DNA from: a virus
Taxonomy: Duplodnaviria > Heunggongvirae > Uroviricota > Caudoviricetes > Crassvirales
Virus record (IMG/VR): IMGVR_UViG_3300033120_000148
Span: 11,764-75,763 of that record
Strand: one strand, 5' to 3'
DNA length: 64,000 bases
In this document: positions 1-64,000 of the stretch, piece by piece
How positions within the stretch are numbered: position 1 is the first letter of the stretch
Layout of the letters: the number at the start of each line of letters is the position of its first letter
Notes under the pieces: generated by a model
Databases searched by the model: none
Told to the model about the DNA's origin: nothing
What the model saw: only the letters and a program-made list of their open reading frames with translations
Position numbers and translations under genes: made by a program

Positions 1-1
1 T

Positions 2-36
2 TAAGGAGAGTTGATTTTTCAATTCTCCTTATTTTT
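2..36 (+). terminator. Rho-independent terminator: 12-bp hairpin (AAGGAGAGTTGA/TCAATTCTCCTT, one G.U) followed by ATTTTTTAT
   Basis: Inverted repeat plus T-tract read directly. Likely ends an upstream plus-strand gene outside the window. Confidence 0.5.
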
Positions 37-100
37 TATATATAGTAAATTACTATATAAGTACAATAAATTTAATAAAATCCTTGTTACATTGATATAT

Positions 101-121
101 TTTTAGTATCTTTGCAGCAAG
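101..121 (+). promoter_or_regulatory. Bacteroidota-type promoter, -7 element TATCTTTG (TAnnTTTG) inside extended motif TTTTAgTATCTTTGCAgCAA
   Basis: Sits ~28 nt upstream of the ATG at 142. A near-identical motif recurs at 6958-6978. Matches the Bacteroides sigma-A -7 consensus TAnnTTTG. Confidence 0.5.
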
Positions 122-141
122 GATTTTTAATATTATTAAAT

Positions 142-852
142 ATGAGTAAATATAAAGAACTAGTATATATGGTTCTAGATGAATTGAAACTAATTTCTGA
201 TGATTCTACCTTTACAGAAGATCACATTATATTTCAACTTAATAAATATAGAACAATGTTATTAAAGTAGAAGTATAGTGATGTAAAAAAATAGATACCA
301 GAAAGCAATTATTAGTCTATAGTTTTACCATTATAGGATATAGTACAAGTAGATTCATCTATACATTACTATTAGTCTACTAATAAAGTTCCTATAATGA
401 TACCTATAGGACAAGCAAGAGTAACTCCAATAGATTATTATATAGGAGAATTAACTCTTATATCTAAAGAAAGAATGAGATATGTTGGTTACAATAAGTA
501 TCTAAAGAATATAGCATATTGTTCTATATCACCAGATTATTATCTTATGTTCTACTAGTCTCCTTTAGCTGCTACACCTTTATCTAGAGTCAGGCTTACA
601 GCAGTATTTGAAGATGCTGATAAAGCAGCTTTACTTGCATATGGTAATACTGAAACTAATTTAATGGAATTAGATTTTCCAATTGAGGAAGGTATGATTC
701 CTTAGTTAATACAATTTGTAGTAAAAGAAATTGCAGGACCTTCTTGGAAACCTAAGGATGATAATAATAATAGTAGTGATGATTTATCAGAACTAGCTTC
801 ATTTGTAGCTAGAAATACTAAATCAGGATTACAGCAATAGATGGAAAGTTAA
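142..852 (+). CDS. Hypothetical late/virion protein, 236 aa, translated with TAG as sense (~12 in-frame TAG), TAA stop
   Basis: Single frame from ATG 142 to TAA 850-852 has no TAA/TGA but many TAG. The ORF track reports nothing here because of the TAGs. Confidence 0.55.
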
Positions 853-1382
853 TGGAAGATATTAAACAGTTTAAAGCCAGAGTATTAAAGATACATGATA
901 CTAGAACACATAAAGTAAATAATTCTTTAGGTGTATATGATTCCTATAAATGGCTAAGAAAGAATAAATGGTTTGATATAGGGCATGTAGATGAACATAC
1001 TTATTATACTATAATAAGAGAAATTAATAAACTTATGGCACAAGAATTAAGTAATGGTAACCCTATTACATTACCTCATAGACTTGGTAAACTAGAATTA
1101 AGAAAGAACTCTGCTAAAATATATAGAAAGGATGGTAAAATAAAGACTAATTTACCTATAGATTGGAATAGAACTTTACAACTGTGGCATGATGATGAGA
1201 CAGCTTGTAATGACAAAGTTTTAGTAAGACAAGAATCTAAGGAAATATTTAGAGTTATTTATAATAGATCTAGAGCAAGTTTTACTAATCAATGCTTCTA
1301 TACATTTAATATTAATAGGGATATTAAGAAGAGTTTAAAAAATAATATTAAAACTGGGAGGATGGATGCCTTCATATTATAA
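852..1382 (+). CDS. Hypothetical protein, 176 aa, with no TAG codons although embedded in the recoded block
   Basis: Intact ORF in the track. Its start overlaps the previous stop (TAATG) and its stop overlaps the next start (TAATGG). Uses CAA/CAG for Gln. Confidence 0.6.
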   Translation: MEDIKQFKARVLKIHDTRTHKVNNSLGVYDSYKWLRKNKWFDIGHVDEHTYYTIIREINKLMAQELSNGNPITLPHRLGKLELRKNSAKIYRKDGKIKTNLPIDWNRTLQLWHDDETACNDKVLVRQESKEIFRVIYNRSRASFTNQCFYTFNINRDIKKSLKNNIKTGRMDAFIL

Positions 1383-2089
1383 TGGAATCAAATTATATAT
1401 CAATAAAACAAATATTAGATAATGTTCTAGTGCATCCTATGTTATAGGATGTTACATTAGAAAGAGCTGTTTCCTATGCTATAGATTTTATGAGGATTGT
1501 AGGTATGCCTACAATATTCATGGAGAAAGTTACAACACTAGAATTAGTGGATAACAGAGTACTATTACCTGATGATTTCTTTGAAGTTATATAGATTAAA
1601 ATGACTTCAAATAAAAGGGCTGAGGTATTTAGAAGCTCTGGAGATAGTTTTCATATGGACACACCTACAGATGAGACATTGCAATCTCATGCTTTATAGG
1701 AACTAACCTATAAGATATAGGGAGGAGTTCTAATAGCTTCTGTATCTACAGGAACTATATCTTTAGCTTATAGAGCCATCCCTTTAGATACAGATGGTTA
1801 TCCATTAGTAATAGATAATAGTCCATTTACTAGAGCTTTAGAATTATATATTAAAAAGTAGGCTTTTACTATCTTATTTGACATGAATAAGATACCTATG
1901 AATGTGTATTAGAACACAGTTAGAGAATATGCTTTTGCAGTAGCTTAGGCTTCCTCTTCTCTTACAAGACTTAATATAGACCAAATGCAAAGCTTTACTA
2001 ATATGTGGAATACTCTAATACCTAGAGTAACTGAGCATCATAATAGTTTTAAAACATTAGGTTCTCAGGAAAAATTAAAAATGTAGTAA
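1382..2089 (+). CDS. Hypothetical late/virion protein, 235 aa, TAG read as sense, TAA stop
   Basis: Frame starting at ATG 1382 runs to TAA 2087-2089 with ~12 in-frame TAG and no TAA/TGA. Confidence 0.55.
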
Positions 2090-2090
2090 T

Positions 2091-5000
2091 ATGGTAGTAA
2101 AACATTCTTCACATTTAATTAAGGGAATGCAGCAAGATTCCAGTCCTTCTATTGCTAATAGTGAGTATGCAATAGATGCTAGAAATATTAGAATTACAGC
2201 AAGAGAGAATACTTCTCTATTTTCTGTAGTAAATGAGAAAGGTAATATTGAAATTACTTTAAAGACAATTAATGGTACTGATGCTACTTTGATAGGTGAT
2301 TATGTAGGACATGCAGTCTTAAATAATTACTTAGTAGTATTTATGCACTCATCAGACTATGACTATATCTATAGACTTGAAAAGAAAATAGATTATAAGC
2401 TTGTAGAATTCTTAGAAGTAGTAACTCTATACCAAGGAAATTTAGGTTTAGATGTCAGTCATCCTTTGGAAACTTTGCCTATATTTGAAAATGAAGACAT
2501 CTAGAAAATATACTGGACTGATGGACTAAATCAACCTAGAGTTATTAATATAGTTGCTACTTAGAATGTAAGAGCTAAATATACTTCTACATCATTTGAT
2601 TTTGTTAGAAAACTTAATCTATAGGAGAAGGTAACAATTAATAGAAATGTAGTAACAAATGGTTTATTTTCTCCTGGGGTACTATAGTATGTATTTACAT
2701 ACTATAATAAATATGCTTAGGAAAGTAATATATTCTATACTTCTCCTCAGTATTATACCTCATTTAATAATAGAGGAGCATCTCCTGAAGATAGTATAAG
2801 TAACAGCTTTGATATAAATATCTCAAACATGGATTATAACTTTGATTATGTTAGAGTTTATTCTATTATGAGAACTTCTATTGATGCTACACCTACTTGT
2901 AAAAGAGTTATAGATATAGCTTTACCTACATCTTAGGAATATTCAATAAAATAGTCTACAGAAACACTATAGACTACAGATAAACTGGTGTGGTATGATG
3001 GAAAAAGCACATATTCTACAGATACAAATCCTACTGGAAGTTTTACAATATTAAGTAGTTATGCCTATATATAGCATGTAACTTCTTCTGGATATACTAT
3101 GATATATAATAGTTTTAATGAGGGTGATGTTATTAATCTATCATTTACTAATGGTGATAATAATACTAAAGTATATACAGTAGATATTACTAGACCCACA
3201 TCAATTACTTATACAGATACAGGTACTCAAGGATCTACTATAGATCCTACTGAACTACTATATGTAGGAGGTGAAGAGGTTATATTTGGTACAATGAACT
3301 AGAAAGATAATACACTATTTCTAGGTGATATAACTCTAAAAAGAAAATTATTAAGTACTTAGTTAAGGACTTTAGTAGCTTCTCATCTAGTGAATTTTAA
3401 TTATGCTCTAGATGATATAGGTAGTTATAAACGTCTAAATCTACCTTCAGCATCTGGTTATTATCCATATGATAATTAGCTTAAGTATAACTCAAGTCAG
3501 ATAAAGACATTTAAATATCTTGAGTACTATAGATTTGGTATCCAAGCTTAGCATTATACAGGTAAATGGTCAGAACCTATTTGGGTAGATGATGAACAGA
3601 ATTTAGTTCCTATTAGTAATGACCCTACATAGGGAAGTAACAGCTTTAATACTGTAAAATTAGTTACAGCTTCTACTAACTTTGGTAGTGATATTATACA
3701 AATGCTACTTGACTAGGGGTATGTTAAAATTAGACCTGTAGTAGTATATCCTACTATTAATGATAGAGAAGTAATATGCCAAGGTGTATTATGCCCTACA
3801 GTATATAATGTTAAAGACAGACATGAGAATGCTCCATTTGCTTAGTCTTCATGGTTTATAAGACCTAATGCTCCATTTGATTTAAAGAAATCATTTGATA
3901 TGAAAGCAGATGGAACTAATATATCTGATATGCACTTATTAGGGGATTATACTACTACAGATATAGTATCTAGAGGTGGAATATTATCAGCAGGTAGATC
4001 TACAATAAAAGATGTACAGCCCGATGGCTCTATAAAATATATACCTATTGATGTATCTAACTTTGGGGATTGGGCTGAATTTAGGCATAATTATCCAATA
4101 CCAGATAACTTATCTAGACAGGCAGAAATTCAATCAATTTCTTCTCCACCAAGTAATCCTTACACTCAATATAATGAAGATAATTTAATAAATGATTATA
4201 TTGATTCTAATAAGTAGAATTATTATGTTGACTAGTCTATTTTAACATTCCACTCTCCTGATATAGAATTTGATTCAGAAGTAAGAAGTTTAGATTCTTC
4301 TAATTTAAAACTTAGAATAGTTGGAGTTGTTCCATTAACTTCATTTTATAGTGATATTGAGTTAAATACTTCAACTCCTGTATTACAATTTAAGGGTACA
4401 TCTGACTTGCCAAATGGTTTCTATAAAGAAAGAATGAGTGCTTAGAATCTATTCAATACACCAGGCTCTCTTGGAATATCTACTAAGTTAAAATCAGAAT
4501 CTAATTTTGGATGGAGAGGATGCTAGGCAGCACCAATGTGGTTTGATGAAGTATATGATTCTACTTACAATACTAATACTGATCATAAGGTTACAGGATT
4601 TGTAGTATATCCATGGCATAGAAGTGGATCTATGAATAATCAAAAGAATGGAGAAGGTGATAGTAAATATAGATACTCATTACTTCAAAAGAAATAGATG
4701 TCGACTATAAGATTTTCTTATAACACTTTCTATTTAAGTATTAATAATTTATGGAATGCTTATATAAAGGATTCTACTACTAATACTGGTATATCAGGAG
4801 TAAATATATTTGACTCTGATTAGATCTCAGTTACTAAGATTAAAGCTTAGGAAAACTCAGGATTATAGGATATAAATTACTATGGAAATATTGATAAGTT
4901 ACTAATAGGAAATTACTCTGGCAGCTCAAATGCTGGTTATACTATAGCTATAGGTGGGTCTATGAATGATTCCTCTACTAATATTCATAGTATATTCTCT

Positions 5001-6863
5001 GCTCCTAAATATAAATCTTGCTCCTCTTTAGCTAATGCTGGTAATATATCTGGTACAGACCCTGTTAGAATTAAATATAAATCTACTGCTCATGCAGTTC
5101 TAGCATTAAATTATGCTAAAGATGGGAGTCAGAGAGTTTTACCAACAACTTATGATAGTAGCTATTACTATGGAACTAATGGATAGACTTGGGCTATAAA
5201 TAATGTAGGAGGTAATTTCTCAGATGTAACAGGTACTGAATCTAATGTAACAGGTTATGATGATAGGGGGGAGCCTACATATGAGGATCAAACAATTTCT
5301 TATAATGTTTGGGGATTCTGGGATAAGAAACATATTACAAAATCTGTAAGTCAAGATACTCTTAATGTGGGTAAAATAGGTGATAGTTCTGAAGGTACTA
5401 TTCAATATGGATGGTTATGGTTAGGAGAACTTTATAATGACTCTGTAACTAATAGATTTGGTGGTAAAACTGAGGAAGCTTTTGAAAATAATAAATGGTT
5501 ACCTTGTGGTAGCCCTATTAATTTAAAGTAGGCTAATGGTACTACTAAAACTTCAGTAAATGTTATATGGTCTGAGGGTGATACTTACTATTAGAGATAT
5601 GATAATCTAAAGACATTCCCATTTACAAATGATGATATAAATCAGGTAACAGATATAGTATCATTTATGGTAGAAACAAGAGTTAATCTTGATGGTAGAT
5701 ATGATAGAAATAGAGGACAAACAAGTAATATAACTATGAGTCCTACTAATTTTAACTTAATGAATAATGTATATAGTTAGAAGAATAATTTCTTTACTTA
5801 TAATACCGTTAATCCTAACAAGTTAAATCTAGATAATTTCCATAATTCTATCACATGGACTAAGTCTAAGACTATGGGGGATCTAATAGATACTTGGACT
5901 AATATTACAATGGCTTCTACTTTAGATTTAGATGGTGATAAAGGTATAGTAAGATCACTTAAAAAGTTTAATAATGAAATATATGCTTTTTAGGATAGAG
6001 GAATAAGTAATATTCTATTTAATTCTAGAACTCAATTATCTTCAACAGATGGAATACCAATTGAAATAGCTAATAGTGGAAAAGTTGATGGTAAAAGATA
6101 TATAGCTACTAATCTAGGTTGTGCTAATAAATGGTCTATAAATGAGACTTCTAATGGTATATATTTTGCTGACAAAGAGAATAATTCAGTTTATTTATTT
6201 GATGGTAAATTTAGTAGTTTAACAGATAAATTTGGTTTTAGAAAGTGGCTTGGTGATTAGACTCCATACTTTAATAATTTTAGAACTTACTGTGATAAGA
6301 ATAATTCAGATATTTACTTTAATGTAAATAATGGTGACTCATCATCATAGTGTTTATGCTTCTCTGAATTCTTAAATCAGTTTACTTCTTTTATGTCATA
6401 TACAGATGTAGACTCTATGTTTAATCTGGGAAGTGACTTCTATGCTATTAAAAATAATAAGATATGGCATAACTTTGAAGGTGAATATAATATGTTCTTT
6501 GGTACATTCTAGCCTTTTAGTCTAACAGTTATATCTAATTAGGATGAAAATCTAGATAAGATATATAATAATATTGAATTTAGATCTGATACTTTTAATG
6601 GGCAAGTTTCTACTAATAATACTTTTGATACACTGGATGTATGGAATGAATATCAACATGGTACTATGAGTTTAATAAATACTAAAGATAAACCTTCTTC
6701 ACTTAAAAGAAAGTTTAGAGTATGGAGAACATTAATACCTAGAGATAATATAAATAGTAGGGATAGAATTAGAGGTACTTGGGCTTATGTAAAGTTAGCT
6801 ATGAATAATCCTAATACTTTTAGAACTCAATTATATGACTTAAATGTTCATTTCTTTGAATAA
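2091..6863 (+). CDS. Giant virion/tail-type structural protein, ~1590 aa, TAG recoded as sense
   Basis: All five track fragments (2091, 3099, 3900, 4962, 6666) are in the same frame. Codon-by-codon reading finds only TAG between them, no TAA/TGA, ending at TAA 6861-6863. A 4.7-kb frame free of TAA/TGA in ~30% GC DNA is non-random. Confidence 0.6.
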
Positions 6864-6887
6864 TGTAGTATAATTATATATAATATA

Positions 6888-6937
6888 ATGGGTAGATTAA
6901 GTTAAATCTTAGTCTACCCATAATTATTTTAATTAAG
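6888..6937 (+). terminator. Rho-independent terminator: 14-bp stem (ATGGGTAGATTAAG / CTTAGTCTACCCAT, one U.G), 6-nt loop, then AATTATTTTAATT
   Basis: Perfect inverted repeat immediately after the TAA of the 1590-aa gene, followed by the promoter motif at 6958-6978. Confidence 0.6.
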
Positions 6938-6957
6938 TTATTGTATATATCAATAAT

Positions 6958-6978
6958 TTTATTTATCTTTGCAACAAA
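6958..6978 (+). promoter_or_regulatory. Bacteroidota-type promoter, TATCTTTG -7 element inside TTTTATTTATCTTTGCAACAA
   Basis: Second copy of the motif seen at 101-121. Sits ~19 nt upstream of ATG 6990. Confidence 0.5.
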
Positions 6979-6989
6979 ATTTATATAGT

Positions 6990-9416
6990 ATGACTAAGAA
7001 ACAAGTTATAAGAAAGTCTAATAGAACACTAAATATATTTGCAGACGGAGGAACTACTGATAAAAAACCTACTGACAGTAAAGGATCTATTATAAATTCA
7101 TTATCAGGAGTTGGAGGGTCACTAGTAGGATCTATTGGTGGTGGTCTAGTTGGTGGTGGATTATAGTCTGGAGCAGGCTCTGCAATAAGTGGAATTGGAT
7201 CTACTGTTGGTGGAGCAGTTGGAGCAGTTAATCCATTACTGGGTGGTATAATAACAGCAGGCTCTGGTATTGTAGGAGGTTTAACAAATAGGATGTTTGG
7301 TTCTAAATTAAATAATTAGAAAATATCAGATATTTAGAGTTAGAATAATACTTTAAATACTACTATGCTTGATAGTAGTAATAATGATACTGTAGCTAGT
7401 TAGTGGGCATCATAGGGTTTTGGTGATAACTTTACTAGATCTGATATAGGAAAAGATGGCTGGTTTAGTAATAAAGCTGAAAATAAATATAAAGAATTAT
7501 AGCTTCAATAGAATGTTGCTAGAAATAGAATGATGGAGTCATATAATAATGCTGCAGATAATGCTGATGAGACTTAGGACTAGTTAGCTTTAACTAACTT
7601 CGCTGCTTATGGTGGACCACTTAATATATATGCTGAAGGTGGTAATCTACATTAGAAAGCTGTTACATATAAAAATAGGTTAGAAGCTGTAAGAGGACCT
7701 ATGAATGATGACTATGACTATACAGGATACTATATGAAGTATCCTAAAAAAGCAGAGGCAATGATTAAAGGAGATAAAAAAGCTCATTTTACTGATGAAT
7801 TTAAATTACCAAATCATGCTACTTTCTCTGATGAATCTATATACTCTAAACAAAGAGGTGGTGGAACTTAGGAAGGTGGACACTGGGGTTATTCAAATGG
7901 ACATGATACATTTAATGTATCTCAAGATAACTTTAATAATAATCCTAATCTTGGTTAGTATTTTATGCAGAATGAACCTAGTAGTATTCCTATATATAAT
8001 GGGGGAATATTATTACCACAAGTTACTATTTAGGGTAATAGATTTGCAGAAGGTGGTGAACTAGATGATTTAAATAATCATGGAGCTACTTGGTCTAATG
8101 GAGTTACATATATTAATAATGGTGGAACTCATGAAGAAAACCCTAATGAAGGTGTTTAGGTTGGAGTAGATTCTTAGGGAAATCCTAATCTAGTAGAAGA
8201 AGGTGAGGTAAAATGGAATAACTATATATTTAGTAATAGAATATTTGCTAATAAAAAAGGCTTAAAAGCTAGTAATTTGCCTACATCTTTAGATAATAAT
8301 TCATTTGCTTCAGCAGCAGAGAAAATTAGTAAACAATCAAAAGAGATGCCTAATGACCCTATTAGTAAAAGATCATTAAATGTATCTCTCTCAAGATTAT
8401 AGTAGTTACAAGAAAGTATGAGACAAAAGCAAAATAAAACATAGAATAGTAATCCTAATAAATTTGCAATTGGAGGTCCAACTGGAGATACATTTGAAGC
8501 CCCATTCAAAATGAGAGCTGATGGTACTTATCCTATTAATGATACTTATAGTTTACCTATTTAGAACCCAACTAAAGATTCAACTAAACGTGGTAAATTA
8601 TCATTATCTGATACTGCAATATCAGATATGTATAATGATAATTTAGTTAAATCAGCTACAAATACTAAGCTTGGTTTTAAGGTACCAGATATGGTAACTA
8701 CAACTAAGAAACCTCCTAGTGATCCTAATAATTTTGACAAGGGATTACCATTTTTAAGATATGCCCCAGCTATAGGTTCTGGTGTAGCAGCTTTCACTGA
8801 TATGATGGGATGGACTAATAAACCAGACTACAGTGGAATAAATAAAATAAGTGACACTGTAAATCACATGTCACCTGCTTCATATAGACCCATAGGTGAC
8901 TATATGACATATAAGCCACTAGATAGAAATTACTATTAGAATATGCTTGACTCATAGGCTGAATCTACAAAGAGAGGTATAGTTGAATAGTCAGGTGGAA
9001 ATAGAGCTACAGCTATAGCAGGTTTACTTGCAGCAGATTATAATGCTTAGAGTAAAGTTGGTGAACTAGCTAGATAGGCAGAAGAGTATAATCAAGGACT
9101 AAAGGAAAGGGTTAAATCATTTAATAGAGGTACAAACTAGTATAATTCAGACTAGGCTCTAAAAGTAGATGAACTTAATATGAATCTTGATAGACTTAAA
9201 TATGAATCTTCTGTACAACAAGCACAAATGAGATAGGAAGCTTTAGCTAGAGCTACTGCTGCTAGAACTGCTAATATTTCTAACTTCTTTAATAACTTAG
9301 GTGGTATTGGAAGAGAGGATACACAGAAGAATTGGATTAGATCAAACCCTGGTTTCCTATATGATATTAGTGATAACGGTATATCTTATAAAAATAAAAA
9401 GAAAGGAGGTAATTAA
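6990..9416 (+). CDS. Virion structural protein, ~808 aa, Gly-rich N-terminus (GGSLVGSIGGGLVGGGLQSGAGSAISGIGSTVGGAVGAV), TAG recoded
   Basis: Frame 0 from ATG 6990 (the track's 6969 start is a TTG) to TAA 9414-9416. Contains track fragments 6969 and 8628. Many in-frame TAG, no TAA/TGA. Confidence 0.6.
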
Positions 9417-9417
9417 T

Positions 9418-11205
9418 ATGTCAGATTATAGTTTAGTTGTAAATTCACAATTTTAGCCATTTTCATATTAGGAAATGTTAGCTCCTGTGTTACAAGCAAC
9501 CTAGGCACAGCAAGATATAGAGAATCAGTATAGTATGCTTGATTCTGAGGCTAATACTATTTAGTAGAGAGCTTTAACAGATAGTAATTCTGAATGGGCT
9601 AAGAAATATACTACTTATACAAAATAGTTAGAGGACTCTGCTGCAGATTTAGCAGCAAATGGTTTAACTCCATCATCTAGGAGTTCTTTATTAAAATTAA
9701 AAAGAGACTATTCAAGCAATGTAAATCCTGCTTTAATGGCTATCCAAAGATAGGCTGAAATAGCAAGAACTTAGTAGGCTAAAAATGGTGAGGGAGTAAG
9801 AATGGTTTATGGAGCAATGCCTTCCATTGACTAGTTGATAGCTGATCCTAATTTAGATAGAGTTAGTTATAGTGGTAAGGACATTGAAGCTTCTGCTGCA
9901 AATTCTGCTGCTGCTGCTTCTGCAAGACATGTAATAGATAACTTTAAGAAAGACCCAGCTAATGCTGGTTGGATGAAACATATTAAAGAAACTGGATATA
10001 GTTCACAAGCATTTAATGCCTTACTTAATGAAGCTAAGAATTCAAGTGATCCTAATGTAAATATATTAGCATAGATTACAAATTAGGTTAAGCAACAATT
10101 TGGTAACTTTGAAGGAGTATCTGATGTAGATAAACATAGACTAGAAGGTGAAATACTATCAGGTTTATTCAAAGGTTCTGTATATAGAAATGAGGATAAC
10201 TATTAGACAGATCCTATCTATATGGCTAATTTACAATCTAGTCTTGAGGAAGGTAGATAGATTAGAGCTGAGAATAGAGCACTTGCTAGAGAGAACCCAG
10301 GTAATACATCTACTAATGGTGTAGCACCTAATCCTATTAATATGTATTCTCCTAAAGAGAAGAAGGAACAAGCTGATGCAATATCTAAATTTAAGCAGTA
10401 TTTCTATAGAGATAACTCTGGTTAGGTTAAAATGACTTATAAAGGACTACAAGAATATAGAAGAAATGCAGCTATAGTACCAACTGTAGCAGGGTCTGGT
10501 GGAGGAACAGCAGCTTTAATGAATGCAGAAACAGCTATGGGTAGAAAGAGAGGTTATCAACCTACTTAGTTCAAAGTATTTATGGATAAACTTGGTGCTA
10601 ATCATTATATAGATAGTAAGAAATTTAAAGGTGGTAAGGGTTGGCAACCAGGCAATGTAGGTAATCTTTGGTCTAGATATAGTTCTGCAAATAATGCAGG
10701 TAAATATGATGCTACTAAAGCTACTCAATATGAGTATAAAATTGCTAAAGATCAATAGGATCTTACAAAGGATAATATAGTTATGGCTTTAAAGAATTAG
10801 CCAGCATATGAAGTAGCATTTAATGGTACTACATTAGCTAGAACTCATAAAGTTCTTTCATATAGTGATCTATATACAAATGGTAGAGTAGTAGCTACAA
10901 GATTGAGTCCTTATGGTAATACATTTGTAGTCATTGATAAATCAGGAAAGGTTAGTGAATATGAAATGCCTCCTGGAATTAATCCTACTAATGAAGGTAA
11001 CAGAGATAAATTGCTAAAACAATTACCTACAATGTAGTAGGTATTAAAAACTGGCAAAGCTGGTAATCATATATTAAAGCCTAAGGAAAAGGAAGACTTA
11101 CAAAGTCTATATAATTAGAATATATAGAATGCTTACATGTATAACTCTTAGCTCAATGTAACTAATACTACAGAACCTTAGAAGGCTTATCCTTATTCTT
11201 ATTAA
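9418..11205 (+). CDS. Hypothetical virion protein, ~595 aa, TAG recoded
   Basis: ATG overlaps the previous stop (TAATATG). Frame 1 contains track fragment 9835 and ends at a triple TAA (11203-11211). Confidence 0.55.
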
Positions 11206-11213
11206 TAATAAAT

Positions 11214-14200
11214 ATGGGAACATTAAAATAGGTAAAATAGAAACCAATAGATATATTGAAAACTGGTCCTGCCAGTTTTAGAGAACTACAATAGGCTAAC
11301 CAGTCAAACTTTAGTCCTTAGTATTAGGCATTTGTAAATGACTTAAAGATTAAGTCTCAGCCAACATCATTATTTGATGCTGCTGCTTAGGCTTAGCAGG
11401 ATGTTGCTTCTCCATTAAATAATAGTGAAACACCATGGGGTAAAAGTAAATTTGATGCTACTTCAGCTAATGATAACACATTTAATAATTTAGGTGATAT
11501 TAGAGCTGAAAATGAACCTTGGTATGATAAAATAGGTGCAGGTATTTCTAAGGGAGCAGTACTAGCAGGTACTACTTTCTTAGATGGTACTCTTGGTTTA
11601 TTATATGGAGCAGGAACTGCAATTTCTCAAGGAAGAATATCAGGTATTTGGGATAATGATTTCTCAAGGTCTATGCAAAGTATTAATAATTATATGGAGA
11701 AAGAACTTCCAAATTATTATACTTAGAAAGAACAATAGGCAGCTTGGTATAGTCCAGATAATATATTTACAGCTAACTTCCTAGGAGATAAATTTATAAA
11801 GAACTTAGGATTTAGTATTGGTGCTTTTTATTCTGGTGGTGTTACAGCCTCTGGATTAAAATTAAGTCAATTACCATAGTTAATTGAAAAAGTAACAGGT
11901 ATAACAAATGCAGCTAGTCATGTAACTTCTGCTGTAGGTGCAACTATATCTGCTGTTAATGAAGGTAGAATAGAAGCCCTTAATAATTCAGGAGATTGGT
12001 ATAAGGCTTAGAAGACTATACTTGATGACAAATATAAATCAAGAATAGAGGCTATTTAGTAGTAGTATCAAGCTAATGCTAACAGACAAATGATTAAAAC
12101 TGCTGAGGGTTCTTATGTAGATCCTGCTTATTTACAATATAAGCAAGATATAGCTAGAGAATAGAATTCATATCAAGGTACTCTTAGAAAGATGAATGAA
12201 GACAGGTTACATATGGGCAATGTTGATTTATTAATGAACTTACCTATATTAACTGCTTCTAATCTTATATAGTTTGGTAAGATGTATGCTAATGGATTTA
12301 AGACTGCTAGAAAGACTACAAATATTACTGGAGGAATTGGTAATTATGCAGCTAATACATCTAATGCGAGAGCTGCTCTTGCATTCACTAAAAGTGCTTT
12401 ATCAGAAGGTAATGAGGAAGTACTTCAATAGGCTGCTAGTAATATATCTGGAGATTATTATGCTACAGATGTAAATAACTATTATAAAGCTAAAACTGAT
12501 CCTAAGGCAGCTAAAGATACTCTAAGTTGGACAAAAGCTTTTGCTTAGGGAATGAATGAAACATTAAATGATAACTCATCTTGGGAATAGTTCCTTATAG
12601 GTAGTATAACAGGTGCACTTGGTATGCCTAGATTTAGGTCTATTAAGAATGCAGAAGGTCATTTTCAGTTTCCAGTAACTTTAGAAGGAGGTGCTTATAA
12701 TCAGTTTAAAGATTATAGAGAGGAAGCAGCTAGAACTCAAGGAGTAGTAGATTATTTAAATAACAGAGTTAACTCCCCTGATTTTAAGAATTACTATCAA
12801 GGACTTGTTAGACATAATAAGTTCTAGAATGATATGAATTAGGCAGTAGATAATAATGATGATTTTAATTTCAAGAATGCTGAGCATTCTCAATTAGTTT
12901 CTGATGTTTCCATGTTTGCAAAAGCTGGAAAATTAGAAGATCTAAATACATTAGTGAAAGCAGCTTATGATACATCTGATGATAATTTAAAATCTATTAC
13001 TGAGAACACTACAACTAAAACTCCTAATGGTATATCTGGTCCATTTGTAGACTCTAGTGGTAATCCTATGTATGCTACTGAAGCAGGTAAATAGGAGATG
13101 ATTAATAAGCTTACTAAGTCTAAAGATGAGATAATGAAGGAAGTAAATAACTATAGTAAGATAAGAGACTAGATTAATGCAAGTACTAATGAAGCTCTTA
13201 CTGATGATTAGCTTGATGAATTAACTTGGATGACTTCTTAGATAGGTAACTTTGAAGACAGATCTACTGAGATGGCTAAGGATATTAAAACTTCTATATC
13301 TAAAGTTATAGGTAATCTTTCTTCTAAATTATCTTTGGCTACACAAATTAGACATCAAGAAGGTAAGGACCATGCAGATTTAACACCTGTTTACAGACAA
13401 GCAGATAAAGCAGTTATCAACTTAACTAAGACTATGGATAGTTTAAACTCACTACAAAGTCGAAGTGATGATTCTATGCTAAGTGCTTTAACTGATAACC
13501 CAGAAGTTGTAAATTACTTAAATAAGCAAATAGATAATCTAGATGAATCTGTACTAGATAAAGAATCTAAGAAAGATATAAATTAGAAATTGAATGATAT
13601 TCTTAAACTTGGTAAAGCTATAGATGTATTTAGAAGTAAACTAGATGAATACACCAATAACCCTGCTAAATAGTAGGAAGACCATGCTAAGATTGATACT
13701 GATAAAATAAAGGAAGAAGAGGCAAATAAGAAAGCATCTATAAAAGATAGATTAAGAAATGCTAAAGATTTATAGGAGTATAGATCTATATTAAGTGATG
13801 AGGAAGATGACACAGATGATGCTGTAAAAGACTTACAAAATGAGAACCATAACTTAACTATAACTAATAAAAAGATTAATAGTAGGTATAGAAGCTTGCA
13901 AAATGCTATACTTAATAATAAAGATATAGATGATGAAACTAAGTAGGATGCTCTTGATATGTTGGATAATCATTATAATAAAGCCAAATCACTTGGTGAA
14001 TTCAGAGATCCAAACTCAGCAAGTCTAACTGATGAAGACTACTTCAATCATGATACAGGATTTAATGAAGGGTCATCTAATGATAGATTTTAGAAAGCTA
14101 AATATGCAATTGATAAAGCTTTTGAAAAGGTAGTTAAGGATAATAACTTCATGAGGTCTCTAGCTTAGTAGCAGCCATTACAAGATATAGTTAGGCAGAC

Positions 14201-17200
14201 TACTGAAAAAAATGGAGTTAAAATAACTAAATATGGAAGAAGAAAAGGAGATAAAATAATTAATGGTACTGGTCCTAGCATAAGTAAAGATGATATTCCT
14301 GAATCAGAATTAGAAACTATTGAAGGCCTACTTGATGATATGGGAGATACAGCTAAGTTAGAACTGATTGAATTAAGAGAAAGGGATGGAAAATATTCTG
14401 GAACTGTAAGACTTAATGGGCAGATAAGTGGTGCTCCTATTAATGAAAAATTTGAATTTCTATTTGATAAAAATCCAGATAAACTGAGGGGTGTAGATAA
14501 AGAAGAAACAGGAGATAGTAAAACAGCAACAATACCAACAGAAGATAATTCAAATGAATTACCCAGGACAATTAATGAAATACCTGTAGGTGATTATTCA
14601 ATAGATGAAGTTAAAGAAGAGAATAAAAACTCTGATACTAATGATAAGAAACTTACATCTAAAGATAATTCTTAGTACTATATTCCTGCTGTACCAGAGT
14701 TGGATATTGAAGCTAGTAGAAATGGTGATTATAGAAACTTTGATGAAGTTAAAAAGGAGTAGAATCCTAAACTAGATTTCTCTAAAATATATAATTATTT
14801 ATCTAGTAATAATGCTTTTTCATATGTAAATGAAGGTAATCTTAAAGAAGGTGATAGATTAGGTTTTATGATAGATCCTAACTTTAGTGATACTACTATA
14901 TTTATTATTGATAAGAAAAATAATTAGATAGTAGGTTCTCTATTTGAGTCTGATTATAAACTAAAACAGTATGAAGGCTTGGAGCAATTAGTTAACAAGA
15001 TATATCAAGAATATAAAAATAGAGAAGATAGAAATTCTAAATTTATAGCTACTCCTACTACAAGAGTGTCTTAGATGCTTGTAGGTAGAATTCCATATAT
15101 TGCAGATGAAAAGAATCTAAAGAATGTAATAGAAGAAGGTAAAGCTAATAGTACTATTTTTGGCATAGTTAAAAATGGGTCTATTACTACTAATGAAGCT
15201 ATTCCTAGTGATTAGATTATGATGCACTCTGGATTAGATGGTAAAGAAGGTAGATTATATATGTTACTATCTAATGCTGCAGGTAAATATTCACCTGTAG
15301 CTGTGAGAGTAAAGCACTTTAATGCTGATGAATTTAATCTAGATGATGCTACTGTAGCAGAAACACCAATGGGTAAGAGTATTTCTAAAGCTATAAATGA
15401 TTTAGCTAGATCCTCATCTTAGGAAGACATAACTAATGCAATGGTTAATCTAATATAGGATATTCATCTGCAAGATGAGATAATTACTCCTATGGAGAAT
15501 AACAAAGGTAGAGGTATTCTTATAAGTTCTAAGGTCAAGGGAGCAGATGGTAAATATGAAATGGTTGAAATAGATGGTAAATAGTATATTAAAGAAACTA
15601 GAATACCTATTTACTTTACTAAAGAGGTTAAACCAGTAGAAAAGAATGGACTAAGTCTAGAATTTTCATCATTTGAAGCGGCTGATATTCCTAGTAGTAG
15701 TGTAGAGATGAAGCCTGTTTAGGATATAGTAAAGGAAATAACAAATGCTTTATATTCATTGAATAAACCTTTACAAGTAAGTACTGGAAGAATTAATTAG
15801 TCTGGATATAATGCTAGAATAATTAACTCAAATATACTTTCATCAAATATTAGTTCTACTAAAATTAAAGGAAGTTTCTTTACAACAGATTACTTTGATA
15901 AATCAGGAAATCTACATGCTGCTATAACAGTAGCAAATAATAGACCTTCAGTAGGAAGAAAAATTGAAACTGTTGTTGGTGGAAAAGAGAGTGCTATTCC
16001 AGGAACTCCTGTAAATCTTAATAATATATAGTACTATGTTGATTTATCTACTAAGGAAATAAGAGATAAATTCAATAATAAAGTTACTACTAATTAGGAT
16101 TTACTATTTAATCTAGCTTGGGTAAGAAATAACTATGGTAGATTAAAGAGTACTGGTGCTATTAAAAATAATAAAGTTTTATTGCCTGATGGTAGGGCAC
16201 TAGATATTAGTAAATAGAAGATATTAAGTGGAAAAGAGTATGATAAATTTATAGATTCATTAGATGCTGTAAAAGAGAGTACAGAAGCTAATTACTAGGA
16301 TGGATTAAAGGCTGTAGAGCAAATGCAAGAAAACTAGAAATTAGTTGATAGTCAGACCTATTCTATATTGGAAGATGATGGTAATTATTATGATTATACT
16401 CCTGCTGTAGATAAAGCACAATCTAGAGATACTATTTTAGACAATGGTCTTCACACATTAATACTATAGTTTTTTAATTCATCTGAACCTATAGTTAAGC
16501 CTGATACTATGACTAAGAAAGCCTATTAGGCATTAATAGATTAGCTAAATAATATTAAAGAAGCTTTAGAAAATAGAGGTGAGAGATTTATATCTAATAA
16601 TATAACATTATTCTATAAGTATCCAAATGGAGATAGAATAGCTGCTAAGGTAGATATAATGACTATGGATAAAGATGGTAGATTTAGATTATATGCTGTT
16701 AGAAAATAGTCTTAGAATAAAGATGATATACAGAAGATAACTAAAGAATTATCTATTATGTCAAATCTATTTAGTTCTCAATATAACTTGCCTATTTATT
16801 CTATGGCTATAATACCTTTCTCTGTAAAAACAAGAGGAAATAAGGTATCTGAGACTAAATTAGAAAAGGGTATATCTATCAAATAGAATGCAGGTACTGA
16901 TACACCAGCTATAGGTAATATATAGAAAGCTAAATCTACATTACCAATATTTGAAAGTTCCTTAGAAACTCTAAAACCTATTAATGATGTTAATACTGAC
17001 AACAGATCATTAGATTCTGATACAATAGGTTATTTCTAGATTGAAGGTAAGTTACATACTGGTTATTTAATGCCTATAGGTAATATTGAAGGTAATGAGT
17101 TATATTTAACTAGAACTGCCAATATGACAAAAGGATTTAAAGACACTGTAGCTCATGCTGCAACTTATAATTATTTTGTAGTATTTCCTAATGGTGAAAC

Positions 17201-17717
17201 ATTTAATATTAAGAATAATAGCATTACAAAAGATCCTAAGGAAATGGCTAAAACAGCTATTAATCTTTTAAGTAAAAATCCTAATAGAGTAAAGGATATG
17301 TCTACTTCTGATACATTACTTTATAAAAAAGGTGAAGAGGTAACTTAGGAAGTTGAAAAACCTAAATTAACTACTGCTAATCTATTATAGAGTAGTAATA
17401 ATAAGTTAACAGCTTCTCAATAGACTGTATTAAAAGAGTAGGCTGTAGCTGATGTAGATGAAGAATTTGAAGATGATTTGGATCTAGATGATATTACTAA
17501 TATAGGTGATTCTATAATGAGTGGTCAAAAGGCTGATATTACAGATTCTAATAATAGTAAAGATGATAGTAAGATTGATGTAATTACAGATATAGATTAT
17601 GATTCACTATCAAATGATGCTAAAAAGTCACTGACTTCAAAAGGTTGGACAAAAGCAAAGTGGAATAAAGTATCTATTGCAGAGAAGTAGAAAGCTCTAA
17701 ATTGTCTAGGTTTTTAA
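11214..17717 (+). CDS. Giant virion/tail-type protein, ~2167 aa, TAG recoded (dozens of in-frame TAG)
   Basis: Track fragments 12624, 12912, 13272, 14340, 15219, 17070 and 17478 all share frame 0. Read through, they are joined only by TAG codons, ending at TAA 17715-17717. Confidence 0.6.
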
Positions 17718-17763
17718 TTTGTTTGGTCATATTTCTAAGACTGTTAGGAATAAATTTTTTATA

Positions 17764-17803
17764 GGGGAAGCAGAGTAATCTGTTTCTCCTATTTTTGTTT
17801 GTT
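17764..17803 (+). terminator. Rho-independent terminator for the plus-strand arm: 10-bp stem (GGGGAAGCAG/CTGTTTCTCC, two G.U), loop AGTAAT, then TATTTTTGTTTGTT
   Basis: Hairpin plus T-tract ~45 nt after the stop of the 2167-aa gene. Confidence 0.5.
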
Positions 17804-17810
17804 AGGAATT

Positions 17811-17841
17811 AAAAAAAATAAGGGAAGATTTCTCTTCCCTT
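17811..17841 (-). terminator. Rho-independent terminator for the minus-strand arm: perfect 8-bp stem AAGGGAAG/CTTCCCTT, then an A8 run (U-tract on minus strand)
   Basis: Lies between the stop of the 1350-aa gene (17878) and the plus-strand terminator, giving a convergent terminator pair. Confidence 0.55.
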
Positions 17842-17877
17842 ACATTTTAATAACTAAAAATTATGAAATATATTAAA

Positions 17878-20800
17878 TTACTGCTTGAAGAATGGTATAG
17901 CCAATTCTGGTGCAATACCTCTTGTTACAGTGTTTCTCATTGGAGCTAGAGGACTTCTCATTAAGTACTTATAAGCCTTATTATGACCTTTAAATACACC
18001 ACTTTGCATAATAGCATTTTCACCTCCAATAGCCTCATAGTTATAAGGATTTATAACATTAAGTAAATCTAATGTTGATTGAATTGTCTGTATAGCAGCA
18101 GCAGGAGATTTAACTAATTTAAGACCCTCATCTATCATAGGTTTTCCTGGCACTAATACACCAATTTCATTTTGCAATCTTCTTAATTGATACTCAGCCA
18201 TTTTACCTGCCCAAGTACTATTTTTAGTGTCCCAATCAATTAAGCCTAGAGCTGTTATTATCATTAAATAATGTCCTACTTCTACTATAGCTCTCTTAAT
18301 ATTAGCTTTCTCAGTATTAGTTAATTCACTCCAAGATGAACCAATATCAAATTGAGATTGTTTTAAGTCTTTAGCTAATTGCATCATAAATCTACCTGCA
18401 GTTTTATAATAACCTTCAGTCCATTCTTGTAGATCCATATTATAAGTAGCTTCTTGAAATCTTCTATTTAAAGATGGTTTAACCCATTTTCTAAACATTA
18501 TAGCCATTCTACCTACAGCAAATTGTTGCATTGCACTTCTATCTGCTTTATTATAAACACCGTGCATTCTCTCATTAATTGCAGTAGTTTTTCTACTAAA
18601 AGCTATAATATCATCTCTAGTAAATTCAGATCCATCTTCTTTAGTATAACCATCTTTTACCTGTAACTTAGCTCCTAATTTCTTATTATTAGGATCAGTA
18701 TAAACTACTTCCATAGCATCCCATAGAGAAACTAATTTACCTTCTGGTGATTTCATTTTATATCTATCAGCAAGAGCTAATGAAGTTCTATTTTGCATCC
18801 AATGCTCACCAGCATTATTCATCATAAATAAAGCTGAACTACCAAACATTCTAGTGAACCATGTTTTTCTATCATAGTTCAACTCTTTAATCTCTGTTTC
18901 ATATTCCTGCATTACATTGAATAATTCATCCCATAGAGCTAGTTTTCCTACTTTAACTCTATTACCTATCTCTGCTAGATACTCTGGTAAAGCACTACCA
19001 TAATTTCTATCAGCATGTAAAGTATTAGATTCATTATAATACTCACCTGCTAAAGATTCAATTCTCATCATTATAGTACCAGTAGCAACATTAGAAATAC
19101 CTGACAATATATTTAGAGCCAGAGTATTAACAGAAGTTAATCTGTTAAATGTATCTGCTGTTTTAGCTTTATCTATTTTTGAATCACCAAAAGTACCTTC
19201 ATCCGCTATATATCTACCATATACTTGCATATTAAAGAAACTATTAAGTCTCTTCATGAACTTTGTTTTATCTCCTGAAATAGTTATAGGTGATTCTACC
19301 TTAGTTCCAAATACCTTAAATTTTTCCTTTAATGTCTTTCCACCTGAGGTCTGCAAGATCTTTCTTTCTCTTAGTAAATCTCTTCCTAATTCAAGTGTAT
19401 CTAGTACCTTATTCATTTGATTATAGTCATTAGCCATAGCTGCATAAGCAGTTAATGTTGACACTGCATCTGTTGATATATCATTATTACTTTCACCATC
19501 TTTTAGATTAGTATAGTAAATAGGCAATGACATAACTTCATTACCACTGAAATCTTTAGTAGCATGCTTATAACCAAAATCAGTGTCATCTGCTCTTCTT
19601 ATAAAAGAATCCTTTATACTTTCCCATATTTGTTTAGTTCCCGACTTTAAATCATCAGAGCCTTTAACTCTTTCAACTAGGTCTTTTCTAATCTTAACAG
19701 TATTTAAGAGCTTGGCATTAGGTAAATATGAATCTAGTGACTTCTTTATTTTCATAAATTTATCATAGAATTCTCTTTGTGCTGGAGTTAATTTCTTAAA
19801 AGCTTCACTACTATAAATTGAAATCTTAGGTCTATGTACACCATCTACAGTTTCAAAGTTCTCAGTAAACCATTTCTTTCTTTCTCTTTTTGCTTCTCTT
19901 TCTTCATTAGGATCAGATATACTAGGATATTTATCATGTAATCCTTGAGTCATCTCTTCATATTTCTTTTTATATAAAGAGTAATCAATTTCTGATATAT
20001 ATTTTCCAGTTAAATTACCTTCAGCATCTCTTTCAAACATCCATTCAGTATCTTTAATACCTGACTGCTCTAATGTCATTATAGCAGATTGTAACTCTTT
20101 AACAACATCTATAGTATCTAATCTAGCATTCTCTTTACTCTTTTTAACAGCTTGATCCATTATTTTTAGCATATAGTCTGTACTATCAGCCATTGAATCC
20201 AGCCAAAGATTAAAGAAAGAAATATCCTTACCAGCTTCTTTAACTATATCTTCAGCAGTCATTGTAGTACCTTTATATTTTCCAAAGGGAATAGTAATAC
20301 CATCACCTACAAATGGCTTAATAAAGCTAACAAATAATGGCATTGCAACTTCATTATAAGTTATAGATAAATCATTTAGTACCCCAGTAGCTTCATCTAA
20401 AACTTCTTTTAGTTCACTAGAGTACTGATTATCATCAAATCTACTTTCCTCTAGTACTGATTTTCTTATATCTTTAAATATAGGTTCAAAGCTACTCATA
20501 TAATTTCTTATATCTCTTAGAACTCCTGCCTTTTCATTTATTGATTTACTATCATTAGTAGAAGATCCTGCTAACATACTATTTAATCTAGAGTTTACTT
20601 TCTGTAGTTCATCTAGAGCATTCTTAGTAAATTCTGAAATACCATTAATTATTTCATTATTCTCTATACTTTCAGTAATATTATTTATTACTTCTCTTTG
20701 ATGTAATGTAAACTTGGCATTATTATTTCTAGTACTATATATACTCAATCTTTTTAACTCATTAGATTGAATACTCTTTAATAGGTCTCTAGTTTTACCT

Positions 20801-21930
20801 GCTCTTTCAGATAATTGATATAATCTATTAGTAACTTTAATATTCTTTAAATCTAAGCTATTTGATAGATCACCATTAAGCAGATCATCTGCTATAGTAT
20901 TAGCAATACTATTAGTATTAAGTACAGCCTTTTGAATATCTGTAGTACCTATATTATAAAAGAAATCCCTTATTACATTTATTAATCTTATTAGAATAGA
21001 TTTATATGGCTTACTAGGAATACTTGCTACATCTAGTAAGTGTTTAGCCACTAACTTTCCTGCTGCTTCTTTAGCCATATCTGCAGGATTACCATTATAC
21101 ATTATACTGTAGTCATCATAATCCTCTCCTAATATTTCATTAATTAAATCATTATCTACAATAGAATTAATTAATCTATTAACTAAAGGGTTATCACCTA
21201 ATGCTTCTACAGCAAAATGGGAGAATTCTTCTGGTAAAGCCTTCTCTCCTGCTTCTCCTTGGGCTAATCTAATTAACTGAATTATACCATCTACAGAAGC
21301 TTTAGCTAATTCAAAATCAGTAACTCCATTAATATTTAATCTTCTCTCTAAATCATTTAGAGCACCTATTGATATATTTTTACTCTCTAATATTTCTCTT
21401 AATCTAGTATTAAGAGCTTCATTATAACTCATATTAGAAGCATTTAGAGAGTTGTAAGCATTTCTTCTTTCTACCTTAGGAGCAATATATATTTCTCCTG
21501 TCTCAGAGTCTTGTACTTTTACTACTGAAGCTACAAAGTTATCTCTGTAGTCAGAAGTAGTATTAAATTCAATAGCTTTTTGTTTAAACTTGTTATAGTT
21601 TTCTTGGTTATTTATATTTAAAGAAACTCTATCAGACCCCTTTTTAAAATAACCAATATCTTTATTTAGTTTTGTAAGTACATTACTTTCTGCAATGACT
21701 TTATTTAAACCTGCTTTGTACATTAAACTACTTATAGTAGGTTCTCCATTTTCATCAAGATTTAATTTACTATTCCAGTTATTAATAAAATCACTAGATT
21801 TGGTTTTTAAATAAATATCTCTAGCAGATTCTCTAGTAGTTAGTGATAGTAGACCCTTAAAGAGTCTACTATCTACTAATTCATTATTTTTGTTTTTTAC
21901 TTTAGGAATAATTGCACACTGTAACTTCAT
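17878..21930 (-). CDS. Giant hypothetical protein, 1350 aa (virion/RNAP-associated type in crAss-like phages?)
   Basis: Uninterrupted standard-code ORF with TAA stop. Sits immediately downstream of the 2401-aa gene with an 18-nt spacer. Confidence 0.7.
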   Translation of the reverse strand: MKLQCAIIPKVKNKNNELVDSRLFKGLLSLTTRESARDIYLKTKSSDFINNWNSKLNLDENGEPTISSLMYKAGLNKVIAESNVLTKLNKDIGYFKKGSDRVSLNINNQENYNKFKQKAIEFNTTSDYRDNFVASVVKVQDSETGEIYIAPKVERRNAYNSLNASNMSYNEALNTRLREILESKNISIGALNDLERRLNINGVTDFELAKASVDGIIQLIRLAQGEAGEKALPEEFSHFAVEALGDNPLVNRLINSIVDNDLINEILGEDYDDYSIMYNGNPADMAKEAAGKLVAKHLLDVASIPSKPYKSILIRLINVIRDFFYNIGTTDIQKAVLNTNSIANTIADDLLNGDLSNSLDLKNIKVTNRLYQLSERAGKTRDLLKSIQSNELKRLSIYSTRNNNAKFTLHQREVINNITESIENNEIINGISEFTKNALDELQKVNSRLNSMLAGSSTNDSKSINEKAGVLRDIRNYMSSFEPIFKDIRKSVLEESRFDDNQYSSELKEVLDEATGVLNDLSITYNEVAMPLFVSFIKPFVGDGITIPFGKYKGTTMTAEDIVKEAGKDISFFNLWLDSMADSTDYMLKIMDQAVKKSKENARLDTIDVVKELQSAIMTLEQSGIKDTEWMFERDAEGNLTGKYISEIDYSLYKKKYEEMTQGLHDKYPSISDPNEEREAKRERKKWFTENFETVDGVHRPKISIYSSEAFKKLTPAQREFYDKFMKIKKSLDSYLPNAKLLNTVKIRKDLVERVKGSDDLKSGTKQIWESIKDSFIRRADDTDFGYKHATKDFSGNEVMSLPIYYTNLKDGESNNDISTDAVSTLTAYAAMANDYNQMNKVLDTLELGRDLLRERKILQTSGGKTLKEKFKVFGTKVESPITISGDKTKFMKRLNSFFNMQVYGRYIADEGTFGDSKIDKAKTADTFNRLTSVNTLALNILSGISNVATGTIMMRIESLAGEYYNESNTLHADRNYGSALPEYLAEIGNRVKVGKLALWDELFNVMQEYETEIKELNYDRKTWFTRMFGSSALFMMNNAGEHWMQNRTSLALADRYKMKSPEGKLVSLWDAMEVVYTDPNNKKLGAKLQVKDGYTKEDGSEFTRDDIIAFSRKTTAINERMHGVYNKADRSAMQQFAVGRMAIMFRKWVKPSLNRRFQEATYNMDLQEWTEGYYKTAGRFMMQLAKDLKQSQFDIGSSWSELTNTEKANIKRAIVEVGHYLMIITALGLIDWDTKNSTWAGKMAEYQLRRLQNEIGVLVPGKPMIDEGLKLVKSPAAAIQTIQSTLDLLNVINPYNYEAIGGENAIMQSGVFKGHNKAYKYLMRSPLAPMRNTVTRGIAPELAIPFFKQ

Positions 21931-21947
21931 ATCTTATACTTAATTAA

Positions 21948-24900
21948 TTAACAAATAGGTTCACCATTGGCATCCTTGTAATCATCATTAGATTGTATTG
22001 AATTAATACCTGAATGAATATTAGGAGCATCTTCTAATTCTGATCCATAAACTGCTCTAAAAGCATCCTTTGGAATATCCATAATACCTTTTATATCATC
22101 AGCAGATGGTTCTTGCTTTTCCATAGATTCATCACTTGAGTCATCTATATTATCTGTAGAATCTTCCTCATTATAATCAGTATTATTATTATCCTCAGTT
22201 ACACTATTACCAGTATCATTTATATCAGTATTACTATTAGATGGCAATACAGAATTCATAGCATCTACATCTTTACCATATTCATACTCTAAGAAATTAT
22301 TAACTTTTCCTAGAGGTTTAATTCTATAGTAAGTTGCCGTATTTAATTCACTGCCTTCATCTTTCTTATAATAGAAGAAGTCATCTTTTCCTTTTACTGC
22401 TATATAATCAAGAAAATCATATATAGTTGTACCATTTACAGTAATAGCAGTTTTAATAAAAGGATCTAAGTCAACTCTTGGGAAATTCCCATCAATAGTA
22501 AATTCTTTTATTGCTTTATTATCCTTAACTATATTATCTTTTATTGAACCTGTTTTTATCTCTGGTACTAATCTTCTATTATTTAAGTGATTACTAATAT
22601 ATTGACCTATAAATTCTTTATAACTATCATTAGTATTTAGTAAACCTCTTAATGTAGAAATATAATCAGGTACAGCTAATCTTAAAGATGTTGGAGCTAA
22701 ATGAATGAATGAATTAGCACCAAAAGAAAATCCATTTCTATAGAAGTTATATCTAAATAAATTTAGAGCTAACTTTTGTGCTTCCTCATTCTTCATATAG
22801 AGTAATGATTCCCAATCTCTCATATATCTCTCTTTAAGAGTAGAACTTAGTTGACCTACATTCTTAAATACAAGAGTTTCTACTGGATTGGTTCTAGAAG
22901 GCTTAACAACTTGTAATCTCTTAATAAAATCAAGAGAAGCTATATCTTCATTATTAGTTACAATCTTCTTAAATTCAGAAGGAAAATTATTAATAAAGTT
23001 TCTTCTTTTATCTTCAGAAGTTATCTCTCCAAACTCACTACCAAAGAATTTAGTTTTAGACATTACATATACTAGTAGATCATTATAAATACTATTAATA
23101 GTTTTTACATCTAATTTACCAGTTTTAGAGATGTCATAGAATCCATTAAAGCCATCATAGTTATTACCCTTACCAGTAAATACTTCCTTAAATGACTTTG
23201 TATAATTAGGAAAATACTTTGAGAAAATACCCTCTGTCCCAGTTATACCACAGGTAAAAGCTGCTTGTATATAAGGCAAAGGACTTTCATTTAAAGTATT
23301 TCTTAAATTAGATATTGACATACTCTTACTATCAATTACCTTTACTACATCTGCATTATTCAAAGGAAAACTTAGAGTATCCATCTTATCATAAAGTGTC
23401 TCAACTTTCTGTATCTTATTCATAGTATGAGCTATAGTAGGACCTGCAGCTCCAGCTGGAGTATCAGATCTTGTAGCTTGAACAACTAGACTAAGAGCAT
23501 CTGCTGAGTTCATTATTCTTTGAAATAGTACTCCAATAGCTAATTGATTTCTAGAGAATTCTATTGTATCAGCTTTACTTCTATTATTATTTTGTAGTAA
23601 ATACTGAGCTAATTCCTCATTACTAAAACTTCTTCCAGCATAGTTATCATAAGATAGTATCTTAGATACACTAGATCTTTTAGCATATTTACTTAGAACA
23701 TTCTTAATAGCAGTATCTTTGTTTATACCACTTCTATAATTTCTAAAATAATAATTAGTCATGTCTTTTACAATAGGCTGACTCATAAGTAAACCTATTT
23801 CAACAGGAGTATAACCTAATCTTGATAATAACATAGAAGCATCAGAAGTAAATAGATTTTGATTAATATCTGCTAGTACTTGATCCTTAACATTATCTAC
23901 TGAAGCAGCAAGAAAACCTGCATTATTTCTAGAAATAAATTCTCCTTCAGGATTCTTTATTTCATGTAAAGAAGTTAAAGATTTACCATTAAGAACAAAT
24001 TTACCTGCAGAATTTAATTCTAACTTAGTATGCTGTATTAGAGCATGATTAGAGTTATGATTTGCATACATCTTAATCAATTCTCCACCAGTCATATTTT
24101 GTTGATGAAAATAAACTTGTGTCCTAGGAGATAAAGGATTTATAAACTTCCTATTCTTTTCTGCCAGTTTCTCTAGTACCTTAACATTAGTGATATTTAA
24201 TAATGTTTCTAATACAGATTGACTAGGAGAATTTGACATACCTTTTAAATCTTCTCTTAAAGATTCTATAGTAGAATTTTGTAATATAGATACAATCTTA
24301 GCTGCTCTTTTCTGATAATCAAATCCACCAGGATTAAGAATTTTAGGAGCAGTATCAGGATTAGTTAGTACTCCATACATCATATCAATAATCAGATTAT
24401 TTCTAGCTGCTAAAGAATTCTCTTCTGGCTTTAAATTAAAATCATATTTTATTTTGTATAAAGAGGTTCTTTGCTTCCTATAGTTTTCTTTATTACTTCT
24501 GAACCACTCTTTAAATGAAGGGTCTTCATCTTCATTTAATTCATTTGCTAATTGGCTATTAGAGAATGAAGACATTATAGAGTGATAGGCTGCATTTGAT
24601 TTAGCAAAATCTTCTCTAGCCTGTCTTATATTATACTTAGATATACCAAATTCAGGTAACATAATATATAATTTATCTACATCAAAATCTGAACCTGATA
24701 AGGCAGTAATCTCTGAAGGTAACATTATAGCTGAACCATTCTGTTGAGGAAGAAAACCCTTGATATACAGAGGAACCATACTATATTTATCTTCAGTTGG
24801 AACTCTATATCCTATTAACTTTCTAAGATCCTCAGGTAATTTAGACACATCTAATTGATGAGTTTCTGGATTCATTAATGGTTCATAGAAGTCTCTACTG

Positions 24901-27900
24901 TAAGCAGGCATGTAGCATTCAAGATACTTAATTCTTTTGTTCTCTCCCTTACCTGTAAATACAATATGTAAATCATCTGATAATCCATAATCAGAAACCT
25001 GAATTAATGCTCCACCTTTTAGTTTTTGTTTAACTATTCTACTCTTAATAATACTGTTAAGCATCTGCTGAGTTTTAACAGATTGCACAGGGTCAAATAA
25101 TGGAATAGTAAAATCACCATTATTATCTAATGTACAAGCTTTAATCATATCATAGTTATACTTCTTATTACCCTTGACAGTTTCAATTAATATATTAGAC
25201 ACCTCTTTAGGATCTAGAAGTTCTTTCTTAACAGAGTCATAAGACTCTAACATATTCTCAGTAATAATACTATTATAGAGAGAAAGAAATTCAGCCTTAC
25301 TAAAGTTCTTGCCATTAACTGATATAATTGCATCTTCTGGAATATCTGCTGTAATTAGTTTCTTTATCTGTGTTCCTAATAATTGCTTAGCATCTATTAA
25401 ATGCTCAGGTGTTGCAGTCTGAATACCATAATCTTCATAGCTTATAGCATGTACAACATTAGGGTCTTCATTACCTGCTGCTATTCCAGTAGTATTATTT
25501 AGAATTTCTAAAGTCTTATCAAATGAATCTACATTATAAGAATCTATTTGCTTATTATATTCCTCTTGTGTAATAGTGCCTTCTTTTAAGTCATTATCTA
25601 GTTTCTTCTTTACAGAATTATCTATAGTAGAATTTAGATTTATTACTCCTTGTTTACCTACTTTTACAGCAGATTCAAATTGCACTACATCTATATTATT
25701 CTGCTCCATGAAACTATTAATAGCTCTTAATTTGCCAGATTTACCTAGAGGACCAGATACTAAGTTGTACATAGCTAAAAGTAAAAACTCTGAGTTCTTA
25801 TGCTGTACAGGTGTTTTAATATTACCAAAGGTATCTATACCACTATTATTACTTACTTGTGTAAATACAAATGGTTTAATAGTCTGCCAAATAGTATCAA
25901 AATCTGAAGCATCCCAAGTATTATTCTTGAAATTATGATAAGCTTTTTCCATATCATCATTCCAATCTCCAGACATAACCTTAATAGCTCTATAAGAATC
26001 TAGACTTCTATAAGCTTGAGCATCAGCTACATTTACTTCTTTAAACTTCTTAATGATTTCCTCTCTACCAGGAACATTCTTCTCTTTCAATATTTCATTA
26101 ATATCATCTAGAACGCTAGAAGTTATCTCTTCATCTTTAAGATAAATAGTTCTTTCTATTTTCCTACCTACTTTTTCACCATTAAATGTAGCATCAGTAT
26201 TTAATCTAAGAGGAGAGGCATAAATCTCCTTATATCTCTTTTGAAAATCTACTGCACCTTTATAAAATGCTAAATCAGTAGTAGTTAATTGAATTATTTG
26301 AGAAGTTGCAAATGAACTATTCCAGAAGTATTCTCTGAAAGCTTCCTTAGCAGTATTCTTTAATGATAATCTACTCTTTAGATTCTCTAGTTTTTCTGCT
26401 GATTTCTCATCAGAAAACTCCAATTCATAAATGTCATCTAGAACTGATGAAGCAAAGTTATCATTAATAGGACTATTATTAACATACTGTTGTAATAGAG
26501 ACTCCATATTCTCACTCCAAGACTCAGAACTTTCAGAAGTTACTAATTGCTTAATCTCTCTAAGAAGTTTTGCCTGATTAGAATTATTCTTTATGATACT
26601 ATCTCTGAAAGTTAAATTCTTAAATTTACCATTTTCAGTTTCCTCAAATACACCATTATCATACCATTCTTTATAAGCATCTTCAAAAGAAGACTCCATA
26701 ATATCTTGTATAACTGCTGATATATAAGATTTCATTGCAGCACCATCACCATCTTCTCTAAGTCTAGCTATAGTATCTAAGAATGACTCACCCTGCAATT
26801 CTACAGAGTTTAACTGTGGTAAGAACTTAAATTCTGCTCCACCAATATTACTGATTTCACCATTATTATTTCTAACAATATCAAAATTAGTTATTGGTTT
26901 AATTGACTTATCCCCACTCTGATAGGCATTATCTCTAGCTCTCACTAGCATAATTCTATCATACTCTTGTCCTACTAGATCTATAAATTTAGTAGTCAGT
27001 ATCTCTTGATAGCTCATAGGTTCACCATCCTCATTATACATATCTCCATTAGTATATTTTCTAAATCTAATGAATTCTGCAGAAGGACTATCAGATAAAA
27101 TAGGTACATGATACCATGCCCACTTAGTATCTGATTTAATATTAGAGGGTTCACTATTATACTCATTAAATAGAATTAAAGAATAATCTAGGTCATCCCA
27201 TTTAGTATATTCTACCTTGTCTGAATTTAATAATACCTTTCTATTTAAACCTTCTCTCATTTTAGGAGAATTGACTAACTGATTAAGCCAATCATTTCTC
27301 CAAGAATTATTCTTAAAGAACCAGTTATATTGTTTAAATTCTGTATTTATGAATTGCTCAAACCTCTCTTCATTATTGTATACATTTTTAAGATTTTTAA
27401 TTAATTTACCAAGATAACTAGGATTTACATGAGAATAGTAGGATTTACCATTCTCTCTACTACTGCTCTCTATAGCATCTTCAGTTACTTCTGCAAGCAT
27501 ATTTGCTATATTAGAATATGAATTGCTAAATAAATTAATTAAATCATTTTTATTATTATCTGAAGTACTAACTTTATTCTTTGCTATACCACTAAAGATA
27601 ACATTTAATGAATTAACTAGAGTAACTACAGATGGAGTAAAGTCTACTTTATCAGTCCCTATATATGTACCAATAACTTTCTTTAACATATCAGGATTAG
27701 CATCTACACCAACCATATGCAATGCCTTTAGTAAGTCATTAAATATAGATTCATCTTCGCCTGCTAATTCTGCTTTATCTTTATTAGATAAATTATTAAA
27801 TTTACTATTGATACCTGATAATATAGCTAGACCTTTACCAGCATTACTAGCATTAAAACCTTGTGAAGTATAAACACTATCTTTATCTAGTATTACATTA

Positions 27901-29153
27901 CCTTCATAGTTATCTCTCCAACTATTTATTAGATAATATATACCTTCAGGTTTATTAACCTGCTTAGTTTGTACATTAAATGTTCCATCAGGATTTAACT
28001 TCTTGATTTGAATCCAATAAGGTGTAAAATCCTTTCTGAAATCTTGATAGAATTTAGAGAATAAAGTATTATCACCTTGTATAGTTTTGATTAGTTGTTT
28101 AACCCAAACTTTATTATTTGATAATTTATCTAAAGTAGGAATCATATCACTGGAGTTAATCATGTCCTTTAAGCTATCAATCAAAGCAGCATGAACATAA
28201 TCAGCATCCAGATACCTAGGGAAACCTAAATCATCCTTCTCAATCTTACCTCTGCTATTAAGCTTAGGTATGTTGCTTATTACTTCTCTTACTTTCTTAG
28301 ACAGTGACTCATGTGAGCTAATTTCTCTAAAATTAGTCATCCAACCATCTTTAACAGATTCCTCTTTAGATAATTCATCAGCCTTTACTTTTACAGCATC
28401 TGTATCAGATTCTGTCATATCCACATCTGAAGAAGCCATATCATCTGAATCTACTACTATACCTTCAGTAATAGATAAAATAGCTCCTGCCTCATCTGCT
28501 AAAGCTCTGAAATTTCTAATTAGTTTTTCATATTCAGAATTTTTATAGGCAGCTATTTTCTTAGCTGCTTCTAATTTCTTTTCATCTGAATATCTTTCAG
28601 AGCCTTTCTTAGAATTAATAGTATCAAGTTCTGCTGCAATATTATTCTCCATAGAGTCATTAACATACTTTTTAAATATGTCTAGAACTCTATTAAAGAT
28701 GCCAGCAGGAGTATATAAATTAAGAACAGATATTCTATCCAAATCATTTAATTTGGAAATAAGTTCTTCTTTATTTTCAACCTCTGGGTCTCCTGACTTT
28801 TTATTTACATATTCAGATACCTCCTGTAATGAAGTATCAATTTCATTACTAAATAATTTTGCTATTAAATTAGCTCTATCCCTTCTTTTAATAGGATCAT
28901 AGTCCTTTGCAACTTGTCTTAAATCATCACTGTTAGTAGTAATAGTAGTAGTATTATAGTCATAAGAATTATCCTTATTCTCTCTAAGTTTGATCATAAA
29001 GTCAGATAATTCTCCTACAGTTGGATAAGATTCTATAGAACCTTTACCACTTTCTTGCCATAAAGAAATAAGATTTTTAATAGATTCAGCAGTTTCCTGT
29101 GGAAATGATTTCGCTATCTCTTTTATTTCTTCAGTCATTAATAAACAACTCAT
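21948..29153 (-). CDS. Giant 2401-aa protein, candidate crAss-like virion-packaged RNA polymerase (DxDxD-type motif GSDFDVDKLY)
   Basis: Uninterrupted ORF. DFDVD resembles the double-psi beta-barrel Asp triad (NADFDGD / DxDGD) of two-barrel RNAPs. No other recognisable motif, so the function is tentative. Confidence 0.65.
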   Translation of the reverse strand: MSCLLMTEEIKEIAKSFPQETAESIKNLISLWQESGKGSIESYPTVGELSDFMIKLRENKDNSYDYNTTTITTNSDDLRQVAKDYDPIKRRDRANLIAKLFSNEIDTSLQEVSEYVNKKSGDPEVENKEELISKLNDLDRISVLNLYTPAGIFNRVLDIFKKYVNDSMENNIAAELDTINSKKGSERYSDEKKLEAAKKIAAYKNSEYEKLIRNFRALADEAGAILSITEGIVVDSDDMASSDVDMTESDTDAVKVKADELSKEESVKDGWMTNFREISSHESLSKKVREVISNIPKLNSRGKIEKDDLGFPRYLDADYVHAALIDSLKDMINSSDMIPTLDKLSNNKVWVKQLIKTIQGDNTLFSKFYQDFRKDFTPYWIQIKKLNPDGTFNVQTKQVNKPEGIYYLINSWRDNYEGNVILDKDSVYTSQGFNASNAGKGLAILSGINSKFNNLSNKDKAELAGEDESIFNDLLKALHMVGVDANPDMLKKVIGTYIGTDKVDFTPSVVTLVNSLNVIFSGIAKNKVSTSDNNKNDLINLFSNSYSNIANMLAEVTEDAIESSSRENGKSYYSHVNPSYLGKLIKNLKNVYNNEERFEQFINTEFKQYNWFFKNNSWRNDWLNQLVNSPKMREGLNRKVLLNSDKVEYTKWDDLDYSLILFNEYNSEPSNIKSDTKWAWYHVPILSDSPSAEFIRFRKYTNGDMYNEDGEPMSYQEILTTKFIDLVGQEYDRIMLVRARDNAYQSGDKSIKPITNFDIVRNNNGEISNIGGAEFKFLPQLNSVELQGESFLDTIARLREDGDGAAMKSYISAVIQDIMESSFEDAYKEWYDNGVFEETENGKFKNLTFRDSIIKNNSNQAKLLREIKQLVTSESSESWSENMESLLQQYVNNSPINDNFASSVLDDIYELEFSDEKSAEKLENLKSRLSLKNTAKEAFREYFWNSSFATSQIIQLTTTDLAFYKGAVDFQKRYKEIYASPLRLNTDATFNGEKVGRKIERTIYLKDEEITSSVLDDINEILKEKNVPGREEIIKKFKEVNVADAQAYRSLDSYRAIKVMSGDWNDDMEKAYHNFKNNTWDASDFDTIWQTIKPFVFTQVSNNSGIDTFGNIKTPVQHKNSEFLLLAMYNLVSGPLGKSGKLRAINSFMEQNNIDVVQFESAVKVGKQGVINLNSTIDNSVKKKLDNDLKEGTITQEEYNKQIDSYNVDSFDKTLEILNNTTGIAAGNEDPNVVHAISYEDYGIQTATPEHLIDAKQLLGTQIKKLITADIPEDAIISVNGKNFSKAEFLSLYNSIITENMLESYDSVKKELLDPKEVSNILIETVKGNKKYNYDMIKACTLDNNGDFTIPLFDPVQSVKTQQMLNSIIKSRIVKQKLKGGALIQVSDYGLSDDLHIVFTGKGENKRIKYLECYMPAYSRDFYEPLMNPETHQLDVSKLPEDLRKLIGYRVPTEDKYSMVPLYIKGFLPQQNGSAIMLPSEITALSGSDFDVDKLYIMLPEFGISKYNIRQAREDFAKSNAAYHSIMSSFSNSQLANELNEDEDPSFKEWFRSNKENYRKQRTSLYKIKYDFNLKPEENSLAARNNLIIDMMYGVLTNPDTAPKILNPGGFDYQKRAAKIVSILQNSTIESLREDLKGMSNSPSQSVLETLLNITNVKVLEKLAEKNRKFINPLSPRTQVYFHQQNMTGGELIKMYANHNSNHALIQHTKLELNSAGKFVLNGKSLTSLHEIKNPEGEFISRNNAGFLAASVDNVKDQVLADINQNLFTSDASMLLSRLGYTPVEIGLLMSQPIVKDMTNYYFRNYRSGINKDTAIKNVLSKYAKRSSVSKILSYDNYAGRSFSNEELAQYLLQNNNRSKADTIEFSRNQLAIGVLFQRIMNSADALSLVVQATRSDTPAGAAGPTIAHTMNKIQKVETLYDKMDTLSFPLNNADVVKVIDSKSMSISNLRNTLNESPLPYIQAAFTCGITGTEGIFSKYFPNYTKSFKEVFTGKGNNYDGFNGFYDISKTGKLDVKTINSIYNDLLVYVMSKTKFFGSEFGEITSEDKRRNFINNFPSEFKKIVTNNEDIASLDFIKRLQVVKPSRTNPVETLVFKNVGQLSSTLKERYMRDWESLLYMKNEEAQKLALNLFRYNFYRNGFSFGANSFIHLAPTSLRLAVPDYISTLRGLLNTNDSYKEFIGQYISNHLNNRRLVPEIKTGSIKDNIVKDNKAIKEFTIDGNFPRVDLDPFIKTAITVNGTTIYDFLDYIAVKGKDDFFYYKKDEGSELNTATYYRIKPLGKVNNFLEYEYGKDVDAMNSVLPSNSNTDINDTGNSVTEDNNNTDYNEEDSTDNIDDSSDESMEKQEPSADDIKGIMDIPKDAFRAVYGSELEDAPNIHSGINSIQSNDDYKDANGEPIC

Positions 29154-29169
29154 AATTTTTATTTTTTAA

Positions 29170-29190
29170 TTATTTTGCAAAGGTAATACT
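29170..29190 (-). promoter_or_regulatory. Bacteroidota-type -7 element TACCTTTG (minus strand) 24 nt upstream of the ATG of the 2401-aa gene
   Basis: Reverse complement of CAAAGGTA at 29178-29185, followed on the minus strand by CAAAA, similar to the plus-strand motif. Confidence 0.4.
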
Positions 29191-29257
29191 TTTAATTCAT
29201 AAAAACAATACTATAAGTATAAAACTTATAGTATATTTATATTTAATATATTAGAAC

Positions 29258-30091
29258 TTAAATTCTAAACATGTCATATATTGTTTCTTTTACTTTTTTA
29301 GCTAATATTTGAATATCAGGATGGGCATTAGGAGATTCTCTTAATTTAATGAAATCCTGCCATTGTGGTAAAGTACCTGTCATAACTAGTTCTGTTTTTA
29401 GAGCTAAAGGTAATATATCTCTAGCTTGTTGAGGTTGCATACCTCCTTTTAGTAATTCAAAATATCTTCTTTCACTATCTTCAAGAGTAAAGTTAAAAAT
29501 ACCTTCATTCTCGTTAGCAATTATACCCCCTTCATTTACACCTGTATACCAATAGGGTTTAATAAAAGTAAGTTGATTATCAAACTTATCCATACTATAG
29601 TTACAATAACGTGAACTTTCTTGGGAGAAGCTAAATATTCTATGCCTAACCAACTCATTCGCTATAGCCCTGCTACAAATGAACTTAAATGTTATCCTAG
29701 GTATATGTTGATCATATTGTATCACTGAATAATCATCATATAACTGTTCAATATGATTCTCAACTAGTACTCTATAATTGGTTGTAATATATAGTGTACC
29801 ATTACGTTCATTGTAGAAAGTATAAGGAGAACTCAAAAGAGTTTCTATATCTGGTTTTCTTATACTTAATTCATTACCTCTTATACATAGATATACAGTA
29901 CCATGTTCTAATACAGATAAATGCCCACTACTTATAATCCGATTTATAAATCCTCTATATGAGTCATCGGTAATTTTATCCTCTGATTTGTAACATACTC
30001 TACCTACAGTTTCAATAAATTTAAATAGTTCTGGCAAATCAGTATCTCTATCCCTCTGAAGCATTGTTACACATTGTTCTATTAATTTCAT
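29258..30091 (-). CDS. thyX: Flavin-dependent thymidylate synthase ThyX
   Basis: ThyX signature RHRX7S present as ELVRHRIFSFSQESSRY. Length 277 aa is typical. Confidence 0.85.
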   Translation of the reverse strand: MKLIEQCVTMLQRDRDTDLPELFKFIETVGRVCYKSEDKITDDSYRGFINRIISSGHLSVLEHGTVYLCIRGNELSIRKPDIETLLSSPYTFYNERNGTLYITTNYRVLVENHIEQLYDDYSVIQYDQHIPRITFKFICSRAIANELVRHRIFSFSQESSRYCNYSMDKFDNQLTFIKPYWYTGVNEGGIIANENEGIFNFTLEDSERRYFELLKGGMQPQQARDILPLALKTELVMTGTLPQWQDFIKLRESPNAHPDIQILAKKVKETIYDMFRI

Positions 30092-30095
30092 ATTT

Positions 30096-30275
30096 TTATT
30101 TTAAATTATTTTCTTTTATAAGTCTTTTAGCTATTACACATCTAATATTAAAAGGCACACTTATATGCTTTCCTATACTATTAGTAAAGATAAAATGATC
30201 TCCTTTTTTTCTATTTAAATAAAAGCCATTATTATTTAGTAATTTTGTAAATTCTTTAAAGGTATATTGTTTCAT
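30096..30275 (-). CDS. HicA-like (YcfA family) putative mRNA interferase, 59 aa; not in the ORF track (<60 aa)
   Basis: MKQYTFKEFTKLLNNNGFYLNRKKGDHFIFTNSIGKHISVPFNIRCVIAKRLIKENNLK aligns along its whole length with E. coli HicA (MKQSEFRRWLESQGV..GSNHLKLRF..MPRH..IKEPLRKAILKQLGL). Overlaps the 3' end of the kinase gene by 20 nt. Confidence 0.5.
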   Translation of the reverse strand: MKQYTFKEFTKLLNNNGFYLNRKKGDHFIFTNSIGKHISVPFNIRCVIAKRLIKENNLK

Positions 30276-30726
30276 CTGAATTTAATATATCTTTATAGTT
30301 TTTATATAAAGAGGTAATAAGTTCCTCACCAACAGGGTGGGTTCTAAATGAATCTCTAAATATACACTCTTCTAATGATTCATTGAAGGTTCTAACAGAA
30401 ATAGTGCAATTAATCTTATAGGTATTACAATATTTCTTAATTAATTCTACCTCTTTCTTTAGTAAAGTAATACTTAGATTCATATTATCAACTACTACAC
30501 TTAGTCCATTTTTTATAGTCTCTTTAATTATTGCTAATCTAGTTTTTCTAAATAAAGGACCTAGTACTTGATTAAAAGGAAATTCTAATGGCTGCATCAT
30601 CAGCTTTAAGTCATCATTATTTATTCTTATCCTTTTAGTAGTATCTTTTAGAACCCACTCCTTTGCCCACACAGTTTTCCCACTTCCTGGAATACCTCTG
30701 CAAAATATTATTTCTATTTCATTCAT
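30256..30726 (-). CDS. P-loop kinase (polynucleotide kinase / dNMP kinase-like)
   Basis: Walker A FCRGIPGSGKTVWA at the N-terminus. Short at 156 aa. Confidence 0.55.
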   Translation of the reverse strand: MNEIEIIFCRGIPGSGKTVWAKEWVLKDTTKRIRINNDDLKLMMQPLEFPFNQVLGPLFRKTRLAIIKETIKNGLSVVVDNMNLSITLLKKEVELIKKYCNTYKINCTISVRTFNESLEECIFRDSFRTHPVGEELITSLYKNYKDILNSDETIYL

Positions 30727-30932
30727 ATTTTTTTTATTATTTCTTTTTATTGTTTTTCTTTATAACTAGTATCTTATCAGATATAAATAAGAGAAATGTT
30801 ATCCAAGACCCTACAGATATAAATAAAGCAAGTAGTAGATCACCTAAAGTTAATCCTACAACTTTTTCTTTATATATTGACTTAGCTATAATATAGTAGG
30901 AGCAAATTACTCCTACTATATATAGTATAAAC

Positions 30933-31259
30933 TTAATCATTGTGCTGTCTGTCATCTGGTATATCATTAATTTGATTATCTTCTTTATAAGCTACATATA
31001 GAATATGGATACAAACAAAGATTGCTATAACCATAACTATTTCAAGCATAAATGGAAATAATACAAAGAACCAAGGAAGTGATAATACTTTACCTAGTTT
31101 TAATATAACAAAGAATACACTTGCTATAAATAAGGGAGATTTAAATATATTACTTACTTTTCTACCTTTTAATTGTGTGTCTTTAAACTCCTTAAATGTA
31201 AGGAGTTTCTTTGCATCATCTTTTTTTACACTTTCAACTGAATTCTCTTCTAATTCCAT
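30933..31259 (-). CDS. Membrane protein, 108 aa
   Basis: Two hydrophobic helices (LFIASVFFVILKLGKVL, FFVLFPFMLEIVMVIAIFVCIHILYV). Confidence 0.45.
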   Translation of the reverse strand: MELEENSVESVKKDDAKKLLTFKEFKDTQLKGRKVSNIFKSPLFIASVFFVILKLGKVLSLPWFFVLFPFMLEIVMVIAIFVCIHILYVAYKEDNQINDIPDDRQHND

Positions 31260-31296
31260 ATTTATTTTATTTAAATTATTTTACTATAAGAATATA

Positions 31297-31725
31297 TTAG
31301 TCATTTGTATTAGCTAGATCTCTTCTCTTATCTAATATATCTAAATACTTCTTCATTACTTCTTTCTGTTCAACTAATAAAGCAGTAACTTCAGTACTTT
31401 TAACTATATCATTAAAATTATCTGAATCAAGAAAATCACATAATCTTATATAGTTTTTAGCTAATTCATTAAATTCAAGAGTTAATCTATCTTTAAATGT
31501 ATCTGCTAAACTATAAGAAGATTCAAAATTGTCTTTAGGAAGCCATTGTATATACCCTTTATACCCTTCAACATTAGGTTTATTACTAAGATCTTCTACT
31601 AAGAAACCTTCATCAGAGCCATTTTCATTTTCTGGCAGTGTCCAACCTCTTAATTCATTATACTTTAACCTAGTCATAGGTTTAGCATTAACTTCTTTTA
31701 TTCCTTTGTACTTTTTCATTTTCAT
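31297..31725 (-). CDS. Hypothetical protein, 142 aa
   Basis: ORF only. Confidence 0.45.
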   Translation of the reverse strand: MKMKKYKGIKEVNAKPMTRLKYNELRGWTLPENENGSDEGFLVEDLSNKPNVEGYKGYIQWLPKDNFESSYSLADTFKDRLTLEFNELAKNYIRLCDFLDSDNFNDIVKSTEVTALLVEQKEVMKKYLDILDKRRDLANTND

Positions 31726-31982
31726 TTTTTAATAAATTTATTTTTTACTTCTTTAAGAGTTTTAATCTCATCTTGAAGATACCATATAGCTTTTTCTAAG
31801 TCTTCAATAGTTTTATCAATAATTGTCATTGAAGAATCTTCTTTATGCCCTGATCTTAAAATATACTTAATGGCATTACCTAAATCAAAGTCTAACCATC
31901 TTGCAATATCTATAACTTCAATACCACTTTTCTCCTTTAACCAATTATAATGAGAAGGATGATTTACATTATTCTGACTCAT
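31722..31982 (-). CDS. Hypothetical protein, 86 aa
   Basis: ORF with start/stop overlap to its neighbours. Confidence 0.4.
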   Translation of the reverse strand: MSQNNVNHPSHYNWLKEKSGIEVIDIARWLDFDLGNAIKYILRSGHKEDSSMTIIDKTIEDLEKAIWYLQDEIKTLKEVKNKFIKK

Positions 31983-32358
31983 ACTGTTTTAACTTTTTTC
32001 TTAATAAAGATATTTCTAATTTTAACTTCTCTACTTCTACATTGTTAGCATGTTTAGTAGTTAAGTCTTTAAAGTTTTTTAAGTCATCATCAGAGTATTT
32101 ATTACATATATTTATAAGATCATTAGCTCTTCTTAATTCTTTAATGATATTATTCTTTTCTACTACTAAATTCTTTAATTCTACTATAGGATCAGAGGAC
32201 TCAATACAATTTATTAATTCCTCTGATTCTCCAAGTCTAATTAAAGCATCTTTATAATAGGCTTTTCTCTCTTCATCATACTTTTTAAAAGCCTTAATTT
32301 GACTACTTAAAAATGCTATTTTCTTAGTTTTACTATCTAATAATTCTTCATTTAACAT
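31969..32358 (-). CDS. Coiled-coil hypothetical protein, 129 aa
   Basis: Heptad-rich K/E/L composition. Confidence 0.4.
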   Translation of the reverse strand: MLNEELLDSKTKKIAFLSSQIKAFKKYDEERKAYYKDALIRLGESEELINCIESSDPIVELKNLVVEKNNIIKELRRANDLINICNKYSDDDLKNFKDLTTKHANNVEVEKLKLEISLLRKKLKQYESE

Positions 32359-32388
32359 AGTTTATTTTTTTAATGTACCCAATGATCA

Positions 32389-33099
32389 CTATTTAATTTT
32401 TGATTTTAAATTATTTACAATGGTTTCTAACTCTTCTAAAGAGGCATCATTTTTTATTTTATTAGCTCTATAACTAATAATCCAAACATTACCTTTTATA
32501 TAACCTAAACTTGGAATAATTCTATCTAAAGATGGAGAATTATCAGAAGCTTTAGTAGTATTAGGTATTAATGTAATACCTAATAAAGGACATTTATCAG
32601 GTATAGGAATATCATCTATAGTAATATTAAAATCTAAATTTCTAAGTTTAGCTCTTCTTTTAGCTGATCTTAAAAGATACTTTTGATAAGAAATAGTATT
32701 ATTTACTCTCCTATCTTGATCTCTTTTATTAGATTTAATTACATATTCAATAGATTGTCTTTTTATTTTTTCTAAATCTCTTCTTCTTTTTAAGGCTTCT
32801 GGAGTATTTTGTATAATATGCTCACATTCTCTACAGAAACTTCTTCTGCCATATAGAGAATTTCCAACATTAAAATACTTTAAAAGTAATTCTTTACCAC
32901 ATTTAGAACAAGTCTTCTTTTGGTCTATACTAGCCTCTTTAGCTCTTTTCTTTCCTGTATATGCAGGATAATTACCAACTAATACCTTTTGTATAGTTAC
33001 TCTAGAAACATTGAATACACTTCCTATAGACAACAAAGTTTGTCCATTTTGGTACATTTCTATAATTTTATTAATCTGATCTTCAGTAAAATATATCAT
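32389..33099 (-). CDS. HNH-family homing endonuclease with N-terminal HTH, free-standing; uses a TAG stop
   Basis: N-terminal sigma-70 region-4-like HTH (QTLLSIGSVFNVSRVTIQKVL), Zn-ribbon CSKCGK..CREC, C-terminal HNH_3-like motif SLDRIIPSLGYIKGNVWIISYRANKIKND. Stop codon is TAG, with TGA two codons later. Confidence 0.7.
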   Translation of the reverse strand: MIYFTEDQINKIIEMYQNGQTLLSIGSVFNVSRVTIQKVLVGNYPAYTGKKRAKEASIDQKKTCSKCGKELLLKYFNVGNSLYGRRSFCRECEHIIQNTPEALKRRRDLEKIKRQSIEYVIKSNKRDQDRRVNNTISYQKYLLRSAKRRAKLRNLDFNITIDDIPIPDKCPLLGITLIPNTTKASDNSPSLDRIIPSLGYIKGNVWIISYRANKIKNDASLEELETIVNNLKSKIK

Positions 33100-33170
33100 A
33101 ATCTTTTTTTTATTATCCTACAAAGGTACAATAATAAATTGATATATGCAAATAATTCCACTGAAATAGA

Positions 33171-33970
33171 TCAGTGAACCCAATGCGTGTTTATTTCTGC
33201 ATCAGCAGGAATAGGCAAAGATTTACAATAAATAGCTGCAGCATCTTCCATTATTTTTTTTAATATAGATGGAAAATCTGTTATTTCTTCGGGGAACTCA
33301 CAATTTATTTCATCATGTACTTCTACACATAATTTAATTTTATTAAAATAGTTATTACTTACTATGTAGTTAAATAACATGATACTAGCTTTCTTTAAAA
33401 TTATAGCTCCAGTTCCCTGAGTTACTACATTTCTAGCTAATCTATCATAATTACCTGCTATTTTAAAATGTTTTCTAACTAGTAAAGCAATACTATCTCC
33501 AGTACCTTTATGATTTATTTTATAATCATCCCAAAATTCTCTAGTAAAACTATTTTGTACTGATAACCATTTATTAAAATCCCACCAATATAATCTAGTT
33601 CCAGTTAAAGGATTGATTAAAATGTAACCATTTTTTCTTACAAATTGTGATCCTTTTTTAGCAAAGGAAGAAACACCTATAAATTCCTTATCTAGCATAT
33701 CAATATAACTCTGAGCCTCTTCTACTGTACAATTAGCAGATTTTGCAATAGTTGGTGCTGCTGCTCCAAACATATATGCAAATTCTACACCTTTTACTTT
33801 CTTTCTCCATTTAGGGGCTAATGCCTTAACATCTGCTGCTGATTTACAACCACATTCTATACATTCTTTTCTGAATACAATCCAAGCAAACATATTATGA
33901 GTGTCTCCACTTCTTTCAAGAAATTCTTTTAAAAATTCTTTATCTTTGTATATATCTGCTCCTAATCTTG
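33171..33970 (-). CDS. polA: Family A DNA polymerase, exon 2 (motifs B and C)
   Basis: KKVKGVEFAYMFGAAAPTIAK is motif B (K..NFG..YG) and LCVEVHDEI is motif C (HDE). GDTHNMFA corresponds to Taq RDIHTETA. The N-terminal boundary is approximate and depends on the splice site. Confidence 0.8.
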
Positions 33971-35029
33971 CACCCATACTAGGGTGGACTATCCCTTCAC
34001 CTTATTTATAAAAACTTAGGTGTACCTATTATAGTCTCTGCACATTTCTATCTACTTTGAAAATTACCATTTAGGTGGATAGACTTTGCTCAGGGTTATC
34101 ATGCCAGATTTTCCCTGAATTTAAGGTATTTACACACTTCTACTTTCATAGAAGGAGAGCCATTTATTGTATTTTCTTTTTATAAAAATACAGGCATTAA
34201 AATATAACATACTACCTATAAATAAAACATCTTTTATTTTATAAACTTCTATATAATATAATTTATTACCATAATTATTAGTTCTTTCTCTTATATAAGA
34301 AGTAATATTATATTTATCTAAAAAATATTTTATTTGTTTTATAAAGTCCAAAGATTTACCACATATAAAAAAGTCAAGATGACCGCTACTTGGATGAAAA
34401 CCTCCATCACCATCAAATATGCCTCTTAATATGTTCCAATTTATAGGTGTATAAATTTTACAATTATAACTTTTATTATAGAAATTGCCTTTCCTTCTTA
34501 GCCAACACTCAGCATCATCATTTACAAATGCTACACTGTACATATAAGATGAATTAATTTTTTGAAGTACTTTTGATACTTTCAAAGAAGGGGATACAAA
34601 GTCTCTAAATTTTTCAACTATGTATCCATCCCTCTCATTTAATCCAAGAGATATACTATAAGTATATTTAGTACCACTTTTTTTACTAATATTTCCATCT
34701 GTAAGTAATAACCCAAGAAAGTAATCAGATAGTTCATCATTACTTTTAAATGGATTATGTTTACATAATCTTTGTACCTTCTGTGTACTTCTTAGAGGTA
34801 TATTATATCTCATAAGGACTCTTCTAATAGAAGTATTATAAGTATTCCACTTCTTTGCAATTTCTACTGTATTTAATCCTTTTTTATAGTCTTCTATAAT
34901 AGAGGATTCTTTTTCTTTTGAAAATTTACTCATATCTACATATTTAAATTAATATGCAAATATAAGCATTATAATCGTAATAACCAAATTATTTATAAAA
35001 TTTATTATGTTATATTAGTATTTTACTAA
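33970..35029 (-). mobile_element. Group I intron (~1.06 kb) inserted in polA immediately after motif A, carrying a LAGLIDADG homing endonuclease ORF
   Basis: Minus-strand 3' part contains group I core elements tgCAGAGACTAtaa (R-like) and AAGGGATAGTCC (S-like), whose GACTA/TAGTC halves can form P7. Exon 1 ends ..CDYSAEEL and exon 2 resumes (R)LGADIY..GDTHNMFA, which together match DYSQIELRxLAH. The HEG has its own ATG/TAA and is flanked by noncoding sequence. Confidence 0.7.
34130..34933 (-). CDS. LAGLIDADG homing endonuclease (intron-encoded)
   Basis: Two LAGLIDADG motifs: LGLLLTDGNIS and LRGIFDGDGGF. Confidence 0.85.
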   Translation of the reverse strand: MSKFSKEKESSIIEDYKKGLNTVEIAKKWNTYNTSIRRVLMRYNIPLRSTQKVQRLCKHNPFKSNDELSDYFLGLLLTDGNISKKSGTKYTYSISLGLNERDGYIVEKFRDFVSPSLKVSKVLQKINSSYMYSVAFVNDDAECWLRRKGNFYNKSYNCKIYTPINWNILRGIFDGDGGFHPSSGHLDFFICGKSLDFIKQIKYFLDKYNITSYIRERTNNYGNKLYYIEVYKIKDVLFIGSMLYFNACIFIKRKYNKWLSFYESRSV

Positions 35030-36400
35030 CTCTTCAGCACTATAATCACATGAAATAAATTTACTACCCTTTTCAGAAATAAAAGAACTTCTAGTTATTT
35101 CATCACTAGGTAATTGTTGTAAATTAGGATAAGAGCATGCTAGACCCTCTCTTTTCTGTTTATCAGAAGGTTTAATAGGTAAACCTTTTAGTTTAGCTAA
35201 ATCAGTATTTATCTGTGTACTACCACTAGATAACCTCCCTGAAATAGTACCTAATTGTTTAAATGATGTATGTATTCTTCCTGTAATAGGATTAATAGCA
35301 TTAAGATGACCCTGACCAAATGAAGTTACTACTTTGTGGTATTCCTGATGTTTAAAATATAGATCTAAGAAAGTATCATCTATACCTTTCTGAGAAATTA
35401 ATTGCTTTTCAATTACACTATCTTTTTCTTCCCCACTATTTTTATCAATAACTGTAGTATTAAATCCTAATAATTTAGCCACTTTAGTAACTTGCTTACT
35501 AGAACCCCAATCTATAGAACTTTTAAGAGTAGTATCATAACCAGTAAATAAATCTCCTTGATAATCTATGTAAGTAAATTGCTTTGTTTTTGGATTACTA
35601 GCAATATAATCATTTAAATCTTTAATAGATTTATTATAATTTATTCTATCAGTATTCATTTTAGCTTTCCACTTAACTTCATCTAGCTTTATACCACACC
35701 ATTCCATATAAGCTATAGCAGGTATATATTCACATTCTAATCTAATGCCATTATAACATCCTTTTTCATTACATAATCTTAACTGAATTAACATTATATC
35801 ATATAAATCTACTACATCATTAGCAGCATATTCAATAACTTTGTCATCTAGACCCCTCCAGATAATCTCTCCTCTTACAGTTTTATCCATTTCCTTATGA
35901 AGATACTTTAATTCTAAAGCCTTTAATGAAAAACTTAATTGATATAATAAATTATCATCTTTATCTTTCACTTTAATATAAGGAAAATCATAATTTCCTT
36001 CTTCATATTCTACAGGAGATATTTTCAAGTAAGGAAAACCTAGATATAATACCTGCTCAACTATCATAGTATCATATACTCTCAAAGGAATAATCTCATA
36101 CTTATAGAGAAATTGTAAATCAAACTTTATATTCTGCCCTATAAGTAACATTCTTTCTAGTTCCCCCTTATATTCTAAAGGAGAAATAGTAGTGCAATCA
36201 ACTACTATTTGAGTTGATTTATCAATACTACCAAATTGCATAGATAGAATATTACATATATGAGCATCTTTGCCAGATGTTTCTGAATCATACTGGCATA
36301 AGTTCCAAGACTTTAGTATATCTATAGATTCCTTTACAGATATATTTTTGAATAGGTCATTAGAAAATAATTCTTGATTTCTTGAAACTAAATATATCAT
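35029..36400 (-). CDS. polA: Family A DNA polymerase, exon 1 (3'-5' exonuclease domain + palm through motif A)
   Basis: Exo I YDSETSG, Exo II GQNIKFDLQFL, Exo III YAANDVVDLYD. Pol motifs TGRIHTSFKQLGTISGRLSS, PNLQQLP and motif A CDYSAEEL. Confidence 0.85.
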
Positions 36401-36903
36401 TACTTATATTTATTATAGGCAACTAATTCATCAAAGTCAAGTATATACTTATACTTAGTAAAGAATGAATTTCCTAAAATACCATGTACAGTTACACCTG
36501 ATTCATTTTTTACATTATCAAAAGCTGCACTTAAATCCATTACACAGAAATCAGATGTAAAATCCTGTTCTTTATAACTAATAGTCATTGAACATATTTT
36601 AGTATCTGTTGAAGTACCTTCTATTCCATATATAGGTATAGATGTAGCATTTTCCTTTAAATGAATATTTAATGTATTAAACACTCTTTCATCAATAACA
36701 GATTTATTTGCACCACTATCTAGTAAGAAATGTAATTTATTAGGGCCATATATAAATGTTATTATTGGAAGATCTGTTAAGTCAAGAGATTCCTTAAATG
36801 ATATTTTTGTGCACTTATTACTGTCTTCTACACCATTAACTATTAATCCAATGGCAACTACAGCCAATAGTACAACTAATATTGTTATCATTTGCATTAT
36901 CAT
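36400..36903 (-). CDS. Retropepsin-like (clan AA) aspartic protease with N-terminal transmembrane anchor
   Basis: N-terminal TM segment MITILVVLLAVVAIGLIV. Catalytic motif FLLDSGANKSVI (hhhDSGA). C-terminal ILGNSFF matches the retropepsin hhG(R/N)D/S motif. Confidence 0.6.
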   Translation of the reverse strand: MIMQMITILVVLLAVVAIGLIVNGVEDSNKCTKISFKESLDLTDLPIITFIYGPNKLHFLLDSGANKSVIDERVFNTLNIHLKENATSIPIYGIEGTSTDTKICSMTISYKEQDFTSDFCVMDLSAAFDNVKNESGVTVHGILGNSFFTKYKYILDFDELVAYNKYK

Positions 36904-36925
36904 ATATATTCAAAGTATTAAATTA

Positions 36926-37465
36926 TTATATTCCTGTAGAACCAAATCCTCCTCTATCAGTATTTGATAGATGATCTACATATTCAATTTCAATCTTAGA
37001 GGTAAATAGCCACTTAATCTTTTGCCACATTGTAGCTTTCTGACTAAGTTGTATTCTAAATTGACAGATTCTACAACCTTCCTCTATCTTAGTATCTCTC
37101 ATAGCTAATGCTGGGAATTTCCATTCATCATTATTTCCACTATATGAATGATCTATAATTCCAAAACTAATAGCACATATAATACCATATTTACTGAAAG
37201 TACTACTTCTTGGAACTAAAATAGCCTCATATCCATTTGGCAATTGCATAGCAATACCTAAAGGTATATTCACTACTTTAGGGAATATAACATCTCTAAA
37301 TTTATTTACAGTCTCACCTTTCCCTTTTTGTCTATGAAGAGTTTCTGCTATTGGACCTTTAAGAGTAACTTGAGAAGCTGTAGGTAAATCAATCCAATCT
37401 CCTTTATCAATAATTTTAATCTCTTGACTTTGTCTTATGTTTTTTACTTTTATTTTTAATTTCAT
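36926..37465 (-). CDS. dut: dUTP pyrophosphatase
   Basis: Motif 2 PRSS, motif 3 GIIDHSYSG, motif 5 DRGGFGSTGI. Confidence 0.85.
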   Translation of the reverse strand: MKLKIKVKNIRQSQEIKIIDKGDWIDLPTASQVTLKGPIAETLHRQKGKGETVNKFRDVIFPKVVNIPLGIAMQLPNGYEAILVPRSSTFSKYGIICAISFGIIDHSYSGNNDEWKFPALAMRDTKIEEGCRICQFRIQLSQKATMWQKIKWLFTSKIEIEYVDHLSNTDRGGFGSTGI

Positions 37466-37648
37466 CTTTTTTAAATCCTATTATCGCCCTAGGCTTTATT
37501 GTTTCTACTTTACTTAGTACATTAATTGTATTATTATTGGTCGTTGTACTATATCTCTTAAATACTGTAACACCAATAAAAGTTATTTTTGTTTCTCTTA
37601 CCGCTATATCATCTTTAATATATTCTTTTTTATTTATTTTTATCATAC

Positions 37649-38125
37649 TTATTTTTGTAACTTGGAAGTTATATCTTCAAGAGTTAATAATCCATCTTTA
37701 TCTATATGGGTTCTAAATAGTATTTGATTAGTATCTTTCTTATTTAAGGGACCAAAATCTTCTCTATAAGGACCATATTTGACAAAGTTGAATACTTTAT
37801 AATTTACTTTAGTATAATACCCATATTCCCTACCAGAATACCAGGCTGTTAATAACCCTGTATATTTATCTCTAATAAATGCAGCTAAGTGTTCTACTTC
37901 TAAAGGGGAACTATCTCCACCCATAAAAGCTACACATGTAATTCCTTTATTAATACTTATTAAATTAGCTAGTGCTTCTTCATTTAATTCAATACCAATG
38001 TCATCTGCAAGGTATGCACTATGGCATCCCTTACAGTGACATGGACAATTTGAAATATTAATAGCTAATGTTATTTCATCAGGAATTTCTTGAAAAACAA
38101 TTTTAGTATCTACATATTTCAGCAT
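37649..38125 (-). CDS. nrdG: Anaerobic ribonucleotide reductase activating protein (radical SAM)
   Basis: NCPCHCKGCH cysteine cluster near the N-terminus, 158 aa, adjacent to nrdD. Confidence 0.75.
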   Translation of the reverse strand: MLKYVDTKIVFQEIPDEITLAINISNCPCHCKGCHSAYLADDIGIELNEEALANLISINKGITCVAFMGGDSSPLEVEHLAAFIRDKYTGLLTAWYSGREYGYYTKVNYKVFNFVKYGPYREDFGPLNKKDTNQILFRTHIDKDGLLTLEDITSKLQK

Positions 38126-38298
38126 TATATTGATCTTATAGTTAGTGTATCAGAACACATATAGTGTATTTGACTCATTTTAAATCCCTTACTTTCAAGA
38201 AATTCTTCAACATCATCATTCTGAAGATCTATCTGACTTTCATCAACATGAAGTAATACTATTTCACCCACATTATAATCTAATATACTTATAGTCAT
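38125..38298 (-). CDS. Small acidic ORF (57 aa) translationally coupled between nrdD and nrdG
   Basis: ATGA overlap with the nrdD stop and TAATG overlap with the nrdG start. Absent from the track (<60 aa). Confidence 0.35.
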   Translation of the reverse strand: MTISILDYNVGEIVLLHVDESQIDLQNDDVEEFLESKGFKMSQIHYMCSDTLTIRSI

Positions 38299-40442
38299 AT
38301 TTCTTCCTTTCCATCGCTAAATATTCTTTTCTTTACTTCAATATTTCTAGCTTTACTATAGGAGCTATAAGGTCTAAGAAATCCAATTATCCTTACCCAG
38401 TAATCTATATGTTCACTACCACATATAGGACATACTTTGATAGGAGAATTAACTACATGACCACAATCTGAGCATTCACTAATAGGTATATTAAAAGTAA
38501 AATAATTACACCCTTCCTTTACAGCAAAATCTAGTATCTTTGTGTACTGTGCTTCACTTAGATGTTCATCTAAATGAATATGACAAGCTTGACCTCCTCC
38601 ACAGTATGTATTCACATCTCTATTATGTAGTTTTAATTTATCTAATATAGATATATTTTCATCCCACTGTTTAAAGAAGTAACTACTATACAGATTTTGA
38701 TCTTCAGGTACTTTATAACCATCTTTTTTATCCTGCTCATATAACTTTACAGCTAAATTCTCTCCTGGAATTGCTTCCAAGTTAAATACAAATGGTCTCT
38801 TTTTATCATGAATAGAGTGCTTCTTATTCTCTTCTTGTATAGTAGAGAATATAAGTTTAAGAAAATCCTTATACTCTTTATTATTATCTACTTTTAACCC
38901 TAAGGCTTCTGCTGCTTCACAGTAGCCAATTACTCCTATAGTACAGAATAGCTTCTTCATAAAGATATAACCAGCATTAGAACTGCTATACATCTTTTTA
39001 TCTTCCATTTCATATAGCATAGTTTTATATGCTATTTGATATTTATATACTCTTTCAAGTATACTTTTAAGATAATCTTTAAGAAGTATATTATTATCTT
39101 TACATCTAATCCAATTTTGAACTATTCTATTTAAATTAAGAGTAATTACATTAGCTGAACCAGTCATAATACCTGTTAATCCTATAGTAGAATTAAATGT
39201 ATTATCAACTATTTCATTTTGAACCCTACAACATGAAGAAATACTATTAGGATTATTACTTAGATATAGAAAGAAGCTACCTCCTTTAGCCCATTCTTCT
39301 ACTACCCATTTCTTTGTTTCTAAGTCAAGACAATTATTATTATCATGAAGCATACAAACTGAAGTTACTGGGAAAGTTAGAGGTTTAATTAATCTAAGTT
39401 CTCTATGTAATTCCATAAAGATTCTCTGAAGTTTATCTATTGCTACCCATTCTGGTTTAGAACCATCTGGATAATAGAACTCTCCAAATAATGATTCATA
39501 GTAATACTTATCAAAGAAATTAAGATTAGAGAAAGGACTATTATAGCTTCTATTGCCTGCAGGTTGATTAATACCATATATAAATTGCTTCATTCCTTTC
39601 CTAATAGCATCTTTAATAGTCTTCTTTTTAAGACAATGCTCAGATGAAATAGAGCAGTCTAATTTATCATACCATTTATCACCATATTCTGCAATTACAT
39701 AATAATTTAAAGCTATAATATAGTCTCCCATAGCTACAGCCCCTCTTACCTGTGATGATAATAAGAACATTAAATTAGTAACTTGTCCACTAAATGACTG
39801 AATATCATTAGGTGGTCCAGGAGTTACACCATCAATATCTTTAGTACCATTAAGCATCACAGGATACAAGGTAACAGCTTTACAATAAGGCTTTAATACA
39901 GGTGTTTGGCTCTCATCATGAGGATATATAATGTAATCATCAATGTCTTTCTCATAATCTTTAGATACCTCAGGGAATAATTCATTCAGTTCATCTTTCA
40001 TTCTCTGCCTTTGAATTACTCTATTAGTACTTTTAAATACCTCTCCCTCAAGATTTGCTACATTCTTCATAGTCACATTTGCATTAGCATCTGTTTCTGA
40101 AGAAGTTGCAGCATTATCTGAAGAATTAGTATAGTTATCCATATAATTAAGTCTTTCCTTAATAAATCTAGCATCATCATGATTTTTTCTATATATAATA
40201 TAGGCTTTTGCTACATTATAGAAGCCTTGATTCATTAATTCTCTTTCTATAGTATTTTGTATATTTTCAACAGTTTCTGTAGTTTCTATTTCTTTGTTCC
40301 ATAACACATTTAACTTTTTATAGTCAAAAGTATCATTACTTTCATTACAAGCTTTAAAGGCTTTATTTATAGCTACATAAATCTTTGCCAACTTAAAGTC
40401 CTCTAGTTCACCATTTCTTTTAATTACCTTCATTAAATCCAA
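38295..40442 (-). CDS. nrdD: Anaerobic (class III) ribonucleoside-triphosphate reductase
   Basis: N-terminal ATP-cone (VIKRNGELEDFKLAKI), 715 aa, C-terminal Zn ribbon CSDCGH..CPICG, and glycyl-radical region RIIGFLRP. Confidence 0.8.
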   Translation of the reverse strand: MDLMKVIKRNGELEDFKLAKIYVAINKAFKACNESNDTFDYKKLNVLWNKEIETTETVENIQNTIERELMNQGFYNVAKAYIIYRKNHDDARFIKERLNYMDNYTNSSDNAATSSETDANANVTMKNVANLEGEVFKSTNRVIQRQRMKDELNELFPEVSKDYEKDIDDYIIYPHDESQTPVLKPYCKAVTLYPVMLNGTKDIDGVTPGPPNDIQSFSGQVTNLMFLLSSQVRGAVAMGDYIIALNYYVIAEYGDKWYDKLDCSISSEHCLKKKTIKDAIRKGMKQFIYGINQPAGNRSYNSPFSNLNFFDKYYYESLFGEFYYPDGSKPEWVAIDKLQRIFMELHRELRLIKPLTFPVTSVCMLHDNNNCLDLETKKWVVEEWAKGGSFFLYLSNNPNSISSCCRVQNEIVDNTFNSTIGLTGIMTGSANVITLNLNRIVQNWIRCKDNNILLKDYLKSILERVYKYQIAYKTMLYEMEDKKMYSSSNAGYIFMKKLFCTIGVIGYCEAAEALGLKVDNNKEYKDFLKLIFSTIQEENKKHSIHDKKRPFVFNLEAIPGENLAVKLYEQDKKDGYKVPEDQNLYSSYFFKQWDENISILDKLKLHNRDVNTYCGGGQACHIHLDEHLSEAQYTKILDFAVKEGCNYFTFNIPISECSDCGHVVNSPIKVCPICGSEHIDYWVRIIGFLRPYSSYSKARNIEVKKRIFSDGKEEI

Positions 40443-41509
40443 TCATTAATATTATTTATACCATCAATATTTATTCCAAAAGGAATAGTTCTATTTTCTT
40501 TTAGATAAGCACTCAATTCTTCACCTAAAACTAATGGACTAGTTAATACAGTACCATCATTTAATTCTATAGAATCATACAATCTTGTTGTATCAGGATA
40601 TAACCACAGCATTGGTGTAAGAGACCTCTTATTAACAACTATAAATTGATAGTCAGCTAATTTAAAGTCTTTAAAATATGGGTCATTATCCATATTTTGT
40701 CTTATAGTAGCCCAATACAATCTAGCTTGAATATCATAACACCAAGTCTTAAATGACTCATAGAATTTATATTCAGGATGACCACTAGTCTTTAAATCAA
40801 AGGGATATATAATATTCTTATCATAATCCACTATAATTAAATCAGCCATGACTCTATAAGCAATCTCTGGGGAATCATCAGTAGCCTTGAATTTAGACTT
40901 AAATTTAAGTTGATAATATCTTTGTATACCTCCTTTTTCCCAAGGATTATTTTCAGCAAATAAACCCTTTGTCAGTTTACTACTTTTTAATACTCTCACA
41001 GTATTAGCCACATCAAGCCAATCCTCTTTACTTAGTATAGTTTTACCATTAGATTTAAGTAATTCTTGATAGTAAGTTTCACCCTCTCTTAAAATACCTT
41101 CTATTCTCTTAGCATCTGCTGCATTACTCCTATAGTCATATTTATTTAGAACCTCAATTATATTAGCACTAGGAATCCTAACTAAATCATTATAAGTTTC
41201 TTTATATGTTTCAAACAACTCTTTGACTACTTTTAAAGGTTTCTCACCAATCTTAGGAAATTCTGCAATAGCATATCTACTATTGAATTCATCCATACCA
41301 CCAGTCATAATACTATCTACAGCACCACCAAAGGTTAAGCTTGGAGATTCTATTTTATCAAATAATTTAGGAATACAATCTACTCCACCTCTTTTAAAAC
41401 TTGCTAATGTTGAATAACTTAGATTAGGATCTGCTCTATATTCTGTCTCTGTTACTTGCCAAGATATATCTTTAAAATCTTTTATTTGTGCATTCTTATT
41501 TTCTTCCAT
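40433..41509 (-). CDS. PD-(D/E)xK family exonuclease (RecB/Cas4/YqaJ-like), putative
   Basis: IIVDYDKN...FDLKTSG resembles the hDhK(T) motif of the RecB/lambda-Exo nuclease fold. Confidence 0.45.
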   Translation of the reverse strand: MEENKNAQIKDFKDISWQVTETEYRADPNLSYSTLASFKRGGVDCIPKLFDKIESPSLTFGGAVDSIMTGGMDEFNSRYAIAEFPKIGEKPLKVVKELFETYKETYNDLVRIPSANIIEVLNKYDYRSNAADAKRIEGILREGETYYQELLKSNGKTILSKEDWLDVANTVRVLKSSKLTKGLFAENNPWEKGGIQRYYQLKFKSKFKATDDSPEIAYRVMADLIIVDYDKNIIYPFDLKTSGHPEYKFYESFKTWCYDIQARLYWATIRQNMDNDPYFKDFKLADYQFIVVNKRSLTPMLWLYPDTTRLYDSIELNDGTVLTSPLVLGEELSAYLKENRTIPFGINIDGINNINDWI

Positions 41510-41511
41510 AT

Positions 41512-42219
41512 TTATTCCTCATCTACTCCTTCCAATTGCATTAAATACATGTCCAATTTCATTTCTAAAGTTAATAATTGGTCATTGCATTCTTTAGAAG
41601 TCTTCTTAATAACTGACCTAATCAAGTAACTTAAAGAGGAGAAGTCTCTATTAAGTAAATACTTCTCACCTAATGCTATGTCTTTTTTATTACCTAAAGA
41701 TGGTAGTAATTCTTCTATCTCTTTAATAATATCCATATCTTTAATTATTTTTATTGCTTGATGTAATTGTGCTTTAGTATGCACTTCAAAATACATGGAT
41801 TCTACACCTCTTCTTCTTAAATCTTCTAATAAGCTGATAAATAACTTTTTTTTAAGATAGAAAGTATCATTTTCAAAGCCTTTTGCTTCAATATAAATAT
41901 CTACATCATTATATTTAAAATAAAAATCTGGAGTATATCTAATAGGTCTAAGTACTTTAGATTGTCTGTGTAATAAAAGAGGACTTCTTAATCCATTAAC
42001 TCTTTTTTTATGCTGCTCTTTAGTTTCAGAATCATAGAACTCAATAGCAACTTCCCTTCTATCAATTAGAACAAATGTAGTAGGTTCATATTCTACATTA
42101 AACCCGTTTTCAAGTAACTCTTTATAGAAAGACCTTTCAGTAATAGATTTAAATTGAATATTACCTAAACTACATTCTGTTGCATTCTTAATTTTCTTAT
42201 TTTCTCTTCCTTTTGCCAT
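41512..42219 (-). CDS. Hypothetical protein, possible PD-(D/E)xK nuclease
   Basis: Weak D..EAK pattern (DVDIYIEAKG). Confidence 0.35.
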   Translation of the reverse strand: MAKGRENKKIKNATECSLGNIQFKSITERSFYKELLENGFNVEYEPTTFVLIDRREVAIEFYDSETKEQHKKRVNGLRSPLLLHRQSKVLRPIRYTPDFYFKYNDVDIYIEAKGFENDTFYLKKKLFISLLEDLRRRGVESMYFEVHTKAQLHQAIKIIKDMDIIKEIEELLPSLGNKKDIALGEKYLLNRDFSSLSYLIRSVIKKTSKECNDQLLTLEMKLDMYLMQLEGVDEE

Positions 42220-43057
42220 ACATTACCTTTAGAATAGGACTCATTATAGCACAGGCAAATACGGCATCTGACAGAGATCTAAATGCAGGGAAATTATAAT
42301 AACTCTTTATCTTACTCTTATCAAGTTTAACAATTCTAGAAGTCACACTGTCTATAGTGTAGATTTCTTCACTATTTCTAATATGTCCCTCATAATCTTC
42401 ATCTAAACTAGTAGCTATTACTTTTAGCATAAAAGTATAGAATAAACAAGGGTCTATTTCCATATAAGAAATAAGAGAGTCATACATCTCTCTTGCTGGA
42501 GCTTCATCAACATATAGCATGTAATCAAATACTCTAAAGATTAGATGATTACTATCTTTATTAGAGTAGTCATTGATAAGTGCTTTAAGAATCTTCTTAC
42601 TATCTCTTGATAAGTAAGAACCACCTAGATTAAGACTTTTAAGAACAGTAATAGAGGAAGAGGCTTCTTCCTTCCAATTAGCCATAAAGTACCTCATACT
42701 CATTTTAACAGGTGCAGTAACTTCCTCATTTAGTTCTGTATTAAGAACTCCTTTATCTTGAGAGTCTGCTTCATAATCCTTATTACTATAGTATTTACCA
42801 TCTTTAAATATTACCATACCTTTTATAAGCATGTAAGCTAGTACTTCTTTTGAAGTTTGATCCCATCCCTTTGTAAACTCTTTAAAATAAGATCTTACAT
42901 CGGCATCTAGCTTTCCATACTCATGCCAAATTTCATTTTGGGTACTTTTCTCTGCCTCAGAAGTACTTTTCTTTAGTACATCTTTTTCAAGTACTTTCTC
43001 TGACACTTTTTTGTTTTTTACTTTTTCATTCATTTTAAATACTATTAAACCATTCAA
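42197..43057 (-). CDS. Hypothetical protein, 286 aa
   Basis: ORF only. Confidence 0.45.
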   Translation of the reverse strand: MNGLIVFKMNEKVKNKKVSEKVLEKDVLKKSTSEAEKSTQNEIWHEYGKLDADVRSYFKEFTKGWDQTSKEVLAYMLIKGMVIFKDGKYYSNKDYEADSQDKGVLNTELNEEVTAPVKMSMRYFMANWKEEASSSITVLKSLNLGGSYLSRDSKKILKALINDYSNKDSNHLIFRVFDYMLYVDEAPAREMYDSLISYMEIDPCLFYTFMLKVIATSLDEDYEGHIRNSEEIYTIDSVTSRIVKLDKSKIKSYYNFPAFRSLSDAVFACAIMSPILKVMYGKRKRK

Positions 43058-43712
43058 TGTTATAATTGAATTTGTTGTTAATTAAATTGTTTATATCTAT
43101 AAAAAGATTATATGGTAACTTCTCTTTATTTCTAGCATAGTATGCAGGGTGCTTAACCTTAATAATAGTATTTGATTTTTTATTTATATAACCTTCAAAA
43201 GTTGAAGCTTGGTCTCCAAATAGTACATAAATAAGTCCAGGGCACTTTTCTGACAGGTGTTTTAATAGACAAATGATAAATGGTCTCCATATCATAGTAT
43301 GTGAACCTACCTTATTTATTTCTACTGTTAGAGCAGAATTTAGCATTAAAATCCCTTGTTTAGCCCAACTCTCTAAAGTGTTATCAAAATTAATACAATT
43401 ATGAGGTAATTCATAATTAATAACAGCTTCTTTAATTACTTGTAATGAAGGTGATAACTTACCCTCTGGTGTACTAGATTTATTACCAAATAATATACCT
43501 GTAGCTACTCCATACTGAGTATAAGGCTCTTGCCCTATCATTACAACTTTAAGATTATTATAATCACAAATATTAAAAGCTTTAAATATATCTGACATAT
43601 TAGGACATATTACAGTGTTTTTACTTATACTATTAATACTATTTATAACTTTTAATAACTCCTGTTTATCTATGACTTTAATCCAGTCACCAAAGTAATC
43701 TTTTATATTCAT
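43035..43712 (-). CDS. ung: Uracil-DNA glycosylase (family 1-like)
   Basis: [20 protein letters not shown] matches [29 protein letters not shown] matches [16 protein letters not shown] matches HPSPLSA. Confidence 0.6.
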   Translation of the reverse strand: [225 protein letters not shown]

Positions 43713-43726
43713 AATTTATAAGATAT

Positions 43727-44488
43727 TTAGACAGCACTAAAATCTAGTACCTTCTCTAAACTATTTTTAAGAACCACTTCACAGTCTTCTGCAATAGATT
43801 TTAGCCTACTAGCTACTATACCACTTAAATTATCTGATGGCTTTAAAGTTATATCATCTGCTTTAATACCTATATCTTTAAAGACTATCTCTAAATTAGT
43901 ATGAAACTGAGATGACATATAAGGTATAAACTTATTTATTATAGCTTTATGTAATGGCAATGTAGACCCAAGCATACTCTTATTTACCTCTATAACTGAA
44001 TCTGATACAAGTATCTGATCTAATAGTCTATTATAAAGTGTTTTATAAGATATATTAATTAATATAGTACTATCTCTATAGTTAATTATTAACCCATGTG
44101 CTATTATATACTGTTCTCCATCCACACATTCTACAAGTTTTGGAAAACATTTATTACTCATAGTTGCCATTTCCATAATTATTTCATCAGGGTATAAAAT
44201 TTTAGGAGAGTTTTCCACTTTTCTATATAAAGGAAAATATGCAATTTTACCTTCTTTTAACCCTTTAGCTATAGTATGTAATACCTCAATTTTAGAAGTA
44301 TTATATCTAGACATACATATTATTGGAATATCTAAATCATGTTGGGAAAATCCTACAATCTCTAAAAATCCAAATATACTATTCTGTGCTTGTAAATCCC
44401 TAACTGAATCAGTAAAATTACCTCTATAGCCAGGTACATCTAGAATAGCATTTAAACAGGTTCTGTATCTTACACTAGTTCTAACCAT
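43727..44488 (-). CDS. Hypothetical protein, 253 aa (downstream partner of the E1-like gene)
   Basis: ORF only. Start/stop abuts the E1-like gene. Confidence 0.45.
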   Translation of the reverse strand: MVRTSVRYRTCLNAILDVPGYRGNFTDSVRDLQAQNSIFGFLEIVGFSQHDLDIPIICMSRYNTSKIEVLHTIAKGLKEGKIAYFPLYRKVENSPKILYPDEIIMEMATMSNKCFPKLVECVDGEQYIIAHGLIINYRDSTILINISYKTLYNRLLDQILVSDSVIEVNKSMLGSTLPLHKAIINKFIPYMSSQFHTNLEIVFKDIGIKADDITLKPSDNLSGIVASRLKSIAEDCEVVLKNSLEKVLDFSAV

Positions 44489-45585
44489 TATGATTCTGTT
44501 TTAAATAGCATAATTGTTGCATCATAGGATGTCTTAAATGGTAATGTTCTAAAATTATCACCAGACATAAGTGCTGCAAAATTAGCTAATAAGTTAACCA
44601 TATATGAAGCAATCATACAAGCACAAAAAGCTGTTTGCTTATAAGAACAAACAGTAGCATCAGCCTCATCATCACTAAATAAGTATTTATCTTTATACTC
44701 ATTAATAGCATAATCATTATCACCAGTAATAGCGAATATCTGAAACTCCTCTGCAGCTAATCTACCATCTATAAATAGGCACTTCTTTTTTGCTTCATCA
44801 TCTAGATCTTTTAAATGCTGACACCAAGATTTAAAGAATACCTTTCTAGCTCCCATATTATCAAAGCCACAAATCATTATATCCCCTGGTGTAGTATTAG
44901 GCTTAAATTTCTCTCTGCATTCAATATATCTACTATATCCTGAGTATGCTTCAATCTTAGAACATATAGCCGCAGACTTATAGTTTCCTACATCTTTTGA
45001 ACTATATAATTGACCTGATAGATTAACAAACTCTACTTTGTCAGGATCATATAGAATAAGGTAAGCAGGCTTAAATTTAGAAAGTAAATAAGCTACATAG
45101 CTTCCTATTCCACCTAAACCAGCTAGAATAATATTCTTGTTCTCAAAATACTTAAACCAAGATGCACCACTAAATCTTATAGTTGTTGAATCCACAGATT
45201 CTACATTTAAAGTTTTAATCTCAAGAGTAGGTTCTGTTGTACTAGGTTCTTCAGTAGATTCCTGCATGTTCATAAGTTCTTCAACTAACCTATCATCTAT
45301 ATTAATTGGATCTACAAGTATTTCTGCAACTTCATCTCTGCTCTCATTATTATCTGCTAGAACAGATTCTAAATCATCTAAATTTATAGCCTGAGTAACA
45401 GTTGGAAGAATTACATTAGAATTATCACTATTTGATTCAGGTGCATTTAATGCAGTTCCTACATTATTTATGTAAGAATTTACAAAGTTTTCTCTAGCAG
45501 ATATAGCTTGTTGATGCAGAGTATCAGCCATTGAATTTAGTTCCTCTTCAACTGAGAATACATTAGTATTGTTATCTGTATCCAT
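44488..45585 (-). CDS. E1-like (ThiF/MoeB/HesA superfamily) adenylyltransferase with acidic low-complexity N-terminal extension
   Basis: Rossmann loop ILAGLGGIGSY, E1 motif YDPDKVEFVNLSGQ (DxDxVE.SNL.RQ) and CGFDNMGARKVF (GxDN...R). Confidence 0.75.
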   Translation of the reverse strand: MDTDNNTNVFSVEEELNSMADTLHQQAISARENFVNSYINNVGTALNAPESNSDNSNVILPTVTQAINLDDLESVLADNNESRDEVAEILVDPINIDDRLVEELMNMQESTEEPSTTEPTLEIKTLNVESVDSTTIRFSGASWFKYFENKNIILAGLGGIGSYVAYLLSKFKPAYLILYDPDKVEFVNLSGQLYSSKDVGNYKSAAICSKIEAYSGYSRYIECREKFKPNTTPGDIMICGFDNMGARKVFFKSWCQHLKDLDDEAKKKCLFIDGRLAAEEFQIFAITGDNDYAINEYKDKYLFSDDEADATVCSYKQTAFCACMIASYMVNLLANFAALMSGDNFRTLPFKTSYDATIMLFKTES

Positions 45586-45587
45586 AA

Positions 45588-46829
45588 TTAATTTGTTTGT
45601 CTATCATCATATGCAAAATCACATATAATAGCCATTATTTCTTTAAAGTATTCATTATCATCTTCTCCTAATTCATCTTCAATAAGTAGAAATTCACTAT
45701 AAATACCTTGTATTAAATCTTTATCCATGGCTTCATTTAGAACAAAGTCCATGAAGTTATTTATCCAATTCCTAAATGAATTAAAGGTTTCAAATCTCTT
45801 AGAGTTAATAACTGGCATATCTTCTTTAATCCACTTTATAAGGTCTGTATCATCAACTTCTACAGATACTTCTCCTTTTAAGATTTGGAATATATAATTA
45901 TTAATCTCTTTCTTTTCTTCTTCAGTATATTCCTTTTCTATATTAGTATCTATAACATGATAACCTTCAGGTATCTTAGAATCTAGATTTACATCATCAT
46001 ATCCTTCCCAGTTATTATAATCATAATCACCAGATACAGCATCATCTAACCAAGTTTTATCTAATTGACCTTCATTCTTTGAAGTTTCCTTATCTTCCTT
46101 ACTTGTAAATAATGAAGTTTCTTTAGTCTTAAATGGTAGTTCAGAGTCTTTATAGAAACTCTTATTGAAAGTTTTAACAGTAGTAGTTTTACTCTTTAGA
46201 GCTGTAATTCTCTTCACTAGATCCTTATCATACCACTCTACTTCTTCTTTCTCTACTATTAGAGGGAATTTCTCTACTACTATACCACCATCAACATCAT
46301 AGGGTTCACTTGTAGTTACTATATCATTACTGTCATCCATAGATTTCTTAGTAACATAATTAACTACTTTACCTATAATTGTAGACTTTCTAGTTACAGC
46401 AGCAGTGTAAATACCAGCATTATTAACAATAAGACTTACAAAGAAGTTTCTATCCTTACCTTCTTCTACAAGAGTGCTATCATCTGTGGAACTAAAAAAT
46501 GTAGCCATAGAATTATGGGAATGAATTAAACCTTGATCACAATCCATTAAATCTTCTGTAACCATGTAATTAGCTACACTTTCATCTATTTTGAATTCTG
46601 TTGTAGTAGTTAGACCATAGTCCATAGGTAGAATATCTACACAAGTGATAACAAGATTATTATCATCAAAACTACCTTCTGTCTTAAAGAATAATACTCC
46701 AGACCATTCTACTGTGTCTATAAAGCTACACAGAATTCTTATTTTACTTTCAACTTTCTTGGGAATTATTATTTTATAATTATAAGACCCAGTTGCTGCT
46801 ACTAATGAAGCATTTTTTATATTTTGCAT
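45588..46829 (-). CDS. JAB/MPN+ (JAMM) metalloprotease-domain protein
   Basis: HSHNSMATFFSSTDD fits the JAMM HxHx7Sx2D motif. Sits immediately upstream of the E1-like gene. Confidence 0.6.
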   Translation of the reverse strand: MQNIKNASLVAATGSYNYKIIIPKKVESKIRILCSFIDTVEWSGVLFFKTEGSFDDNNLVITCVDILPMDYGLTTTTEFKIDESVANYMVTEDLMDCDQGLIHSHNSMATFFSSTDDSTLVEEGKDRNFFVSLIVNNAGIYTAAVTRKSTIIGKVVNYVTKKSMDDSNDIVTTSEPYDVDGGIVVEKFPLIVEKEEVEWYDKDLVKRITALKSKTTTVKTFNKSFYKDSELPFKTKETSLFTSKEDKETSKNEGQLDKTWLDDAVSGDYDYNNWEGYDDVNLDSKIPEGYHVIDTNIEKEYTEEEKKEINNYIFQILKGEVSVEVDDTDLIKWIKEDMPVINSKRFETFNSFRNWINNFMDFVLNEAMDKDLIQGIYSEFLLIEDELGEDDNEYFKEIMAIICDFAYDDRQTN

Positions 46830-48249
46830 AATTTAAATTTAATATTAAAATCATCTTTGTTACTACATAACTTACTAACATAGGATTTAAAATAAATGTA
46901 TTTATATTTGTTTTATCAAATGTATTTAAGTCACAAATATTTAATTTTACTATTTGTCCCTTAAATTTAAATAAATCTATACCATTTAGTTCTTTTAAAA
47001 TTCTTATATCTGTAGCACTTATAAGGTCAGAATTGATAACTTCTTTTACAATTTTACCATCAACTACACCAACTTTTATAATATCATCAAATGTTGTACT
47101 ACTCTGGTCAAAGAATTGTTCATAAGCTTCTACTGTCTCCTCTTTTCTTGCCTTTAAATAGTCAAGAAACCAATTACTAATTAATATAGTTAAGTCTTTC
47201 ATAGAATCACTAGGAACAAATGATGAATTACTACATCCCCATTTTAAATCTCCAAGATGGTAGTTAATCATATACTTTATAAATTTCTCAAATACCTCTC
47301 TAAAGTCATCTCTTGTAATTTGATAGTCATTAACTAAAGCAGGGAATATAACATCTCTGTAATCTTTAGGTAACCAATTAATAATACTTGACATACTTTT
47401 ATAAGGACCACCTGATAAAGATTCTACAGCAACATATCTATCTATCTCTATACAATATAGTTTCCATATATATAGATCATAACTAGTTAATAATGTAGAC
47501 TCTGTTGATATAATAGGACCATGTCCTAAACACACACTATTAAATTCAGAAAGTCCTCTTTTATATTCAGGATTATTTTCAATACTACGACATACTGGTC
47601 TAGCATGAGAGTGCTTATAATTATTCTTTAATTCAGCTACAGTATAAGTACCTCTATTTAATGTAAAATGACTTTCTAGTGTACCATCTCCTGCTATTGG
47701 TATACAAATATATACATCTCTTAATAGCATAGATTGGTCTTCTTCATTAGATATTTCTACCTCTGGGAAATGAATTAATATATCTCCTGCATAATTATCT
47801 GTTTCATCTATTTTTCTATTTAAAGTACTACTCACTCTATCAAATATACTAGTATAGCCTTCTATATTTATAGATTTAATAGCTTCAAAGATGCTCTTTA
47901 TAATATCTGTACATCTACGATATTCAACTGCATCATATAGCAGATAAAATAAAGCACTTAAATTATCTAATTCTTCATCATCCCAATCAAGATCATAATC
48001 TCTTGCAATATAATAGCATTTATCTCTTATAGCATCATCTAAACCATAAATTCCTAATATTGATACTATACTATCTTCAATAGATGTTGTAAAATCAACT
48101 CTGGGTTCACCATAATAATCTTCAAACACTTCAACTATAGAAGTTACTTTATCTACATCATAGTTAAGTTTTAATTCTTCAATATTAATAGAAGTATAGC
48201 TTAGAAATGTATTTACTATCCGAGAATTAAGTTCATCTTCATATATCAT
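46780..48249 (-). CDS. Hypothetical protein, 489 aa
   Basis: ORF only. Confidence 0.45.
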   Translation of the reverse strand: MIYEDELNSRIVNTFLSYTSINIEELKLNYDVDKVTSIVEVFEDYYGEPRVDFTTSIEDSIVSILGIYGLDDAIRDKCYYIARDYDLDWDDEELDNLSALFYLLYDAVEYRRCTDIIKSIFEAIKSINIEGYTSIFDRVSSTLNRKIDETDNYAGDILIHFPEVEISNEEDQSMLLRDVYICIPIAGDGTLESHFTLNRGTYTVAELKNNYKHSHARPVCRSIENNPEYKRGLSEFNSVCLGHGPIISTESTLLTSYDLYIWKLYCIEIDRYVAVESLSGGPYKSMSSIINWLPKDYRDVIFPALVNDYQITRDDFREVFEKFIKYMINYHLGDLKWGCSNSSFVPSDSMKDLTILISNWFLDYLKARKEETVEAYEQFFDQSSTTFDDIIKVGVVDGKIVKEVINSDLISATDIRILKELNGIDLFKFKGQIVKLNICDLNTFDKTNINTFILNPMLVSYVVTKMILILNLNYAKYKKCFISSSNWVL

Positions 48250-48282
48250 ATTTTTATTATTTCATTTATTAGTAATAAATAA

Positions 48283-48307
48283 AAAGGGAGAGTAAAATAC
48301 TCTCCCT
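48283..48307 (-). terminator. Rho-independent terminator after the 232-aa gene: perfect 8-bp stem AGGGAGAG/CTCTCCCT, then a T-rich tract on the minus strand
   Basis: Inverted repeat with a U-tract (reverse complement of ATAAATAAAAA). Confidence 0.5.
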
Positions 48308-48317
48308 ATTATATCTA

Positions 48318-49016
48318 CTAATCTCTCATTGCTCTAAGTTCATCTTCTGAAAAAGGAGACTCACTGCCTGAATCTGAACTCATATCTAGGTCTTCTCCAT
48401 TAGCAATTGCATTTAGCTCCTCAATTACATCCTCAGGATACTCACCATCAGCAGCTGTATTCAAGCCATCAGAAAGAAGCTGAGCCATTTTTTTAATAGT
48501 ACTCTCAAGCTTATTAACTCTTTCTTCTAGAGCAGAATTAGATTTCTCTGTATTCTCATTAGCAACTTTGTTGTGAATAGCATTACCAATTACATCCTCA
48601 CTAGATACAGCAGTTTTTTTCTTCTTGTCAAGAAGAGCAATAAGATCTACAGTCTTACAAGTAGTGAAGTTCTTACCATAAACCTTCTTGCATTCTTCTG
48701 TAAGATGGTTCTCCTTAATAGCAGTAATTACCTCTGTTCTACTCATTACACCACTCTTAATCTTCTTATTAGGTACAGTCAAGAATATAGCCAAATCATT
48801 AGTGATTGAACCCTTGAAAGGAAGTTCCTTAGGCAATACAGAATCATCTCTAGTAAGAACAGTCTTACTTACACCTTCAGTGAATTCCATACCTTCATAG
48901 TCAAAGTTCTTATTGTCTAGTTCTCTCTTCAACTCTCCAAGTGTTTCTACACCTGTGTTCAATACTAACTTCTTTGATGACTTTGTTGTTACAACTACAA
49001 TTTTTCTTGTTTCCAT
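48318..49016 (-). CDS. Hypothetical protein with acidic C-terminal tail (possible ssDNA-binding protein)
   Basis: C-terminus DLDMSSDSGSESPFSEDELRAMRD. Followed by a strong terminator, suggesting high expression. Function is speculative. Confidence 0.4.
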   Translation of the reverse strand: METRKIVVVTTKSSKKLVLNTGVETLGELKRELDNKNFDYEGMEFTEGVSKTVLTRDDSVLPKELPFKGSITNDLAIFLTVPNKKIKSGVMSRTEVITAIKENHLTEECKKVYGKNFTTCKTVDLIALLDKKKKTAVSSEDVIGNAIHNKVANENTEKSNSALEERVNKLESTIKKMAQLLSDGLNTAADGEYPEDVIEELNAIANGEDLDMSSDSGSESPFSEDELRAMRD

Positions 49017-49063
49017 TTTCTTTAAATTTTAAATGTTTTAATTTTATTTTACTTTTAGTTTTG

Positions 49064-50083
49064 TTATTCTGAAATCTTTTCCTTAATCAAATCTAATATA
49101 ACCCTATTAAACTTATCATGATTACTATAAAAGAAATCACTTATATCCTTACCACCTTCAAATTGAGGTAATATGATATTAATAAATCCAGTACTTTCAG
49201 CTAATTTTTCACTATCTTCTAGTCCTGGTTTATCATTGTCTAGACATATAAATACTTTCTCAAATCTTGATTTTAATTCATTTATAGCTGTCTGACTCAT
49301 TTTATATCCTTCTCCTTGAATAGCAATTGCTGGTATTCCTGTATTACACCATAAACATAGTGCATCTTTAAGAGAAGAACATATACAGACATATTTACCT
49401 AATTTTGGTATTTTAGTCCATAAGCTAACTACTGAGCTATCATGTTTATTGGACCATTTATAGCCCTTTGTATTAAAGGGTTGGTATATTTTTAATGTAA
49501 CCTTACCTTCTTTATGCTCAACATAGGCATAAGCATATTTATCCGCACCAAATACATACTGTTTACCATTCTTTATTACAATCTTATGTGATATAGGATA
49601 AACCTCAGCAAACTTTAACCATTCTATAGTTATACCATAAGATTTCCAGTATTCTATATCATGTTTTCGCCAATCTCTTACTTTACATTGTAATATAGTA
49701 TCATTACTTAGATTTGATTTTGGTGTATTACTTTTGTTATTGCCAGTACTGTTAACAATTGAAGTGTTAATGCTCACACTGTGTCTTTTAATGTGTTCTA
49801 AATCTTTTAGTACTCTACTAATAACTCCAGGTACACTTATTTGCCATAGTTGACTTAATAGGTTAAAAGGTCTACCTCCCTCCCTAGTGGAAAAATCTAT
49901 ATAATTTACTTCTTTTCCATCAGGAGTATAAATACCAAATGAAGGATGTTTATCACTTCTTAATGGACTACATATTAAACAAGGTATTTCAGTTAAATGC
50001 AAATAATATGCTACTATCTGTGTTTCATCTACTTGTGTTAATATTTCTTCTATACTTGTGGAAGTATTACCTTTACCTATCAT
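49064..50083 (-). CDS. DNA primase (TOPRIM domain)
   Basis: TOPRIM Glu (IAIQGEGY) and DxD (FICLDNDKPG). N-terminal Cys/His cluster. Confidence 0.6.
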   Translation of the reverse strand: MIGKGNTSTSIEEILTQVDETQIVAYYLHLTEIPCLICSPLRSDKHPSFGIYTPDGKEVNYIDFSTREGGRPFNLLSQLWQISVPGVISRVLKDLEHIKRHSVSINTSIVNSTGNNKSNTPKSNLSNDTILQCKVRDWRKHDIEYWKSYGITIEWLKFAEVYPISHKIVIKNGKQYVFGADKYAYAYVEHKEGKVTLKIYQPFNTKGYKWSNKHDSSVVSLWTKIPKLGKYVCICSSLKDALCLWCNTGIPAIAIQGEGYKMSQTAINELKSRFEKVFICLDNDKPGLEDSEKLAESTGFINIILPQFEGGKDISDFFYSNHDKFNRVILDLIKEKISE

Positions 50084-50114
50084 ATTATAATTATTTATTA
50101 ACTATTACTTGCTG

Positions 50115-51032
50115 TTACCAGTTTGGTGTTTCTGGAGCATCAAATGGTAGAGCTTCTTTACTACTATCTTTAGCAAATGTAGTAGGAGATACAACATATT
50201 CATGTACAGCTACAGCTTCAAATTCAGTATGAGAATATCCTCCTGCCTGCTTTCTTTCTTGTAGAGCAGCATCAATATGACTATAGTCACTTGCACTATT
50301 CTTCAAGAACTTCTGCATGAATACATCTTGGTATTGCTTACCTTCATCTGTTGTCTTAATACCAAACATAACTTTTACTTCATTATTTGGTTGGAATGTT
50401 GCAACAGCTTTAATTTCAGCAAAGTTACCTTTGAAATAATCAGCAATATTGTCCAATCTTACTTCACACTCTGCAGGATCTACTGTAGTATTTGCTACCC
50501 AAGCCTTATTCTTGTATACAAGTCTATTAGGAATTACCAAATACTCTTTCAAGAAAGATGTGAGATACTCCTCTCCAGGATAGCAAGCTCTATAATCAGG
50601 ATCAATATTTGCAGGACCATTTGAATACATAGGAATACTTTTAGCATCAAATTCTGTTGGAGTAACCCAAGCTGTAGCACCATACTTATCAATAATCTGA
50701 ATCTTGCCTGATGCACTCTTAGTTACTTTATTCTTTAAGAAGAATGAAATCTTAGAGATAAATGAATCATCAGATTCTTTACTCTTATATTCTACAATTA
50801 CATCAATTCTTGCAGTTTCAATCTTCTGTCCATCAACTTCTTCTTCACCTACATAAGTTGGCTCTGCATCAATATCTCTATTTGGATAAATCTTCTCTAG
50901 CTCAGCCTTTGTTGGGCATATTGCTAAAACTTTAACTGGTGCAATACCAATATATCTCTTAACTACTGGAGCATCTGTAGATACTTTACCTGTTGCAACA
51001 GCCATAAAAACTTTGTTTGTCTTCTTTGTCAT
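50115..51032 (-). CDS. Hypothetical protein, 305 aa
   Basis: ORF only. Confidence 0.45.
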   Translation of the reverse strand: MTKKTNKVFMAVATGKVSTDAPVVKRYIGIAPVKVLAICPTKAELEKIYPNRDIDAEPTYVGEEEVDGQKIETARIDVIVEYKSKESDDSFISKISFFLKNKVTKSASGKIQIIDKYGATAWVTPTEFDAKSIPMYSNGPANIDPDYRACYPGEEYLTSFLKEYLVIPNRLVYKNKAWVANTTVDPAECEVRLDNIADYFKGNFAEIKAVATFQPNNEVKVMFGIKTTDEGKQYQDVFMQKFLKNSASDYSHIDAALQERKQAGGYSHTEFEAVAVHEYVVSPTTFAKDSSKEALPFDAPETPNW

Positions 51033-51101
51033 TTTACTTTTATAAAATTAATAATTACTTACTCTTATTTTATTACTATTTATGTCAACTAAATGTATTA
51101 G

Positions 51102-51515
51102 TTATACATTAGCACCTTCATTCCAAGGAGCTGTAGTATCATTACTATCATTCATAGGTGCTGCATTTTCAGTCTCAGCAAGAATCTCTTTTGTATTCTC
51201 TACCTTCTCTGAATCTGTTACTTCAGGAGTAGCAGGAGGAATAATAGTATCAGGATATTTGAAAGCAAACTTTGTGATAGTTGTTTTACCTGATGTATCA
51301 ACAATCTTTTCAATCAATTGGTCTGTTGTAAATCCACCTGTCATTGACATAATAGGTTTCTGCCAAGTAGCAATTGTTTCATTAATTTCATTTAGTTCCT
51401 CAGTTAGAGCAGCTATTTTTTCCTCTATCTTTTCTTTCTTCTGATTATACTTGTCAATATTGCTTGCTGTACTCTTAATAACTGACTGTGATAATTTTGT
51501 AATTTTATTAACCAT
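51102..51515 (-). CDS. Coiled-coil hypothetical protein, 137 aa
   Basis: ORF only. A 15-nt tandem direct repeat (51526-51555) lies in its upstream region. Confidence 0.4.
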   Translation of the reverse strand: MVNKITKLSQSVIKSTASNIDKYNQKKEKIEEKIAALTEELNEINETIATWQKPIMSMTGGFTTDQLIEKIVDTSGKTTITKFAFKYPDTIIPPATPEVTDSEKVENTKEILAETENAAPMNDSNDTTAPWNEGANV

Positions 51516-51562
51516 TTTTGTTTTTACTTTAATTTATTTTACTTTAATTTATTCTATTTACC

Positions 51563-51959
51563 TTACTCTCCTTGATAGTAAGCATCTGATAATTCAATAA
51601 GTTTACCTAGATCATTTGACATATATAGAGGTAACATTCCTACTGGACTCTTAGCTGGATATACACCATCATCATTGGTAACAAATTCTCTGATACTCTT
51701 TTTTTCTTTTTCATCAAAAGTAGCCTTTCCATATAATACTACTTCAAATTTACCTTCGGGGCAGATATACTGATCTACCATATTTCCAGTACTCTTATAT
51801 CTGTAAGATATACTATCACCATTCTTATCTTTGTACTCTTCATAATGAGCTAAGCAAATAATATTCTTTCCCTCAGGAACATTATTAATAGCATCAAAGA
51901 TAATACCCATTCCATATCCAATCTGCTTTGGTGTCAATTTTGTTAACTTATAGGCTTTT
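51563..51959 (-). CDS. AAA_24-like (Sak4/RecA-like) ATPase, 3' part (exon 2 candidate)
   Basis: GKNIICLAHYEEY matches the hhhhHE motif downstream of Walker B in AAA_24 proteins. No ATG: the track start at 51937 is TTG, and the frame is open back to a TAA at 51959-51961. Confidence 0.45.
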
Positions 51960-52277
51960 TATCCTATAATTCTATAGTTTCTTGTATTGTTACTATAGTT
52001 CAGCATATATTTTCATCTCTAATAGTATTAGAGAGTTGGGTACTCTTGGCAAAATTATATTCTTATTATTTTTTAATAAGGTTCATTTGCTATGCGTTAC
52101 ACTGTACAGTCCTTTTATCTACTGTATTTAGCACGGTATTGAGTAAATGTTTTTCCTATTGGGAACAAAACTTCTCATATCAATTGTTATATATTTGCCA
52201 ACCGAAATATAAATACAATGGGTATATACAAATCCTTTCACCGTTTTTATCCAATTATTTTCACATAAATCACTTTA
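51960..52277 (-). other. 338-nt ORF-less insert splitting the AAA_24-like gene; candidate HEG-less self-splicing intron (or a disrupting insertion)
   Basis: Locally GC-richer, with a palindrome ACTGTACAGT and no ORF on the gene strand. The flanking ORF halves together form a complete AAA_24-type ATPase. Confidence 0.4.
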
Positions 52278-52637
52278 TGCAGGGACACATACTCTATCCC
52301 ATCCTCCTTTTAGAGCATTTTTCATATAGTAATCTTGACTGATATAGTTCATATCATCCAATACTATATTCTTGTAAGGACACTTTTCTGAAGCCAATAG
52401 ATTAATGATGTTAGCTACTTCTGTAGCATCATTGGTTATAATTCTATTTCCACTAGTCAAAGCTTTTGAAGTAGTAATAGGATACCTCTTTGACCCTCCT
52501 CTAAATGGTAATGGTTTATTTACACTACTAATAATATAAGTAGTTTTAGGATCTAATCCCTTAATACCAAGCTCTGGAATTTCTCCAATTGAAGTTGATT
52601 TACCAAATCCACTTTTAGCTAAAATTAAACACTTCAT
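52278..52637 (-). CDS. AAA_24-like ATPase, 5' part (Walker A + Walker B)
   Basis: Walker A LILAKSGFGKST, Walker B NIVLDDMNY. Ends ..LKGGWDRVCVPA with TAA. Confidence 0.5.
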
Positions 52638-53796
52638 CTTTTTTCTTTTTTACTTTTATTTTACTAAATAACATAAAGACCTTTGCTGCCTTTCCTCTTA
52701 AAGCCTTTAAATAACTATAAACTTCCTCTATTCCTGCTTTATTAGTTGGTAATGGTAATTCTTTAAAATTACATACTGCACCATCAAAGAATAATGGGCA
52801 TATTCCACCCATTTCACCATCCCTCGATACAATCATTTCTACAAATCTAAGATTGTCTTTGAATTCCATAACATTGTAGCCTAAATACTCTTTTAAACCA
52901 AATCTAAAAGGTGAAAATAAACCCATTACTACATTGCTATCTCTTGCAGTATATTTTGAATCTCCAAGACCTGCTACTGAAGGTCTTACTTTACCTAACT
53001 TAAATGCTTCATTACCCTCTTGGTCAAAGTTCTGCTGTTGAATAACAATAGGACTCATATAATATCTGTTTCTAAGATACTTAGCTAGATATTCTGACAA
53101 TTTATCCATAGAAGCTTTTAAATTCATACCTTTTTCAGTATCTATAAGATTAATAGTATCAATTAATGGTACTACTATTGCATTAGGATCATCTGGAATA
53201 TATTTATCAAATACTTGTATAGTTCTTGTATATCCTAGTTCATCTTTATATTTACCTTCTTTTAGTTGAACTTTACCATGTTCCTCAGCATATTGTTTAC
53301 AATACTTATATATACCTGTAGGATTAGGTGCTTCAGTAGGAAATATTACATGATCTTCAAAATACTTTAATATATCCTGAAATTCATCAGAGTTAATCAT
53401 ATCAAGTATTTCTTGAGAACATGGTTTATTTGTACTTCTTAAATCTCTTGGAGATATTCTAGTTTTACCATTAGTTAAATCAAATAATAGCCAAGACATG
53501 AATCTCTCCATAATTCTAGCAGGAGTTTCTTCTAAAGGGAAATAGATTACAGTATAATTAATATCAGATTTAGAATAGTAACAATACATCAAAGTTTTAT
53601 AGATAAAGACAAATGAAGTAAATTGTGATTTACCACCTTTGGTAAAACTTGTTACTGTATAATAGCAAGCCTTTTCTACTCCAATAAAGTCATCTTTAAA
53701 CCTTTCAAATGGTGGTGGTAAACAATTAATTTTACCCTCAATTAATCTTTGTCTTCTATCTGTTATATTACTAATTACATCATTGATTAAACTCAT
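52615..53796 (-). CDS. DnaB-family replicative helicase (C-terminal RecA-like domain), putative
   Basis: LPPPFERFKDDFIGVEK..VTSFTKGGKSQF resembles the DnaB Walker A region. IVVPLIDTINLI resembles Walker B. SPIVIQQQNFDQEGN resembles the Q/H3 region. Confidence 0.5.
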   Translation of the reverse strand: MSLINDVISNITDRRQRLIEGKINCLPPPFERFKDDFIGVEKACYYTVTSFTKGGKSQFTSFVFIYKTLMYCYYSKSDINYTVIYFPLEETPARIMERFMSWLLFDLTNGKTRISPRDLRSTNKPCSQEILDMINSDEFQDILKYFEDHVIFPTEAPNPTGIYKYCKQYAEEHGKVQLKEGKYKDELGYTRTIQVFDKYIPDDPNAIVVPLIDTINLIDTEKGMNLKASMDKLSEYLAKYLRNRYYMSPIVIQQQNFDQEGNEAFKLGKVRPSVAGLGDSKYTARDSNVVMGLFSPFRFGLKEYLGYNVMEFKDNLRFVEMIVSRDGEMGGICPLFFDGAVCNFKELPLPTNKAGIEEVYSYLKALRGKAAKVFMLFSKIKVKKKKDEVFNFS

Positions 53797-53802
53797 TTAA
53801 TA

Positions 53803-54405
53803 TTATTTTATTTCAACTTCCCATAGATTACTAACAGTTTCTTCTCCTTTATTCTCAATATAATTAATCAACTCAGAGCTTTCTTCTACTTTACCTGCAG
53901 CACCTTTTTCATCTTTAAATAGAAAATATTTAAGAACTTTCATAAATCTATAATCACCATTAAAGCTCTCTACATATCTCTTAGCTGCATCAAGTATCTC
54001 CTCATCAGGGTATCTGGTTTCATATTTCTTAAAGAGCACCTTTAATCTCTTTTCAATAAGAGCTACACCATCTGACCAATATAAATTAGTCCCATCCTTC
54101 TTACCTTTAGGAAATACCTCCTTTAGCTTTTTAGCTAATTCTTCTAGTTCCTTATCAGGCTTAGAACTTATAGTTGAATCTACCATAACTGAATTAAGAG
54201 CAGATTTACCTCTCCCTGTTACTAACCATTTATAATGAGTGTTATTAAATAATTCTCTGTTAGCAGTTATATAACCCTTATCAATTAAAGATTTCTCTGC
54301 TTCTTCTAAATCTAAATTTTCTTTAATGCTTATTAGCAAGATACTTTCTGCAATACTAAGATCTTTTTTTACACAAACTTCTTCATTCAAAAATATATTG
54401 CTCAT
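53803..54405 (-). CDS. Hypothetical protein, 200 aa
   Basis: ORF only. Confidence 0.45.
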   Translation of the reverse strand: MSNIFLNEEVCVKKDLSIAESILLISIKENLDLEEAEKSLIDKGYITANRELFNNTHYKWLVTGRGKSALNSVMVDSTISSKPDKELEELAKKLKEVFPKGKKDGTNLYWSDGVALIEKRLKVLFKKYETRYPDEEILDAAKRYVESFNGDYRFMKVLKYFLFKDEKGAAGKVEESSELINYIENKGEETVSNLWEVEIK

Positions 54406-55606
54406 TTTTTAAATCATTAATATTTTTAATCTCCTTAATTAATGCTGGATTATAATCTTTCAGCATTTTATCTTTTAGTTTCTCTTCCCTAGTGAATCTG
54501 TAATAAGGAATAATAATTACAGGACTTTCATGTCTAAGTAATCTACCTAATCTCTGAATAATAACTATTTCAGAGCTATTCAAATTAGCAAATACACCTA
54601 CCTTACAATTAACTAGATTAGCACCTTCATTAAGCATAGTACATGATGATAAATGGTTTATTTTATTACAATTAAAATCATTCATTATCTTTTCATTTCT
54701 AACACTCTTATTTTTAAAACTAATAGCATTATCACATAGCTCTTTTGCTTGTTCTATAGAACTACAAAAAGTCATGGTTCTAGATGAGTCTATAATAGAT
54801 AGTATATCTTTAATTACAGGTGTTTTTAATTTACTTAACCATTTTAATCTTTGATTACATAGTTGTAGCCATTTTCTGTGATGCCTTATTCTATTAGGAT
54901 TATCAGGATTCATACTTGATCCTTTATAAAAACTAATATCATTATCCATATTCTGATAGAACTCATTTTCAGTGCAACGAATTTCTATTTTATATAAATG
55001 CTGTTTAATAGCATCCCATCTATGTTTCCAATCTACAACAATTGTAGGATTTCTTCCATTACTATTCTTTGTTATAATCTGACTAGGGTCTAAATCATTA
55101 AGAGTTAAAGGTATTAAATATACTCTTGGATCAGGTAATACTTTATCATCTATTGCATCTTTAATACTAATCTTATATACATATAGATGCTTAAATACTC
55201 TATTTAAATCATATAATTTATACCTTGTAATAGTAGCAGACAATAAAATTGAATGCTTGAAAGACATCTCATTAATAATAGACATACATTTATCAGTAAT
55301 ATGCTGAGCTTCATCAAATATAATAGTATCAATTTCTTTATCCTTATATTTGTGTAAACTCACATATGTTGTAAATATTATATTATCTAGATACTTACTA
55401 TATCCCCATTTGTTAATTTCATCTTTCCAAGTAGTTATCAATACCAGTTTAGGAATTACTATTAAGATTATTCCTGTAGGGTTATATACATTTAATAAAT
55501 CTAAGGAATTCTTAGTCTTACCATATCCCGTAGCTAGTTCTAGTAAGATATTATTATAACTTTCCCCTAGATTTAATATTTCTTTATTAACCTCTTCTCT
55601 ATTCAT
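54383..55606 (-). CDS. Superfamily 2 DNA/RNA helicase
   Basis: Motif I LATGYGKT, motif II FDEAQH, motif III LLSATITR. Confidence 0.7.
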   Translation of the reverse strand: MNREEVNKEILNLGESYNNILLELATGYGKTKNSLDLLNVYNPTGIILIVIPKLVLITTWKDEINKWGYSKYLDNIIFTTYVSLHKYKDKEIDTIIFDEAQHITDKCMSIINEMSFKHSILLSATITRYKLYDLNRVFKHLYVYKISIKDAIDDKVLPDPRVYLIPLTLNDLDPSQIITKNSNGRNPTIVVDWKHRWDAIKQHLYKIEIRCTENEFYQNMDNDISFYKGSSMNPDNPNRIRHHRKWLQLCNQRLKWLSKLKTPVIKDILSIIDSSRTMTFCSSIEQAKELCDNAISFKNKSVRNEKIMNDFNCNKINHLSSCTMLNEGANLVNCKVGVFANLNSSEIVIIQRLGRLLRHESPVIIIPYYRFTREEKLKDKMLKDYNPALIKEIKNINDLKNEQYIFE

Positions 55607-56105
55607 TTTCTACTATTATTCTTAATTTCTTTGTATACTTTGGATCTTTAGCATAGTTTAATTCTTCAAGAAAGCTATAATAGCTCCCTCTATCATATTT
55701 ATATTGGATATATTTTATATAAGCTTCTACACTTTCTGACCAGTGTTTAAACTTATAATATCTTTTATTTTTACTATCATAAAGTCCAAATAGGTTATTA
55801 TTTTTTGTGCATACATCTGATTTAAAATTACCAGTTTCTAGTATGGCTTGAGCATAAACAACATTAGGATATTTAACCTCATAATATTCTAATGCTTCTC
55901 TTAATCCTTTTTCTGGATTTTTATTGAGAAACTCTGGATTATTTGTTTTTTCTTCTATTACAGTTTCATATGTTAATGTGTCATTAGTGTAACATGCTCT
56001 ATCACTAACTCTAGTATAATTAGTACTATCTTTTATTGTACATAATTGTATTTGCATACATAGTGCTACTAATAGAAATGTCACATTCATTATTTTTTGC
56101 TTCAT
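55599..56105 (-). CDS. Secreted GH73 N-acetylglucosaminidase (endolysin-type peptidoglycan hydrolase)
   Basis: Signal peptide MNVTFLLVALCMQIQLC. AQAILETGNFKS..NNLFGL matches the FlgJ/glucosaminidase motif AQAILESGWGKS..NNLFGIK. Confidence 0.65.
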   Translation of the reverse strand: MKQKIMNVTFLLVALCMQIQLCTIKDSTNYTRVSDRACYTNDTLTYETVIEEKTNNPEFLNKNPEKGLREALEYYEVKYPNVVYAQAILETGNFKSDVCTKNNNLFGLYDSKNKRYYKFKHWSESVEAYIKYIQYKYDRGSYYSFLEELNYAKDPKYTKKLRIIVENE

Positions 56106-56178
56106 TTTATATAGTTTAAATTAATAATAGTATTAGGAGTCTAAGTTAATAGCCTCACTAATATTAATATAGAACTAC

Positions 56179-56541
56179 TTAATCTTCATTTACAGAGAAT
56201 GTAAATGACTCTCCACCCTCATTTTGGCAAATGTTGAATAGATGCTTAATAAGTCTTTGGTTCTTATTAAGTAGTTTCCATGATGACACAGAAGGCATCC
56301 AAGAAGGAATATTATCTGGGTCTATCATTGAGTTATATGCTTCCTCAGAAATATTTATTTTCTTTAAAGCAGGTTTTGACTTTCTTGTCTTAAACTCGAT
56401 TCTTTCTCTATGCTTGTTTTCATCTGAAACAATCATAGTGTGAACATTATAAGACTCTGTTGGGTTTTTTGAGCACTCCTTCTCACTCATCATTACTCCT
56501 CCTGGAAGAGTAATAATAAGATTTACTTTAATATTATCCAT
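56179..56541 (-). CDS. Hypothetical protein, 120 aa
   Basis: ORF only. Not GroES-like. Confidence 0.4.
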   Translation of the reverse strand: MDNIKVNLIITLPGGVMMSEKECSKNPTESYNVHTMIVSDENKHRERIEFKTRKSKPALKKINISEEAYNSMIDPDNIPSWMPSVSSWKLLNKNQRLIKHLFNICQNEGGESFTFSVNED

Positions 56542-58121
56542 TAAAAAATTGATTTATTATCATGATTATCTACCATGATACACTTTGTATTCATTATAGT
56601 TAGAGCTACTGAAGCTGCATTTTCCAATGATACTCTAGTAACCTTAGCAGGGTCAATAATACCTGCTTCAATCATATCTACTATTTTATCATTTTTAGCA
56701 TCATATCCTATCCTATTACTAGAATCATAAACATCATCTACATCTGGTACATCCTTAGTAAATATATTAAATGGCTTTAATATAGCTTTTTCAACTATTT
56801 CAATACCTCTCTCTACACTAGGGTCTTCCTCTGTACTAGCTAAGTGGTGTAGTATCATAGATGCCTTAGCATATGTTGCACCACCACCTACTACAATACC
56901 TTCTTCCATTGCTGCATATATAGCACAGATAGCATCATCTACCCTATCTTTTCTCTCATTAACCTCAATGTCTGATTTACCACCTACTTTAATGACTCCA
57001 ATACTACTCTTAAATGTAGCTAATCTCCTCTCTAAAACTCTCTTTACAGAGTCATCACTTGAATTAGTAATTAGATTTTCAATCTCTTTGCATCTATTAT
57101 CTATTTCAGTAGAAGATACTCCATCATTTAGCTCCATAAGAGTATAATTATTGGAGATAGTAGCAGAATTTACTTTTCCTAGCTTACTTTCATCTATATT
57201 TGCTAGTGTATTTCCTATTGAGTCATCAATTAAAGTAGCACCAGTAATAATACTAATATCCTTTAGTGTTTCTTCTCTATTATATGACATTCCAGGAGAT
57301 TTAATAACACACACATTTATCTTACCTCTTATATAATTATATACTAGAGCCTCAAGAGCTGTCTTTGAAATATCATTTACAAAGATAATTAGACACTGAC
57401 CACCTTCTTTGCTTTTACTAATAGCTGGTATTAAAGTATTAGCATCATCTACTCTGCCATTATAAACCAGCACACTAGGATGTATTAATTGAATTTTATC
57501 ATCATCATACTGAGAAGCAAAATTTGCATCTGCATAACCTCTATCTACCTTTGCTCCCTTATAGAAATCTAGATAAGATATATTATTATAAGCTATATCA
57601 GCAGTAACATAACAGTTAATATCCTTCTCAAAGGCTTGACTGATTAAGTCACTGATTGAACTGTCATTATTAGCTGAGATATATGCTACTTGCTTAATAG
57701 ATTCTAGATTATTAGCTACTTCAATATAGCTATCTTTAATATATTCTCCAACTGCATCCACAGCAATATTAATTCCCTCTTTAACTTTTCTAGCATCATA
57801 ACCCTCATCAATACTTTTAATACCTTCATTAATCATAGTTGCTGCTAGAATAGTAGTAGTTGTAGTACCATCTCCTGCTTCTTTAGCTGTCTTTATTGCA
57901 GCACCCTTAACTAAATCTGCACCCATCTTCTCAAATGGGTCTTGCAAATCTACTTCTTGTGCTACAGTAACTCCATCTTTAGTTATATAGGGATATTCAC
58001 TACCTCTATCAATAATTACTTCTTTACCATTAGGTCCTAATGTACTACCAACTGCTTCTGCTAGTATGTTAACACCCTCTTGTAATTTGTATATTGCATC
58101 AAATTTAACTGTCTTACTCAT
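56541..58121 (-). CDS. groL: GroEL-type chaperonin (Cpn60), phage-encoded
   Basis: TLGPNGKEVIID, ITKDGVTVAQEVDL, AGDGTTTTTILA, GGGATYAKAS and C-terminal GIIDPAKVTRVSLENAASVA all match GroEL along the full 526 aa. Confidence 0.9.
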   Translation of the reverse strand: MSKTVKFDAIYKLQEGVNILAEAVGSTLGPNGKEVIIDRGSEYPYITKDGVTVAQEVDLQDPFEKMGADLVKGAAIKTAKEAGDGTTTTTILAATMINEGIKSIDEGYDARKVKEGINIAVDAVGEYIKDSYIEVANNLESIKQVAYISANNDSSISDLISQAFEKDINCYVTADIAYNNISYLDFYKGAKVDRGYADANFASQYDDDKIQLIHPSVLVYNGRVDDANTLIPAISKSKEGGQCLIIFVNDISKTALEALVYNYIRGKINVCVIKSPGMSYNREETLKDISIITGATLIDDSIGNTLANIDESKLGKVNSATISNNYTLMELNDGVSSTEIDNRCKEIENLITNSSDDSVKRVLERRLATFKSSIGVIKVGGKSDIEVNERKDRVDDAICAIYAAMEEGIVVGGGATYAKASMILHHLASTEEDPSVERGIEIVEKAILKPFNIFTKDVPDVDDVYDSSNRIGYDAKNDKIVDMIEAGIIDPAKVTRVSLENAASVALTIMNTKCIMVDNHDNKSIF

Positions 58122-58356
58122 TTACTAATTTATATAATATTTTAAATGCTCTAAATCTAATAAAGTAAATACATACAATAGAAACAAATACTATTGCTAT
58201 AATTCCTTCTACTTTATCATACCATGATAAGTCTTTTCCAATTGCTCCTGCTAAAGTAGCTCCTATAACAAATGACATAAGTAGTATACAACTAAGGTAT
58301 AATATAATTAATATTATTAATCTTATATAGTATATAGTACGTCTAAATTTATTCAT
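58114..58356 (-). CDS. Small two-TM membrane protein (holin-like?)
   Basis: 80 aa with two hydrophobic helices. Located in the lysis cluster. Confidence 0.4.
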   Translation of the reverse strand: MNKFRRTIYYIRLIILIILYLSCILLMSFVIGATLAGAIGKDLSWYDKVEGIIAIVFVSIVCIYFIRFRAFKILYKLVNE

Positions 58357-58409
58357 TTACAGAGATATTAATTCCCTATAATTAAATCAATAACTATAGG
58401 GAATATTAT

Positions 58410-59240
58410 TTACTTTATATCATAAAATGGTGTTGCGCCATTTCCCATTAACATAGTAATCTTAACATTCCCTTTATTTCTTACCATATCAACTTTCTCT
58501 TTCTCAATCTCAACTGATCTTAGTCTTATATACTGCTCAGGGTTTAATCCCATCTTAGCTCTATAGGCATCATCTGCTTCTGCTCTCTTTTCTTCTGCTA
58601 GCTTTCTATATCCCTGCATCTGAGAAGCTGCTATTTGAGTCTGCTTAGCTTGTATCTGTGCTGCTGTCTTATTATATTCTTCCATTACTTCTGCATTAGG
58701 ACTTGCTTTATCTATAATAACTTTCATAATAGTAATAGGAATATGTTCTCTCTTAACTTTATCCTTTAGAACATTCTCTATTCTTTTTGAAGCATTATCA
58801 TAAATAGTTCTCTTACAAGTTAATTCCATCATAGGATACTTGCTAATCTCATTTCTTACTTCATTGCACATGTCCTTCTTAATATCATTTTCATACCACT
58901 TTACTCCAAAGTTCTTTATAAGAGTAGGTGATTCTCCCTTATTAATTCTAATAAGAACATGGGCAGTTAAATCTACAGGTGTATTATCAGAACTCATAAT
59001 ATCAGTAAATGATTCATCATATTGTACTGGTATAATTTTAACTCTGACTACATCTGTAGTCCATGCTGTCCAAGTAGTTCCTGATGTAATAGGAGTATCA
59101 TAAACTCCCCCATGCCCAAAGAACCATGGCTTAGCAATTAATACTGCTTCTTCATCTGCATCAACATCTGAAAAACTACAGCTAGATAGACCTATCATAC
59201 TGATTAGACCTATCAAAAACAATTTTAAAATTTGTTTCAT
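58410..59240 (-). CDS. Lipoprotein with SPFH/band-7 (prohibitin/stomatin-like) domain
   Basis: Lipobox LIGLISMIGLSSC. SPFH-like core RVKIIPVQYD..VDLTAHVLIRIN, then Ala/Gln-rich coiled coil TAAQIQAKQTQIAASQMQGYRKLAEEKRAEADDAYRAKMG. Confidence 0.55.
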   Translation of the reverse strand: MKQILKLFLIGLISMIGLSSCSFSDVDADEEAVLIAKPWFFGHGGVYDTPITSGTTWTAWTTDVVRVKIIPVQYDESFTDIMSSDNTPVDLTAHVLIRINKGESPTLIKNFGVKWYENDIKKDMCNEVRNEISKYPMMELTCKRTIYDNASKRIENVLKDKVKREHIPITIMKVIIDKASPNAEVMEEYNKTAAQIQAKQTQIAASQMQGYRKLAEEKRAEADDAYRAKMGLNPEQYIRLRSVEIEKEKVDMVRNKGNVKITMLMGNGATPFYDIK

Positions 59241-59261
59241 ACTTTCTTTTAAATAAATTAA

Positions 59262-59690
59262 TTATTTTTTACTATCTTCATATAGCTGAGTAATAACATT
59301 ATTAGGTGTTATTACATATTGAATGCCACCTAAATCTGTATGTGCTTCTAGTATAGCCCCTCTAATAGGTAATACCTTACATATATCTCTAAACCAAGGG
59401 ATTAGATTACTCTTAATATCGTCATCACCATAGTCTCTTAGATCTCCCCAAATAGATATTTCCCAAAAAGCTACATCACATAGGTCATTATGATTATATT
59501 TAATACATAAGCTTCCTTCAGATCCTTTAGGTACTCTACTTTCCCTACCTTTCTTAGTATCTAGTTCCTCATAAGATACTGGTTTACCTATAGTACCTTC
59601 AAGAACTTTTCTATTATCATCTATTAAAGACTCATTAAATATAAGAGCATTGACTCTAATATGACCTGCTACATGTGTCCATTCACTCAT
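59262..59690 (-). CDS. Hypothetical protein, 142 aa
   Basis: ORF only. Confidence 0.45.
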   Translation of the reverse strand: MSEWTHVAGHIRVNALIFNESLIDDNRKVLEGTIGKPVSYEELDTKKGRESRVPKGSEGSLCIKYNHNDLCDVAFWEISIWGDLRDYGDDDIKSNLIPWFRDICKVLPIRGAILEAHTDLGGIQYVITPNNVITQLYEDSKK

Positions 59691-59692
59691 AA

Positions 59693-60193
59693 TTATTTAA
59701 ATTTATTAATAAATTCATTAACATCATAATAGGGAATTCCAAAGTTCTCTGCACACTTCTTATCTGAATCAGAGAATTGACCTTCCAAGCCACTAGCATC
59801 ACCAATCATAATGCAGTCTTCTTTAAGGAAACCAAAGTTCATACTTAGTTCTTCAAGCATTCCAGGATTAGGTTTTCTATCATAATTTTCTTTAACATTA
59901 GAGGCACAATAAATTCCATAACATTTACAATCTATATACTCTGCTATAGCTTGTTCAATATACTGAAGTTTATCTCTAAAGTGCATCTCAGGAACAAATA
60001 TTCCTATTCCACCTTGGTTGGTTACTATACCTATTTTAGAAGGTTTAATCTTCTTTAAGGCATCTAGTAATTCAAAATTAAATTTCATATCCCATATACC
60101 CTTAGGGAATGTTTCCCCACTAATAGTATTTATTATTGTACCATCTAGATCTAGGAATACTACTTTATTATTAAGTTCTTCTCTCTCTTTCAT
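59693..60193 (-). CDS. HAD-superfamily (IIIA-type) phosphatase, polynucleotide 3'-phosphatase-like
   Basis: Motif I VVFLDLDGTIIN, motif II GIVTNQGGIG, motif III RKPNPGML, motif IV IMIGDASG. Confidence 0.7.
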   Translation of the reverse strand: MKEREELNNKVVFLDLDGTIINTISGETFPKGIWDMKFNFELLDALKKIKPSKIGIVTNQGGIGIFVPEMHFRDKLQYIEQAIAEYIDCKCYGIYCASNVKENYDRKPNPGMLEELSMNFGFLKEDCIMIGDASGLEGQFSDSDKKCAENFGIPYYDVNEFINKFK

Positions 60194-60198
60194 ATTTA

Positions 60199-60528
60199 TT
60201 AATTTAATCTTAAAACTAAACTAGTATAACCATCTTCTTTATAGTAAGGAATAAAACCCTTGTTAATATACCAATTTTCTATCCAAGAGTCTTCTTCTGC
60301 TTTTAAATGCAAAGTAGAGCAGCCTAATTCTTTAGCTCTAGATATAACATATTGCAGCATTGCATTACCAAAGCCTTTAGACCTATGTTTTTTTCTTACT
60401 GATAAATTATAAAGCCATACTTCATCTCTATAGTTCTTATAAAATGATAATTCTCCAAAAGAAATACCTTCCTCCTGCATTATCCTAATAGTTACTTCAT
60501 CATCTAATACTACTATATGCTCTATCAT
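60199..60528 (-). CDS. GNAT family N-acetyltransferase
   Basis: Motif A HRSKGFGNAMLQYVISRAKELG. Confidence 0.65.
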   Translation of the reverse strand: MIEHIVVLDDEVTIRIMQEEGISFGELSFYKNYRDEVWLYNLSVRKKHRSKGFGNAMLQYVISRAKELGCSTLHLKAEEDSWIENWYINKGFIPYYKEDGYTSLVLRLN

Positions 60529-60529
60529 A

Positions 60530-60808
60530 CTATTTTAATTTATCTATAAATTCTTGTACAAGATTACATTCTTTTGTACAAGGGTTACCATAGGTTTTAC
60601 AATTTCTATGACATTCTCCAAAAGAAGCATAGACACACAACTTCATATAGTTATTAATAGCTTTACTCTTTACTTCTTCCTGAGCTATTTCAATAGCCTT
60701 ATAAGCATCTTCTTTTTTAACCCAGTTTAAAGTATTAAAGAAAGTAATATTATTTTTATGGTTATGTATATGTTCATTGATATAATGTCTTGCTTTTTTA
60801 CCAATCAT
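60530..60808 (-). CDS. Cys-rich hypothetical protein, 92 aa
   Basis: CxxxC/CxxxC cluster (CHRNCKTYGNPCTKEC). Confidence 0.4.
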   Translation of the reverse strand: MIGKKARHYINEHIHNHKNNITFFNTLNWVKKEDAYKAIEIAQEEVKSKAINNYMKLCVYASFGECHRNCKTYGNPCTKECNLVQEFIDKLK

Positions 60809-61038
60809 ACTATTTTAAGTTCAATTGTTATTTTCTTAGGGTCATGGTTTATACCCCAATTTTTAGTTAAATCCTTTACTAAATCTTCAACTGCTGGTAT
60901 ATCACCTAAATGATGTAATTGGCTACACCATTCTCCATCAGTATCATTCTTATTGTCATAAATTTTTGATGGTTTAAGCCAAAATACATGAGTACCAGTT
61001 CTATCTTTAGCTACCCATATTGTTATAAATGTCTCCAT
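60805..61038 (-). CDS. Hypothetical protein, 77 aa
   Basis: ORF only. Confidence 0.4.
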   Translation of the reverse strand: METFITIWVAKDRTGTHVFWLKPSKIYDNKNDTDGEWCSQLHHLGDIPAVEDLVKDLTKNWGINHDPKKITIELKIV

Positions 61039-61057
61039 ACAGTATATAATTTTATAT

Positions 61058-61471
61058 TTATTTATAAATTTTCTTTATTTCAAAACCTATTATAACATGG
61101 TAATTAATATCCCTAAATATTAAGGCTGTTTCTAGTAAACTAATAACTCTATAAATACCTTCTTTTTTTATTATTTCACTATCTGTGGGCAATGAAAGAA
61201 TGGGAATATATATTCCTGTATTTAATAGTAGAACAATATCATACCTATCCAGTTTAGGATAGCTAATATAACTAATACTTTCAAGTCTTCTATACCTAAC
61301 CACTCTAGGACAATGAATATTATTTAGATAAAGTACCATTCTATTTTTATTTGCAATAGATATATTATACATTTCAAATGTACTGCTATTTCTTATTTTA
61401 CATTCTGAAATTAGAGAATTAATATACTTTCTGTCTCTCTTAATAATTCTAACTCTATATAGTTTAACCAT
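61058..61471 (-). CDS. Hypothetical protein, 137 aa, tandem paralog A
   Basis: N-terminus LYRVRIIKRDRKYINSLI shares the motif LYxxRIIKRDR with the neighbouring gene. Confidence 0.45.
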   Translation of the reverse strand: MVKLYRVRIIKRDRKYINSLISECKIRNSSTFEMYNISIANKNRMVLYLNNIHCPRVVRYRRLESISYISYPKLDRYDIVLLLNTGIYIPILSLPTDSEIIKKEGIYRVISLLETALIFRDINYHVIIGFEIKKIYK

Positions 61472-61474
61472 AAT

Positions 61475-61864
61475 TTAGCACCTTTCACATTTTATATTTA
61501 CAAAGTCTTGGTAATTATTTGCAATAGCTCTTATAAGGTTCTTAATCTGTAATAGTTTATTTAAATCCCTATAGGAAAACTCTTTATTAATATATGCTAT
61601 TGGTATAAGCAATAAATGATTACAAGAGGAACATGTTGAAGAACTTGATAGTGCTGCTTCTATCTTATCACCATATATATCTAAATATTCTAGTTCCCCG
61701 AAATCACTAAATTTAGAAGGACATTTTATTTCAATAATATTAATTTCCGTACTTTGTGTTCTCTTAATTGTAATATTAATAGATTCTAAAGCAGTTCTTA
61801 TAATACTATATAGAATATCTCTATCTCTTTTAATAATTCTACATTTATATAAACCTCTAGTCAT
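61475..61864 (-). CDS. Hypothetical protein, 129 aa, tandem paralog B (Cys-rich C-terminus)
   Basis: N-terminus LYKCRIIKRDRDILYSII. C-terminus CSSCNH..CERC. Confidence 0.45.
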   Translation of the reverse strand: MTRGLYKCRIIKRDRDILYSIIRTALESINITIKRTQSTEINIIEIKCPSKFSDFGELEYLDIYGDKIEAALSSSSTCSSCNHLLLIPIAYINKEFSYRDLNKLLQIKNLIRAIANNYQDFVNIKCERC

Positions 61865-61938
61865 ATATCAGATTTTAATAGTAGTATAATTACTCTAATA
61901 CTGATTAGGTACTAAAGTAATTATATATACAGTATATA

Positions 61939-62172
61939 CTATTCATTAACTTCATATAGTAAAGAATACCGATATTCTGGTGTCTCTACATTAGAGCTTT
62001 TAGTATTCTTTCTTAATTTAGGTAACATAGATAGTAGTAACCTTCTATCCTTTATATTCTTAATAGTTCTTTTAAAAAGATCCTTTAAGTCACTAGTAGG
62101 AACTGATGATACATCTGTGTTATTAATCTCTAGAATTGCTTTACTAGCAGTCTCAATATATTTTATCTTCAT
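61939..62172 (-). CDS. Hypothetical protein, 77 aa
   Basis: ORF only. Confidence 0.4.
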   Translation of the reverse strand: MKIKYIETASKAILEINNTDVSSVPTSDLKDLFKRTIKNIKDRRLLLSMLPKLRKNTKSSNVETPEYRYSLLYEVNE

Positions 62173-62191
62173 AATTTATTATTTAAAGAAA

Positions 62192-62341
62192 TTACTCCAT
62201 ACCAATTAAGTCATAGCAGCCCTTTGAAACTCTAGACTCTCTTAAATTAGTTACAGGATGAATAATATTATCCTCCTTAAATCTTATTTCAGCATTAGCT
62301 GGTAATCCTACTAATGCTTTTCTTAACTCTTTTACTGTCAT
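62192..62341 (-). CDS. Small ORF, 49 aa, not in the track
   Basis: ATG..TAA ORF found by eye in an otherwise unexplained 250-nt gap. Confidence 0.25.
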   Translation of the reverse strand: MTVKELRKALVGLPANAEIRFKEDNIIHPVTNLRESRVSKGCYDLIGME

Positions 62342-62424
62342 AATTTATTAATTTATTGTTATACCTTGATTAAATTGTTCAATGGTTAAAGTTCTCCATT
62401 TATAGCTATCATACAATTTATTAT

Positions 62425-62997
62425 TCATAGTTTGGTTCTAGCTATTAACTTACCTATTTCATATATTTCTTTTATATATTCATAATATCTCTTTTCAATA
62501 TTTAAGAGTTTAAATCCTTTCATATTATCTATACACCATGTAACATAGTTAAAGTCTTTATATATTATCTTACAAATATATTCTCCACTATACTTACCTA
62601 TTTTAAATTTAGACATATTCTCTTTACCCAGAATAGCTTTTAGTTCAAATTCATCAGCTCTTCTATAGTATTTGAGTTTATCTTTAGGTATATCTTCATA
62701 CACACTGAAAGGATAGTATTCACTAATAAAATACACACCAGAGTTACTACTATTATACATAGTAGCTCTAGCTAAGAATTCATCTTCATTATTACATAAA
62801 GTCATAGGACTAAATGAATCAGCATTTCCATTAGATAGCATATAGAACCCTCTTAATGGTATAGTACACATAGCAGTATACTCATCATCATTAAGAGAAG
62901 TCAATATCTTCTTATATCCAAGCTCTTTCAATTTATCTCTTAGTTCTTTAGTATTTTTAAGTATAGCACACTGATCTCCACTTATATTATAACTCAT
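62425..62997 (-). CDS. Hypothetical protein, 190 aa
   Basis: ORF only. Confidence 0.45.
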   Translation of the reverse strand: MSYNISGDQCAILKNTKELRDKLKELGYKKILTSLNDDEYTAMCTIPLRGFYMLSNGNADSFSPMTLCNNEDEFLARATMYNSSNSGVYFISEYYPFSVYEDIPKDKLKYYRRADEFELKAILGKENMSKFKIGKYSGEYICKIIYKDFNYVTWCIDNMKGFKLLNIEKRYYEYIKEIYEIGKLIARTKL

Positions 62998-63214
62998 CTA
63001 GTTCCTCCTCTATTCTAATTGGACTATCTTGTAAAGTTAATTCTTTACCTAATAATTTCTTGATAGAACCTGTAGGTAAAACTATAGTAGTTGAAACATA
63101 ACCCTCTTCTTCTAAGAATTGATAGTCATCCCATTCAAAGCCATCATAATTAGGTTTATAAGCTGATATAGTTTCTGCACCACTCTTATCTACTGCTAGC
63201 CATACTTCATTCAT
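62987..63214 (-). CDS. Hypothetical acidic protein, 75 aa
   Basis: ORF only. Confidence 0.4.
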   Translation of the reverse strand: MNEVWLAVDKSGAETISAYKPNYDGFEWDDYQFLEEEGYVSTTIVLPTGSIKKLLGKELTLQDSPIRIEEELDEL

Positions 63215-63429
63215 TTCTTTTTATGTTTAAATATTACAGTACTACTATTTATAGAACCTTCTATGTAGGCAATTATAAAGGCAAATATTGTAGCCCAAGA
63301 TAATACAGTAAGTAATAATGTACTACTAAATATATCACCAAGTTCATAATCTCTATACCCTAGAATATGTTTTATATCAAGAAAACCTGCTATAATACAT
63401 CCTATTAAATAAATTATTATATATATCAT
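63211..63429 (-). CDS. Small two-TM membrane protein, 72 aa
   Basis: Hydrophobic helices IIYLIGCIIAGFL and LLLTVLSWATIFAFIIAYI. Confidence 0.4.
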   Translation of the reverse strand: MIYIIIYLIGCIIAGFLDIKHILGYRDYELGDIFSSTLLLTVLSWATIFAFIIAYIEGSINSSTVIFKHKKK

Positions 63430-63446
63430 ATTATTATTATTTATTA

Positions 63447-63989
63447 TTAATAACGAAATCCTAATCTATAATACCAATGGTCTTTAATACCACAGTATTT
63501 TACTAGACACTCTCTTACAAATTTTATAGGGCAATGCCATTTAAGATACTTTATCTGCTCTAATGAAAGTCCTTCAGTAATAGCTATAGGATAATTAGAT
63601 AATGATGAGGACCTAGATGATAAATATTTATATCTCTTATTTATTCTATAGATATAATCTGTTGCAATATTAAAATCTATATTAGATATACTTACTAGTA
63701 ATGTTGCTGCTTGAATACTACCTAATGATAAATTATACTTATTATAAAGTTCTTTAGCTAGCATGTATTTATTGTTAAAATCATTAGCTTTAGCTGAAGT
63801 AAATAAATCAATATTTTTAGTATAATCTAGGAATATATGTAGATAAGTATCTAGAGTACTTTTTTCTCGAATATGGTTAACTAACCATTTCTGCAATTCT
63901 AATACTTGTTCATACTTATATACCTCTAGCTTACAATATACTTCATCTTTGGAGTCAAATTCTGATAAACAATACTCTTCATTTTTCAT
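63447..63989 (-). CDS. Hypothetical protein, 180 aa
   Basis: ORF only. Confidence 0.45.
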   Translation of the reverse strand: MKNEEYCLSEFDSKDEVYCKLEVYKYEQVLELQKWLVNHIREKSTLDTYLHIFLDYTKNIDLFTSAKANDFNNKYMLAKELYNKYNLSLGSIQAATLLVSISNIDFNIATDYIYRINKRYKYLSSRSSSLSNYPIAITEGLSLEQIKYLKWHCPIKFVRECLVKYCGIKDHWYYRLGFRY

Positions 63990-64000
63990 AACTAGGTCAA

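What the first reader, a model, noticed from the sequence alone, without database searches (positions are those of the whole stretch)
33970..35029. Group I intron with a LAGLIDADG homing endonuclease splitting polA right after motif A
Exon 1 ends ..SCDYSAEEL and exon 2 resumes (R)LGADIYKD..GDTHNMFA. Joined, these reproduce the Pol I motif-A context DYSQIELRxLAH..RDIHTETA. The intervening ~1.06 kb has its own ATG..TAA ORF with two LAGLIDADG motifs. Its 3' part contains CAGAGACTA and AAGGGATAGTCC, which resemble the group I R and S core elements forming P7. The exact splice sites are ambiguous: sliding gives EELR or EESR, with U at the 5' site and a G in AUGGGUG available as omega-G.
Basis: partly seen in the sequence, partly recalled or inferred. 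Interest (0 to 1): 0.7.

Follow-up and report, generated by a model that had tools for sequence, protein, structure and literature searches.

The report
Mobile self-splicing intron in phage polymerase
The DNA polymerase gene of this crAss-like gut phage is interrupted by a 1,058-base self-splicing group I intron that carries its own homing endonuclease gene. This is a well-known kind of selfish element, found here in a lineage, at a site and in a form not yet annotated.

Summary
The finding holds. On the minus strand, polA is split by a 1,058-nt intron at 35028..33971.

- **Ribozyme.** Rfam Intron_gpI matches 34180..33967 at 58.9 bits (gathering score 50, E 5e-14). This hit appeared only when a 1.4-kb slice was scanned. 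Three larger scans (two of the whole window, one of four related loci) found nothing.
- **Splice junction.** The 5' exon ends at U35029, omega-G is G33971, and exon 2 starts at C33970. Ten intron-less relatives have ESRLGADIY at this point in one uninterrupted frame, and nine of them read AEESR exactly.
- **Endonuclease.** The 267-aa ORF (34933..34130) has an N-terminal helix-turn-helix and two LAGLIDADG repeats. The AlphaFold model has pLDDT 89, and its best fold matches are bI3 maturase, I-AniI, I-OnuI and I-SceI.
- **Architecture.** The ORF sits in the P1 loop and overlaps the guide sequence and P2. The 191-nt core resembles tRNA-Leu(UAA) (IC3-type) introns.
- **Relatives.** Eighteen related intron loci from crAss-sized contigs show strong covariation. 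They include ORF-less copies. They occupy two registers of motif A, 7 nt apart, and the window has the downstream one.

This is a new member of a known kind, of moderate interest. Splicing and homing are inferred, not shown.

The parts
35029..36400 (-). polA exon 1: 3'-5' exonuclease domain plus the N-terminal part of the polymerase domain. It ends ..SCDYSAEE plus the first base (U35029) of a Ser codon.
   Evidence: Pfam DNA_pol_A_exo1 and DNA_pol_A profile positions 29-124. Alignment to the uninterrupted Kolpuevirus PolA. Ten intron-less relatives read D[FY]SA.ESRLGADIY.
33971..35028 (-). Group I intron, 1,058 nt, 26% G+C. It starts UAGUAAAAUA and ends ..GGGUG (omega-G = G33971).
   Evidence: Rfam RF00028 58.9 bits. 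Family model R1 200.9 bits. Boundaries fixed by homologous junctions and by the family alignment.
35027..35035 (-). P1 5' strand: exon GAAGAGU (35035..35029) plus the first two intron bases UA (35028..35027).
   Evidence: It pairs with 34162..34154. The splice-site pair is U35029.G34160. There are 6 of 7 exon pairs, and the duplex energy is -5.1 kcal/mol. The same pairing co-varies with the exon sequence in 10 relatives.
34957..34988 (-). Promoter-like box TTTG-N20-TATATTTG, ending 23 nt before the endonuclease ATG.
   Evidence: One of only 3 matches in 64 kb. A TAnnTTTG box lies 17-24 nt upstream of the ATG in all 7 ORF-containing loci examined. The upstream TTTG was read by eye in the relatives. 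Promoter function is inferred.
34130..34933 (-). Intron ORF of 267 aa: helix-turn-helix (residues 6-42) plus a double-motif LAGLIDADG homing endonuclease. Its last 10 codons and stop overlap the guide sequence, P2 and J2/3.
   Evidence: Pfam LAGLIDADG_3 2.6e-12. PHROG 4645 endonuclease 1.5e-23. AF2 pLDDT 89.2 with two alpha-beta-beta-alpha-beta-beta-alpha repeats. Foldseek top hits bI3, I-AniI, I-OnuI, I-SceI, I-DmoI. D79 and D176 are invariant in 28 homologues.
34154..34162 (-). Internal guide sequence UGGCUCUCC. GCUCUCC forms the P1 3' strand. U34162 and G34161 pair first with intron bases UA and then with exon 2 bases CA (P10).
   Evidence: Sequence, duplex calculation, covariation with exon 1 across the family.
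33971..34161 (-). Compact ribozyme core, 191 nt, 37% G+C.
- P2: 34153-34148 / 34143-34138 (GAAA loop)
- P3: 34128-34124 / 34027-34023
- P4: 34118-34113 / 34095-34090
- P5: 34109-34107 / 34100-34098
- P6: 34089-34087 / 34044-34042
- P6a: 34083-34078 / 34052-34047
- P7: G34038 + 34036-34031 / 34992-33986 read as 33992-33986
- P8: 34022-34018 / 34002-33998
- P9: 33985-33982 / 33975-33972
- omega-G: 33971
   Evidence: Rfam alignment. RNAalifold on 10 relatives. On 54 distinct sequences, 87.6% of cells pair against 61.6% when shuffled and 33-44% when slid, and 35 of 38 pairs show a change on both sides. P7 is invariant and was not among the 38 counted pairs. P9 is well paired only within the polA family.
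33171..33970 (-). polA exon 2. It starts CA, completing the Ser codon UCA, then reads RLGADIYKD.. to ..HWVH*.
   Evidence: Pfam DNA_pol_A profile positions 165-379. Joined ORF 723 aa. A Pfam stretch at residues 420-721 crosses the junction.

Best explanation
A mobile group I intron interrupts the family-A DNA polymerase gene of a crAss-like (Crassvirales-related) phage, inside catalytic motif A.

**Splicing (inferred).** polA is transcribed through the intron. The last seven exon bases, GAAGAGU, pair with the guide GCUCUCC, which lies 868 nt downstream. This forms P1 with the canonical U.G pair at the cleavage site. The compact IC3-like core (P2-P9) folds, and an external guanosine attacks after U35029. 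P10 (exon 2 CA with guide UG) and omega-G33971, which sits directly after the P9 hairpin, position the second step. The exons are ligated to ..GAG U|CA AGA.. (..E-E-S-R..), giving a 723-aa polymerase.

**Mobility (inferred).** The P1 loop holds a gene for a helix-turn-helix plus double-LAGLIDADG endonuclease, preceded by a Bacteroidetes-type promoter box. The protein most likely cuts intron-less polA alleles of co-infecting relatives around ..GAGU^CAAGA... Repair then copies the intron in.

**Shown here:** the sequence features, family membership of the RNA and the protein, the exact junction, covariation, and patchy distribution among relatives.

**Inferred only:** splicing in vivo, endonuclease activity and target, and promoter use.
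For: - **Ribozyme.** Rfam Intron_gpI scores 58.9 bits against a gathering score of 50, E 4.8e-14.
- **Junction.** Ten uninterrupted PolA relatives read D[FY]SA.ESRLGADIY, nine of them AEESR. Only U35029 | G33971 | C33970 gives that sequence with a 5' U and a 3' G. The joined ORF is 723 aa with a contiguous DNA_pol_A match of 151 bits.
- **P1.** It co-varies with the exon:
  - window GAAGAGU / GCUCUCC
  - L002 CGGGU / GCUCG
  - L006 GAGAU / GUCUC
  - L007 AGUGGU / GCCACU
  - L003 and L013 GUGCU / GGUAC
- **Core covariation.** 87.6% paired against 61.6% shuffled, 35 of 38 pairs with double changes, covariation score 0.570 against 0.164.
- **P9.** P9 followed immediately by omega-G is conserved in the polA family.
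- **ORF placement.** ORF-less copies (L013, L008, L051) have a 46-nt P1 loop at the place where L003 carries the ORF.
- **Endonuclease.** Pfam, PHROG, the AF2 model and Foldseek all give a monomeric LAGLIDADG. Both catalytic Asp residues are invariant.
- **Patchy distribution.** The closest PolA relatives (62-69% identity) lack the intron, while more distant ones carry it.
Against: - There are no transcript data, so splicing is not demonstrated.
- P1 has one A.C mismatch and P10 is only 2 bp.
- P5 in the window is weak, at 3 bp.
- The Rfam alignment placed its P1 on a spurious local hairpin (34176-34150), so its 5' end is not informative.
- Larger Rfam scans (two of the whole window, one of 31 kb of related loci) give no hit because of speed filters.
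- Endonuclease activity and the promoter are untested.
Confidence: 0.9

Rival explanations
1. The polymerase is made as two separate polypeptides (an exonuclease/N-terminal fragment and a C-terminal fragment starting at M33977). These associate without RNA splicing. The intervening endonuclease gene is simply an inserted free-standing gene.
For: Both halves are open reading frames with their own stop and ATG. Split polymerases exist in nature (own knowledge).
Against: - The break falls inside catalytic motif A, between the conserved Glu and Arg.
- The ATG at 33977 lies inside the P9 hairpin of a ribozyme core that scores above Rfam's gathering score.
- The core co-varies across 54 distinct sequences.
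- The guide sequence tracks the exon sequence in each relative.
- ORF-less copies of the same insert exist. A free-standing gene insertion cannot explain these.
Confidence: 0.03
2. The intron is a decaying relic that no longer splices or homes, and polA is a pseudogene in a defective or mis-assembled genome.
For: P5 is short and P1 has a mismatch. There is no expression evidence. This is a metagenomic-style sequence.
Against: - All conserved core elements (J3/4, P4, J6/7-P7, J8/7, the P7 bulged A, omega-G) are identical to those of relatives.
- Both exons are intact and free of stops.
- The endonuclease ORF is full length, with both catalytic Asp residues conserved.
- A 98%-identical endonuclease occurs in several independent assemblies.
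- The window's guide sequence is the best matched to its exon among the +7-site clade.
Confidence: 0.05
3. The splice junction is 4 nt further along on both sides: the 5' exon ends at U35025 and omega-G is G33967. The product reads ..DYSAEELVLGADIY... P1 would be a local hairpin, GUUAGU / ACUAAU.
For: This also gives a U before the 5' site, a G at the 3' end, the same protein length, and a 6-bp local helix at -4.0 kcal/mol. The Rfam alignment happens to end at G33967.
Against: - No relative has L-V at this position. All ten intron-less relatives have S-R.
- The splice-site pair would be U-A, not U.G.
- P9 followed directly by omega-G is conserved in the family and points to G33971.
- The intron start UAGUAAA.. 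aligns with UAGCAAA.. of L002.
Confidence: 0.02

Closest known systems
Group I introns in phage family-A DNA polymerase genes (SPO1/SP82 I-HmuI and I-HmuII, Bastille I-BasI, PhiI/W31 I-TslI, phiL7, Pf-WMP3 I-PfoP3I)
   Same: A self-splicing group I intron carrying a homing endonuclease gene, inserted in a highly conserved, functionally critical part of a phage polA gene. Exon 1 stops soon after the 5' splice site (PMC3428280).
   Different: - Those introns are all subgroup IA2. They encode HNH nicking enzymes and carry the ORF in P6a or P8-type loops.
- They sit at other sites, in the finger subdomain (sites 676 and 881 and the SPO1 site; PMC3428280).
- This one has an IC3-like core and a LAGLIDADG enzyme in the P1 loop. 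It sits in motif A and is in a crAss-like phage.
tRNA-Leu(UAA) / Azoarcus-type IC3 group I introns
   Same: - A compact core of about 190-200 nt without P5abc.
- Near-identical J3/4-P4 (AAAUUCxGGGAAA), J6/7-P7 (GUGyAGAGACUA), P8 start (CACCUAAG) and J8/7-P7' (GGUGAAGGGAUAGUCC).
- The next-best matches to the family model (about 81-98 bits) include introns in tRNA-Leu(UAA) anticodon loops of viral contigs.
   Different: - This one sits in a protein-coding gene.
- It carries an 868-nt P1 loop with an ORF.
- P9 is a minimal 4-bp hairpin directly abutting omega-G.
- Subgroup assignment was not tested with subgroup-specific models.
Introns reported in crAss-like phages (Yutin et al. 2021, PMC7886860)
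   Same: Group I introns with endonuclease ORFs, including LAGLIDADG, split core genes of crAss-like phages. The same genomes use TAG or TGA recoding in late genes, as this window does.
   Different: - That study reports introns in Delta and Zeta group genes (MCP, PolB, primase, ATP_43b).
- It found them by their protein domains and states that alpha-gamma genomes lack such insertions.
- Neither a polA motif-A intron nor its RNA structure appears in the passages read.
- No GenBank phage record in the 50,697-record collection holds a close homologue of this endonuclease.
Monomeric double-motif LAGLIDADG endonucleases and maturases (I-AniI, bI3 maturase, I-OnuI, I-SceI, I-DmoI)
   Same: Two alpha-beta-beta-alpha-beta-beta-alpha repeats, each headed by a LAGLIDADG helix ending in a conserved Asp. 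Foldseek probability is 1.00 and TM is about 0.5.
   Different: - Sequence identity is only 12-19%, and a sequence search of the PDB gives no hit.
- There is an extra N-terminal three-helix HTH domain.
- Whether it also acts as a maturase, as the top fold matches bI3 and I-AniI do, is unknown.
Fungal mitochondrial group I introns with a LAGLIDADG gene in the P1 loop (for example Hypomyces cox3-i2, PMC4964425)
   Same: The endonuclease coding sequence is placed in the P1 loop, so the guide sequence lies far downstream of the 5' splice site.
   Different: Those are IA1 introns in organelles. Here the setting is a phage, the core is IC3-like, and a bacterial-type promoter box sits inside the loop.

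Membership tests
Group I intron (Rfam RF00028) | Covariance-model score at or above the curated gathering score | tested here: met
   58.9 bits against 50, E 4.8e-14, full model 1-253, on a 1.4-kb slice. Missed in whole-window scans.
Group I intron (Rfam RF00028) | Conserved core helices P3-P8, including the P3/P7 pseudoknot, supported by compensatory changes | tested here: met
   87.6% paired against 61.6% shuffled and 33-44% slid. 35 of 38 pairs show changes on both sides. P3 reads UACCU/AGGUA, CACCU/AGGUG, CAACC/GGUUG and UGCC/GGCA. P7 is invariant and was not among the counted pairs, so it is uninformative.
Group I intron (Rfam RF00028) | 5' splice site after a U that forms a U.G pair with an internal guide sequence (P1) | tested here: met
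   U35029.G34160 within GAAGAGU/GCUCUCC. U.G is present in all 10 family members tabulated, and the guide co-varies with the exon.
Group I intron (Rfam RF00028) | 3'-terminal guanosine (omega-G) | tested here: met
   G33971 directly follows the P9 hairpin. The arrangement is conserved in the polA family and is required by the homologous protein junction.
Group I intron (Rfam RF00028) | Guanosine-dependent self-splicing | not testable with these tools
   This needs an in-vitro transcription and splicing assay, or RNA reads.
Subgroup IC3 | Compact core lacking P5abc and P2.1, with core sequence like tRNA-Leu(UAA) introns | tested here: inconclusive
   P5 is a short hairpin. The nearest non-polA relatives by model R1 include tRNA-Leu(UAA) introns. 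No subgroup-specific models were available, so the call rests on resemblance.
LAGLIDADG homing endonuclease (double-motif, monomeric) | Pfam LAGLIDADG domain above the curated cut-off | tested here: met
   PF14528, 47.2 bits against 22.5, residues 168-231. The first repeat is not recognised by Pfam even at E<=10.
LAGLIDADG homing endonuclease (double-motif, monomeric) | Two alpha-beta-beta-alpha-beta-beta-alpha repeats forming a pseudo-dimer | tested here: met
   AF2 pLDDT 89.2. Repeats span residues 67-148 and 166-244. The listed top Foldseek PDB matches are two-domain LAGLIDADG enzymes, maturases and intein endonucleases.
LAGLIDADG homing endonuclease (double-motif, monomeric) | Acidic catalytic residue at the end of each LAGLIDADG helix | tested here: met
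   D79 (LLLTDG) and D176 (FDGDGG) are invariant in 28 homologues.
LAGLIDADG homing endonuclease (double-motif, monomeric) | Site-specific cleavage of the intron-less allele | not testable with these tools
   This needs a cleavage assay on ..GCTGAAGAGT^CAAGATTAGGAGC...
Family A DNA polymerase (host gene) | Exonuclease and polymerase domains with a motif A DYSxxE..R that is contiguous after intron removal | tested here: met
   The joined protein scores 151.1 bits for DNA_pol_A, with a stretch at residues 420-721 across the junction. It is 49% identical and collinear to Kolpuevirus PolA.
Mobile (homing) intron | Patchy presence among close relatives, with intact empty sites | tested here: met
   Nine relatives at 59-69% PolA identity have an empty site, for example L062 GCTGAAGAAT^CAAGATTAGGTGCT. 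The intron is present in 14 or more other polA contexts.

The most novel reading that the evidence does not exclude
One intron-plus-endonuclease lineage specialises on polA motif A of crAss-like phages and has re-targeted itself by 7 nt.

- Members with the closest ribozymes and endonucleases sit either after codon 4 (DYSx^) or after the first base of codon 7 (DYSxxE-S^R).
- In both registers the local sequence is [A/G]GU^CA[A/G]GA.
- That points to ectopic insertion at a look-alike site, by reverse splicing or relaxed endonuclease specificity, followed by adaptation of the guide sequence.
- The ribozyme core is shared with introns in phage tRNA-Leu genes.
- The endonuclease is driven by a host-type promoter inside the P1 loop. 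In some relatives that promoter overlaps the 5' splice site.
Probability: 0.5. Interest if true: 0.5.

Novelty: new member of a known kind. Interest (0 to 1): 0.35.

Why it matters
**Annotation.** Gene callers split this essential polymerase into two "DNA polymerase" fragments plus an unnamed ORF. This is visible in the called genes of related contigs. Standard whole-genome Rfam scans also miss the ribozyme. Similar introns in crAss-like genomes are therefore probably under-counted.

**Biology.** The element adds a polA motif-A intron to the mobile elements of Crassvirales-like phages. It differs from the classical phage polA introns in ribozyme subgroup, endonuclease family, ORF placement and site.

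**Study system.** The family numbers 360 endonuclease clusters. ORF-containing and ORF-less copies sit at two registers 7 nt apart. That makes it a compact natural system for studying how introns and homing endonucleases change target sites.

**Tools.** The endonucleases could be a source of new LAGLIDADG scaffolds.

None of this changes the basic understanding of group I introns.

Tried and rejected
- **Rfam on larger inputs.** Whole-window scans at gathering and at E-value thresholds, and a scan of four related loci together, all gave zero hits. This is a filter artefact, not evidence of absence. Only the 1.4-kb slice gave the hit.
- **EELR junction.** Rejected, because it needs an intron ending in A or C.
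- **EELV junction.** Rejected by homology and by the P9/omega-G register.
- **P1 at the relatives' "site 0" (after DYSA).** Only 3 contiguous pairs and -3.3 kcal/mol, and the frame would be wrong.
- **Sequence search of the endonuclease against the PDB.** No meaningful hit. The fold search was needed.
- **Pfam on the first LAGLIDADG repeat and the HTH alone.** Only sub-threshold hits.
- **Extending locus L005 to see its exon 1.** Failed, because the locus ends at a storage boundary.
- **ARAGORN with intron option, and brute-force intron removal.** These gave no calls or spurious calls. Joining at the visible anticodon-loop halves worked.
- **RNAalifold.** It cannot represent the P3/P7 pseudoknot and mis-paired P3 with P9. 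I replaced it with a covariance model and pair counting.
- **Further copies in the window.** A filter-off search for this intron family found none.
- **Literature.** Searches found no description of a polA motif-A intron in crAss-like phages.
Full report
**Observation**

All relevant features lie on the minus strand.
- ORF 36400..35015 ends ..FISCDYSAEELVKY*.
- ORF 33977..33171 begins MGARLGADIYKDKEFLKEFLERSGDTHNMFA.
- ORF 34933..34130 (267 aa) lies between them. It contains YFLGLLLTDGN and ILRGIFDGDGG.
- CAGAGACTA is at 34040..34032 and AAGGGATAGTCC is at 33997..33986.

Pfam finds DNA_pol_A_exo1 and DNA_pol_A (profile positions 29-124) in the first ORF. It finds DNA_pol_A (profile positions 165-379) in the last ORF, and LAGLIDADG_3 (47.2 bits, cut-off 22.5) in the middle one.

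**Is there a group I ribozyme?**

A whole-window Rfam scan found nothing, either at gathering thresholds or at permissive E-values. A scan of 33800..35200 alone gave Intron_gpI at 34180..33967 (-). The score was 58.9 bits against a gathering score of 50, E 4.8e-14, covering the full model.

The negatives therefore come from speed filters on long, AT-rich input. The same happened with 31 kb of related loci.

**Where the window comes from**

- The best annotated DNA match is Kolpuevirus sp. 'frurule', a member of Crassvirales and Steigviridae with a Bacteroides host.
- That phage has the same gene order: dUTPase, aspartyl protease, PolA.
- Its PolA is uninterrupted, 49% identical and collinear with the joined window exons.

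**Splice sites**

Kolpuevirus reads SCDYSAIESRLGADIYNEK at the junction. Nine closer relatives from IMG/VR (59-69% identity) all read D[FY]SAEESRLGADIYQDK in one uninterrupted frame. An example is L062, GCTGAAGAAT^CAAGATTAGGTGCT.

Only one cut gives that sequence together with a U before the 5' site and a G at the intron's 3' end. It is ..GAA GAG U(35029) | intron | G(33971) | CA AGA...

| Quantity | Value |
|---|---|
| Intron | 35028..33971, 1,058 nt |
| Spliced ORF | 2,172 nt, 723 aa |
| Pfam DNA_pol_A, joined | 151.1 bits, with a stretch at residues 420-721 crossing the junction at residue 458 |
| Pfam DNA_pol_A, halves | 50.2 and 88.5 bits |

The other readings fail.
- EELR cannot be made with canonical ends.
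- EELV (U35025 / G33967) has canonical ends but fits no relative.

**P1 and the place of the ORF**

The guide sequence is not near the 5' splice site. It is GCUCUCC at 34160..34154, just upstream of P2.
- It pairs with exon GAAGAGU (35035..35029), with U35029.G34160 at the cleavage site. Six of the seven positions pair.
- U34162 and G34161 pair with the first intron bases, UA. After the first step they can pair with the first exon 2 bases, CA, to form P10.
- The endonuclease gene therefore occupies the P1 loop, which is 868 nt long.
- Its last codons (..KWLSFYESRSV*) overlap the guide sequence, P2 and J2/3.

Three observations support this placement.

1. Homologous introns in other contigs show the guide changing together with the exon.

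| Locus | Exon end | Guide |
|---|---|---|
| window | GAAGAGU | GCUCUCC |
| L002 | CGGGU | GCUCG |
| L006 | GAGAU | GUCUC |
| L007 | AGUGGU | GCCACU |
| L045 | GUGGU | GCCAC |
| L003, L013 | GUGCU | GGUAC |

2. L013, L008 and L051 carry an ORF-less copy with a 46-nt P1 loop. Their close relative L003 carries promoter plus ORF at that place.
3. The window's intron start, UAGUAAAAUA, aligns with UAGCAAAUAA of L002.

**Core structure**

The helix coordinates are listed in the parts. P9 (ACCC/GGGU) directly abuts omega-G.

RNAalifold on ten relatives recovered P2, P4, P5, P6, P7 and P8. A covariance model built from 13 polA-family cores (R1) found exactly one copy in the window with filters off, at 200.9 bits. 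It found 70 copies in the fetched loci.

Pair counting used the 54 distinct sequences from those hits.

| Measure | Observed | Control |
|---|---|---|
| Cells forming standard pairs | 87.6% | 61.6% shuffled; 33-44% slid |
| Pairs changed on both sides | 35 of 38 | - |
| Covariation score | 0.570 | 0.164 shuffled |

P3 shows clear compensation: UACCU/AGGUA, CACCU/AGGUG, CAACC/GGUUG and UGCC/GGCA. P8 shows CACC/GGUG against CAUC/GAUG in L066. P9 shows ACCC/GGGU, AACC/GGUU and ACCG/CGGU. P7 is invariant and was not among the counted pairs.

**Subgroup**

Beyond the polA family, the next-best matches to R1 score about 81-98 bits. Removing 196-214 nt from five of them (81.6-97.3 bits) makes ARAGORN call tRNA-Leu(UAA).

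By established knowledge, tRNA-Leu(UAA) introns are the archetype of subgroup IC3, which lacks P5abc (PMC11835236). The core is therefore IC3-like. I could not run subgroup-specific models, so this stays a resemblance and is not a tested membership.

**The endonuclease**

- PHROG 4645 "endonuclease", 1.5e-23.
- 360 unnamed protein clusters at E<=1e-5, many on contigs of 98-118 kb.
- The AF2 model has pLDDT 89.2. It shows a three-helix HTH (residues 6-42) and two alpha-beta-beta-alpha-beta-beta-alpha repeats.
- The listed top Foldseek PDB matches are all LAGLIDADG-fold proteins: two-domain endonucleases and maturases (bI3 maturase, I-AniI, I-OnuI, I-SceI, I-DmoI) and intein-associated endonucleases.
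- D79 and D176 are invariant in 28 homologues. This fits an active enzyme.
- No close homologue exists in 50,697 GenBank phage records.

**Family, distribution and the 7-nt shift**

Every sampled context of this endonuclease family is polA motif A. The loci are L002-L008, L013, L045, L051 and L065-L071. Two registers occur.
- **Site 0**, after codon 4 (DYSx^): L002, L069, L006, L007, L045, L003, L004, L013.
- **Site +7**, after the first base of codon 7 (DYSxxE-S^R): the window, L065, L066, L067, L070 and L071. L005 probably belongs here too, judged from its 3' junction only, because its exon 1 could not be fetched.

The +7 members have the endonucleases most similar to the window's (66-72% identity). 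L002 is next at 58%. L002, L005 and L066 share the guide GCUCGCC.

The local sequence is similar in both registers, [A/G]GU^CA[A/G]GA. In the ESR lineage of PolA, the Ser-Arg codons UCA AGA recreate at +7 the CAAGA that encodes Gln-Glu at site 0 in other lineages.

I infer a single ectopic move to a look-alike site, followed by guide adaptation. The window has the best-matched P1 of the +7 clade. The mechanism, reverse splicing or relaxed endonuclease specificity, is not determined.

**Mechanism**

- *Shown:* the sequence anatomy, membership of the RNA and protein families, the exact junction, covariation, empty sites in the nearest relatives, and ORF-less variants.
- *Inferred:* co-transcription with polA, guanosine-initiated splicing that restores motif A, endonuclease cleavage of intron-less alleles during co-infection with copying of the intron by repair, and separate transcription of the endonuclease from the internal promoter-like box.

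Because the ORF overlaps the guide sequence and P2, translation through it should compete with ribozyme folding. This is a known feature of some bacterial introns (PMC3984707).

**Comparison with the literature**

- The phage polA introns compared in PMC3428280 (SPO1, SP82, Bastille, PhiI, W31, phiL7, Pf-WMP3) are IA2 with HNH enzymes, at other sites.
- A 2014 review says that phage introns mostly encode GIY-YIG, HNH, PD-(D/E)xK or EDxHD enzymes (PMC3984707).
- Yutin et al. 2021 reported dense group I introns, some with LAGLIDADG ORFs, in Delta and Zeta crAss-like phages (MCP, PolB, primase). They detected them by protein domains (PMC7886860).
- A LAGLIDADG gene in a P1 loop has a precedent in fungal mitochondria (PMC4964425).

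This is therefore a new member of a known kind. It is new in site, subgroup and enzyme combination, and host lineage, but not in principle.

**Verdict**

Interest is moderate to low (0.35). The most interesting residue is the two-register family and the host-type promoter inside the P1 loop.

Noticed in passing
window 1..17717 (+ strand): There is no ORF of 200 aa or more under the standard bacterial code. Six long ORFs appear (245-2183 aa: 79-852, 1352-2089, 2079-6863, 6957-9416, 9232-11205, 11166-17717) if TAG is read through, and none if TGA is. This looks like a late-gene block with TAG reassigned, as described for crAss-like phages. No tRNA gene, and so no suppressor, lies in the window. 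polA and the endonuclease ORF contain no in-frame TAG.
   Followed up: partly
window 33121..33152 (-), 34957..34988 (-), 57523..57553 (+): The Bacteroidetes-type promoter consensus TTTG-N19-21-TAnnTTTG (consensus recalled from memory) occurs only three times in 64 kb, against 1.28 expected by chance. Two of the three end 21 and 23 nt before the ATGs of the window's two endonuclease genes, the HNH ORF and the LAGLIDADG ORF. The mobile endonuclease genes seem to bring host-type promoters that the phage's own genes lack.
   Followed up: partly
L006, L007, L045 (intron 5' ends); also L002, L003, L004: A TAnnTTTG box lies 17-24 nt upstream of the endonuclease ATG in every ORF-containing relative. 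Read by eye in L006, L007 and L045, the upstream TTTG is formed by the last exon base plus the first three intron bases. The putative promoter therefore overlaps the 5' splice site.
   Followed up: partly
window 32389..33099 (-): A free-standing 236-aa ORF lies immediately downstream of the polA stop. It has an N-terminal HTH and a C-terminal HNH/endonuclease VII-like domain (PHROG 3322 1.2e-34, PHROG 1035 3.6e-22). Relatives L065-L067 have no such gene between polA and the DUF3310 or DUF1599 genes. It is probably a second, intron-less mobile endonuclease.
   Followed up: partly
L002 5134..6190; L003 5150..6035; L005 3629..2766 (-); L062/L064 2104..2267; L065 3963..4174: Many relatives carry a second group I intron further down polA. 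It has a different ORF: GIY-YIG in L002, and HNH-type in L003 and L005, placed after the core. Some copies may have no ORF. The window lacks this second intron; its exon 2 is continuous.
   Followed up: partly
L049, L039, L040, L031, L048 (IMG/VR viral contigs): Introns of 196-214 nt with the same J8/7-P7 17-mer sit in the anticodon loop of tRNA-Leu(UAA) genes on viral contigs, mostly within or beside tRNA gene arrays. A 2014 review stated that all phage introns known then were in protein-coding genes (PMC3984707).
   Followed up: partly
window, whole (method note): Rfam cmscan missed a bona fide above-threshold Intron_gpI hit when given 64 kb or 31 kb. It found the hit in a 1.4-kb slice. Negative whole-genome scans of AT-rich phage DNA should not be read as absence of group I introns.
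   Followed up: yes
L013 1467..1698, L008, L051: These are ORF-less copies of the same intron, about 230 nt, with a 46-nt P1 loop containing a 7-bp hairpin AUACUUA/UAAGUAU. They sit at the DYSA^LESR site of a PolA nearly identical to that of L003, which carries the ORF-containing version. This is a natural pair showing gain or loss of the endonuclease gene.
   Followed up: partly

What the first reader, a model, noticed from the sequence alone, without database searches (positions are those of the whole stretch)
36400..36903. Membrane-anchored retropepsin-like aspartic protease abutting the DNA polymerase start
The 167-aa protein has an N-terminal TM helix, the catalytic DSGA in the retropepsin context (HFLLDSGANKSVID), and the C-terminal ILGNSFF flap/dimer motif. 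Its stop overlaps the polA start codon. Clan-AA single-domain proteases dimerise to form the active site. A membrane-tethered one in a phage early or replication operon has no obvious standard role; it could process host or phage membrane proteins or act in superinfection exclusion.
Basis: partly seen in the sequence, partly recalled or inferred. Interest (0 to 1): 0.6.

Follow-up and report, generated by a model that had tools for sequence, protein, structure and literature searches.

The report
Membrane-tethered retropepsin-like protease of crAss-like phages
The gene is real and encodes a small HIV-protease-like enzyme with a membrane anchor, but it is the ortholog of the already annotated, never characterised "aspartyl protease" gp66 of gut phage crAss001, so it is an ordinary member of a known family whose target is still unknown.

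Summary
ORF 36400-36903 (-) encodes a 167-aa protein with an N-terminal hydrophobic helix, HFLLDSGANKSVID and GILGNSFF. Its TAA stop overlaps the PolA ATG by one base.

The window is from an uncultured crAss-like phage resembling the crAss001 family (Steigviridae). The protein is 45% identical to crAss001 gp66, annotated "aspartyl protease" in GenBank. The order dUTPase, protease, (small ORF), PolA is conserved. In crAss001 the ortholog is switched on with PolA between 10 and 30 min.

Two points go beyond the annotation. Basic residues always follow the helix (115/115), and some orthologs have a short basic N-terminus, often amphipathic, in place of the helix and no signal peptide. Both place the catalytic domain on the cytoplasmic face of the inner membrane.

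The substrate is unknown, and no paper found discusses the gene. Verdict: new member of a known, uncharacterised family; modest interest.

The parts
36400..36903 (-). Whole CDS, 167 aa: membrane-anchored retropepsin-like (clan AA) aspartic protease, ortholog of crAss001 gp66
   Evidence: ORF list; Pfam PF13650 and PF00077 above their cut-offs; 45% identity over the full length to crAss001 gp66; model pLDDT 89.8
36829..36894 (-). Residues about 4-25: single hydrophobic transmembrane helix with no basic residue before it
   Evidence: Hydropathy 2.9 over 19 residues; model helix 2-28; present in 246 of 264 relatives; K/R lie after the helix in 115 of 115 relatives
36805..36828 (-). Residues 26-33: short charged linker (E26, D27, K30, K33) between the helix and the protease domain. 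In the family, basic residues cluster in this stretch
   Evidence: Mean of 4.7 K/R in the ~19.5 residues after the helix against 0.11 before it
36766..36804 (-). Residues 34-46, ISFKESLDLTDLP: the most conserved stretch outside the active site. It holds the N-terminal strand (model 33-35) that would join the dimer-interface sheet, and lies where retroviral proteases have their N-terminal autoprocessing site
   Evidence: S35, F36, L42 and P46 invariant; E38, D41 and L45 at least 90% conserved. Model has strand 33-35 and helix 37-43. P46-to-D62 spacing equals P9-to-D25 of HIV-1 protease (my own alignment)
36691..36732 (-). Residues 58-71, HFLLDSGANKSVID: active-site loop with catalytic D62
   Evidence: D62 invariant and G64 at least 90% conserved; Asp in 264 of 264 and D-S/T-G in 263 of 264; aligned to LLDTGAD of FIV protease
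36601..36639 (-). Residues 89-101: flap hairpin with a glycine-rich tip (YGIEG)
   Evidence: G93 and G96 at least 90% conserved; model strands 89-92 and 98-110, with lower pLDDT (72) as expected for a mobile flap
36460..36483 (-). Residues 141-148, GILGNSFF: counterpart of the retropepsin I-I-G-R-N segment that supports the active site and dimer
   Evidence: G141 invariant; I142, G144 and F147 at least 90% conserved
36412..36426 (-). Residues 160-164, LVAYN: C-terminal strand, expected partner of the N-terminal strand in the inter-subunit sheet
   Evidence: A162 and Y163 at least 90% conserved; model strand 161-164
36398..36402 (-). TAATG: protease stop overlapping the PolA start by one base, suggesting translational coupling
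   Evidence: Sequence read directly
36926..37465 (-). Upstream neighbour: dUTPase, 22 nt before the protease start
   Evidence: Pfam PF00692, E 6.3e-09; same neighbour in crAss001 and in L003-L006
35015..36400 (-). Downstream neighbour: N-terminal part of family A DNA polymerase
   Evidence: Pfam DNA_pol_A_exo1 and DNA_pol_A

Best explanation
This is the crAss001-gp66-type protease of crAss001-like (Steigviridae) phages. It is a single-pass membrane protein with about three residues outside, a helix at residues ~4-25, and a short linker (basic in most of the family). A 130-residue clan-AA (retropepsin) domain follows and faces the cytoplasm.

Each chain carries only one catalytic Asp (D62). 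As in all single-domain retropepsins, two chains must therefore pair, through their conserved N- and C-terminal strands, to build the D62/D62' active site under two glycine-tipped flaps.

The gene is transcribed and probably translationally coupled with dUTPase and DNA polymerase I in the middle (replication) phase. The enzyme would then carry out limited proteolysis of one or a few membrane-proximal targets at the inner face of the host cytoplasmic membrane.

Shown here: the fold, the intact and conserved catalytic and flap motifs, the anchor, the synteny, and (for the crAss001 ortholog) the middle-phase timing.

Inferred: dimerisation, the cytoplasmic orientation, and catalytic activity.

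Unknown: the substrate.
For: Fold and family:
- PF13650 scores 30.2 bits (cut-off 24.3) and PF00077 scores 22.7 (cut-off 20.7).
- The family profile hits FIV, EIAV and HIV proteases at E 2e-7 to 4e-4.
- The model has pLDDT 89.8.
- Foldseek gives probability 1.0 to Ddi1 RVP domains, ApRick and lentiviral proteases.

Catalytic competence:
- D62 and G141 are invariant.
- G64, G93, G96, I142 and G144 are at least 90% conserved.
- The Asp is present in 264 of 264 relatives.

Dimer: the terminal strands are among the best conserved positions (S35 and F36 invariant; A162 and Y163 at least 90%).

Orientation:
- In 115 of 115 relatives K/R follow the helix (mean 4.7) and are nearly absent before it (mean 0.11); 103 relatives have none before it.
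- Only 1 of 120 has a lipobox-like motif.
- 18 of 264 lack the helix. About 12 of these have instead a short basic N-terminus, significantly amphipathic in 4 of the 12 tested, with no signal peptide.
- One such gene has no room for an upstream helix.

Context:
- The order dUTPase, protease, (small ORF), PolA holds in crAss001, DAC17, L003-L006 and L008-L012.
- No terminator-like site lies between NrdD and PolA.

Timing: crAss001_66 rises by log2 +10.4/+9.0 between 10 and 30 min, like PolA and dUTPase (PMC8375218 supplement; text).
Against: - No activity, dimer or topology was measured. No multimer model could be run.
- The positive-inside rule is statistical. A short uncharged N-terminus is also compatible with unusual export.
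- In this particular protein the linker carries as many acidic as basic residues (E26, D27 against K30, K33). Its own charge bias is therefore weaker than the family mean, and the orientation argument rests mainly on the family.
- One relative has D-T-A instead of D-T-G.
- No candidate substrate emerged from gene neighbourhoods. The gene between the protease and PolA (crAss001 gp65) is not always present.
- Two more distant phages with related PolA lack the protease, so it is not tied to the polymerase as such.
Confidence: 0.6

Rival explanations
1. The helix is a signal anchor or a cleavable signal peptide, and the protease works in the periplasm or on the envelope. This would resemble Caulobacter PerP, Pseudomonas Rlo proteins or Rickettsia APRc, for example by destroying receptors or remodelling envelope proteins for superinfection exclusion.
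For: Characterised bacterial retropepsin-like enzymes are mostly extracytoplasmic. APRc has its catalytic domain outside the cell (PMC4140852). PA0462 is described as periplasmic (row 14). In this protein the linker is not net basic (E26, D27, K30, K33).
Against: No basic n-region: 103 of 115 relatives have no K/R before the hydrophobic core, while basic residues cluster after it in 115 of 115. The hydrophobic stretch is about 20 residues or more. Only 1 of 120 has a lipobox-like motif. Orthologs without the helix have no signal peptide at all.
Confidence: 0.15
2. The anchor is temporary. The enzyme cuts itself at the invariant S35-F36/K37-E38 region and is released as a soluble dimer, as retroviral proteases and APRc do. 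It then acts on soluble phage or host proteins, possibly at the replisome. A Ddi1-like role in removing proteins stuck on DNA is one such possibility.
Against: The same conservation is explained by the N-terminal strand being part of the dimer interface. The linker is only about 8 residues, which is awkward for self-cleavage in cis. The Ddi1 similarity is at fold level only (10-15% identity), with no UBL, UBA or HDD domains. If release were the aim, the anchor would not need to be kept in 246 of 264 relatives.
Confidence: 0.15
3. It is a virion maturation (prohead) protease.
For: Phages with HK97-fold capsids often encode a maturation protease. Shkoporov et al. noted some mismatch between predicted and observed sizes of crAss001 virion proteins (PMC6235969).
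Against: The gene lies in the replication module and is a middle gene. It is not among the reported virion proteins. The crAss001 structural atlas mentions no proteolysis or cleavage. It is membrane-anchored. It has no similarity to the known prohead protease families, with no PHROG hit.
Confidence: 0.03
4. It is a catalytically dead retropepsin fold used only as a membrane-bound binding or dimerisation module.
For: Clan-AA pseudo-proteases exist. One relative has D-T-A.
Against: The Asp is present in 264 of 264 relatives and D-S/T-G in 263 of 264. The flap glycines and the G-I-L-G segment are conserved. This pattern is expected only under selection for catalysis.
Confidence: 0.04

Closest known systems
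crAss001 gp66 (AXQ62709.1, 'aspartyl protease') and its orthologs in Steigviridae (DAC15/17, PhiCrAssBcn1-24, cr85_1, cr128_1, Kehishuvirus, Kolpuevirus, IAS virus)
   Same: 45% identity over the full length, and 45-51% to the other deposited phages. Same size, same N-terminal helix plus retropepsin domain. Same position after dUTPase and before PolA. A BFVD model of a relative superposes over the whole length with TM-score 0.82.
   Different: Here the protease abuts PolA directly, without the gp65-like small ORF and without the HNH gene gp67. The upstream ribonucleotide reductase is NrdD/NrdG rather than class II. No deposited phage is close at the DNA level.
Rickettsia APRc / ApRick (PDB 5c9b, 5c9f)
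   Different: 14-16% identity. APRc is 231 aa with a longer membrane region (the soluble domain starts near residue 87). It sits in the outer membrane with its domain outside the cell. No NCBIfam model matches the phage protein at all. The phage protein has one helix and a predicted cytoplasmic domain.
Retroviral retropepsins (FIV, EIAV, HIV-1; MEROPS family A2)
   Same: These are the best sequence matches among solved structures (profile E 2e-7), with 18-25% identity in structural alignments. They share D-T/S-G-A, a glycine-rich flap and the G-R-N-like segment. The Pro-to-Asp spacing is identical (P46-D62 against P9-D25).
   Different: The phage protein is not cut out of a polyprotein and has a membrane helix. 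It has extra helices at 37-43 and 125-135, which I recall as more typical of Ddi1/APRc-type domains. The R87 position is N, S or T.
Ddi1/DDI2 retroviral-protease-like domain
   Different: 10-15% identity and no UBL, HDD or UBA domains. Ddi1 is a soluble eukaryotic protein.
Membrane-associated regulatory aspartic proteases of bacteria (SpoIIGA, PerP) and the PF05618 group (RimB, P. aeruginosa PA0462/Rlo, Lpg0085)
   Different: No Pfam hit to those families. The membrane architecture and the cellular compartment differ.

Membership tests
Clan AA retropepsin-like aspartic peptidases (Pfam PF13650 Asp_protease_2 / PF00077 RVP) | Score above the curated Pfam cut-off | tested here: met
   PF13650 scores 30.2 against 24.3. 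PF00077 scores 22.7 against 20.7. PF13975 scores 27.4, just below its cut-off of 28.2.
Clan AA retropepsin-like aspartic peptidases (Pfam PF13650 Asp_protease_2 / PF00077 RVP) | Catalytic D-T/S-G-A/S after a hydrophobic strand, conserved among relatives | tested here: met
   LLDSGA at residues 60-65. D62 invariant and G64 at least 90% conserved in 68 sequences. Asp in 264 of 264 and D-S/T-G in 263 of 264.
Clan AA retropepsin-like aspartic peptidases (Pfam PF13650 Asp_protease_2 / PF00077 RVP) | Retropepsin fold | tested here: met
Clan AA retropepsin-like aspartic peptidases (Pfam PF13650 Asp_protease_2 / PF00077 RVP) | Flap hairpin with a glycine-rich tip, and a C-terminal I-x-G-(R/N) segment | tested here: met
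   G93 and G96 at least 90% conserved. G141 invariant; I142 and G144 at least 90% conserved. Hairpin strands at 89-92 and 98-110 in the model.
Clan AA retropepsin-like aspartic peptidases (Pfam PF13650 Asp_protease_2 / PF00077 RVP) | Homodimer through an N/C-terminal strand sheet | not testable with these tools
   Only single-chain prediction is offered. Indirect support: the terminal strands are among the most conserved positions (S35, F36, A162, Y163).
Clan AA retropepsin-like aspartic peptidases (Pfam PF13650 Asp_protease_2 / PF00077 RVP) | Asp-dependent endopeptidase activity | not testable with these tools
   Needs biochemistry.
crAss001 gp66-type protease of Steigviridae | Full-length orthology, with the same length and architecture | tested here: met
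   45% identity over 165 aa, E 1e-45. 41 of 51 deposited crAss-like phage records cover at least 80% of the query.
crAss001 gp66-type protease of Steigviridae | Position in the replication module between dUTPase and PolA | tested here: met
   for the window. for relatives.
APRc-type bacterial retropepsins (NCBIfam TIGR02281, recalled from memory) | Match to a curated NCBIfam model | tested here: not met
   No NCBIfam family matches even at E<=10. ApRick gives only E 0.07 in the profile search against PDB sequences.
Ddi1 family | UBL, HDD or UBA domains flanking the RVP domain | tested here: not met
   The protein has 167 aa. Outside the RVP region there is only a helix and a linker, and no other Pfam domain.
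Phage prohead (maturation) proteases | Similarity to known prohead protease families and a location in the head-assembly module | tested here: not met
   No PHROG match. Pfam hits are only to clan AA families. The gene lies in the replication module.
PADLOC candidate defence system PDC-M08 (component B) | Match to the PDC-M08B model, plus the partner gene PDC-M08A next to it | tested here: inconclusive
   PDC-M08B matches at E 7e-8, 30.5 bits, over positions 26-124 of the 127-position profile. That score is about the same as for the generic Pfam clan-AA models. The neighbours are dUTPase and PolA, and the partner model was not searched. I read the match as shared domain, not membership.

The most novel reading that the evidence does not exclude
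The family would be the first functional aspartic protease described in a tailed phage. In this reading it is a cytoplasm-facing, membrane-tethered retropepsin that the most abundant human gut phage lineage deploys in the middle phase. It would cut a specific host membrane-associated protein, for example a membrane-bound defence effector, an anti-sigma factor, or a component of division or capsule synthesis. The invariant S-F-K-E site might allow self-release. The distant match to component B of the candidate defence system PDC-M08 leaves open an arms-race link.
Probability: 0.25. Interest if true: 0.6.

Novelty: new member of a known kind. Interest (0 to 1): 0.3.

Why it matters
CrAss-like phages are the dominant viruses of the human gut, and how they take over Bacteroides cells is largely unknown. 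A conserved middle-phase protease is a concrete handle on that question. The family comprises 340 clusters at 50% identity with E<=1e-30. The protein is small, it has a predicted single catalytic residue to mutate, and HIV-type inhibitors may serve as probes.

The cytoplasmic orientation proposed here narrows the search for substrates to the inner face of the membrane. The gene itself is not a discovery: it has been annotated as an aspartyl protease since the crAss001 genome of 2018.

Tried and rejected
- PHROGs gave no family, only a 0.11 hit to the helix. NCBIfam gave none.
- Megablast of 20 kb around the gene against deposited phages found nothing, so the phage has no close cultured or deposited relative.
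- Six literature searches found no paper that discusses a crAss-like or phage retropepsin. The crAss001 papers, the Crassvirales review, the Yutin preprint and the B. cellulosilyticus Crassvirales paper never mention a protease.
- The PolA-seeded scan of viral contigs gave only 7 loci. That is too few for a presence/absence statistic.
- The scan of GTDB genomes gave 9 contigs in MAGs of mutually inconsistent taxa. I read these as mis-binned phage contigs rather than cellular homologs.
- The sigma-70 promoter scan was at chance level (66 found, 69 expected) and does not cover Bacteroides promoters.
- Rfam found no group I intron in the split PolA.
- I considered and rejected a prohead protease, a pseudo-enzyme and a Ddi1 family member (see rivals and membership tests).
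- I considered the best sequence matches being lentiviral proteases as a hint of special kinship. I set it aside, because both are A+T-rich, K/N/I-rich sequences and the structural scores do not favour them over Ddi1 or ApRick.

Full report
**1. The observation**

The ORF is exactly as described. It runs 36400..36903 on the minus strand, starts with ATG and encodes 167 aa: MIMQMITILVVLLAVVAIGLIVNGVEDSNKCTKISFKESLDLTDLPIITFIYGPNKLHFLLDSGANKSVID...GILGNSFFTKYKYILDFDELVAYNKYK. On the minus strand its end reads TAATG, so the TAA stop shares one base with the ATG of the next ORF. That ORF (35015-36400) carries the 3'-5' exonuclease domain and the start of the family A polymerase domain.

Residues 4-25 are strongly hydrophobic, with a mean Kyte-Doolittle value of 2.9. 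They form a helix in the model.

It is the counterpart of the retropepsin I-I-G-R-N segment, not the flap. The flap is the hairpin around YGIEG.

**2. What it is**

Sequence evidence:
- Pfam places the protein in clan AA. Asp_protease_2 scores 30.2 bits (cut-off 24.3) and RVP scores 22.7 (cut-off 20.7).
- The single sequence hits FIV protease only weakly (E 0.08).
- A profile of 68 relatives reaches FIV, EIAV and HIV proteases at E 2e-7 to 4e-4.

Structure evidence:
- A model built on that alignment has mean pLDDT 89.8.
- It shows a helix at 2-28, a short strand at 33-35, a helix at 37-43 and then a beta barrel.
- Foldseek against the PDB returns only retropepsin-like domains among its 50 best: Ddi1, Rickettsia ApRick, and EIAV, FIV and HIV proteases.

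Conservation evidence:
- In the alignment D62 and G141 are invariant.
- G64, the flap glycines G93 and G96, I142 and G144 are at least 90% conserved.
- Across all 264 relatives retrieved, the Asp is always present and D-S/T-G fails once, as D-T-A.

**3. Where it belongs**

A translated search of deposited phages finds 51 records (52 at the loosest threshold). All but the weakest one are crAss-like. They include crAss001, DAC15/17, PhiCrAssBcn1-24, Kehishuvirus, Kolpuevirus, IAS virus and several uncultured 'cr' genomes, at 26-51% identity. Most are already annotated 'aspartyl protease' or 'retropepsin-like protein'. BFVD carries the same names.

The crAss001 ortholog is gp66, 45% identical over the full length. 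In crAss001 the gene order is RNR, dUTPase, HNH, gp66, gp65, PolA. In the window it is NrdD, NrdG-like activase, dUTPase, protease, PolA.

The same dUTPase, protease, (small ORF), PolA order holds on every related contig that carries the protease. Two more distant phages with related PolA lack the protease.

The family is large:
- 196 homologs were found in the word-indexed search.
- The exhaustive search found 340 clusters at 50% identity with E<=1e-30.
- The 150 best of these are nearly all 145-180 aa.
- Many sit on contigs of 90-108 kb, the genome size of these phages.

It appears restricted to phages. The only hits in 185,579 reference genomes are nine contigs in MAGs of mutually inconsistent taxa, which I take to be binning errors.

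The window itself has no close deposited relative.

**4. How it most likely works**

*Dimer.* A single-domain retropepsin has half an active site, so it must dimerise. This is established for MEROPS family A2 and was shown for APRc (PMC4140852). Consistent with that, the terminal strands that form the inter-subunit sheet in retropepsins are among the best conserved positions here (S35, F36, A162, Y163).

*Orientation.* Two observations bear on it.
- In 115 of 115 relatives with a helix, basic residues follow it (mean 4.7 in about 19.5 residues). They are almost absent before it (mean 0.11; 103 relatives have none). By the positive-inside rule the tiny N-terminus is outside and the protease domain is in the cytoplasm. 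The segment does not look like a signal peptide, and only 1 of 120 has a lipobox-like motif. In the window protein itself the linker is not net basic (E26, D27, K30, K33), so this argument rests on the family rather than on this one sequence.
- 18 of 264 relatives lack the helix. A few look like truncated gene calls. About twelve have a short cationic N-terminus such as MIKKLLNRLFRRK or MIKKIINKILN. Four of the twelve tested are significantly amphipathic (hydrophobic moment 0.71-0.93, reached by at most 2% of shuffles). In one case the upstream gene ends 20 nt before the start and the stop-to-stop frame leaves no room for a helix. Such proteins cannot be exported, so at least in them the domain works in the cytoplasm, probably still at the membrane surface.

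[quoted passage not shown] They are -0.25/+0.49 at 10 min and +10.36/+9.00 at 30 min. PolA (+10.9/+8.8) and dUTPase (+10.4/+8.2) behave the same way, whereas early genes jump at 10 min (PMC8375218 supplement). The authors' text defines middle genes as starting at 10-30 min.

In the window no terminator-like site separates NrdD from PolA, and the stop/start overlap suggests coupled translation.

*Proposal.* I therefore propose a dimeric aspartic endopeptidase held on the inner face of the cytoplasmic membrane. It would be made together with the replication proteins and would cut one or a few membrane-proximal targets. The substrate is unknown, and nothing in the neighbourhood names it.

**5. 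Rivals**

- *A periplasm-facing enzyme.* This would resemble most characterised bacterial relatives but is disfavoured by the family's charge pattern and by the helix-less orthologs.
- *Self-release at the invariant S-F-K-E stretch.* This remains possible. The stretch lies where retroviral proteases have their N-terminal processing site, and APRc autoprocesses. The conservation is equally explained by the dimer-interface strand.
- *A prohead protease role.* This has no support. The gene is in the wrong module and of the wrong timing. gp66 is not among the reported virion proteins, and the structural atlas mentions no cleavage.
- *A dead enzyme.* This is unlikely given the conservation pattern.

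**6. Comparison with known families**

The protein is a member of clan AA by every testable criterion, and it is an ortholog of crAss001 gp66. It is not an APRc-family member, since no NCBIfam model matches. It is not a Ddi1 family member, since it has no accessory domains.

It matches component B of the PADLOC candidate defence system PDC-M08 at E 7e-8. I read this as shared domain only.

**7. Novelty and verdict**

The identification repeats a database annotation that dates from 2018. No paper in the searchable library discusses the gene.

What this analysis adds:
- the size and uniformity of the family;
- the invariant motifs;
- the argument for a cytoplasmic-face location;
- the helix-less variant with a basic, often amphipathic N-terminus.

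I rate it a new member of a known kind, of modest interest (0.3). The open biological question is what a middle-phase membrane protease does for the dominant gut phage lineage. That question is worth an experiment but is not in itself surprising.

Noticed in passing
window 79-17717 (+ strand): Under the standard bacterial code this 17.6-kb stretch has only two ORFs of 150 aa or more (353 aa in total). If TAG is read through it resolves into seven long co-directional ORFs (5941 aa, including proteins of 1594, 819, 657 and 2183 aa). Reading through TGA or TAA does not help. This looks like TAG-recoded late genes, as reported for beta-group crAss-like phages (bioRxiv 10.1101/2020.07.20.212944). 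The window holds no tRNA gene, so any suppressor tRNA lies elsewhere. The minus-strand genes, including the protease, use the standard code.
   Followed up: partly
window 33171-36400 (- strand): The family A DNA polymerase is split. The N-terminal part is 35015-36400 and ends ...CDYSAEELVKY*, just after what looks by eye like polymerase motif A. A free-standing LAGLIDADG endonuclease ORF follows at 34130-34933, and the C-terminal part at 33171-33977. This looks like an intron carrying a homing endonuclease, but Rfam finds no group I intron even at E<=1.
   Followed up: partly
window 32389-33099 (- strand): A 236-aa ORF lies just downstream of PolA. It has two CxxC pairs and, by eye, an HNH-like C-terminal motif (SLDRI...GY..GN...N..K). 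It has no Pfam hit at E<=1e-3, so it may be a second homing-type endonuclease. The only terminator-like hairpin of the region (33178-33157) lies between it and PolA.
   Followed up: no
window 36400-36903 (protein level): The protease matches PADLOC model PDC-M08B (E 7e-8, positions 26-124 of the 127-position profile). A candidate anti-phage defence system therefore also uses a small retropepsin-like protein. No paper on PDC-M08 was found.
   Followed up: partly
window 37649-40442; L001 3274-5850; L003 2555-5461: The ribonucleotide reductase at the same position in the module differs between relatives. This window and L005/L006 have anaerobic NrdD plus an activase. crAss001 has a B12-dependent class II enzyme. 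L003 has an RNR large-subunit-type enzyme (PF02867) interrupted by an intein with an HNH domain.
   Followed up: no
L015-L023 (GTDB genome contigs): Nine contigs carry the protease gene in MAGs labelled Bacilli, Clostridium, Spirochaetia, Bifidobacterium, Muribaculaceae, Waltera and Agathobacter. Two of the contigs are 89-96 kb long. They are most likely crAss-like phage contigs binned into the wrong genomes.
   Followed up: no
window 35015-37465: The gene order dUTPase, retropepsin, polymerase recalls the dUTPase-protease-reverse transcriptase order of betaretroviruses (my own knowledge). The best sequence matches among solved structures are proteases of FIV and EIAV, lentiviruses that also encode a dUTPase. 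This is probably coincidence plus shared A+T-rich composition, and I did not test it.
   Followed up: no
L007 3932-4321 (Bacteroides phage C3_41T2LP, OR296439.1): A 74-kb Bacteroides uniformis phage carries a shorter gene (about 129 aa) annotated 'aspartyl protease'. It lies near the tape-measure and antirepressor genes and matches the family profile at E 5e-12. Retropepsin-like genes therefore occur in a different module of at least one phage that its record does not assign to Crassvirales.
   Followed up: partly

What the first reader, a model, noticed from the sequence alone, without database searches (positions are those of the whole stretch)
44488..46829. Adjacent E1-like (ThiF/MoeB) and JAB/MPN+ genes inside the replication module: a candidate phage ubiquitin-like conjugation/deconjugation pair
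The 365-aa protein has the full E1 adenylation signature (GLGGIGS; DPDKVEFVNLSGQ; GFDNMGAR) behind a ~150-aa acidic disordered N-terminus. The upstream 413-aa protein has the JAMM motif HSHNSMATFFSSTDD. E1+JAB pairs are the core of prokaryotic Ub-like systems such as CBASS Cap2/Cap3, Bil and phage tail-assembly systems. Here the pair sits among replication genes (UDG, primase, helicases) with no recognisable Ub-like or E2 partner, so it could be counter-defence or a novel regulatory conjugation system.
Basis: partly seen in the sequence, partly recalled or inferred. Interest (0 to 1): 0.8.

Follow-up and report, generated by a model that had tools for sequence, protein, structure and literature searches.

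The report
Phage-encoded ubiquitin-like conjugation gene cassette
A crAss-like gut phage carries, among its DNA-replication genes, what looks like a complete ubiquitin-style protein-tagging kit (tag precursor, probable E2, JAB protease, E1 activator); such kits were known in bacteria as anti-phage defences, and I found no report of one in phages of this group.

Summary
On the minus strand, 44488-45585 encodes an E1/ThiF-type adenylation enzyme and 45588-46829 encodes a JAB/MPN+ metalloprotease with every JAMM catalytic residue.

They are orthologues of ΦcrAss001 gp76 ("thiamine biosynthesis protein") and gp77 ("metalloprotease domain").

- **Ubl:** the 232-aa gene at 48318-49016 (gp79 orthologue) starts with a confidently modelled beta-grasp domain. 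It ends in a flexible tail with Ser88-Gly89 invariant in 121/121 homologues. In four phage genomes a homing-endonuclease gene splits this gene two codons after that Gly.

The order Ubl–E2-like–JAB–E1 is kept in 68/68 IMG/VR loci, in Flavobacterium phages and in divergent MAG contigs.

Best reading: the JAB cuts the precursor after Gly89, E1 (Cys313) activates it, and the E2-like protein passes it to unknown targets. No step is shown biochemically, and the E2 call is the weakest link. It is a new variant of bacterial Ubl systems (Bil, Bub, CBASS Cap2/Cap3).

The parts
48318..49016 (-). Ubl precursor gene (232 aa), the orthologue of crAss001 gp79 and FpV4 gp53
   Evidence: ORF. Homology to gp79, baj_17, DAC_48 and Fp_gp53. 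236 homologues at E<=1e-3. It is the first gene of the conserved order Ubl-E2-JAB-E1 in 68/68 IMG/VR loci.
48750..49016 (-). Beta-grasp ubiquitin-like domain (residues 1-89) with a flexible basic tail, ...KKIKSG. The Gly89 codon is 48750-48752.
   Evidence: In the AF2 model the 10-residue blocks covering residues 1-80 average pLDDT 87-96; residues 85-89 are below 50. Nearly all of the top 50 Foldseek PDB hits are beta-grasp proteins (ubiquitin, SUMO, NEDD8, ISG15, DIX, UBX), including the bacterial Ubl 8tyx_A; E about 1e-3, and TMt 0.46-0.73 against standalone Ubl chains. Ser88-Gly89 are invariant in 121/121 sequences and in 73/73 IMG/VR loci. In a divergent homologue the tail is ...DGG. In 4 loci the ORF stops 2 codons after the Gly.
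48318..48749 (-). C-terminal part of the precursor (residues 90-232): a three-helix domain (93-135, motif GKNFTxCKTxDLIxLL, HeH/SAP-like by eye only), a disordered linker, a long helix and an acidic tail with conserved SPxSxxELxxMF
   Evidence: Secondary structure and pLDDT. Conservation. 23 D+E against 8 K+R in residues 136-232. It is encoded as a separate ORF in cr106_1, L044, L061 and L079. No Pfam support for HeH.
46780..48249 (-). Probable E2-like (UBC-superfold) protein, 489 aa, orthologue of crAss001 gp78. The core is about residues 135-290 (nt 47380-47847). His213-Ser214-His215 are at nt 47605-47613. The candidate catalytic Cys240 is at nt 47530-47532.
45588..46829 (-). JAB/MPN+ (JAMM) metalloprotease, 413 aa, orthologue of crAss001 gp77. 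The catalytic domain is about residues 18-150 (nt 46380-46778). Glu41 is at nt 46707-46709. H103-x-H105-x7-S113-x2-D116 is at nt 46482-46523. The C-terminal ~260 aa are variable and of unknown role.
   Evidence: The gene overlaps the E2-like gene by 50 nt (46780-46829).
44488..45585 (-). E1-like adenylation enzyme, 365 aa, orthologue of crAss001 gp76. The adenylation domain is residues 131-365 (nt 44488-45195). The GxGGxG loop is at nt 45109-45120. The only invariant Cys, Cys313, is at nt 44647-44649. The non-conserved acidic N-terminal extension is at nt 45196-45585.
   Evidence: C[ST]xKQT is present in 80/80 IMG/VR loci, and the Cys is kept in the most divergent homologues. The start is 2 nt after the JAB stop. 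The stop overlaps the start of the next gene (ATGA at 44488).
43727..44488 (-). Conserved, fast-evolving downstream gene (253 aa), the positional orthologue of crAss001 gp75. Function unknown; it could be a substrate, an adaptor or unrelated.
   Evidence: Collinear weak similarity to gp75 and baj_13 (E about 0.002). The full-length alignment shares motifs. It is present after the E1 gene in 68/68 IMG/VR loci but is not detected in the most divergent loci L101 and L102. There are no Pfam, NCBIfam, PADLOC, PHROG or PDB matches. Only 8 close homologues were found by the word-index search.

Best explanation
The finding is the enzymatic half of a four-gene, phage-encoded ubiquitin-like conjugation cassette. 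A fifth gene is associated with it. The order is Ubl precursor (48318-49016), E2-like (46780-48249), JAB protease (45588-46829), E1 (44488-45585), then the unknown 253-aa gene.

Proposed mechanism:
1. The 232-aa precursor is made as a beta-grasp domain fused to a helical/acidic C-terminal part.
2. The JAB metalloprotease cuts after the invariant Ser88-Gly89. This releases an 89-residue Ubl with a free C-terminal glycine.
3. The E1, presumably a homodimer like ThiF, UBA5 and BubCD, adenylates Gly89 with ATP and takes the Ubl onto Cys313 as a thioester.
4. The Ubl passes to Cys240 of the E2-like protein. That protein's extra N- and C-terminal domains choose the target, and the Ubl ends up on target lysines.
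5. The same JAB can reverse the modification.

The targets are unknown. The fixed position between primase and UDG suggests either phage or host replication/repair proteins, or host defence proteins, modified during the replication phase of infection.

Shown here: the genes, their folds or families, the invariant residues and the strict synteny.

Inferred: every chemical step, the cleavage site, the role of the 489-aa protein as an E2, and the targets.
For: - E1 superfamily membership, with conserved R137, GxGGxG, D180, K203, D242, R247 and a single invariant Cys313.
- JAB: all JAMM catalytic residues are conserved, with family-level matches to Prok-JAB and to archaeal JAMM1, CSN5 and Rpn11-like chains.
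- Ubl: a confident beta-grasp model whose PDB neighbours are ubiquitin, SUMO, NEDD8, ISG15 and a bacterial Ubl. It has a low-confidence tail ending in Ser-Gly, invariant in 121/121 and 73/73 sequences, and Gly-Gly in one divergent homologue.
- Natural experiment: in cr106_1, L044, L061 and L079 an HNH homing-endonuclease gene (decayed in L079) sits exactly 2 codons after the Gly. The Ubl is then a free-standing ~91-aa protein, and the C-terminal part has its own start codon.
- Linkage: E1, JAB and E2-like each hit exactly 74 of 50,697 phage records, with the same organism breakdown. Gene order is identical in 68/68 IMG/VR loci, in FpV4 and in MAG contigs down to 39% E1 identity. The genes are tightly packed or overlapping.
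- Precedents: a JAB cuts a Ubl-fusion precursor after a conserved Gly in Type I Bub (PMC11601596). The same was predicted for lambda TAPI/TAPK (PMC1779556).
Against: - No biochemical step is shown.
- Foldseek against the PDB found nothing for the 489-aa model. hhalign against eukaryotic E2s found nothing, and PDB profile searches found nothing.
- The H-S-H/Cys/Glu invariants could instead be a metal site.
- The E1 family has Gly where canonical E1s have the ATP-contacting Arg of NLxRQ. The placement of Cys313 in the crossover loop is inferred from spacing and from remembered ThiF and UBA5 sequences, not from a structure.
- The Foldseek E-values for the Ubl are only about 1e-3.
- No target, no E3 and no proteasome-like reader are evident.
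Confidence: 0.6

Rival explanations
1. An E2-independent, sampylation-like triad. The Ubl, E1 and JAB work together as in archaeal SAMP/UbaA/JAMM1 or Thermus TtuB/TtuC/TtuD, with the E1 transferring the Ubl directly to targets. The 489-aa protein would then not be an E2 but a substrate, scaffold or metalloenzyme that merely travels with the triad.
For: The triad is the best-supported part. The best PDB match of the JAB profile is the SAMP-processing P. furiosus JAMM1. The E2 evidence is only moderate. The invariant H-x-H, Cys and Glu could bind a metal.
Against: The 489-aa gene is as strictly linked as the others: 74/74 phage records and 68/68 loci. Its only consistent alpha/beta structural neighbours belong to the UBC/RWD/UEV superfold. 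A divergent homologue carries a near-canonical HPH...C-L motif.
Confidence: 0.15
2. A sulfur-carrier system. The E1 adenylates the Ubl glycine, which is then converted to a thiocarboxylate as in ThiS/MoaD/TtuB/CysO. This would supply sulfur for a nucleic-acid or cofactor thiolation useful to the phage. The JAB only matures the carrier.
For: GenBank annotates the orthologues as ThiF. The best NCBIfam hits are ThiF models (7.6e-14 and 3.8e-12). Ubl+E1+JAB triads with a C-terminal Gly do serve sulfur transfer in CysO/Mec+ and related operons (PMC1779556).
Against: The scores are far below every ThiF/MoeB equivalog cut-off: 51.8 against 159, 28 against 275, 18 against 266 bits. There is no CxxC zinc site and no rhodanese domain. 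No ThiG/ThiH/MoaE, cysteine desulfurase or rhodanese is annotated in bases 1-100,000 of the 102,679-base crAss001 genome, and none was found among the roughly 17 neighbouring window ORFs scanned. A carrier fused to a helical/acidic domain, plus an E2-like partner with an invariant Cys, is not expected for sulfur transfer.
Confidence: 0.1
3. Counter-defence by interference rather than by its own tagging. The JAB strips host Ubl or CD-NTase conjugates (Bil, type II CBASS), and/or the E1 and Ubl act as decoys that jam the host machinery.
For: The E1 resembles Cap2 and BilD at the domain level. Host Bil and CBASS systems depend on conjugation (PMC11601596).
Against: The JAB has no PADLOC match to Cap3 or BilC at E<=0.1. 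A complete, co-inherited set of Ubl, E2-like, JAB and E1 with intact catalytic residues argues for an autonomous cascade. The module is fixed in the replication operon of phages infecting very different Bacteroidota hosts, unlike typical accessory anti-defence genes. This rival is about biological purpose and could coexist with the proposed mechanism.
Confidence: 0.08
4. A non-Ubl adenylation enzyme. The E1-like protein modifies a peptide, nucleotide or nucleic acid (as MccB, PaaA and TcdA do), the JAB is an unrelated processing protease, and the beta-grasp domain is only a structural or DNA-associated module.
For: The top PDB profile hits are MccB, UBA5, PaaA and TcdA. The location is a DNA-metabolism operon.
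Against: Those hits cover only the shared Rossmann segment, profile positions about 79-150. The invariant Ser-Gly tail of an adjacent beta-grasp protein, and the gene split exactly at that point, are hard to explain without C-terminal activation.
Confidence: 0.05

Closest known systems
Bil (bacterial ISG15-like) antiphage systems, BilA-D
   Same: The same four parts, as separate genes: Ubl, E2, JAB/JAMM peptidase and E1, with no E3. A bacterial Ubl from this line of work (8tyx_A) is among the structural neighbours of the phage Ubl. The E1 has a weak BilD match of 5e-7.
   Different: It is encoded by lytic phages inside the replication operon, not by a bacterial defence island. The E1 is a single ~235-aa adenylation domain, not the IAD-AAD-CYS architecture described for BilD (PMC11601596). 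There are no PADLOC hits for the Ubl, E2 or JAB. The Ubl is made as a precursor fused to a ~140-aa helical/acidic domain.
Type I Bub (6E.1/DUF6527) operons, BubAB + BubCD + BubE
   Same: The Ubl is synthesised fused at its C-terminus to another domain and is released by a JAB peptidase cutting right after a conserved Gly. This was shown for BubAB/BubCD (PMC11601596). The E1 is a minimal ThiF/UBA5-like type.
   Different: In Bub the fusion partner is the E2, the JAB is fused to the E1, catalysis runs through Ser/Tyr oxyesters, and a DUF6527 serine protease is present. Here all four are separate genes, Cys is invariant in both E1 and E2-like proteins, and the fusion partner is a helical/acidic domain.
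Type II CBASS Cap2 (E2-E1) / Cap3 (JAB)
   Same: An E1-type adenylation domain plus a JAB deconjugase. The best PADLOC matches of the E1 are Cap2-type 'E1-E2' models (6e-11).
   Different: There is no E2-E1 fusion, no CD-NTase substrate and no effector. The match covers only the Rossmann part. The JAB has no Cap3 match. A dedicated beta-grasp Ubl is present.
Archaeal SAMP / UbaA / JAMM1 (sampylation) and Thermus TtuB/TtuC/TtuD
   Same: A small beta-grasp protein with a C-terminal Gly, a minimal E1 and a JAMM protease that matures and deconjugates. P. furiosus JAMM1 is the best PDB match of the phage JAB profile.
   Different: Those systems have no E2 and double as sulfur carriers. The phage E1 lacks the zinc and rhodanese features, and an E2-like gene is strictly linked to it.
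Lambda/T1 tail-assembly TAPI (Ubl) + TAPK (JAB-NlpC/P60)
   Same: The only previously noted phage Ubl-JAB association that I could find. TAPI also has a beta-grasp domain ending in a conserved Gly, followed by a C-terminal domain, and a JAB was predicted to cut at that Gly (PMC1779556).
   Different: That pair lies in the tail module, has no E1 or E2, and its JAB is fused to NlpC/P60. The present cassette lies in the replication module and has E1 and E2-like genes.
PRTRC (ParB-related, ThiF-related cassette) of plasmids and conjugative elements
   Same: A mobile-element E1+JAB cassette. There are weak NCBIfam hits: PRTRC_ThiF 8e-8 and PRTRC_A 0.088.
   Different: The scores are far below cut-offs (31.9 against 144.75, 12.4 against 101.8 bits). 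There is no ParB partner and no hits to the other PRTRC proteins.

Membership tests
E1-like superfamily (ThiF/MoeB/UBA adenylation domain, Pfam PF00899) | Rossmann-type nucleotide-binding domain that scores above the Pfam gathering threshold | tested here: met
   51 bits against 28.1, E=1.4e-13, residues 146-336. Profile hits to MccB, UBA5, UBA1, TcdA, ThiF and Cap2.
E1-like superfamily (ThiF/MoeB/UBA adenylation domain, Pfam PF00899) | ATP/Mg site residues: GxGxxG, the acidic residue after strand 2, the NLxRQ Arg, a Lys, and the Mg-binding Asp | tested here: inconclusive
   G156/G158/G159, D180, K203, D242 and R247 are invariant, but the NLxRQ Arg is an invariant Gly (NLSGQ).
E1-like superfamily (ThiF/MoeB/UBA adenylation domain, Pfam PF00899) | Catalytic Cys in the crossover loop, needed for thioester-forming E1s | tested here: inconclusive
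   Cys313 is the only invariant Cys. It lies 71 residues after the Mg-binding Asp and just before the next conserved hydrophobic segment (AFCACMIASYMVNLLANF), which I take to be a helix by analogy with ThiF and UBA5. The structural position was not verified because no E1 model was made.
ThiF/MoeB sulfur-carrier adenylyltransferases (NCBIfam equivalogs) | Score above the curated equivalog cut-off | tested here: not met
   PRK08644 51.8 against 159; TIGR02354 46.5 against 152; TIGR02356 28 against 275; MoeB 18 against 266.
ThiF/MoeB sulfur-carrier adenylyltransferases (NCBIfam equivalogs) | CxxC...CxxC zinc site and cofactor-pathway partners (ThiS/ThiG/ThiH, MoaD/MoaE, a sulfurtransferase) | tested here: not met
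   There is no CxxC pair in the family alignment. No such genes are annotated in bases 1-100,000 of the 102,679-base crAss001 genome or appear among the neighbours scanned.
JAB/MPN+ (JAMM) metalloproteases | Catalytic motif E ... HxH-x7-S-x2-D | tested here: met
   E41, H103, H105, S113 and D116. The four motif residues H103-D116 are invariant, and E41 is present in 5 of 6 annotated sequences, the sixth being annotated from a later start. The motif is present in 73/77 IMG/VR homologues.
JAB/MPN+ (JAMM) metalloproteases | Profile match to JAB families, and an MPN fold | tested here: inconclusive
   The window protein scores 15.3 bits against a 25-bit cut-off. All 6 relatives hit Prok-JAB, best 1.1e-6. 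The top PDB profile hits are JAMM1 (0.023), CSN5 (0.025) and Rpn11-like (1.3), aligned on the motif. The fold was not modelled.
Ubiquitin-like beta-grasp modifiers | Beta-grasp fold | tested here: met
   In the AF2 model the 10-residue blocks covering residues 1-80 average pLDDT 87-96. Nearly all of the 50 best PDB neighbours are Ub, SUMO, NEDD8, ISG15, DIX or UBX, with TMt 0.46-0.73 against standalone Ubl chains. There is no sequence-profile support.
Ubiquitin-like beta-grasp modifiers | Conserved Gly at the end of a flexible C-terminal tail, exposed for adenylation | tested here: inconclusive
   Ser88-Gly89 are invariant in 121/121 and 73/73 sequences, and the tail has pLDDT below 50. In most genomes the Gly is internal to a precursor, and its exposure by cleavage is inferred. 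Four genomes encode the Ubl with only 2 residues after the Gly.
E2 / UBC superfold (E2, UEV, RWD) | UBC-like alpha/beta fold | tested here: inconclusive
E2 / UBC superfold (E2, UEV, RWD) | Catalytic Cys preceded by an HPN-type motif | tested here: inconclusive
   H213-S214-H215 and C240 are conserved in 150 diverse homologues (S214, H215 and C240 invariant, H213 in at least 90%), and the H[ST]H...CxG motif is present in 74/74 loci. The spacing is 25 residues rather than about 8. The divergent L101 homologue has HPH-x10-C-L-G. The equivalence of positions was not checked on coordinates.
Bil system (BilABCD) | [quoted passage not shown] | tested here: not met
   A single adenylation domain of about 235 aa. 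Only a partial BilD hit of 5e-7, and no BilA, BilB or BilC hits at E<=0.1. The architecture criterion is taken from PMC11601596.
Type II CBASS Cap2/Cap3 | E2-E1 fusion protein next to a CD-NTase and a Cap3 JAB | tested here: not met
   The genes are separate, there is no nucleotidyltransferase in the operon, and the JAB has no PADLOC hit.
Type I Bub | Ubl-E2 fusion, JAB-E1 fusion, Ser/Tyr oxyester chemistry, and a DUF6527 protease | tested here: not met
   There are four separate genes, Cys is invariant in the E1 and E2-like proteins, and no DUF6527 hit was found. Only the precursor-processing logic is shared.
PRTRC cassette | NCBIfam PRTRC_ThiF, PRTRC_A-F and ParB above cut-off | tested here: not met
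   31.9 against 144.75 and 12.4 against 101.8 bits. No other PRTRC hits.

The most novel reading that the evidence does not exclude
A family of lytic Bacteroidota phages, which includes the cultured gut crAss-like phage ΦcrAss001, runs its own complete ubiquitin-like protein-conjugation cascade during genome replication. The parts are a precursor Ubl, a JAB maturase/deconjugase, a minimal E1 and a highly diverged E2. The cascade would covalently tag host or phage proteins. This would be the first E1-E2-Ubl-DUB system shown to be used by a virus of bacteria, the mirror image of the bacterial Bil, Bub and CBASS systems that tag phage or immune proteins.
Probability: 0.5. Interest if true: 0.85.

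Novelty: new variant of a known kind. Interest (0 to 1): 0.75.

Why it matters
Ubiquitin-like conjugation in bacteria has only recently been shown to be real chemistry (CBASS Cap2/Cap3, Bil, Bub). In every characterised case it is a host weapon against phages. A phage-borne cascade would show that the other side of the conflict uses the same chemistry.

The cascade is strictly conserved inside the replication operon of one of the most abundant phage lineages of the human gut. The E2-like family alone has 2,657 clusters at 50% identity.

It would also add very divergent Ubl and E2 families, with no Pfam model, to the evolutionary picture of ubiquitin signalling.

It is directly testable. ΦcrAss001 (gp79-gp75), DAC15/17 and the Flavobacterium psychrophilum phages are in culture. 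Trypsin should leave a diagnostic Ser-Gly remnant on modified lysines.

At the practical level, the 'thiamine biosynthesis protein ThiF' annotation now spread over dozens of phage records is misleading.

Tried and rejected
- **Megablast of 43000-49000 against phage records:** no match. The window has no close DNA relative among the 50,697 phage records.
- **Single-sequence searches of the JAB, 232-, 253- and 489-aa proteins against Pfam, NCBIfam, PADLOC and PDB:** nothing significant.
- **Word-index homologue searches:** nearly useless for the 253-aa protein (8 close hits) and for the 489-aa family (6 hits). The exhaustive representative search was needed instead.
- **Profile searches of the PDB with the Ubl, E2-like and 253-aa family alignments:** nothing.
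- **Foldseek/PDB for the 489-aa model:** only noise, E>0.4.
- **hhalign of the 489-aa family against UBE2D2, UBC9 and UBE2N (typed from memory):** nothing.
- **Pfam scan of 121 Ubl-family members, and of the split C-terminal ORF:** no ubiquitin, ThiS, HeH, SAP or Rho_N hit. The 'HeH-like' label is therefore only an impression.
no evidence either way. Its homology to FpV4 gp49 is not established (E=0.002 in a tiny database).
- **PRTRC membership:** considered from the weak NCBIfam hits and rejected on score.
- **The acidic N-terminus of the E1 as a functional feature:** rejected, because it is not conserved.
- **Literature:** searches for crAss001+ubiquitin, crAss-like+ThiF, Crassvirales+ubiquitin-like, crAss001 gp76-79, phage-encoded Ubl/JAMM/E2-like, and jumbo phages+JAB/E1-like found no description of this module. 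The first 'crAss'+'ThiF' search was swamped by Crassostrea and Neurospora crassa. Subscription-journal papers are not covered, so absence is not proof.

Full report
**What the window is.** The window has 26-33% G+C. From about 18 kb onward, genes are on the minus strand. The region around the finding is a crAss-like replication module: Toprim primase 49064-50083, SF2 helicase 54383-55606, a UDG homologue at 43035-43712 (58% identical to crAss001 UDG gp74), a DUF1064/resolvase-like gene and a large probable ribonucleotide reductase.

There is no nucleotide-level match to any of 50,697 phage records. Protein searches place the window among Steigviridae/Asinivirinae crAss-like phages. The E1 is 58% identical to that of cr106_1 and 53% identical to that of ΦcrAss001. 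One window protein is 100% identical to a protein on a 75.8-kb JGI metagenome contig (P0009).

**Checking the observation.** The two ORFs are as described.
- The 365-aa protein has a bona fide ThiF/E1 adenylation domain: Pfam 1.4e-13, above the threshold. It also matches Cap2-type E1 models at 6e-11 and BilD at 5e-7 in PADLOC, and MccB, UBA5, UBA1, TcdA, ThiF and Cap2 by profile search of the PDB.
- The 413-aa protein alone is only marginal for JAB (0.019).
- An alignment of six orthologues shows invariant H103, H105, S113 and D116. The Glu of an EWSG motif is present in five of the six; the sixth, DAC15, is annotated from a later start.
- All six orthologues hit Pfam Prok-JAB, best 1.1e-6.
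- The family profile's best PDB hits are P. furiosus JAMM1, CSN5 and an Rpn11-like protein, aligned on the catalytic motif.

Two details need correcting. First, the E1 family has Gly where canonical E1s have the Arg of NLxRQ. Second, the acidic N-terminal extension (28 D/E against 4 K/R) is not conserved. It is missing in Flavobacterium phage FpV4 and replaced by unrelated sequence in crAss001 and cr106_1.

**The pair is conserved and already sits in GenBank.** The genes are orthologues of ΦcrAss001 gp76 ('thiamine biosynthesis protein, ThiF') and gp77 ('metalloprotease domain containing protein'). They are flanked there by the hypothetical proteins gp79, gp78 and gp75. The same block occurs in bajarodcaudo virus 1, cr106_1, DAC15 and Flavobacterium phage FpV4 (gp53-gp49). 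Among 50,697 phage records, the E1, the JAB and the 489-aa protein each hit exactly 74 records, with identical organism breakdowns: 29 Bacteroides, 29 Flavobacterium, 12 uncultured and 4 others.

**The missing Ubl.** The 232-aa gene two genes upstream (48318-49016) aligns with gp79, FpV4 gp53 and 236 metagenomic homologues.
- Its first ~89 residues end in ...K-K-I-K-S-G. Ser88 and Gly89 are invariant in 121/121 sequences, while the residues after the Gly vary.
- An AlphaFold2 model built on 121 sequences gives a beta-beta-alpha-beta...beta domain whose 10-residue blocks over residues 1-80 average pLDDT 87-96. Its tail (85-89) has pLDDT below 50.
- Nearly all of the 50 best Foldseek/PDB neighbours are beta-grasp proteins: ubiquitin, SUMO, NEDD8, ISG15, UBX, DIX and the bacterial Ubl 8tyx_A. 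Probability is about 1.0, TMt is 0.46-0.73 against standalone Ubl chains, and E is about 1e-3.
- No sequence profile recognises the domain.
- After the Gly come a three-helix domain, a disordered linker, a long helix and an acidic tail with a conserved SPxSxxELxxMF end.

**A natural split at the predicted cleavage site.** In cr106_1 the Ubl is a separate 92-aa ORF ending ...KKIKSGKF*. An HNH homing-endonuclease gene follows, and then a 130-aa ORF encodes the helical/acidic part with its own start.

Among 73 IMG/VR homologues, four (cr106_1 itself, L044, L061 and L079) have the ORF stop exactly two codons after the Gly. In L079 the endonuclease gene has decayed but the split persists. So the covalent link between the Ubl and the C-terminal part is dispensable, and a Ubl with a two-residue extension is viable. 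This is the pattern expected for a modifier matured by a peptidase. In divergent homologues the tail reads KKIESG, ARPKSG, KVDSG or NIDGG.

**The probable E2.** The 489-aa protein (gp78 orthologue) has no Pfam, NCBIfam, PADLOC or PDB sequence match. An exhaustive profile search nevertheless found 2,657 cluster representatives.
- In 150 diverse members, S214, H215, C240, G242, E276, S277, G280 and P282 are invariant, and H213 is nearly so.
- The AF2 model has pLDDT 80 and pTM 0.73, with 10-residue block means of 80-98 across residues 151-290. Its core is a helix, a three-stranded meander, a flap carrying H-S-H, a short strand leading to Cys240, and two helices.
- Foldseek and hhalign against eukaryotic E2s were negative.
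- Independent support comes from a divergent syntenic homologue (L101). Its motif reads HPHLSGGMGINSFCLG, close to the canonical E2 'HPN-x7-8-C-L' as I remember it. This suggests that the 25-residue H-S-H-to-Cys spacing in the window protein is a lineage-specific insertion.

I regard the E2 assignment as probable, not established.

**Linkage.**
- A scan of IMG/VR with the E1 alignment found 309 loci. Of the 80 fetched, all 68 with enough flanking DNA have the order Ubl, E2-like, JAB, E1, 253-aa-like.
- The catalytic motifs are kept: E2 H[ST]H...CxG in 74/74, JAB in 73/77, and E1 C[ST]xKQT in 80/80.
- In 185,579 species genomes only 11 contigs carry the E1. All are MAG contigs, and most are phage-sized. 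Every contig long enough to show the flanking genes keeps the four-gene order, down to 39% E1 identity.
- In the window the genes are packed. The E2-like and JAB genes overlap by 50 nt, JAB and E1 are 2 nt apart, and the E1 stop overlaps the start of the next gene.
- The 253-aa gene is a fast-evolving positional orthologue of gp75. It has no detectable family, and it is not detected in the two most divergent loci.

**Mechanism.** Putting this together, the best-supported model is a self-contained Ubl cascade.
1. The JAB cuts the precursor after Gly89.
2. The E1 adenylates the Gly and forms a thioester on Cys313. This is the family's only invariant Cys. It lies 71 residues after the Mg-binding Asp and just before the next conserved hydrophobic segment. 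From memory, the catalytic cysteines of ThiF (C184) and UBA5 (C250) sit in the equivalent place.
3. The Ubl moves to Cys240 of the E2-like protein, and from there to target lysines.
4. The JAB reverses the modification.

Precedents for JAB maturation of a Ubl-fusion precursor exist. It was demonstrated for BubAB/BubCD (PMC11601596) and predicted for lambda TAPI/TAPK (PMC1779556). All chemical steps here are inferred. Targets are unknown, and the fixed position between primase and UDG only hints at replication/repair or early host takeover.

**Rivals.**
- **Sampylation-like triad without an E2:** the main alternative, since the E2 evidence is the weakest link.
- **Sulfur-carrier role:** disfavoured. 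The E1 fails all ThiF/MoeB equivalog cut-offs and lacks the zinc and rhodanese features. No sulfur-transfer or cofactor genes are annotated in bases 1-100,000 of the 102,679-base crAss001 genome.
- **Pure 'deconjugase/decoy' anti-defence role:** does not explain a complete, co-inherited enzyme set, though counter-defence could still be the biological purpose.
- **MccB/TcdA-like non-Ubl chemistry:** rests only on Rossmann-level similarity.

**Comparison and novelty.** Functionally the cassette works like Bil (separate Ubl, E2, JAB and E1 genes). It has a Bub- or TAPI-like precursor and a minimal UBA5/ThiF-like E1. It fails the membership tests for Bil, CBASS Cap2/Cap3, Bub, PRTRC and ThiF/MoeB.

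Its Ubl and E2-like families have no existing profile. I found no paper that describes it, with the caveat that the searchable library lacks most subscription journals.

I therefore class it as a new variant of a known kind. It is notable for being virus-encoded, strictly conserved in an abundant gut phage lineage with cultured members, and immediately testable.

Noticed in passing
window 56541-58121 (-): A 526-aa GroEL-type chaperonin (Pfam Cpn60_TCP1, 1.5e-59) is encoded in the phage replication/early region. crAss001 is annotated with a putative 10-kDa co-chaperonin (gp15), but no GroEL appears in the annotation tables I read.
   Followed up: no
window 58410-59240 (-): An SPFH/Band-7 family protein (Pfam 1.5e-12). 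It corresponds to the SPFH-domain protein annotated as crAss001 gp91.
   Followed up: no
L007:7217-9390; Flavobacterium phages Fpv2, FPSV-D18, FPSV-D9 (hits H73-H75): The JAB gene is interrupted just before the HSH active-site motif by a LAGLIDADG homing-endonuclease gene on the opposite strand. This leaves an 89-aa N-terminal ORF and a 327-aa C-terminal ORF. Several Flavobacterium phages show the JAB match in two pieces spread over about 1.4 kb. It may be an intron or a split gene.
   Followed up: partly
L005:3020-3535 (cr106_1); L044:3314-3832; L061:3541-4044; L079:3694-3882: Related HNH homing-endonuclease genes are inserted at the same spot, two codons after the Ubl Ser-Gly. The L079 copy is a decayed remnant. 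I used this as evidence for domain separability. Whether it reflects one inherited event or repeated homing was not resolved.
   Followed up: partly
window 46780-46829: The E2-like and JAB genes overlap by 50 nt in different frames. The overlap is conserved in relatives: 59-62 nt in crAss001, bajarodcaudo virus and cr106_1, and 125 nt in FpV4. It could be translational coupling or, speculatively, a frameshift fusion.
   Followed up: no
window 38295-40442 (-): A 715-aa ORF with a TTG start looks like an anaerobic (class III) ribonucleotide reductase. The syntenic gene in bajarodcaudo virus 1 is annotated that way, whereas crAss001 and cr106_1 carry a B12-dependent RNR at this position. This would be an RNR class swap between related phages. 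I did not check it with a family search.
   Followed up: no
L100 (JBMNLZ010000002.1, 640-kb contig, 'Bacilli' MAG) and L102 (DASYBV010000020.1, 374-kb contig, Puia sp. MAG): Two divergent copies of the four-gene cassette lie on very long MAG contigs rather than on phage-sized ones. They may be integrated or plasmid-like relatives, or assembly chimeras.
   Followed up: no
window ~18000: GC skew and AT skew change sign at about 18 kb, marking the switch between the plus-strand and minus-strand gene blocks.
   Followed up: no
window 45196-45585 (-) and the orthologous N-termini in L001 and L005: The N-terminal extension of the E1 differs completely between related phages. It is acidic and low-complexity here, about 150-170 residues of unrelated and possibly folded sequence in crAss001 and cr106_1, and absent in FpV4.
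   Followed up: partly

What the first reader, a model, noticed from the sequence alone, without database searches (positions are those of the whole stretch)
51563..52637. AAA_24/Sak4-like ATPase gene split by a 338-nt ORF-less, GC-richer insert
The 5' ORF has Walker A/B (AKSGFGKST, IVLDDMNY) and ends ..GGWDRVCVPA-TAA. After 338 nt the next ORF has no ATG. Its frame is open from a TAA and continues with GKNIICLAHYEEY, which is the conserved post-Walker-B segment of the same family. Together the halves give a ~235-aa full-length protein. The insert is distinctly less AT-rich than its surroundings and contains the palindrome ACTGTACAGT. The candidate explanation is a small HEG-less self-splicing intron. 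I could not recognise clear group I R/S elements by eye, so a disrupting insertion or a pseudogene is the alternative.
Basis: partly seen in the sequence, partly recalled or inferred. Interest (0 to 1): 0.6.

Follow-up and report, generated by a model that had tools for sequence, protein, structure and literature searches.

The report
Endonuclease-less group I intron in phage ATPase
A crAss-like gut phage has its Sak4-like recombination ATPase gene interrupted by a 361-base group I self-splicing intron that has lost its homing-endonuclease gene; this is a real but ordinary kind of phage mobile element.

Summary
The split gene is real. It lies on the minus strand. Exon 1 is 52637..52296 and exon 2 is 51934..51563. 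The insert is exactly 361 nt (52295..51935), not 338 nt. It is not GC-richer than its surroundings (GC 0.285 against 0.31-0.32 in the exons).

Near-identical intronless alleles define the junction to the base. Joining the exons gives a 237-aa Sak4-like ATPase.

The insert has the anatomy of a group I intron:
- The 5' exon ends in U, which pairs with G of an internal guide (P1).
- P10, P2, P3, P4, P6 and P7 are present, with the P3/P7 pseudoknot.
- P7.1/P7.2, P8, P9, P9.0 and P9.1 are present, and the intron ends in a terminal G.

The helices are backed by strong covariation in a family with at least 120 copies in viral contigs. A covariance model built without the window hits it once (117.5 bits, E 5e-23). 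That hit ends exactly at the 3' splice site.

Rfam finds nothing. It also misses the proven T4 td and nrdB introns, so that negative result carries no weight.

At least 23 other crAss-like contigs carry the same intron at the same codon. Most copies are about 980 nt and hold a LAGLIDADG endonuclease gene. The window copy is a deletion derivative that keeps a remnant of that gene.

This is a new member of a known kind. Splicing itself has not been shown.

The parts
52296..52637 (-). Exon 1 of the Sak4-like ATPase (codons 1-114, ending ..GGWD). The last 5 nt, GGGAU (52300..52296), are the 5' strand of P1.
   Evidence: ORF listing and sequence. Junction fixed by intronless alleles L005-L007. Matches PHROG 2872 positions 4-101.
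51935..52295 (-). Group I intron, 361 nt, with no intact ORF. It begins AGAGUAUGU and ends AAAAUUG.
   Evidence: Absent from alleles that are 96-97% identical. The 3' half is 68-83% identical to introns of many phages. Each reading frame holds 8-12 stop codons.
52282..52289 (-). Internal guide sequence. GUCCC (intron 10-14) pairs with exon GGGAU to form P1, with a U.G pair at the splice site. UGU (intron 7-9) pairs with exon 2 ACA to form P10.
   Evidence: Pair check. Identical in copies at the same site.
52263..52280 (-). P2 hairpin GCAUAAA-GUGA-UUUAUGU, with a GNRA loop.
   Evidence: Pair check. There is a compensatory A-U to G-C change relative to L095, and the loop changes from GUGA to GUAA.
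52248..52254 (-). P3 5' strand UUGGAUA (intron 42-48). It pairs with UACCCAA (intron 254-260).
   Evidence: Covariation: 6 of 7 pairs show changes on both sides. The window has one A.C at a position that is usually G.U.
52239..52244 (-). P4 5' strand ACGGUG (intron 52-57). It pairs with UACCGU (intron 158-163, window 52138..52133).
   Evidence: 97% of cells paired across 37 sequences. Pair check.
52139..52238 (-). P5 region with a roughly 100-nt insert. The insert is what is left of the homing-endonuclease cassette and is predicted to form three hairpins.
   Evidence: Collinear with L095 2199-2347, including the first codons of its LAGLIDADG ORF (MRSFVPNRK in the window against MRDFIPNKK). Fold. 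The closing P5 helix is uncertain.
52098..52132 (-). P6/P6a hairpin (intron 164-198, GCU..ACAGU..ACUGU..AGU).
   Evidence: P6 is 96% paired, with a pair that changes on both sides in 18 of 37 sequences. Pair check.
52091..52097 (-). P7 5' strand A[C]GCAUA (intron 199-205, with C200 bulged). It pairs with UAUGCU (intron 289-294, window 52007..52002) and forms a pseudoknot with P3.
   Evidence: 100% paired, with 2 covarying pairs. RNAalifold predicts it independently when the P3 5' strand is absent.
52049..52090 (-). Peripheral domain between P7 and P3'. P7.1 is GCAAA/UUUGC (intron 206-210 with 243-247). It encloses P7.2, CUUAUUA/UAAUAAG (intron 216-222 with 228-234).
   Evidence: P7.1 is 97.8% paired, with 4 of 5 pairs covarying. 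P7.2 is 85.7% paired.
52014..52042 (-). P3 3' strand UACCCAA (intron 254-260) followed by the P8 hairpin (intron 261-282).
51948..52001 (-). G295, then the P9.0 5' strand AA (intron 296-297), the P9 hairpin (298-324) and the P9.1 hairpin (327-348).
   Evidence: P9 is 96% paired and P9.1 is 98% paired, with many double changes.
51935..51947 (-). 3' tail GUUAACAAAAUUG. UU (intron 359-360) is the P9.0 3' strand and G361 (window 51935) is the terminal omega-G.
   Evidence: The covariance model match ends exactly here. P9.0 permutation test: 76 of 109 observed against 41.1 +/- 3.4 in shuffles. Junction fixed from intronless alleles.
51563..51934 (-). Exon 2 (TPKQIGYGMG.. to the stop codon).
   Evidence: Matches PHROG 2872 positions 106-212. 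Alignment to uninterrupted homologues. The spliced CDS is 714 nt, the same length as the intronless alleles.

Best explanation
The 361 nt at 52295..51935 (minus strand) are a group I intron of subgroup IA inside the Sak4-like ATPase gene of a crAss-like phage. The phage's nearest named relatives are in Steigviridae.

Inferred mechanism:
1. The gene is transcribed through the intron.
2. The RNA folds into the P1-P10 architecture.
3. A free guanosine attacks after the U of ..GGGAU, which is held in P1 by the guide GUCCC.
4. The freed exon end then attacks after the terminal G (51935), aligned by P10 and P9.0.
5. The joined message reads ..KGGWD-TPKQIGYG.. and gives a 237-aa ATPase.

The intron descends from a roughly 980-nt mobile intron. 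That intron sits at this same codon in other crAss-like phages and carries a LAGLIDADG homing-endonuclease gene in its P5 region. In the window about 630 nt of that gene have been deleted. What remains is a 100-nt remnant and an intron that can no longer home by itself.

Shown here: the boundaries, the family membership, the covarying structure, the endonuclease-bearing relatives at the same site, and the presence/absence polymorphism.

Inferred: that the RNA still splices.
For: 1. Boundaries. Three intronless alleles (96-97% nt identity) align up to 52296 and again from 51934. The exon ends in U and the intron ends in G.

2. Helices in the window copy. P1 (5 bp with U.G), P10 (3 bp), P2, P3, P4, P6, P6a, P7, P7.1, P7.2, P8, P9.0 and P9.1 all form. 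P9 forms as CUAUAG/CUAUAG (intron 298-303 with 319-324). The only non-standard pair is an A.C at a position that is usually G.U.

3. Covariation in 37 diverse family members.
- 95.7% of cells are paired, against 73.8% in shuffles and 32-43% when partners are slid.
- 37 of 52 pairs change on both sides, and 0 of 500 shuffles reach the observed score.
- RNAalifold finds P3, P4, P7.1, P8, P9 and P9.1 on its own, and P7 as well.
- P9.0 plus the terminal G: 76 of 109 observed against 41.1 +/- 3.4.

4. Model R1, built from 36 other members, hits the window once. The match is 52104..51935, full length, 117.5 bits, E 5e-23, and it ends at the splice site.

5. The 3' core recurs next to the 3' exons of split genes and beside annotated intron endonucleases. 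Examples are a capsid gene, a RecD helicase, gyrase A and the cr6_1 ATPase.

6. The same exon/intron junction occurs in 13 viral and 16 metagenome contigs. Of 23 same-site copies whose length could be measured (the window copy excluded), 20 are 950-983 nt, one is 652 nt and two are 299 nt. The ORF in L095 is a LAGLIDADG_3 protein.

7. Copies at this site keep pairing through change. 99.3% of cells are paired and 17 of 30 pairs show double changes.

8. The exons are intact and look constrained. There are 18-21 synonymous and 4 conservative non-synonymous codon differences from the intronless alleles.

9. The introns are 80-84% identical across phages whose ATPase is only 51% aa / 64% nt identical.

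10. Group I introns are known in crAss-like phages (PMC7886860). They have been shown to splice in other Bacteroides phages (PMC12880540).
Against: - No RNA data are available, so splicing is not shown.
- Rfam gives no group I hit, either at gathering thresholds on the whole window or at E<=10 on the region. The T4 td and nrdB controls fail as well.
- The deletion ends right beside the 3' strand of the long-range P5 candidate. In the window that helix is only G-C, G.U, A.C, U-A, and the local alternative has 2 bp. The P4-P6 domain may therefore be weakened.
- The deletion-junction 23-mer has no match in IMG/VR or the JGI metagenomes. Only one other contig, which is cut short, shows this allele. 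The variant is not known to persist.
- The unconstrained minimum-energy fold differs from the proposed structure (-67.3 against -49.0 kcal/mol for the constrained nested part, which omits the pseudoknot).
Confidence: 0.87

Rival explanations
1. It is a dead intron. The sequence is a group I intron by descent, but the deletion that removed the endonuclease gene damaged P5 or the folding of the P4-P6 domain. The RNA no longer splices and the ATPase gene is a fresh pseudogene.
For: - The right end of the deletion abuts the P5 3' strand, and both P5 candidates in the window are weak.
- The allele was seen only here and in one truncated contig.
- Close relatives are intronless.
Against: - Every other helix is intact, and the model score of 117.5 bits is close to that of the endonuclease-bearing copies (123-135 bits).
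- The P5 region tolerates inserts of 30-700 nt in many family members.
- Other short variants (299 nt and 652 nt) exist at the same site inside otherwise intact genes.
- The exons have no frameshift or stop codon, and differences are mostly synonymous. That constraint, however, cannot be dated relative to the deletion.
Confidence: 0.09
2. These are two genuinely separate genes. The ATPase is made as two polypeptides that assemble, and the spacer is only an intergenic region.
For: Both halves are open reading frames. A TTG lies at 51937.
Against: - The C half has no ATG, and its frame starts inside conserved intron structure (P9.1 and the 3' tail).
- The spacer is a full-length member of an intron family.
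- Homologues are single 233-238-aa proteins.
- The break falls in the middle of the conserved motif GGWD|TPKQIGYG, not at a domain border.
Confidence: 0.03
3. It is another kind of interruption: a group II intron, a transposon or MITE remnant, or a gap bridged by stop-codon read-through or frameshifting. The phage appears to recode TAG in its late genes.
For: With TAG read as sense, window 1-17.7 kb opens into long ORFs.
Against: - The N half ends in TAA, not TAG.
- The insert is 361 nt, which is not a multiple of 3, and each frame holds 8-12 stop codons.
- It begins AGAGU, not GUGYG. It is far too short for a group II intron, and Rfam shows no domain V match.
- No other copy was found in the window by BLAST. 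I did not search for terminal inverted repeats or a target duplication.
Confidence: 0.01

Closest known systems
The same intron with its LAGLIDADG homing-endonuclease gene, at the same codon of the Sak4-like ATPase in other crAss-like phages (for example IMGVR_UViG_3300008712_000008 = L095, 982 nt)
   Same: - Same insertion site (GGWD|TPKQ), same guide sequence, and the same exon 2 start, ACACC.
- 75-92% nt identity over the 5' part of the intron and 80-84% over the 3' domain.
- All helices are conserved, with compensatory changes.
   Different: - The window copy lacks about 630 nt of the endonuclease ORF.
- Its host ATPase is only 51% identical at the protein level.
- The close relatives of the window phage are intronless.
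Phage T4 td intron (group IA2, encodes I-TevI) and T4 nrdB intron (group IA, with a defective, partly deleted I-TevIII gene)
   Same: - Phage group IA introns in DNA-metabolism genes.
- td shares AAACGGgGAA and CAAUcCCGUGCUAAAU (J3/4-P4 and P4'-P6) with the window intron.
- It shows the same order of elements: P7, extra helices, P3', P8, P7' (read from the td sequence).
- The T4 nrdB record annotates an endonuclease gene crippled by a deletion. That is the same kind of decay.
   Different: - There is no significant sequence similarity in the 3' core.
- td has two tandem hairpins between P7 and P3'. In this family one helix encloses the other.
- The endonucleases are GIY-YIG or HNH proteins placed in P6, not a LAGLIDADG protein in P5.
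- That td and nrdB self-splice is established knowledge and was not tested here.
Group I introns reported in crAss-like phages (Yutin et al. 2021, PMC7886860) and in Bacteroides 'Jug' jumbo phages (PMC12880540)
   Same: [quoted passage not shown]
   Different: - Yutin et al. found introns through endonuclease protein domains, mainly in the Delta and Zeta groups. An ORF-less intron like this one would escape that method.
- The window is nearest to Steigviridae (the Beta group).
- I found no report of this particular insertion.
Wider family of phage introns sharing the core AACGCRUAG..CCAMGAGU..GAAAAKRUAYGC
   Same: The window intron is a full-length, high-scoring member. It also occurs in Clostridioides, Clostridium and Bacillus phages, in Yersinia phiR1-37 and in other crAss-like phages; Staphylococcus phages gave only weaker BLAST matches (E 2e-4 to 0.3) that I did not examine further.
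   Different: The other members sit in unrelated genes (capsid, tape measure, helicase, gyrase, AAA ATPase). They carry their ORFs in P1/P2, P5, P6 or P9, or have none.

Membership tests
Group I intron | The 5' exon ends in U, which forms a U.G pair with an internal guide sequence (P1). | tested here: met
   Exon GGGAU pairs with intron GUCCC in 5 pairs, including U.G at the junction. The junction was fixed independently by intronless alleles.
Group I intron | The intron ends in G (omega-G), which is positioned by P9.0 and P10. | tested here: met
   - The intron ends ..AAUUG at 51935.
- P9.0 is AA/UU and P10 is ACA/UGU.
- P9.0 covaries across the family: 76 of 109 against 41.1 +/- 3.4 in shuffles.
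- The model match ends on this G.
Group I intron | Catalytic core P3-P7-P8 with the P3/P7 pseudoknot. | tested here: met
   - P3 is 95% paired, with 6 of 7 pairs covarying.
- P7 is 100% paired, with 2 pairs covarying.
- P8 is 95% paired, with 5 of 6 pairs covarying.
- P3 and P7 cross.
Group I intron | P4-P5-P6 domain. | tested here: inconclusive
   P4 (97% paired) and P6 (96% paired) are met both in the family and in the window. P5 covaries in the family (90% paired). In the window it is obscured by the 100-nt remnant, and the candidate helices are weak.
Group I intron | Guanosine-binding P7 with a bulged nucleotide, and an A-rich J8/7. | tested here: met
   At sequence level only. The pairs G-C and C-G are invariant in P7, C200 is bulged, and J8/7 reads AAAAUA and is invariant or nearly so. 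Binding itself cannot be tested here.
Group I intron | Self-splicing by two transesterifications started by free guanosine. | not testable with these tools
   This needs RNA data or an in-vitro assay.
Group I intron | Match to Rfam Intron_gpI (RF00028). | tested here: not met
   There is no hit at gathering thresholds or at E<=10. The positive controls also fail: T4 td and nrdB, annotated phage introns, and other family members. This therefore says nothing about membership.
Group I subgroup IA (T4 td / IA2 type) | Extra helices (P7.1/P7.2) between P7 and P3'. | tested here: met
   Two covarying helices lie there, 97.8% and 85.7% paired. Their topology differs from td. Here one helix encloses the other, whereas td has two tandem hairpins. 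I could not assign IA2 against IA3 without the subtype models.
Mobile group I intron with a homing endonuclease | An intact endonuclease ORF inside the intron. | tested here: not met
   - The longest ORF is 37 aa, with no Pfam match.
- It aligns to the first codons of the LAGLIDADG ORF of L095.
- The copies of 950-983 nt at the same site are long enough to hold this ORF; I checked it only in L095, where it is intact.
Group II intron | A 5' GUGYG, a 3' AY, domain V, and a size of 600 nt or more. | tested here: not met
   It begins AGAGU, ends UUG, is 361 nt long, and Rfam gives no domain V match.
Sak4-like / AAA_24 ATPase (the host gene) | A profile match across the whole protein, with Walker A and Walker B motifs. 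| tested here: met
   PHROG 2872 matches at E 1.3e-31 over residues 2-249 of the fused sequence. Pfam AAA_24 scores 22.3 bits, below its cut-off of 27. Named relatives are annotated as Sak4-like.

The most novel reading that the evidence does not exclude
The intron family to which this copy belongs is abundant in phages, with at least 120 IMG/VR loci. It is invisible to Rfam. It has a nested P7.1/P7.2 domain, unlike the T4 td type, so it could be an undescribed structural subtype of group IA. The series of copies at this one site (about 980, 652, 361 and 299 nt) could serve as a natural experiment on how much of P5 a phage ribozyme can lose and still splice. Alternatively, the retained 100-nt three-hairpin remnant may have taken on a role of its own, for example making splicing conditional.
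Probability: 0.1. Interest if true: 0.4.

Novelty: new member of a known kind. Interest (0 to 1): 0.25.

Why it matters
The main value is for annotation. Gene callers will report two 'hypothetical' fragments here instead of one 237-aa recombination ATPase. Intron searches based on Rfam or on endonuclease domains will both miss this element.

It also documents several further points:
- A crAss-like phage nearest to Steigviridae carries a group I intron.
- The intron is polymorphic among phages that are 96-97% identical.
- One homing site shows at least three independent losses of the endonuclease gene, which is the decay stage of the homing cycle.

None of this changes how such elements are understood.

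Tried and rejected
- Rfam, at gathering thresholds on the whole window and at E<=10 on 51800-52400, found only chance hits such as CRISPR repeats and SAM-V. I rejected this as evidence against an intron after T4 td and nrdB and known phage introns also gave nothing.
- An unconstrained single-sequence fold suggested a long-range pairing UUGGCAAA/UUUGCCAA, which I first took for P3. Covariation showed instead that UUUGC pairs locally with GCAAA as P7.1, and that P3 is UUGGAU/ACCCAA.
- I first read GUGCUAAAU as the P7 'R' element. Comparison with homologues and with T4 td placed it in P4'/P6.
- Second copies in the window: BLAST, motif searches and the covariance model found none. The best other model hit has E 0.36.
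- The deletion-junction 23-mer gave no match in IMG/VR or the JGI metagenomes.
- cr6_1's split 'ATPase' turned out to be a different AAA protein, cut in its P-loop, and not the same gene.
- My first P9.0 test used the wrong dinucleotide and gave a null result. I corrected it.
- Stop-codon recoding as the cause of the split was rejected: the stop is TAA and 361 is not a multiple of 3.

Full report
**What is in the sequence.**
The feature lies on the minus strand. An ATG ORF runs from 52637 to 52275 (120 aa). It carries Walker A (AKSGFGKST) and Walker B (IVLDDMNY) motifs and ends ..KGGWDRVCVPA-TAA. A second frame is open from 51958 to 51563 and reads ..TPKQIGYGMGIIFDAINNVPEGKNIICLAHYEEY...

The two halves match adjoining parts of one profile, PHROG 2872 'Sak4-like ssDNA annealing protein'. 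The N half matches positions 4-101 and the C half 106-212. The fused protein scores E 1.3e-31. Pfam AAA_24 matches only below its cut-off.

The window comes from a crAss-like phage. The neighbouring DnaB-type helicase and this gene resemble crAss001, cr85_1 (Steigviridae) and their relatives at 69-75% nt identity, and there the gene is a single 'Sak4-like' CDS.

**Exact boundaries.**
A protein search returned 1178 relatives. The best 120 are single proteins of 233-248 aa (nearly all 233-238), the closest 98% identical, and the eleven I aligned all read ..KGGWD[T/C]PKQIGYGMG...

Three contigs encoding the closest one are 96-97% identical to the window in both exons. They align up to 52296 and again from 51934. 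The insert is therefore 52295..51935, which is 361 nt.

The insert is not GC-richer. Its GC is 0.285, against 0.313 and 0.323 for the exons.

The spliced CDS is 714 nt, the same length as the intronless alleles. It differs from them at 18-21 synonymous and 4 conservative non-synonymous codons. Four of the first six bases of exon 2 differ between the alleles with and without the intron (ACACCA against TGCCCC). A cluster of changes like this is what exon co-conversion during homing, or selection for P10 pairing, would leave.

**Why Rfam is silent, and why that does not matter.**
Rfam gives no match at gathering thresholds on the whole window, and no intron model at E<=10 on the region. The same scan finds nothing in phage loci with annotated intron endonucleases. 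It also finds nothing in the T4 region that holds the td and nrdB introns. The negative result is therefore uninformative for phage group IA introns.

**Relatives.**
The 3' half of the insert is 68-77% identical to sequences in many phages. These always lie just upstream of the 3' part of a split gene, and often just after an annotated intron endonuclease:
- the capsid gene of Bajarodcaudo virus 1;
- an AAA ATPase of cr6_1;
- the RecD helicase of a Bacillus phage;
- gyrase A of phiR1-37;
- tail genes of Clostridioides phages.

**Structure.**
Reading homologues side by side gave a complete group I layout. I then tested it on a MAFFT alignment of 37 diverse ORF-less members (A2).

RNAalifold on its own predicted P3, P4, P7.1, P8, P9 and P9.1, with 27 of 36 pairs showing double changes.

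My full structure adds P5, P6, the P7 pseudoknot and P7.2. On it:
- 95.7% of cells are paired, against 73.8% in shuffles and 32-43% when partners are slid.
- 37 of 52 pairs change on both sides.
- The covariation score is 0.597 against 0.178, with 0 of 500 shuffles reaching it.

The two-base P9.0 pairing followed by the terminal G is present in 76 of 109 members, against 41.1 +/- 3.4 when the partners are permuted.

In the window copy every helix forms:
- P1 GGGAU/GUCCC, with U.G at the splice site
- P10 ACA/UGU
- P2 with a GNRA loop
- P3, with one A.C at a position that is usually G.U
- P4, P6 and P6a
- P7 with a bulged C
- P7.1, P7.2, P8, P9, P9.0 and P9.1
- the terminal G

My first indexing of P9 was off by one. 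The pairing is CUAUAG/CUAUAG, intron 298-303 with 319-324.

**Independent membership test.**
A covariance model of the 3' domain was built from 36 members, with the window left out (A3, R1). It hits the window exactly once, at 52104..51935 on the minus strand. The match is full length, scores 117.5 bits (E 5e-23), and ends on the base that the intronless alleles define as the 3' splice site. The next best hit has E 0.36, so the window holds no second intron of this family.

**Origin.**
The same exon 1/intron junction occurs in 13 viral and 16 metagenome contigs. I could measure the intron length in 23 same-site copies, not counting the window:
- 20 copies are 950-983 nt.
- One copy is 652 nt.
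- Two copies are 299 nt.

The window copy is 361 nt.

In L095 the long form holds a 263-aa ORF with two LAGLIDADG motifs (Pfam LAGLIDADG_3, 30.2 bits against a cut-off of 22.5). Window intron positions 1-149 are collinear with L095 up to the first dozen codons of that ORF. The window reads MRSFVPNRK where L095 reads MRDFIPNKK. Positions 152-361 resume at the ORF's last codons. About 630 nt are therefore missing.

The three short forms have different deletion end points, so the endonuclease gene was lost at least three times.

Copies at this site keep 99.3% of their pairs, and 17 of 30 pairs show double changes.

The carriers are distant phages. Their ATPase is 51% aa / 64% nt identical to the window's and their helicase about 68%, yet the intron 3' domain is 80-84% identical. 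The window's close relatives lack the intron. This fits horizontal spread by homing, followed by decay of the endonuclease gene.

**What remains uncertain.**
The deletion ends beside the 3' strand of the likeliest P5 helix. In the window, P5 is either a 2-bp local hairpin or a weak long-range helix that closes a 100-nt, three-hairpin remnant. Many family members tolerate inserts of 30-700 nt at this place. That argues the ribozyme still works, but only RNA data can show it.

The exact deletion allele was not found in IMG/VR or the JGI metagenomes.

**Comparison with what is known.**
Group I introns are established in phages, with the T4 td, nrdB and nrdD introns as the classic cases. They are reported in crAss-like phages, where they were found through endonuclease domains, mostly in the Delta and Zeta groups (PMC7886860). 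In Bacteroides jumbo phages, metatranscriptomes confirmed splicing (PMC12880540).

T4 td shares the J3/4-P4 and P4'-P6 sequence motifs with the window intron, but not the 3' core. Its two extra helices are tandem rather than nested.

The finding is therefore a new member of a known kind. It is well supported as a group I intron, is of modest interest, and is useful mainly for annotation.

Noticed in passing
window 1-17717, + strand: There is no ORF of 200 aa or more in the standard code. With TAG read as sense, six long ORFs cover nearly the whole stretch (79-852, 1352-2089, 2079-6863, 6957-9416, 9232-11205, 11166-17717). Reading TGA as sense gives nothing. The late, structural module seems to use TAG recoding, as reported for some crAss-like phages. 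ARAGORN finds no tRNA in the window.
   Followed up: partly
L139 2134-2432 and L144 3916-4214 (299 nt); L156 about 2229-2880 (652 nt): Other crAss-like contigs carry shorter or partly deleted versions of the same intron at the same codon. Their deletion end points differ from the window's, so these are independent losses of the LAGLIDADG gene.
   Followed up: partly
L136 (phage T4 136000-147000): Rfam release 15 at E<=1 reports neither the td nor the nrdB group I intron of T4. It also misses all members of this phage intron family that I tested. Rfam-based intron screens of phage genomes will therefore under-count.
   Followed up: yes
L002 (cr6_1, NC_055894.1) 1268-3227: The CDSs annotated 'non-ATPase regulatory subunit', 'endonuclease' and 'ATPase' are one AAA ATPase. 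It is split inside its P-loop (GTKGTG|KT) by a member of the same intron family, with the endonuclease ORF ending in P6/P7.
   Followed up: partly
L001 (Bajarodcaudo virus 1, PQ006092.1) 1253-1443, 2501-2627 and about 4009-4045: The major capsid gene is cut into at least three pieces by several introns of this family. A further core copy lies near 5016-5127.
   Followed up: no
window 51934-51929 against L005-L007: The first six bases of exon 2 are ACACCA in all intron-bearing alleles and TGCCCC or TGCCCT in the intronless close relatives. This changes Cys to Thr. The pattern fits co-conversion or selection for P10 pairing.
   Followed up: partly
window 28535-28641, - strand: A weak full-length match to the intron model (13.6 bits, E 0.36) lies inside the 2401-aa ORF. 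I take it as chance.
   Followed up: no
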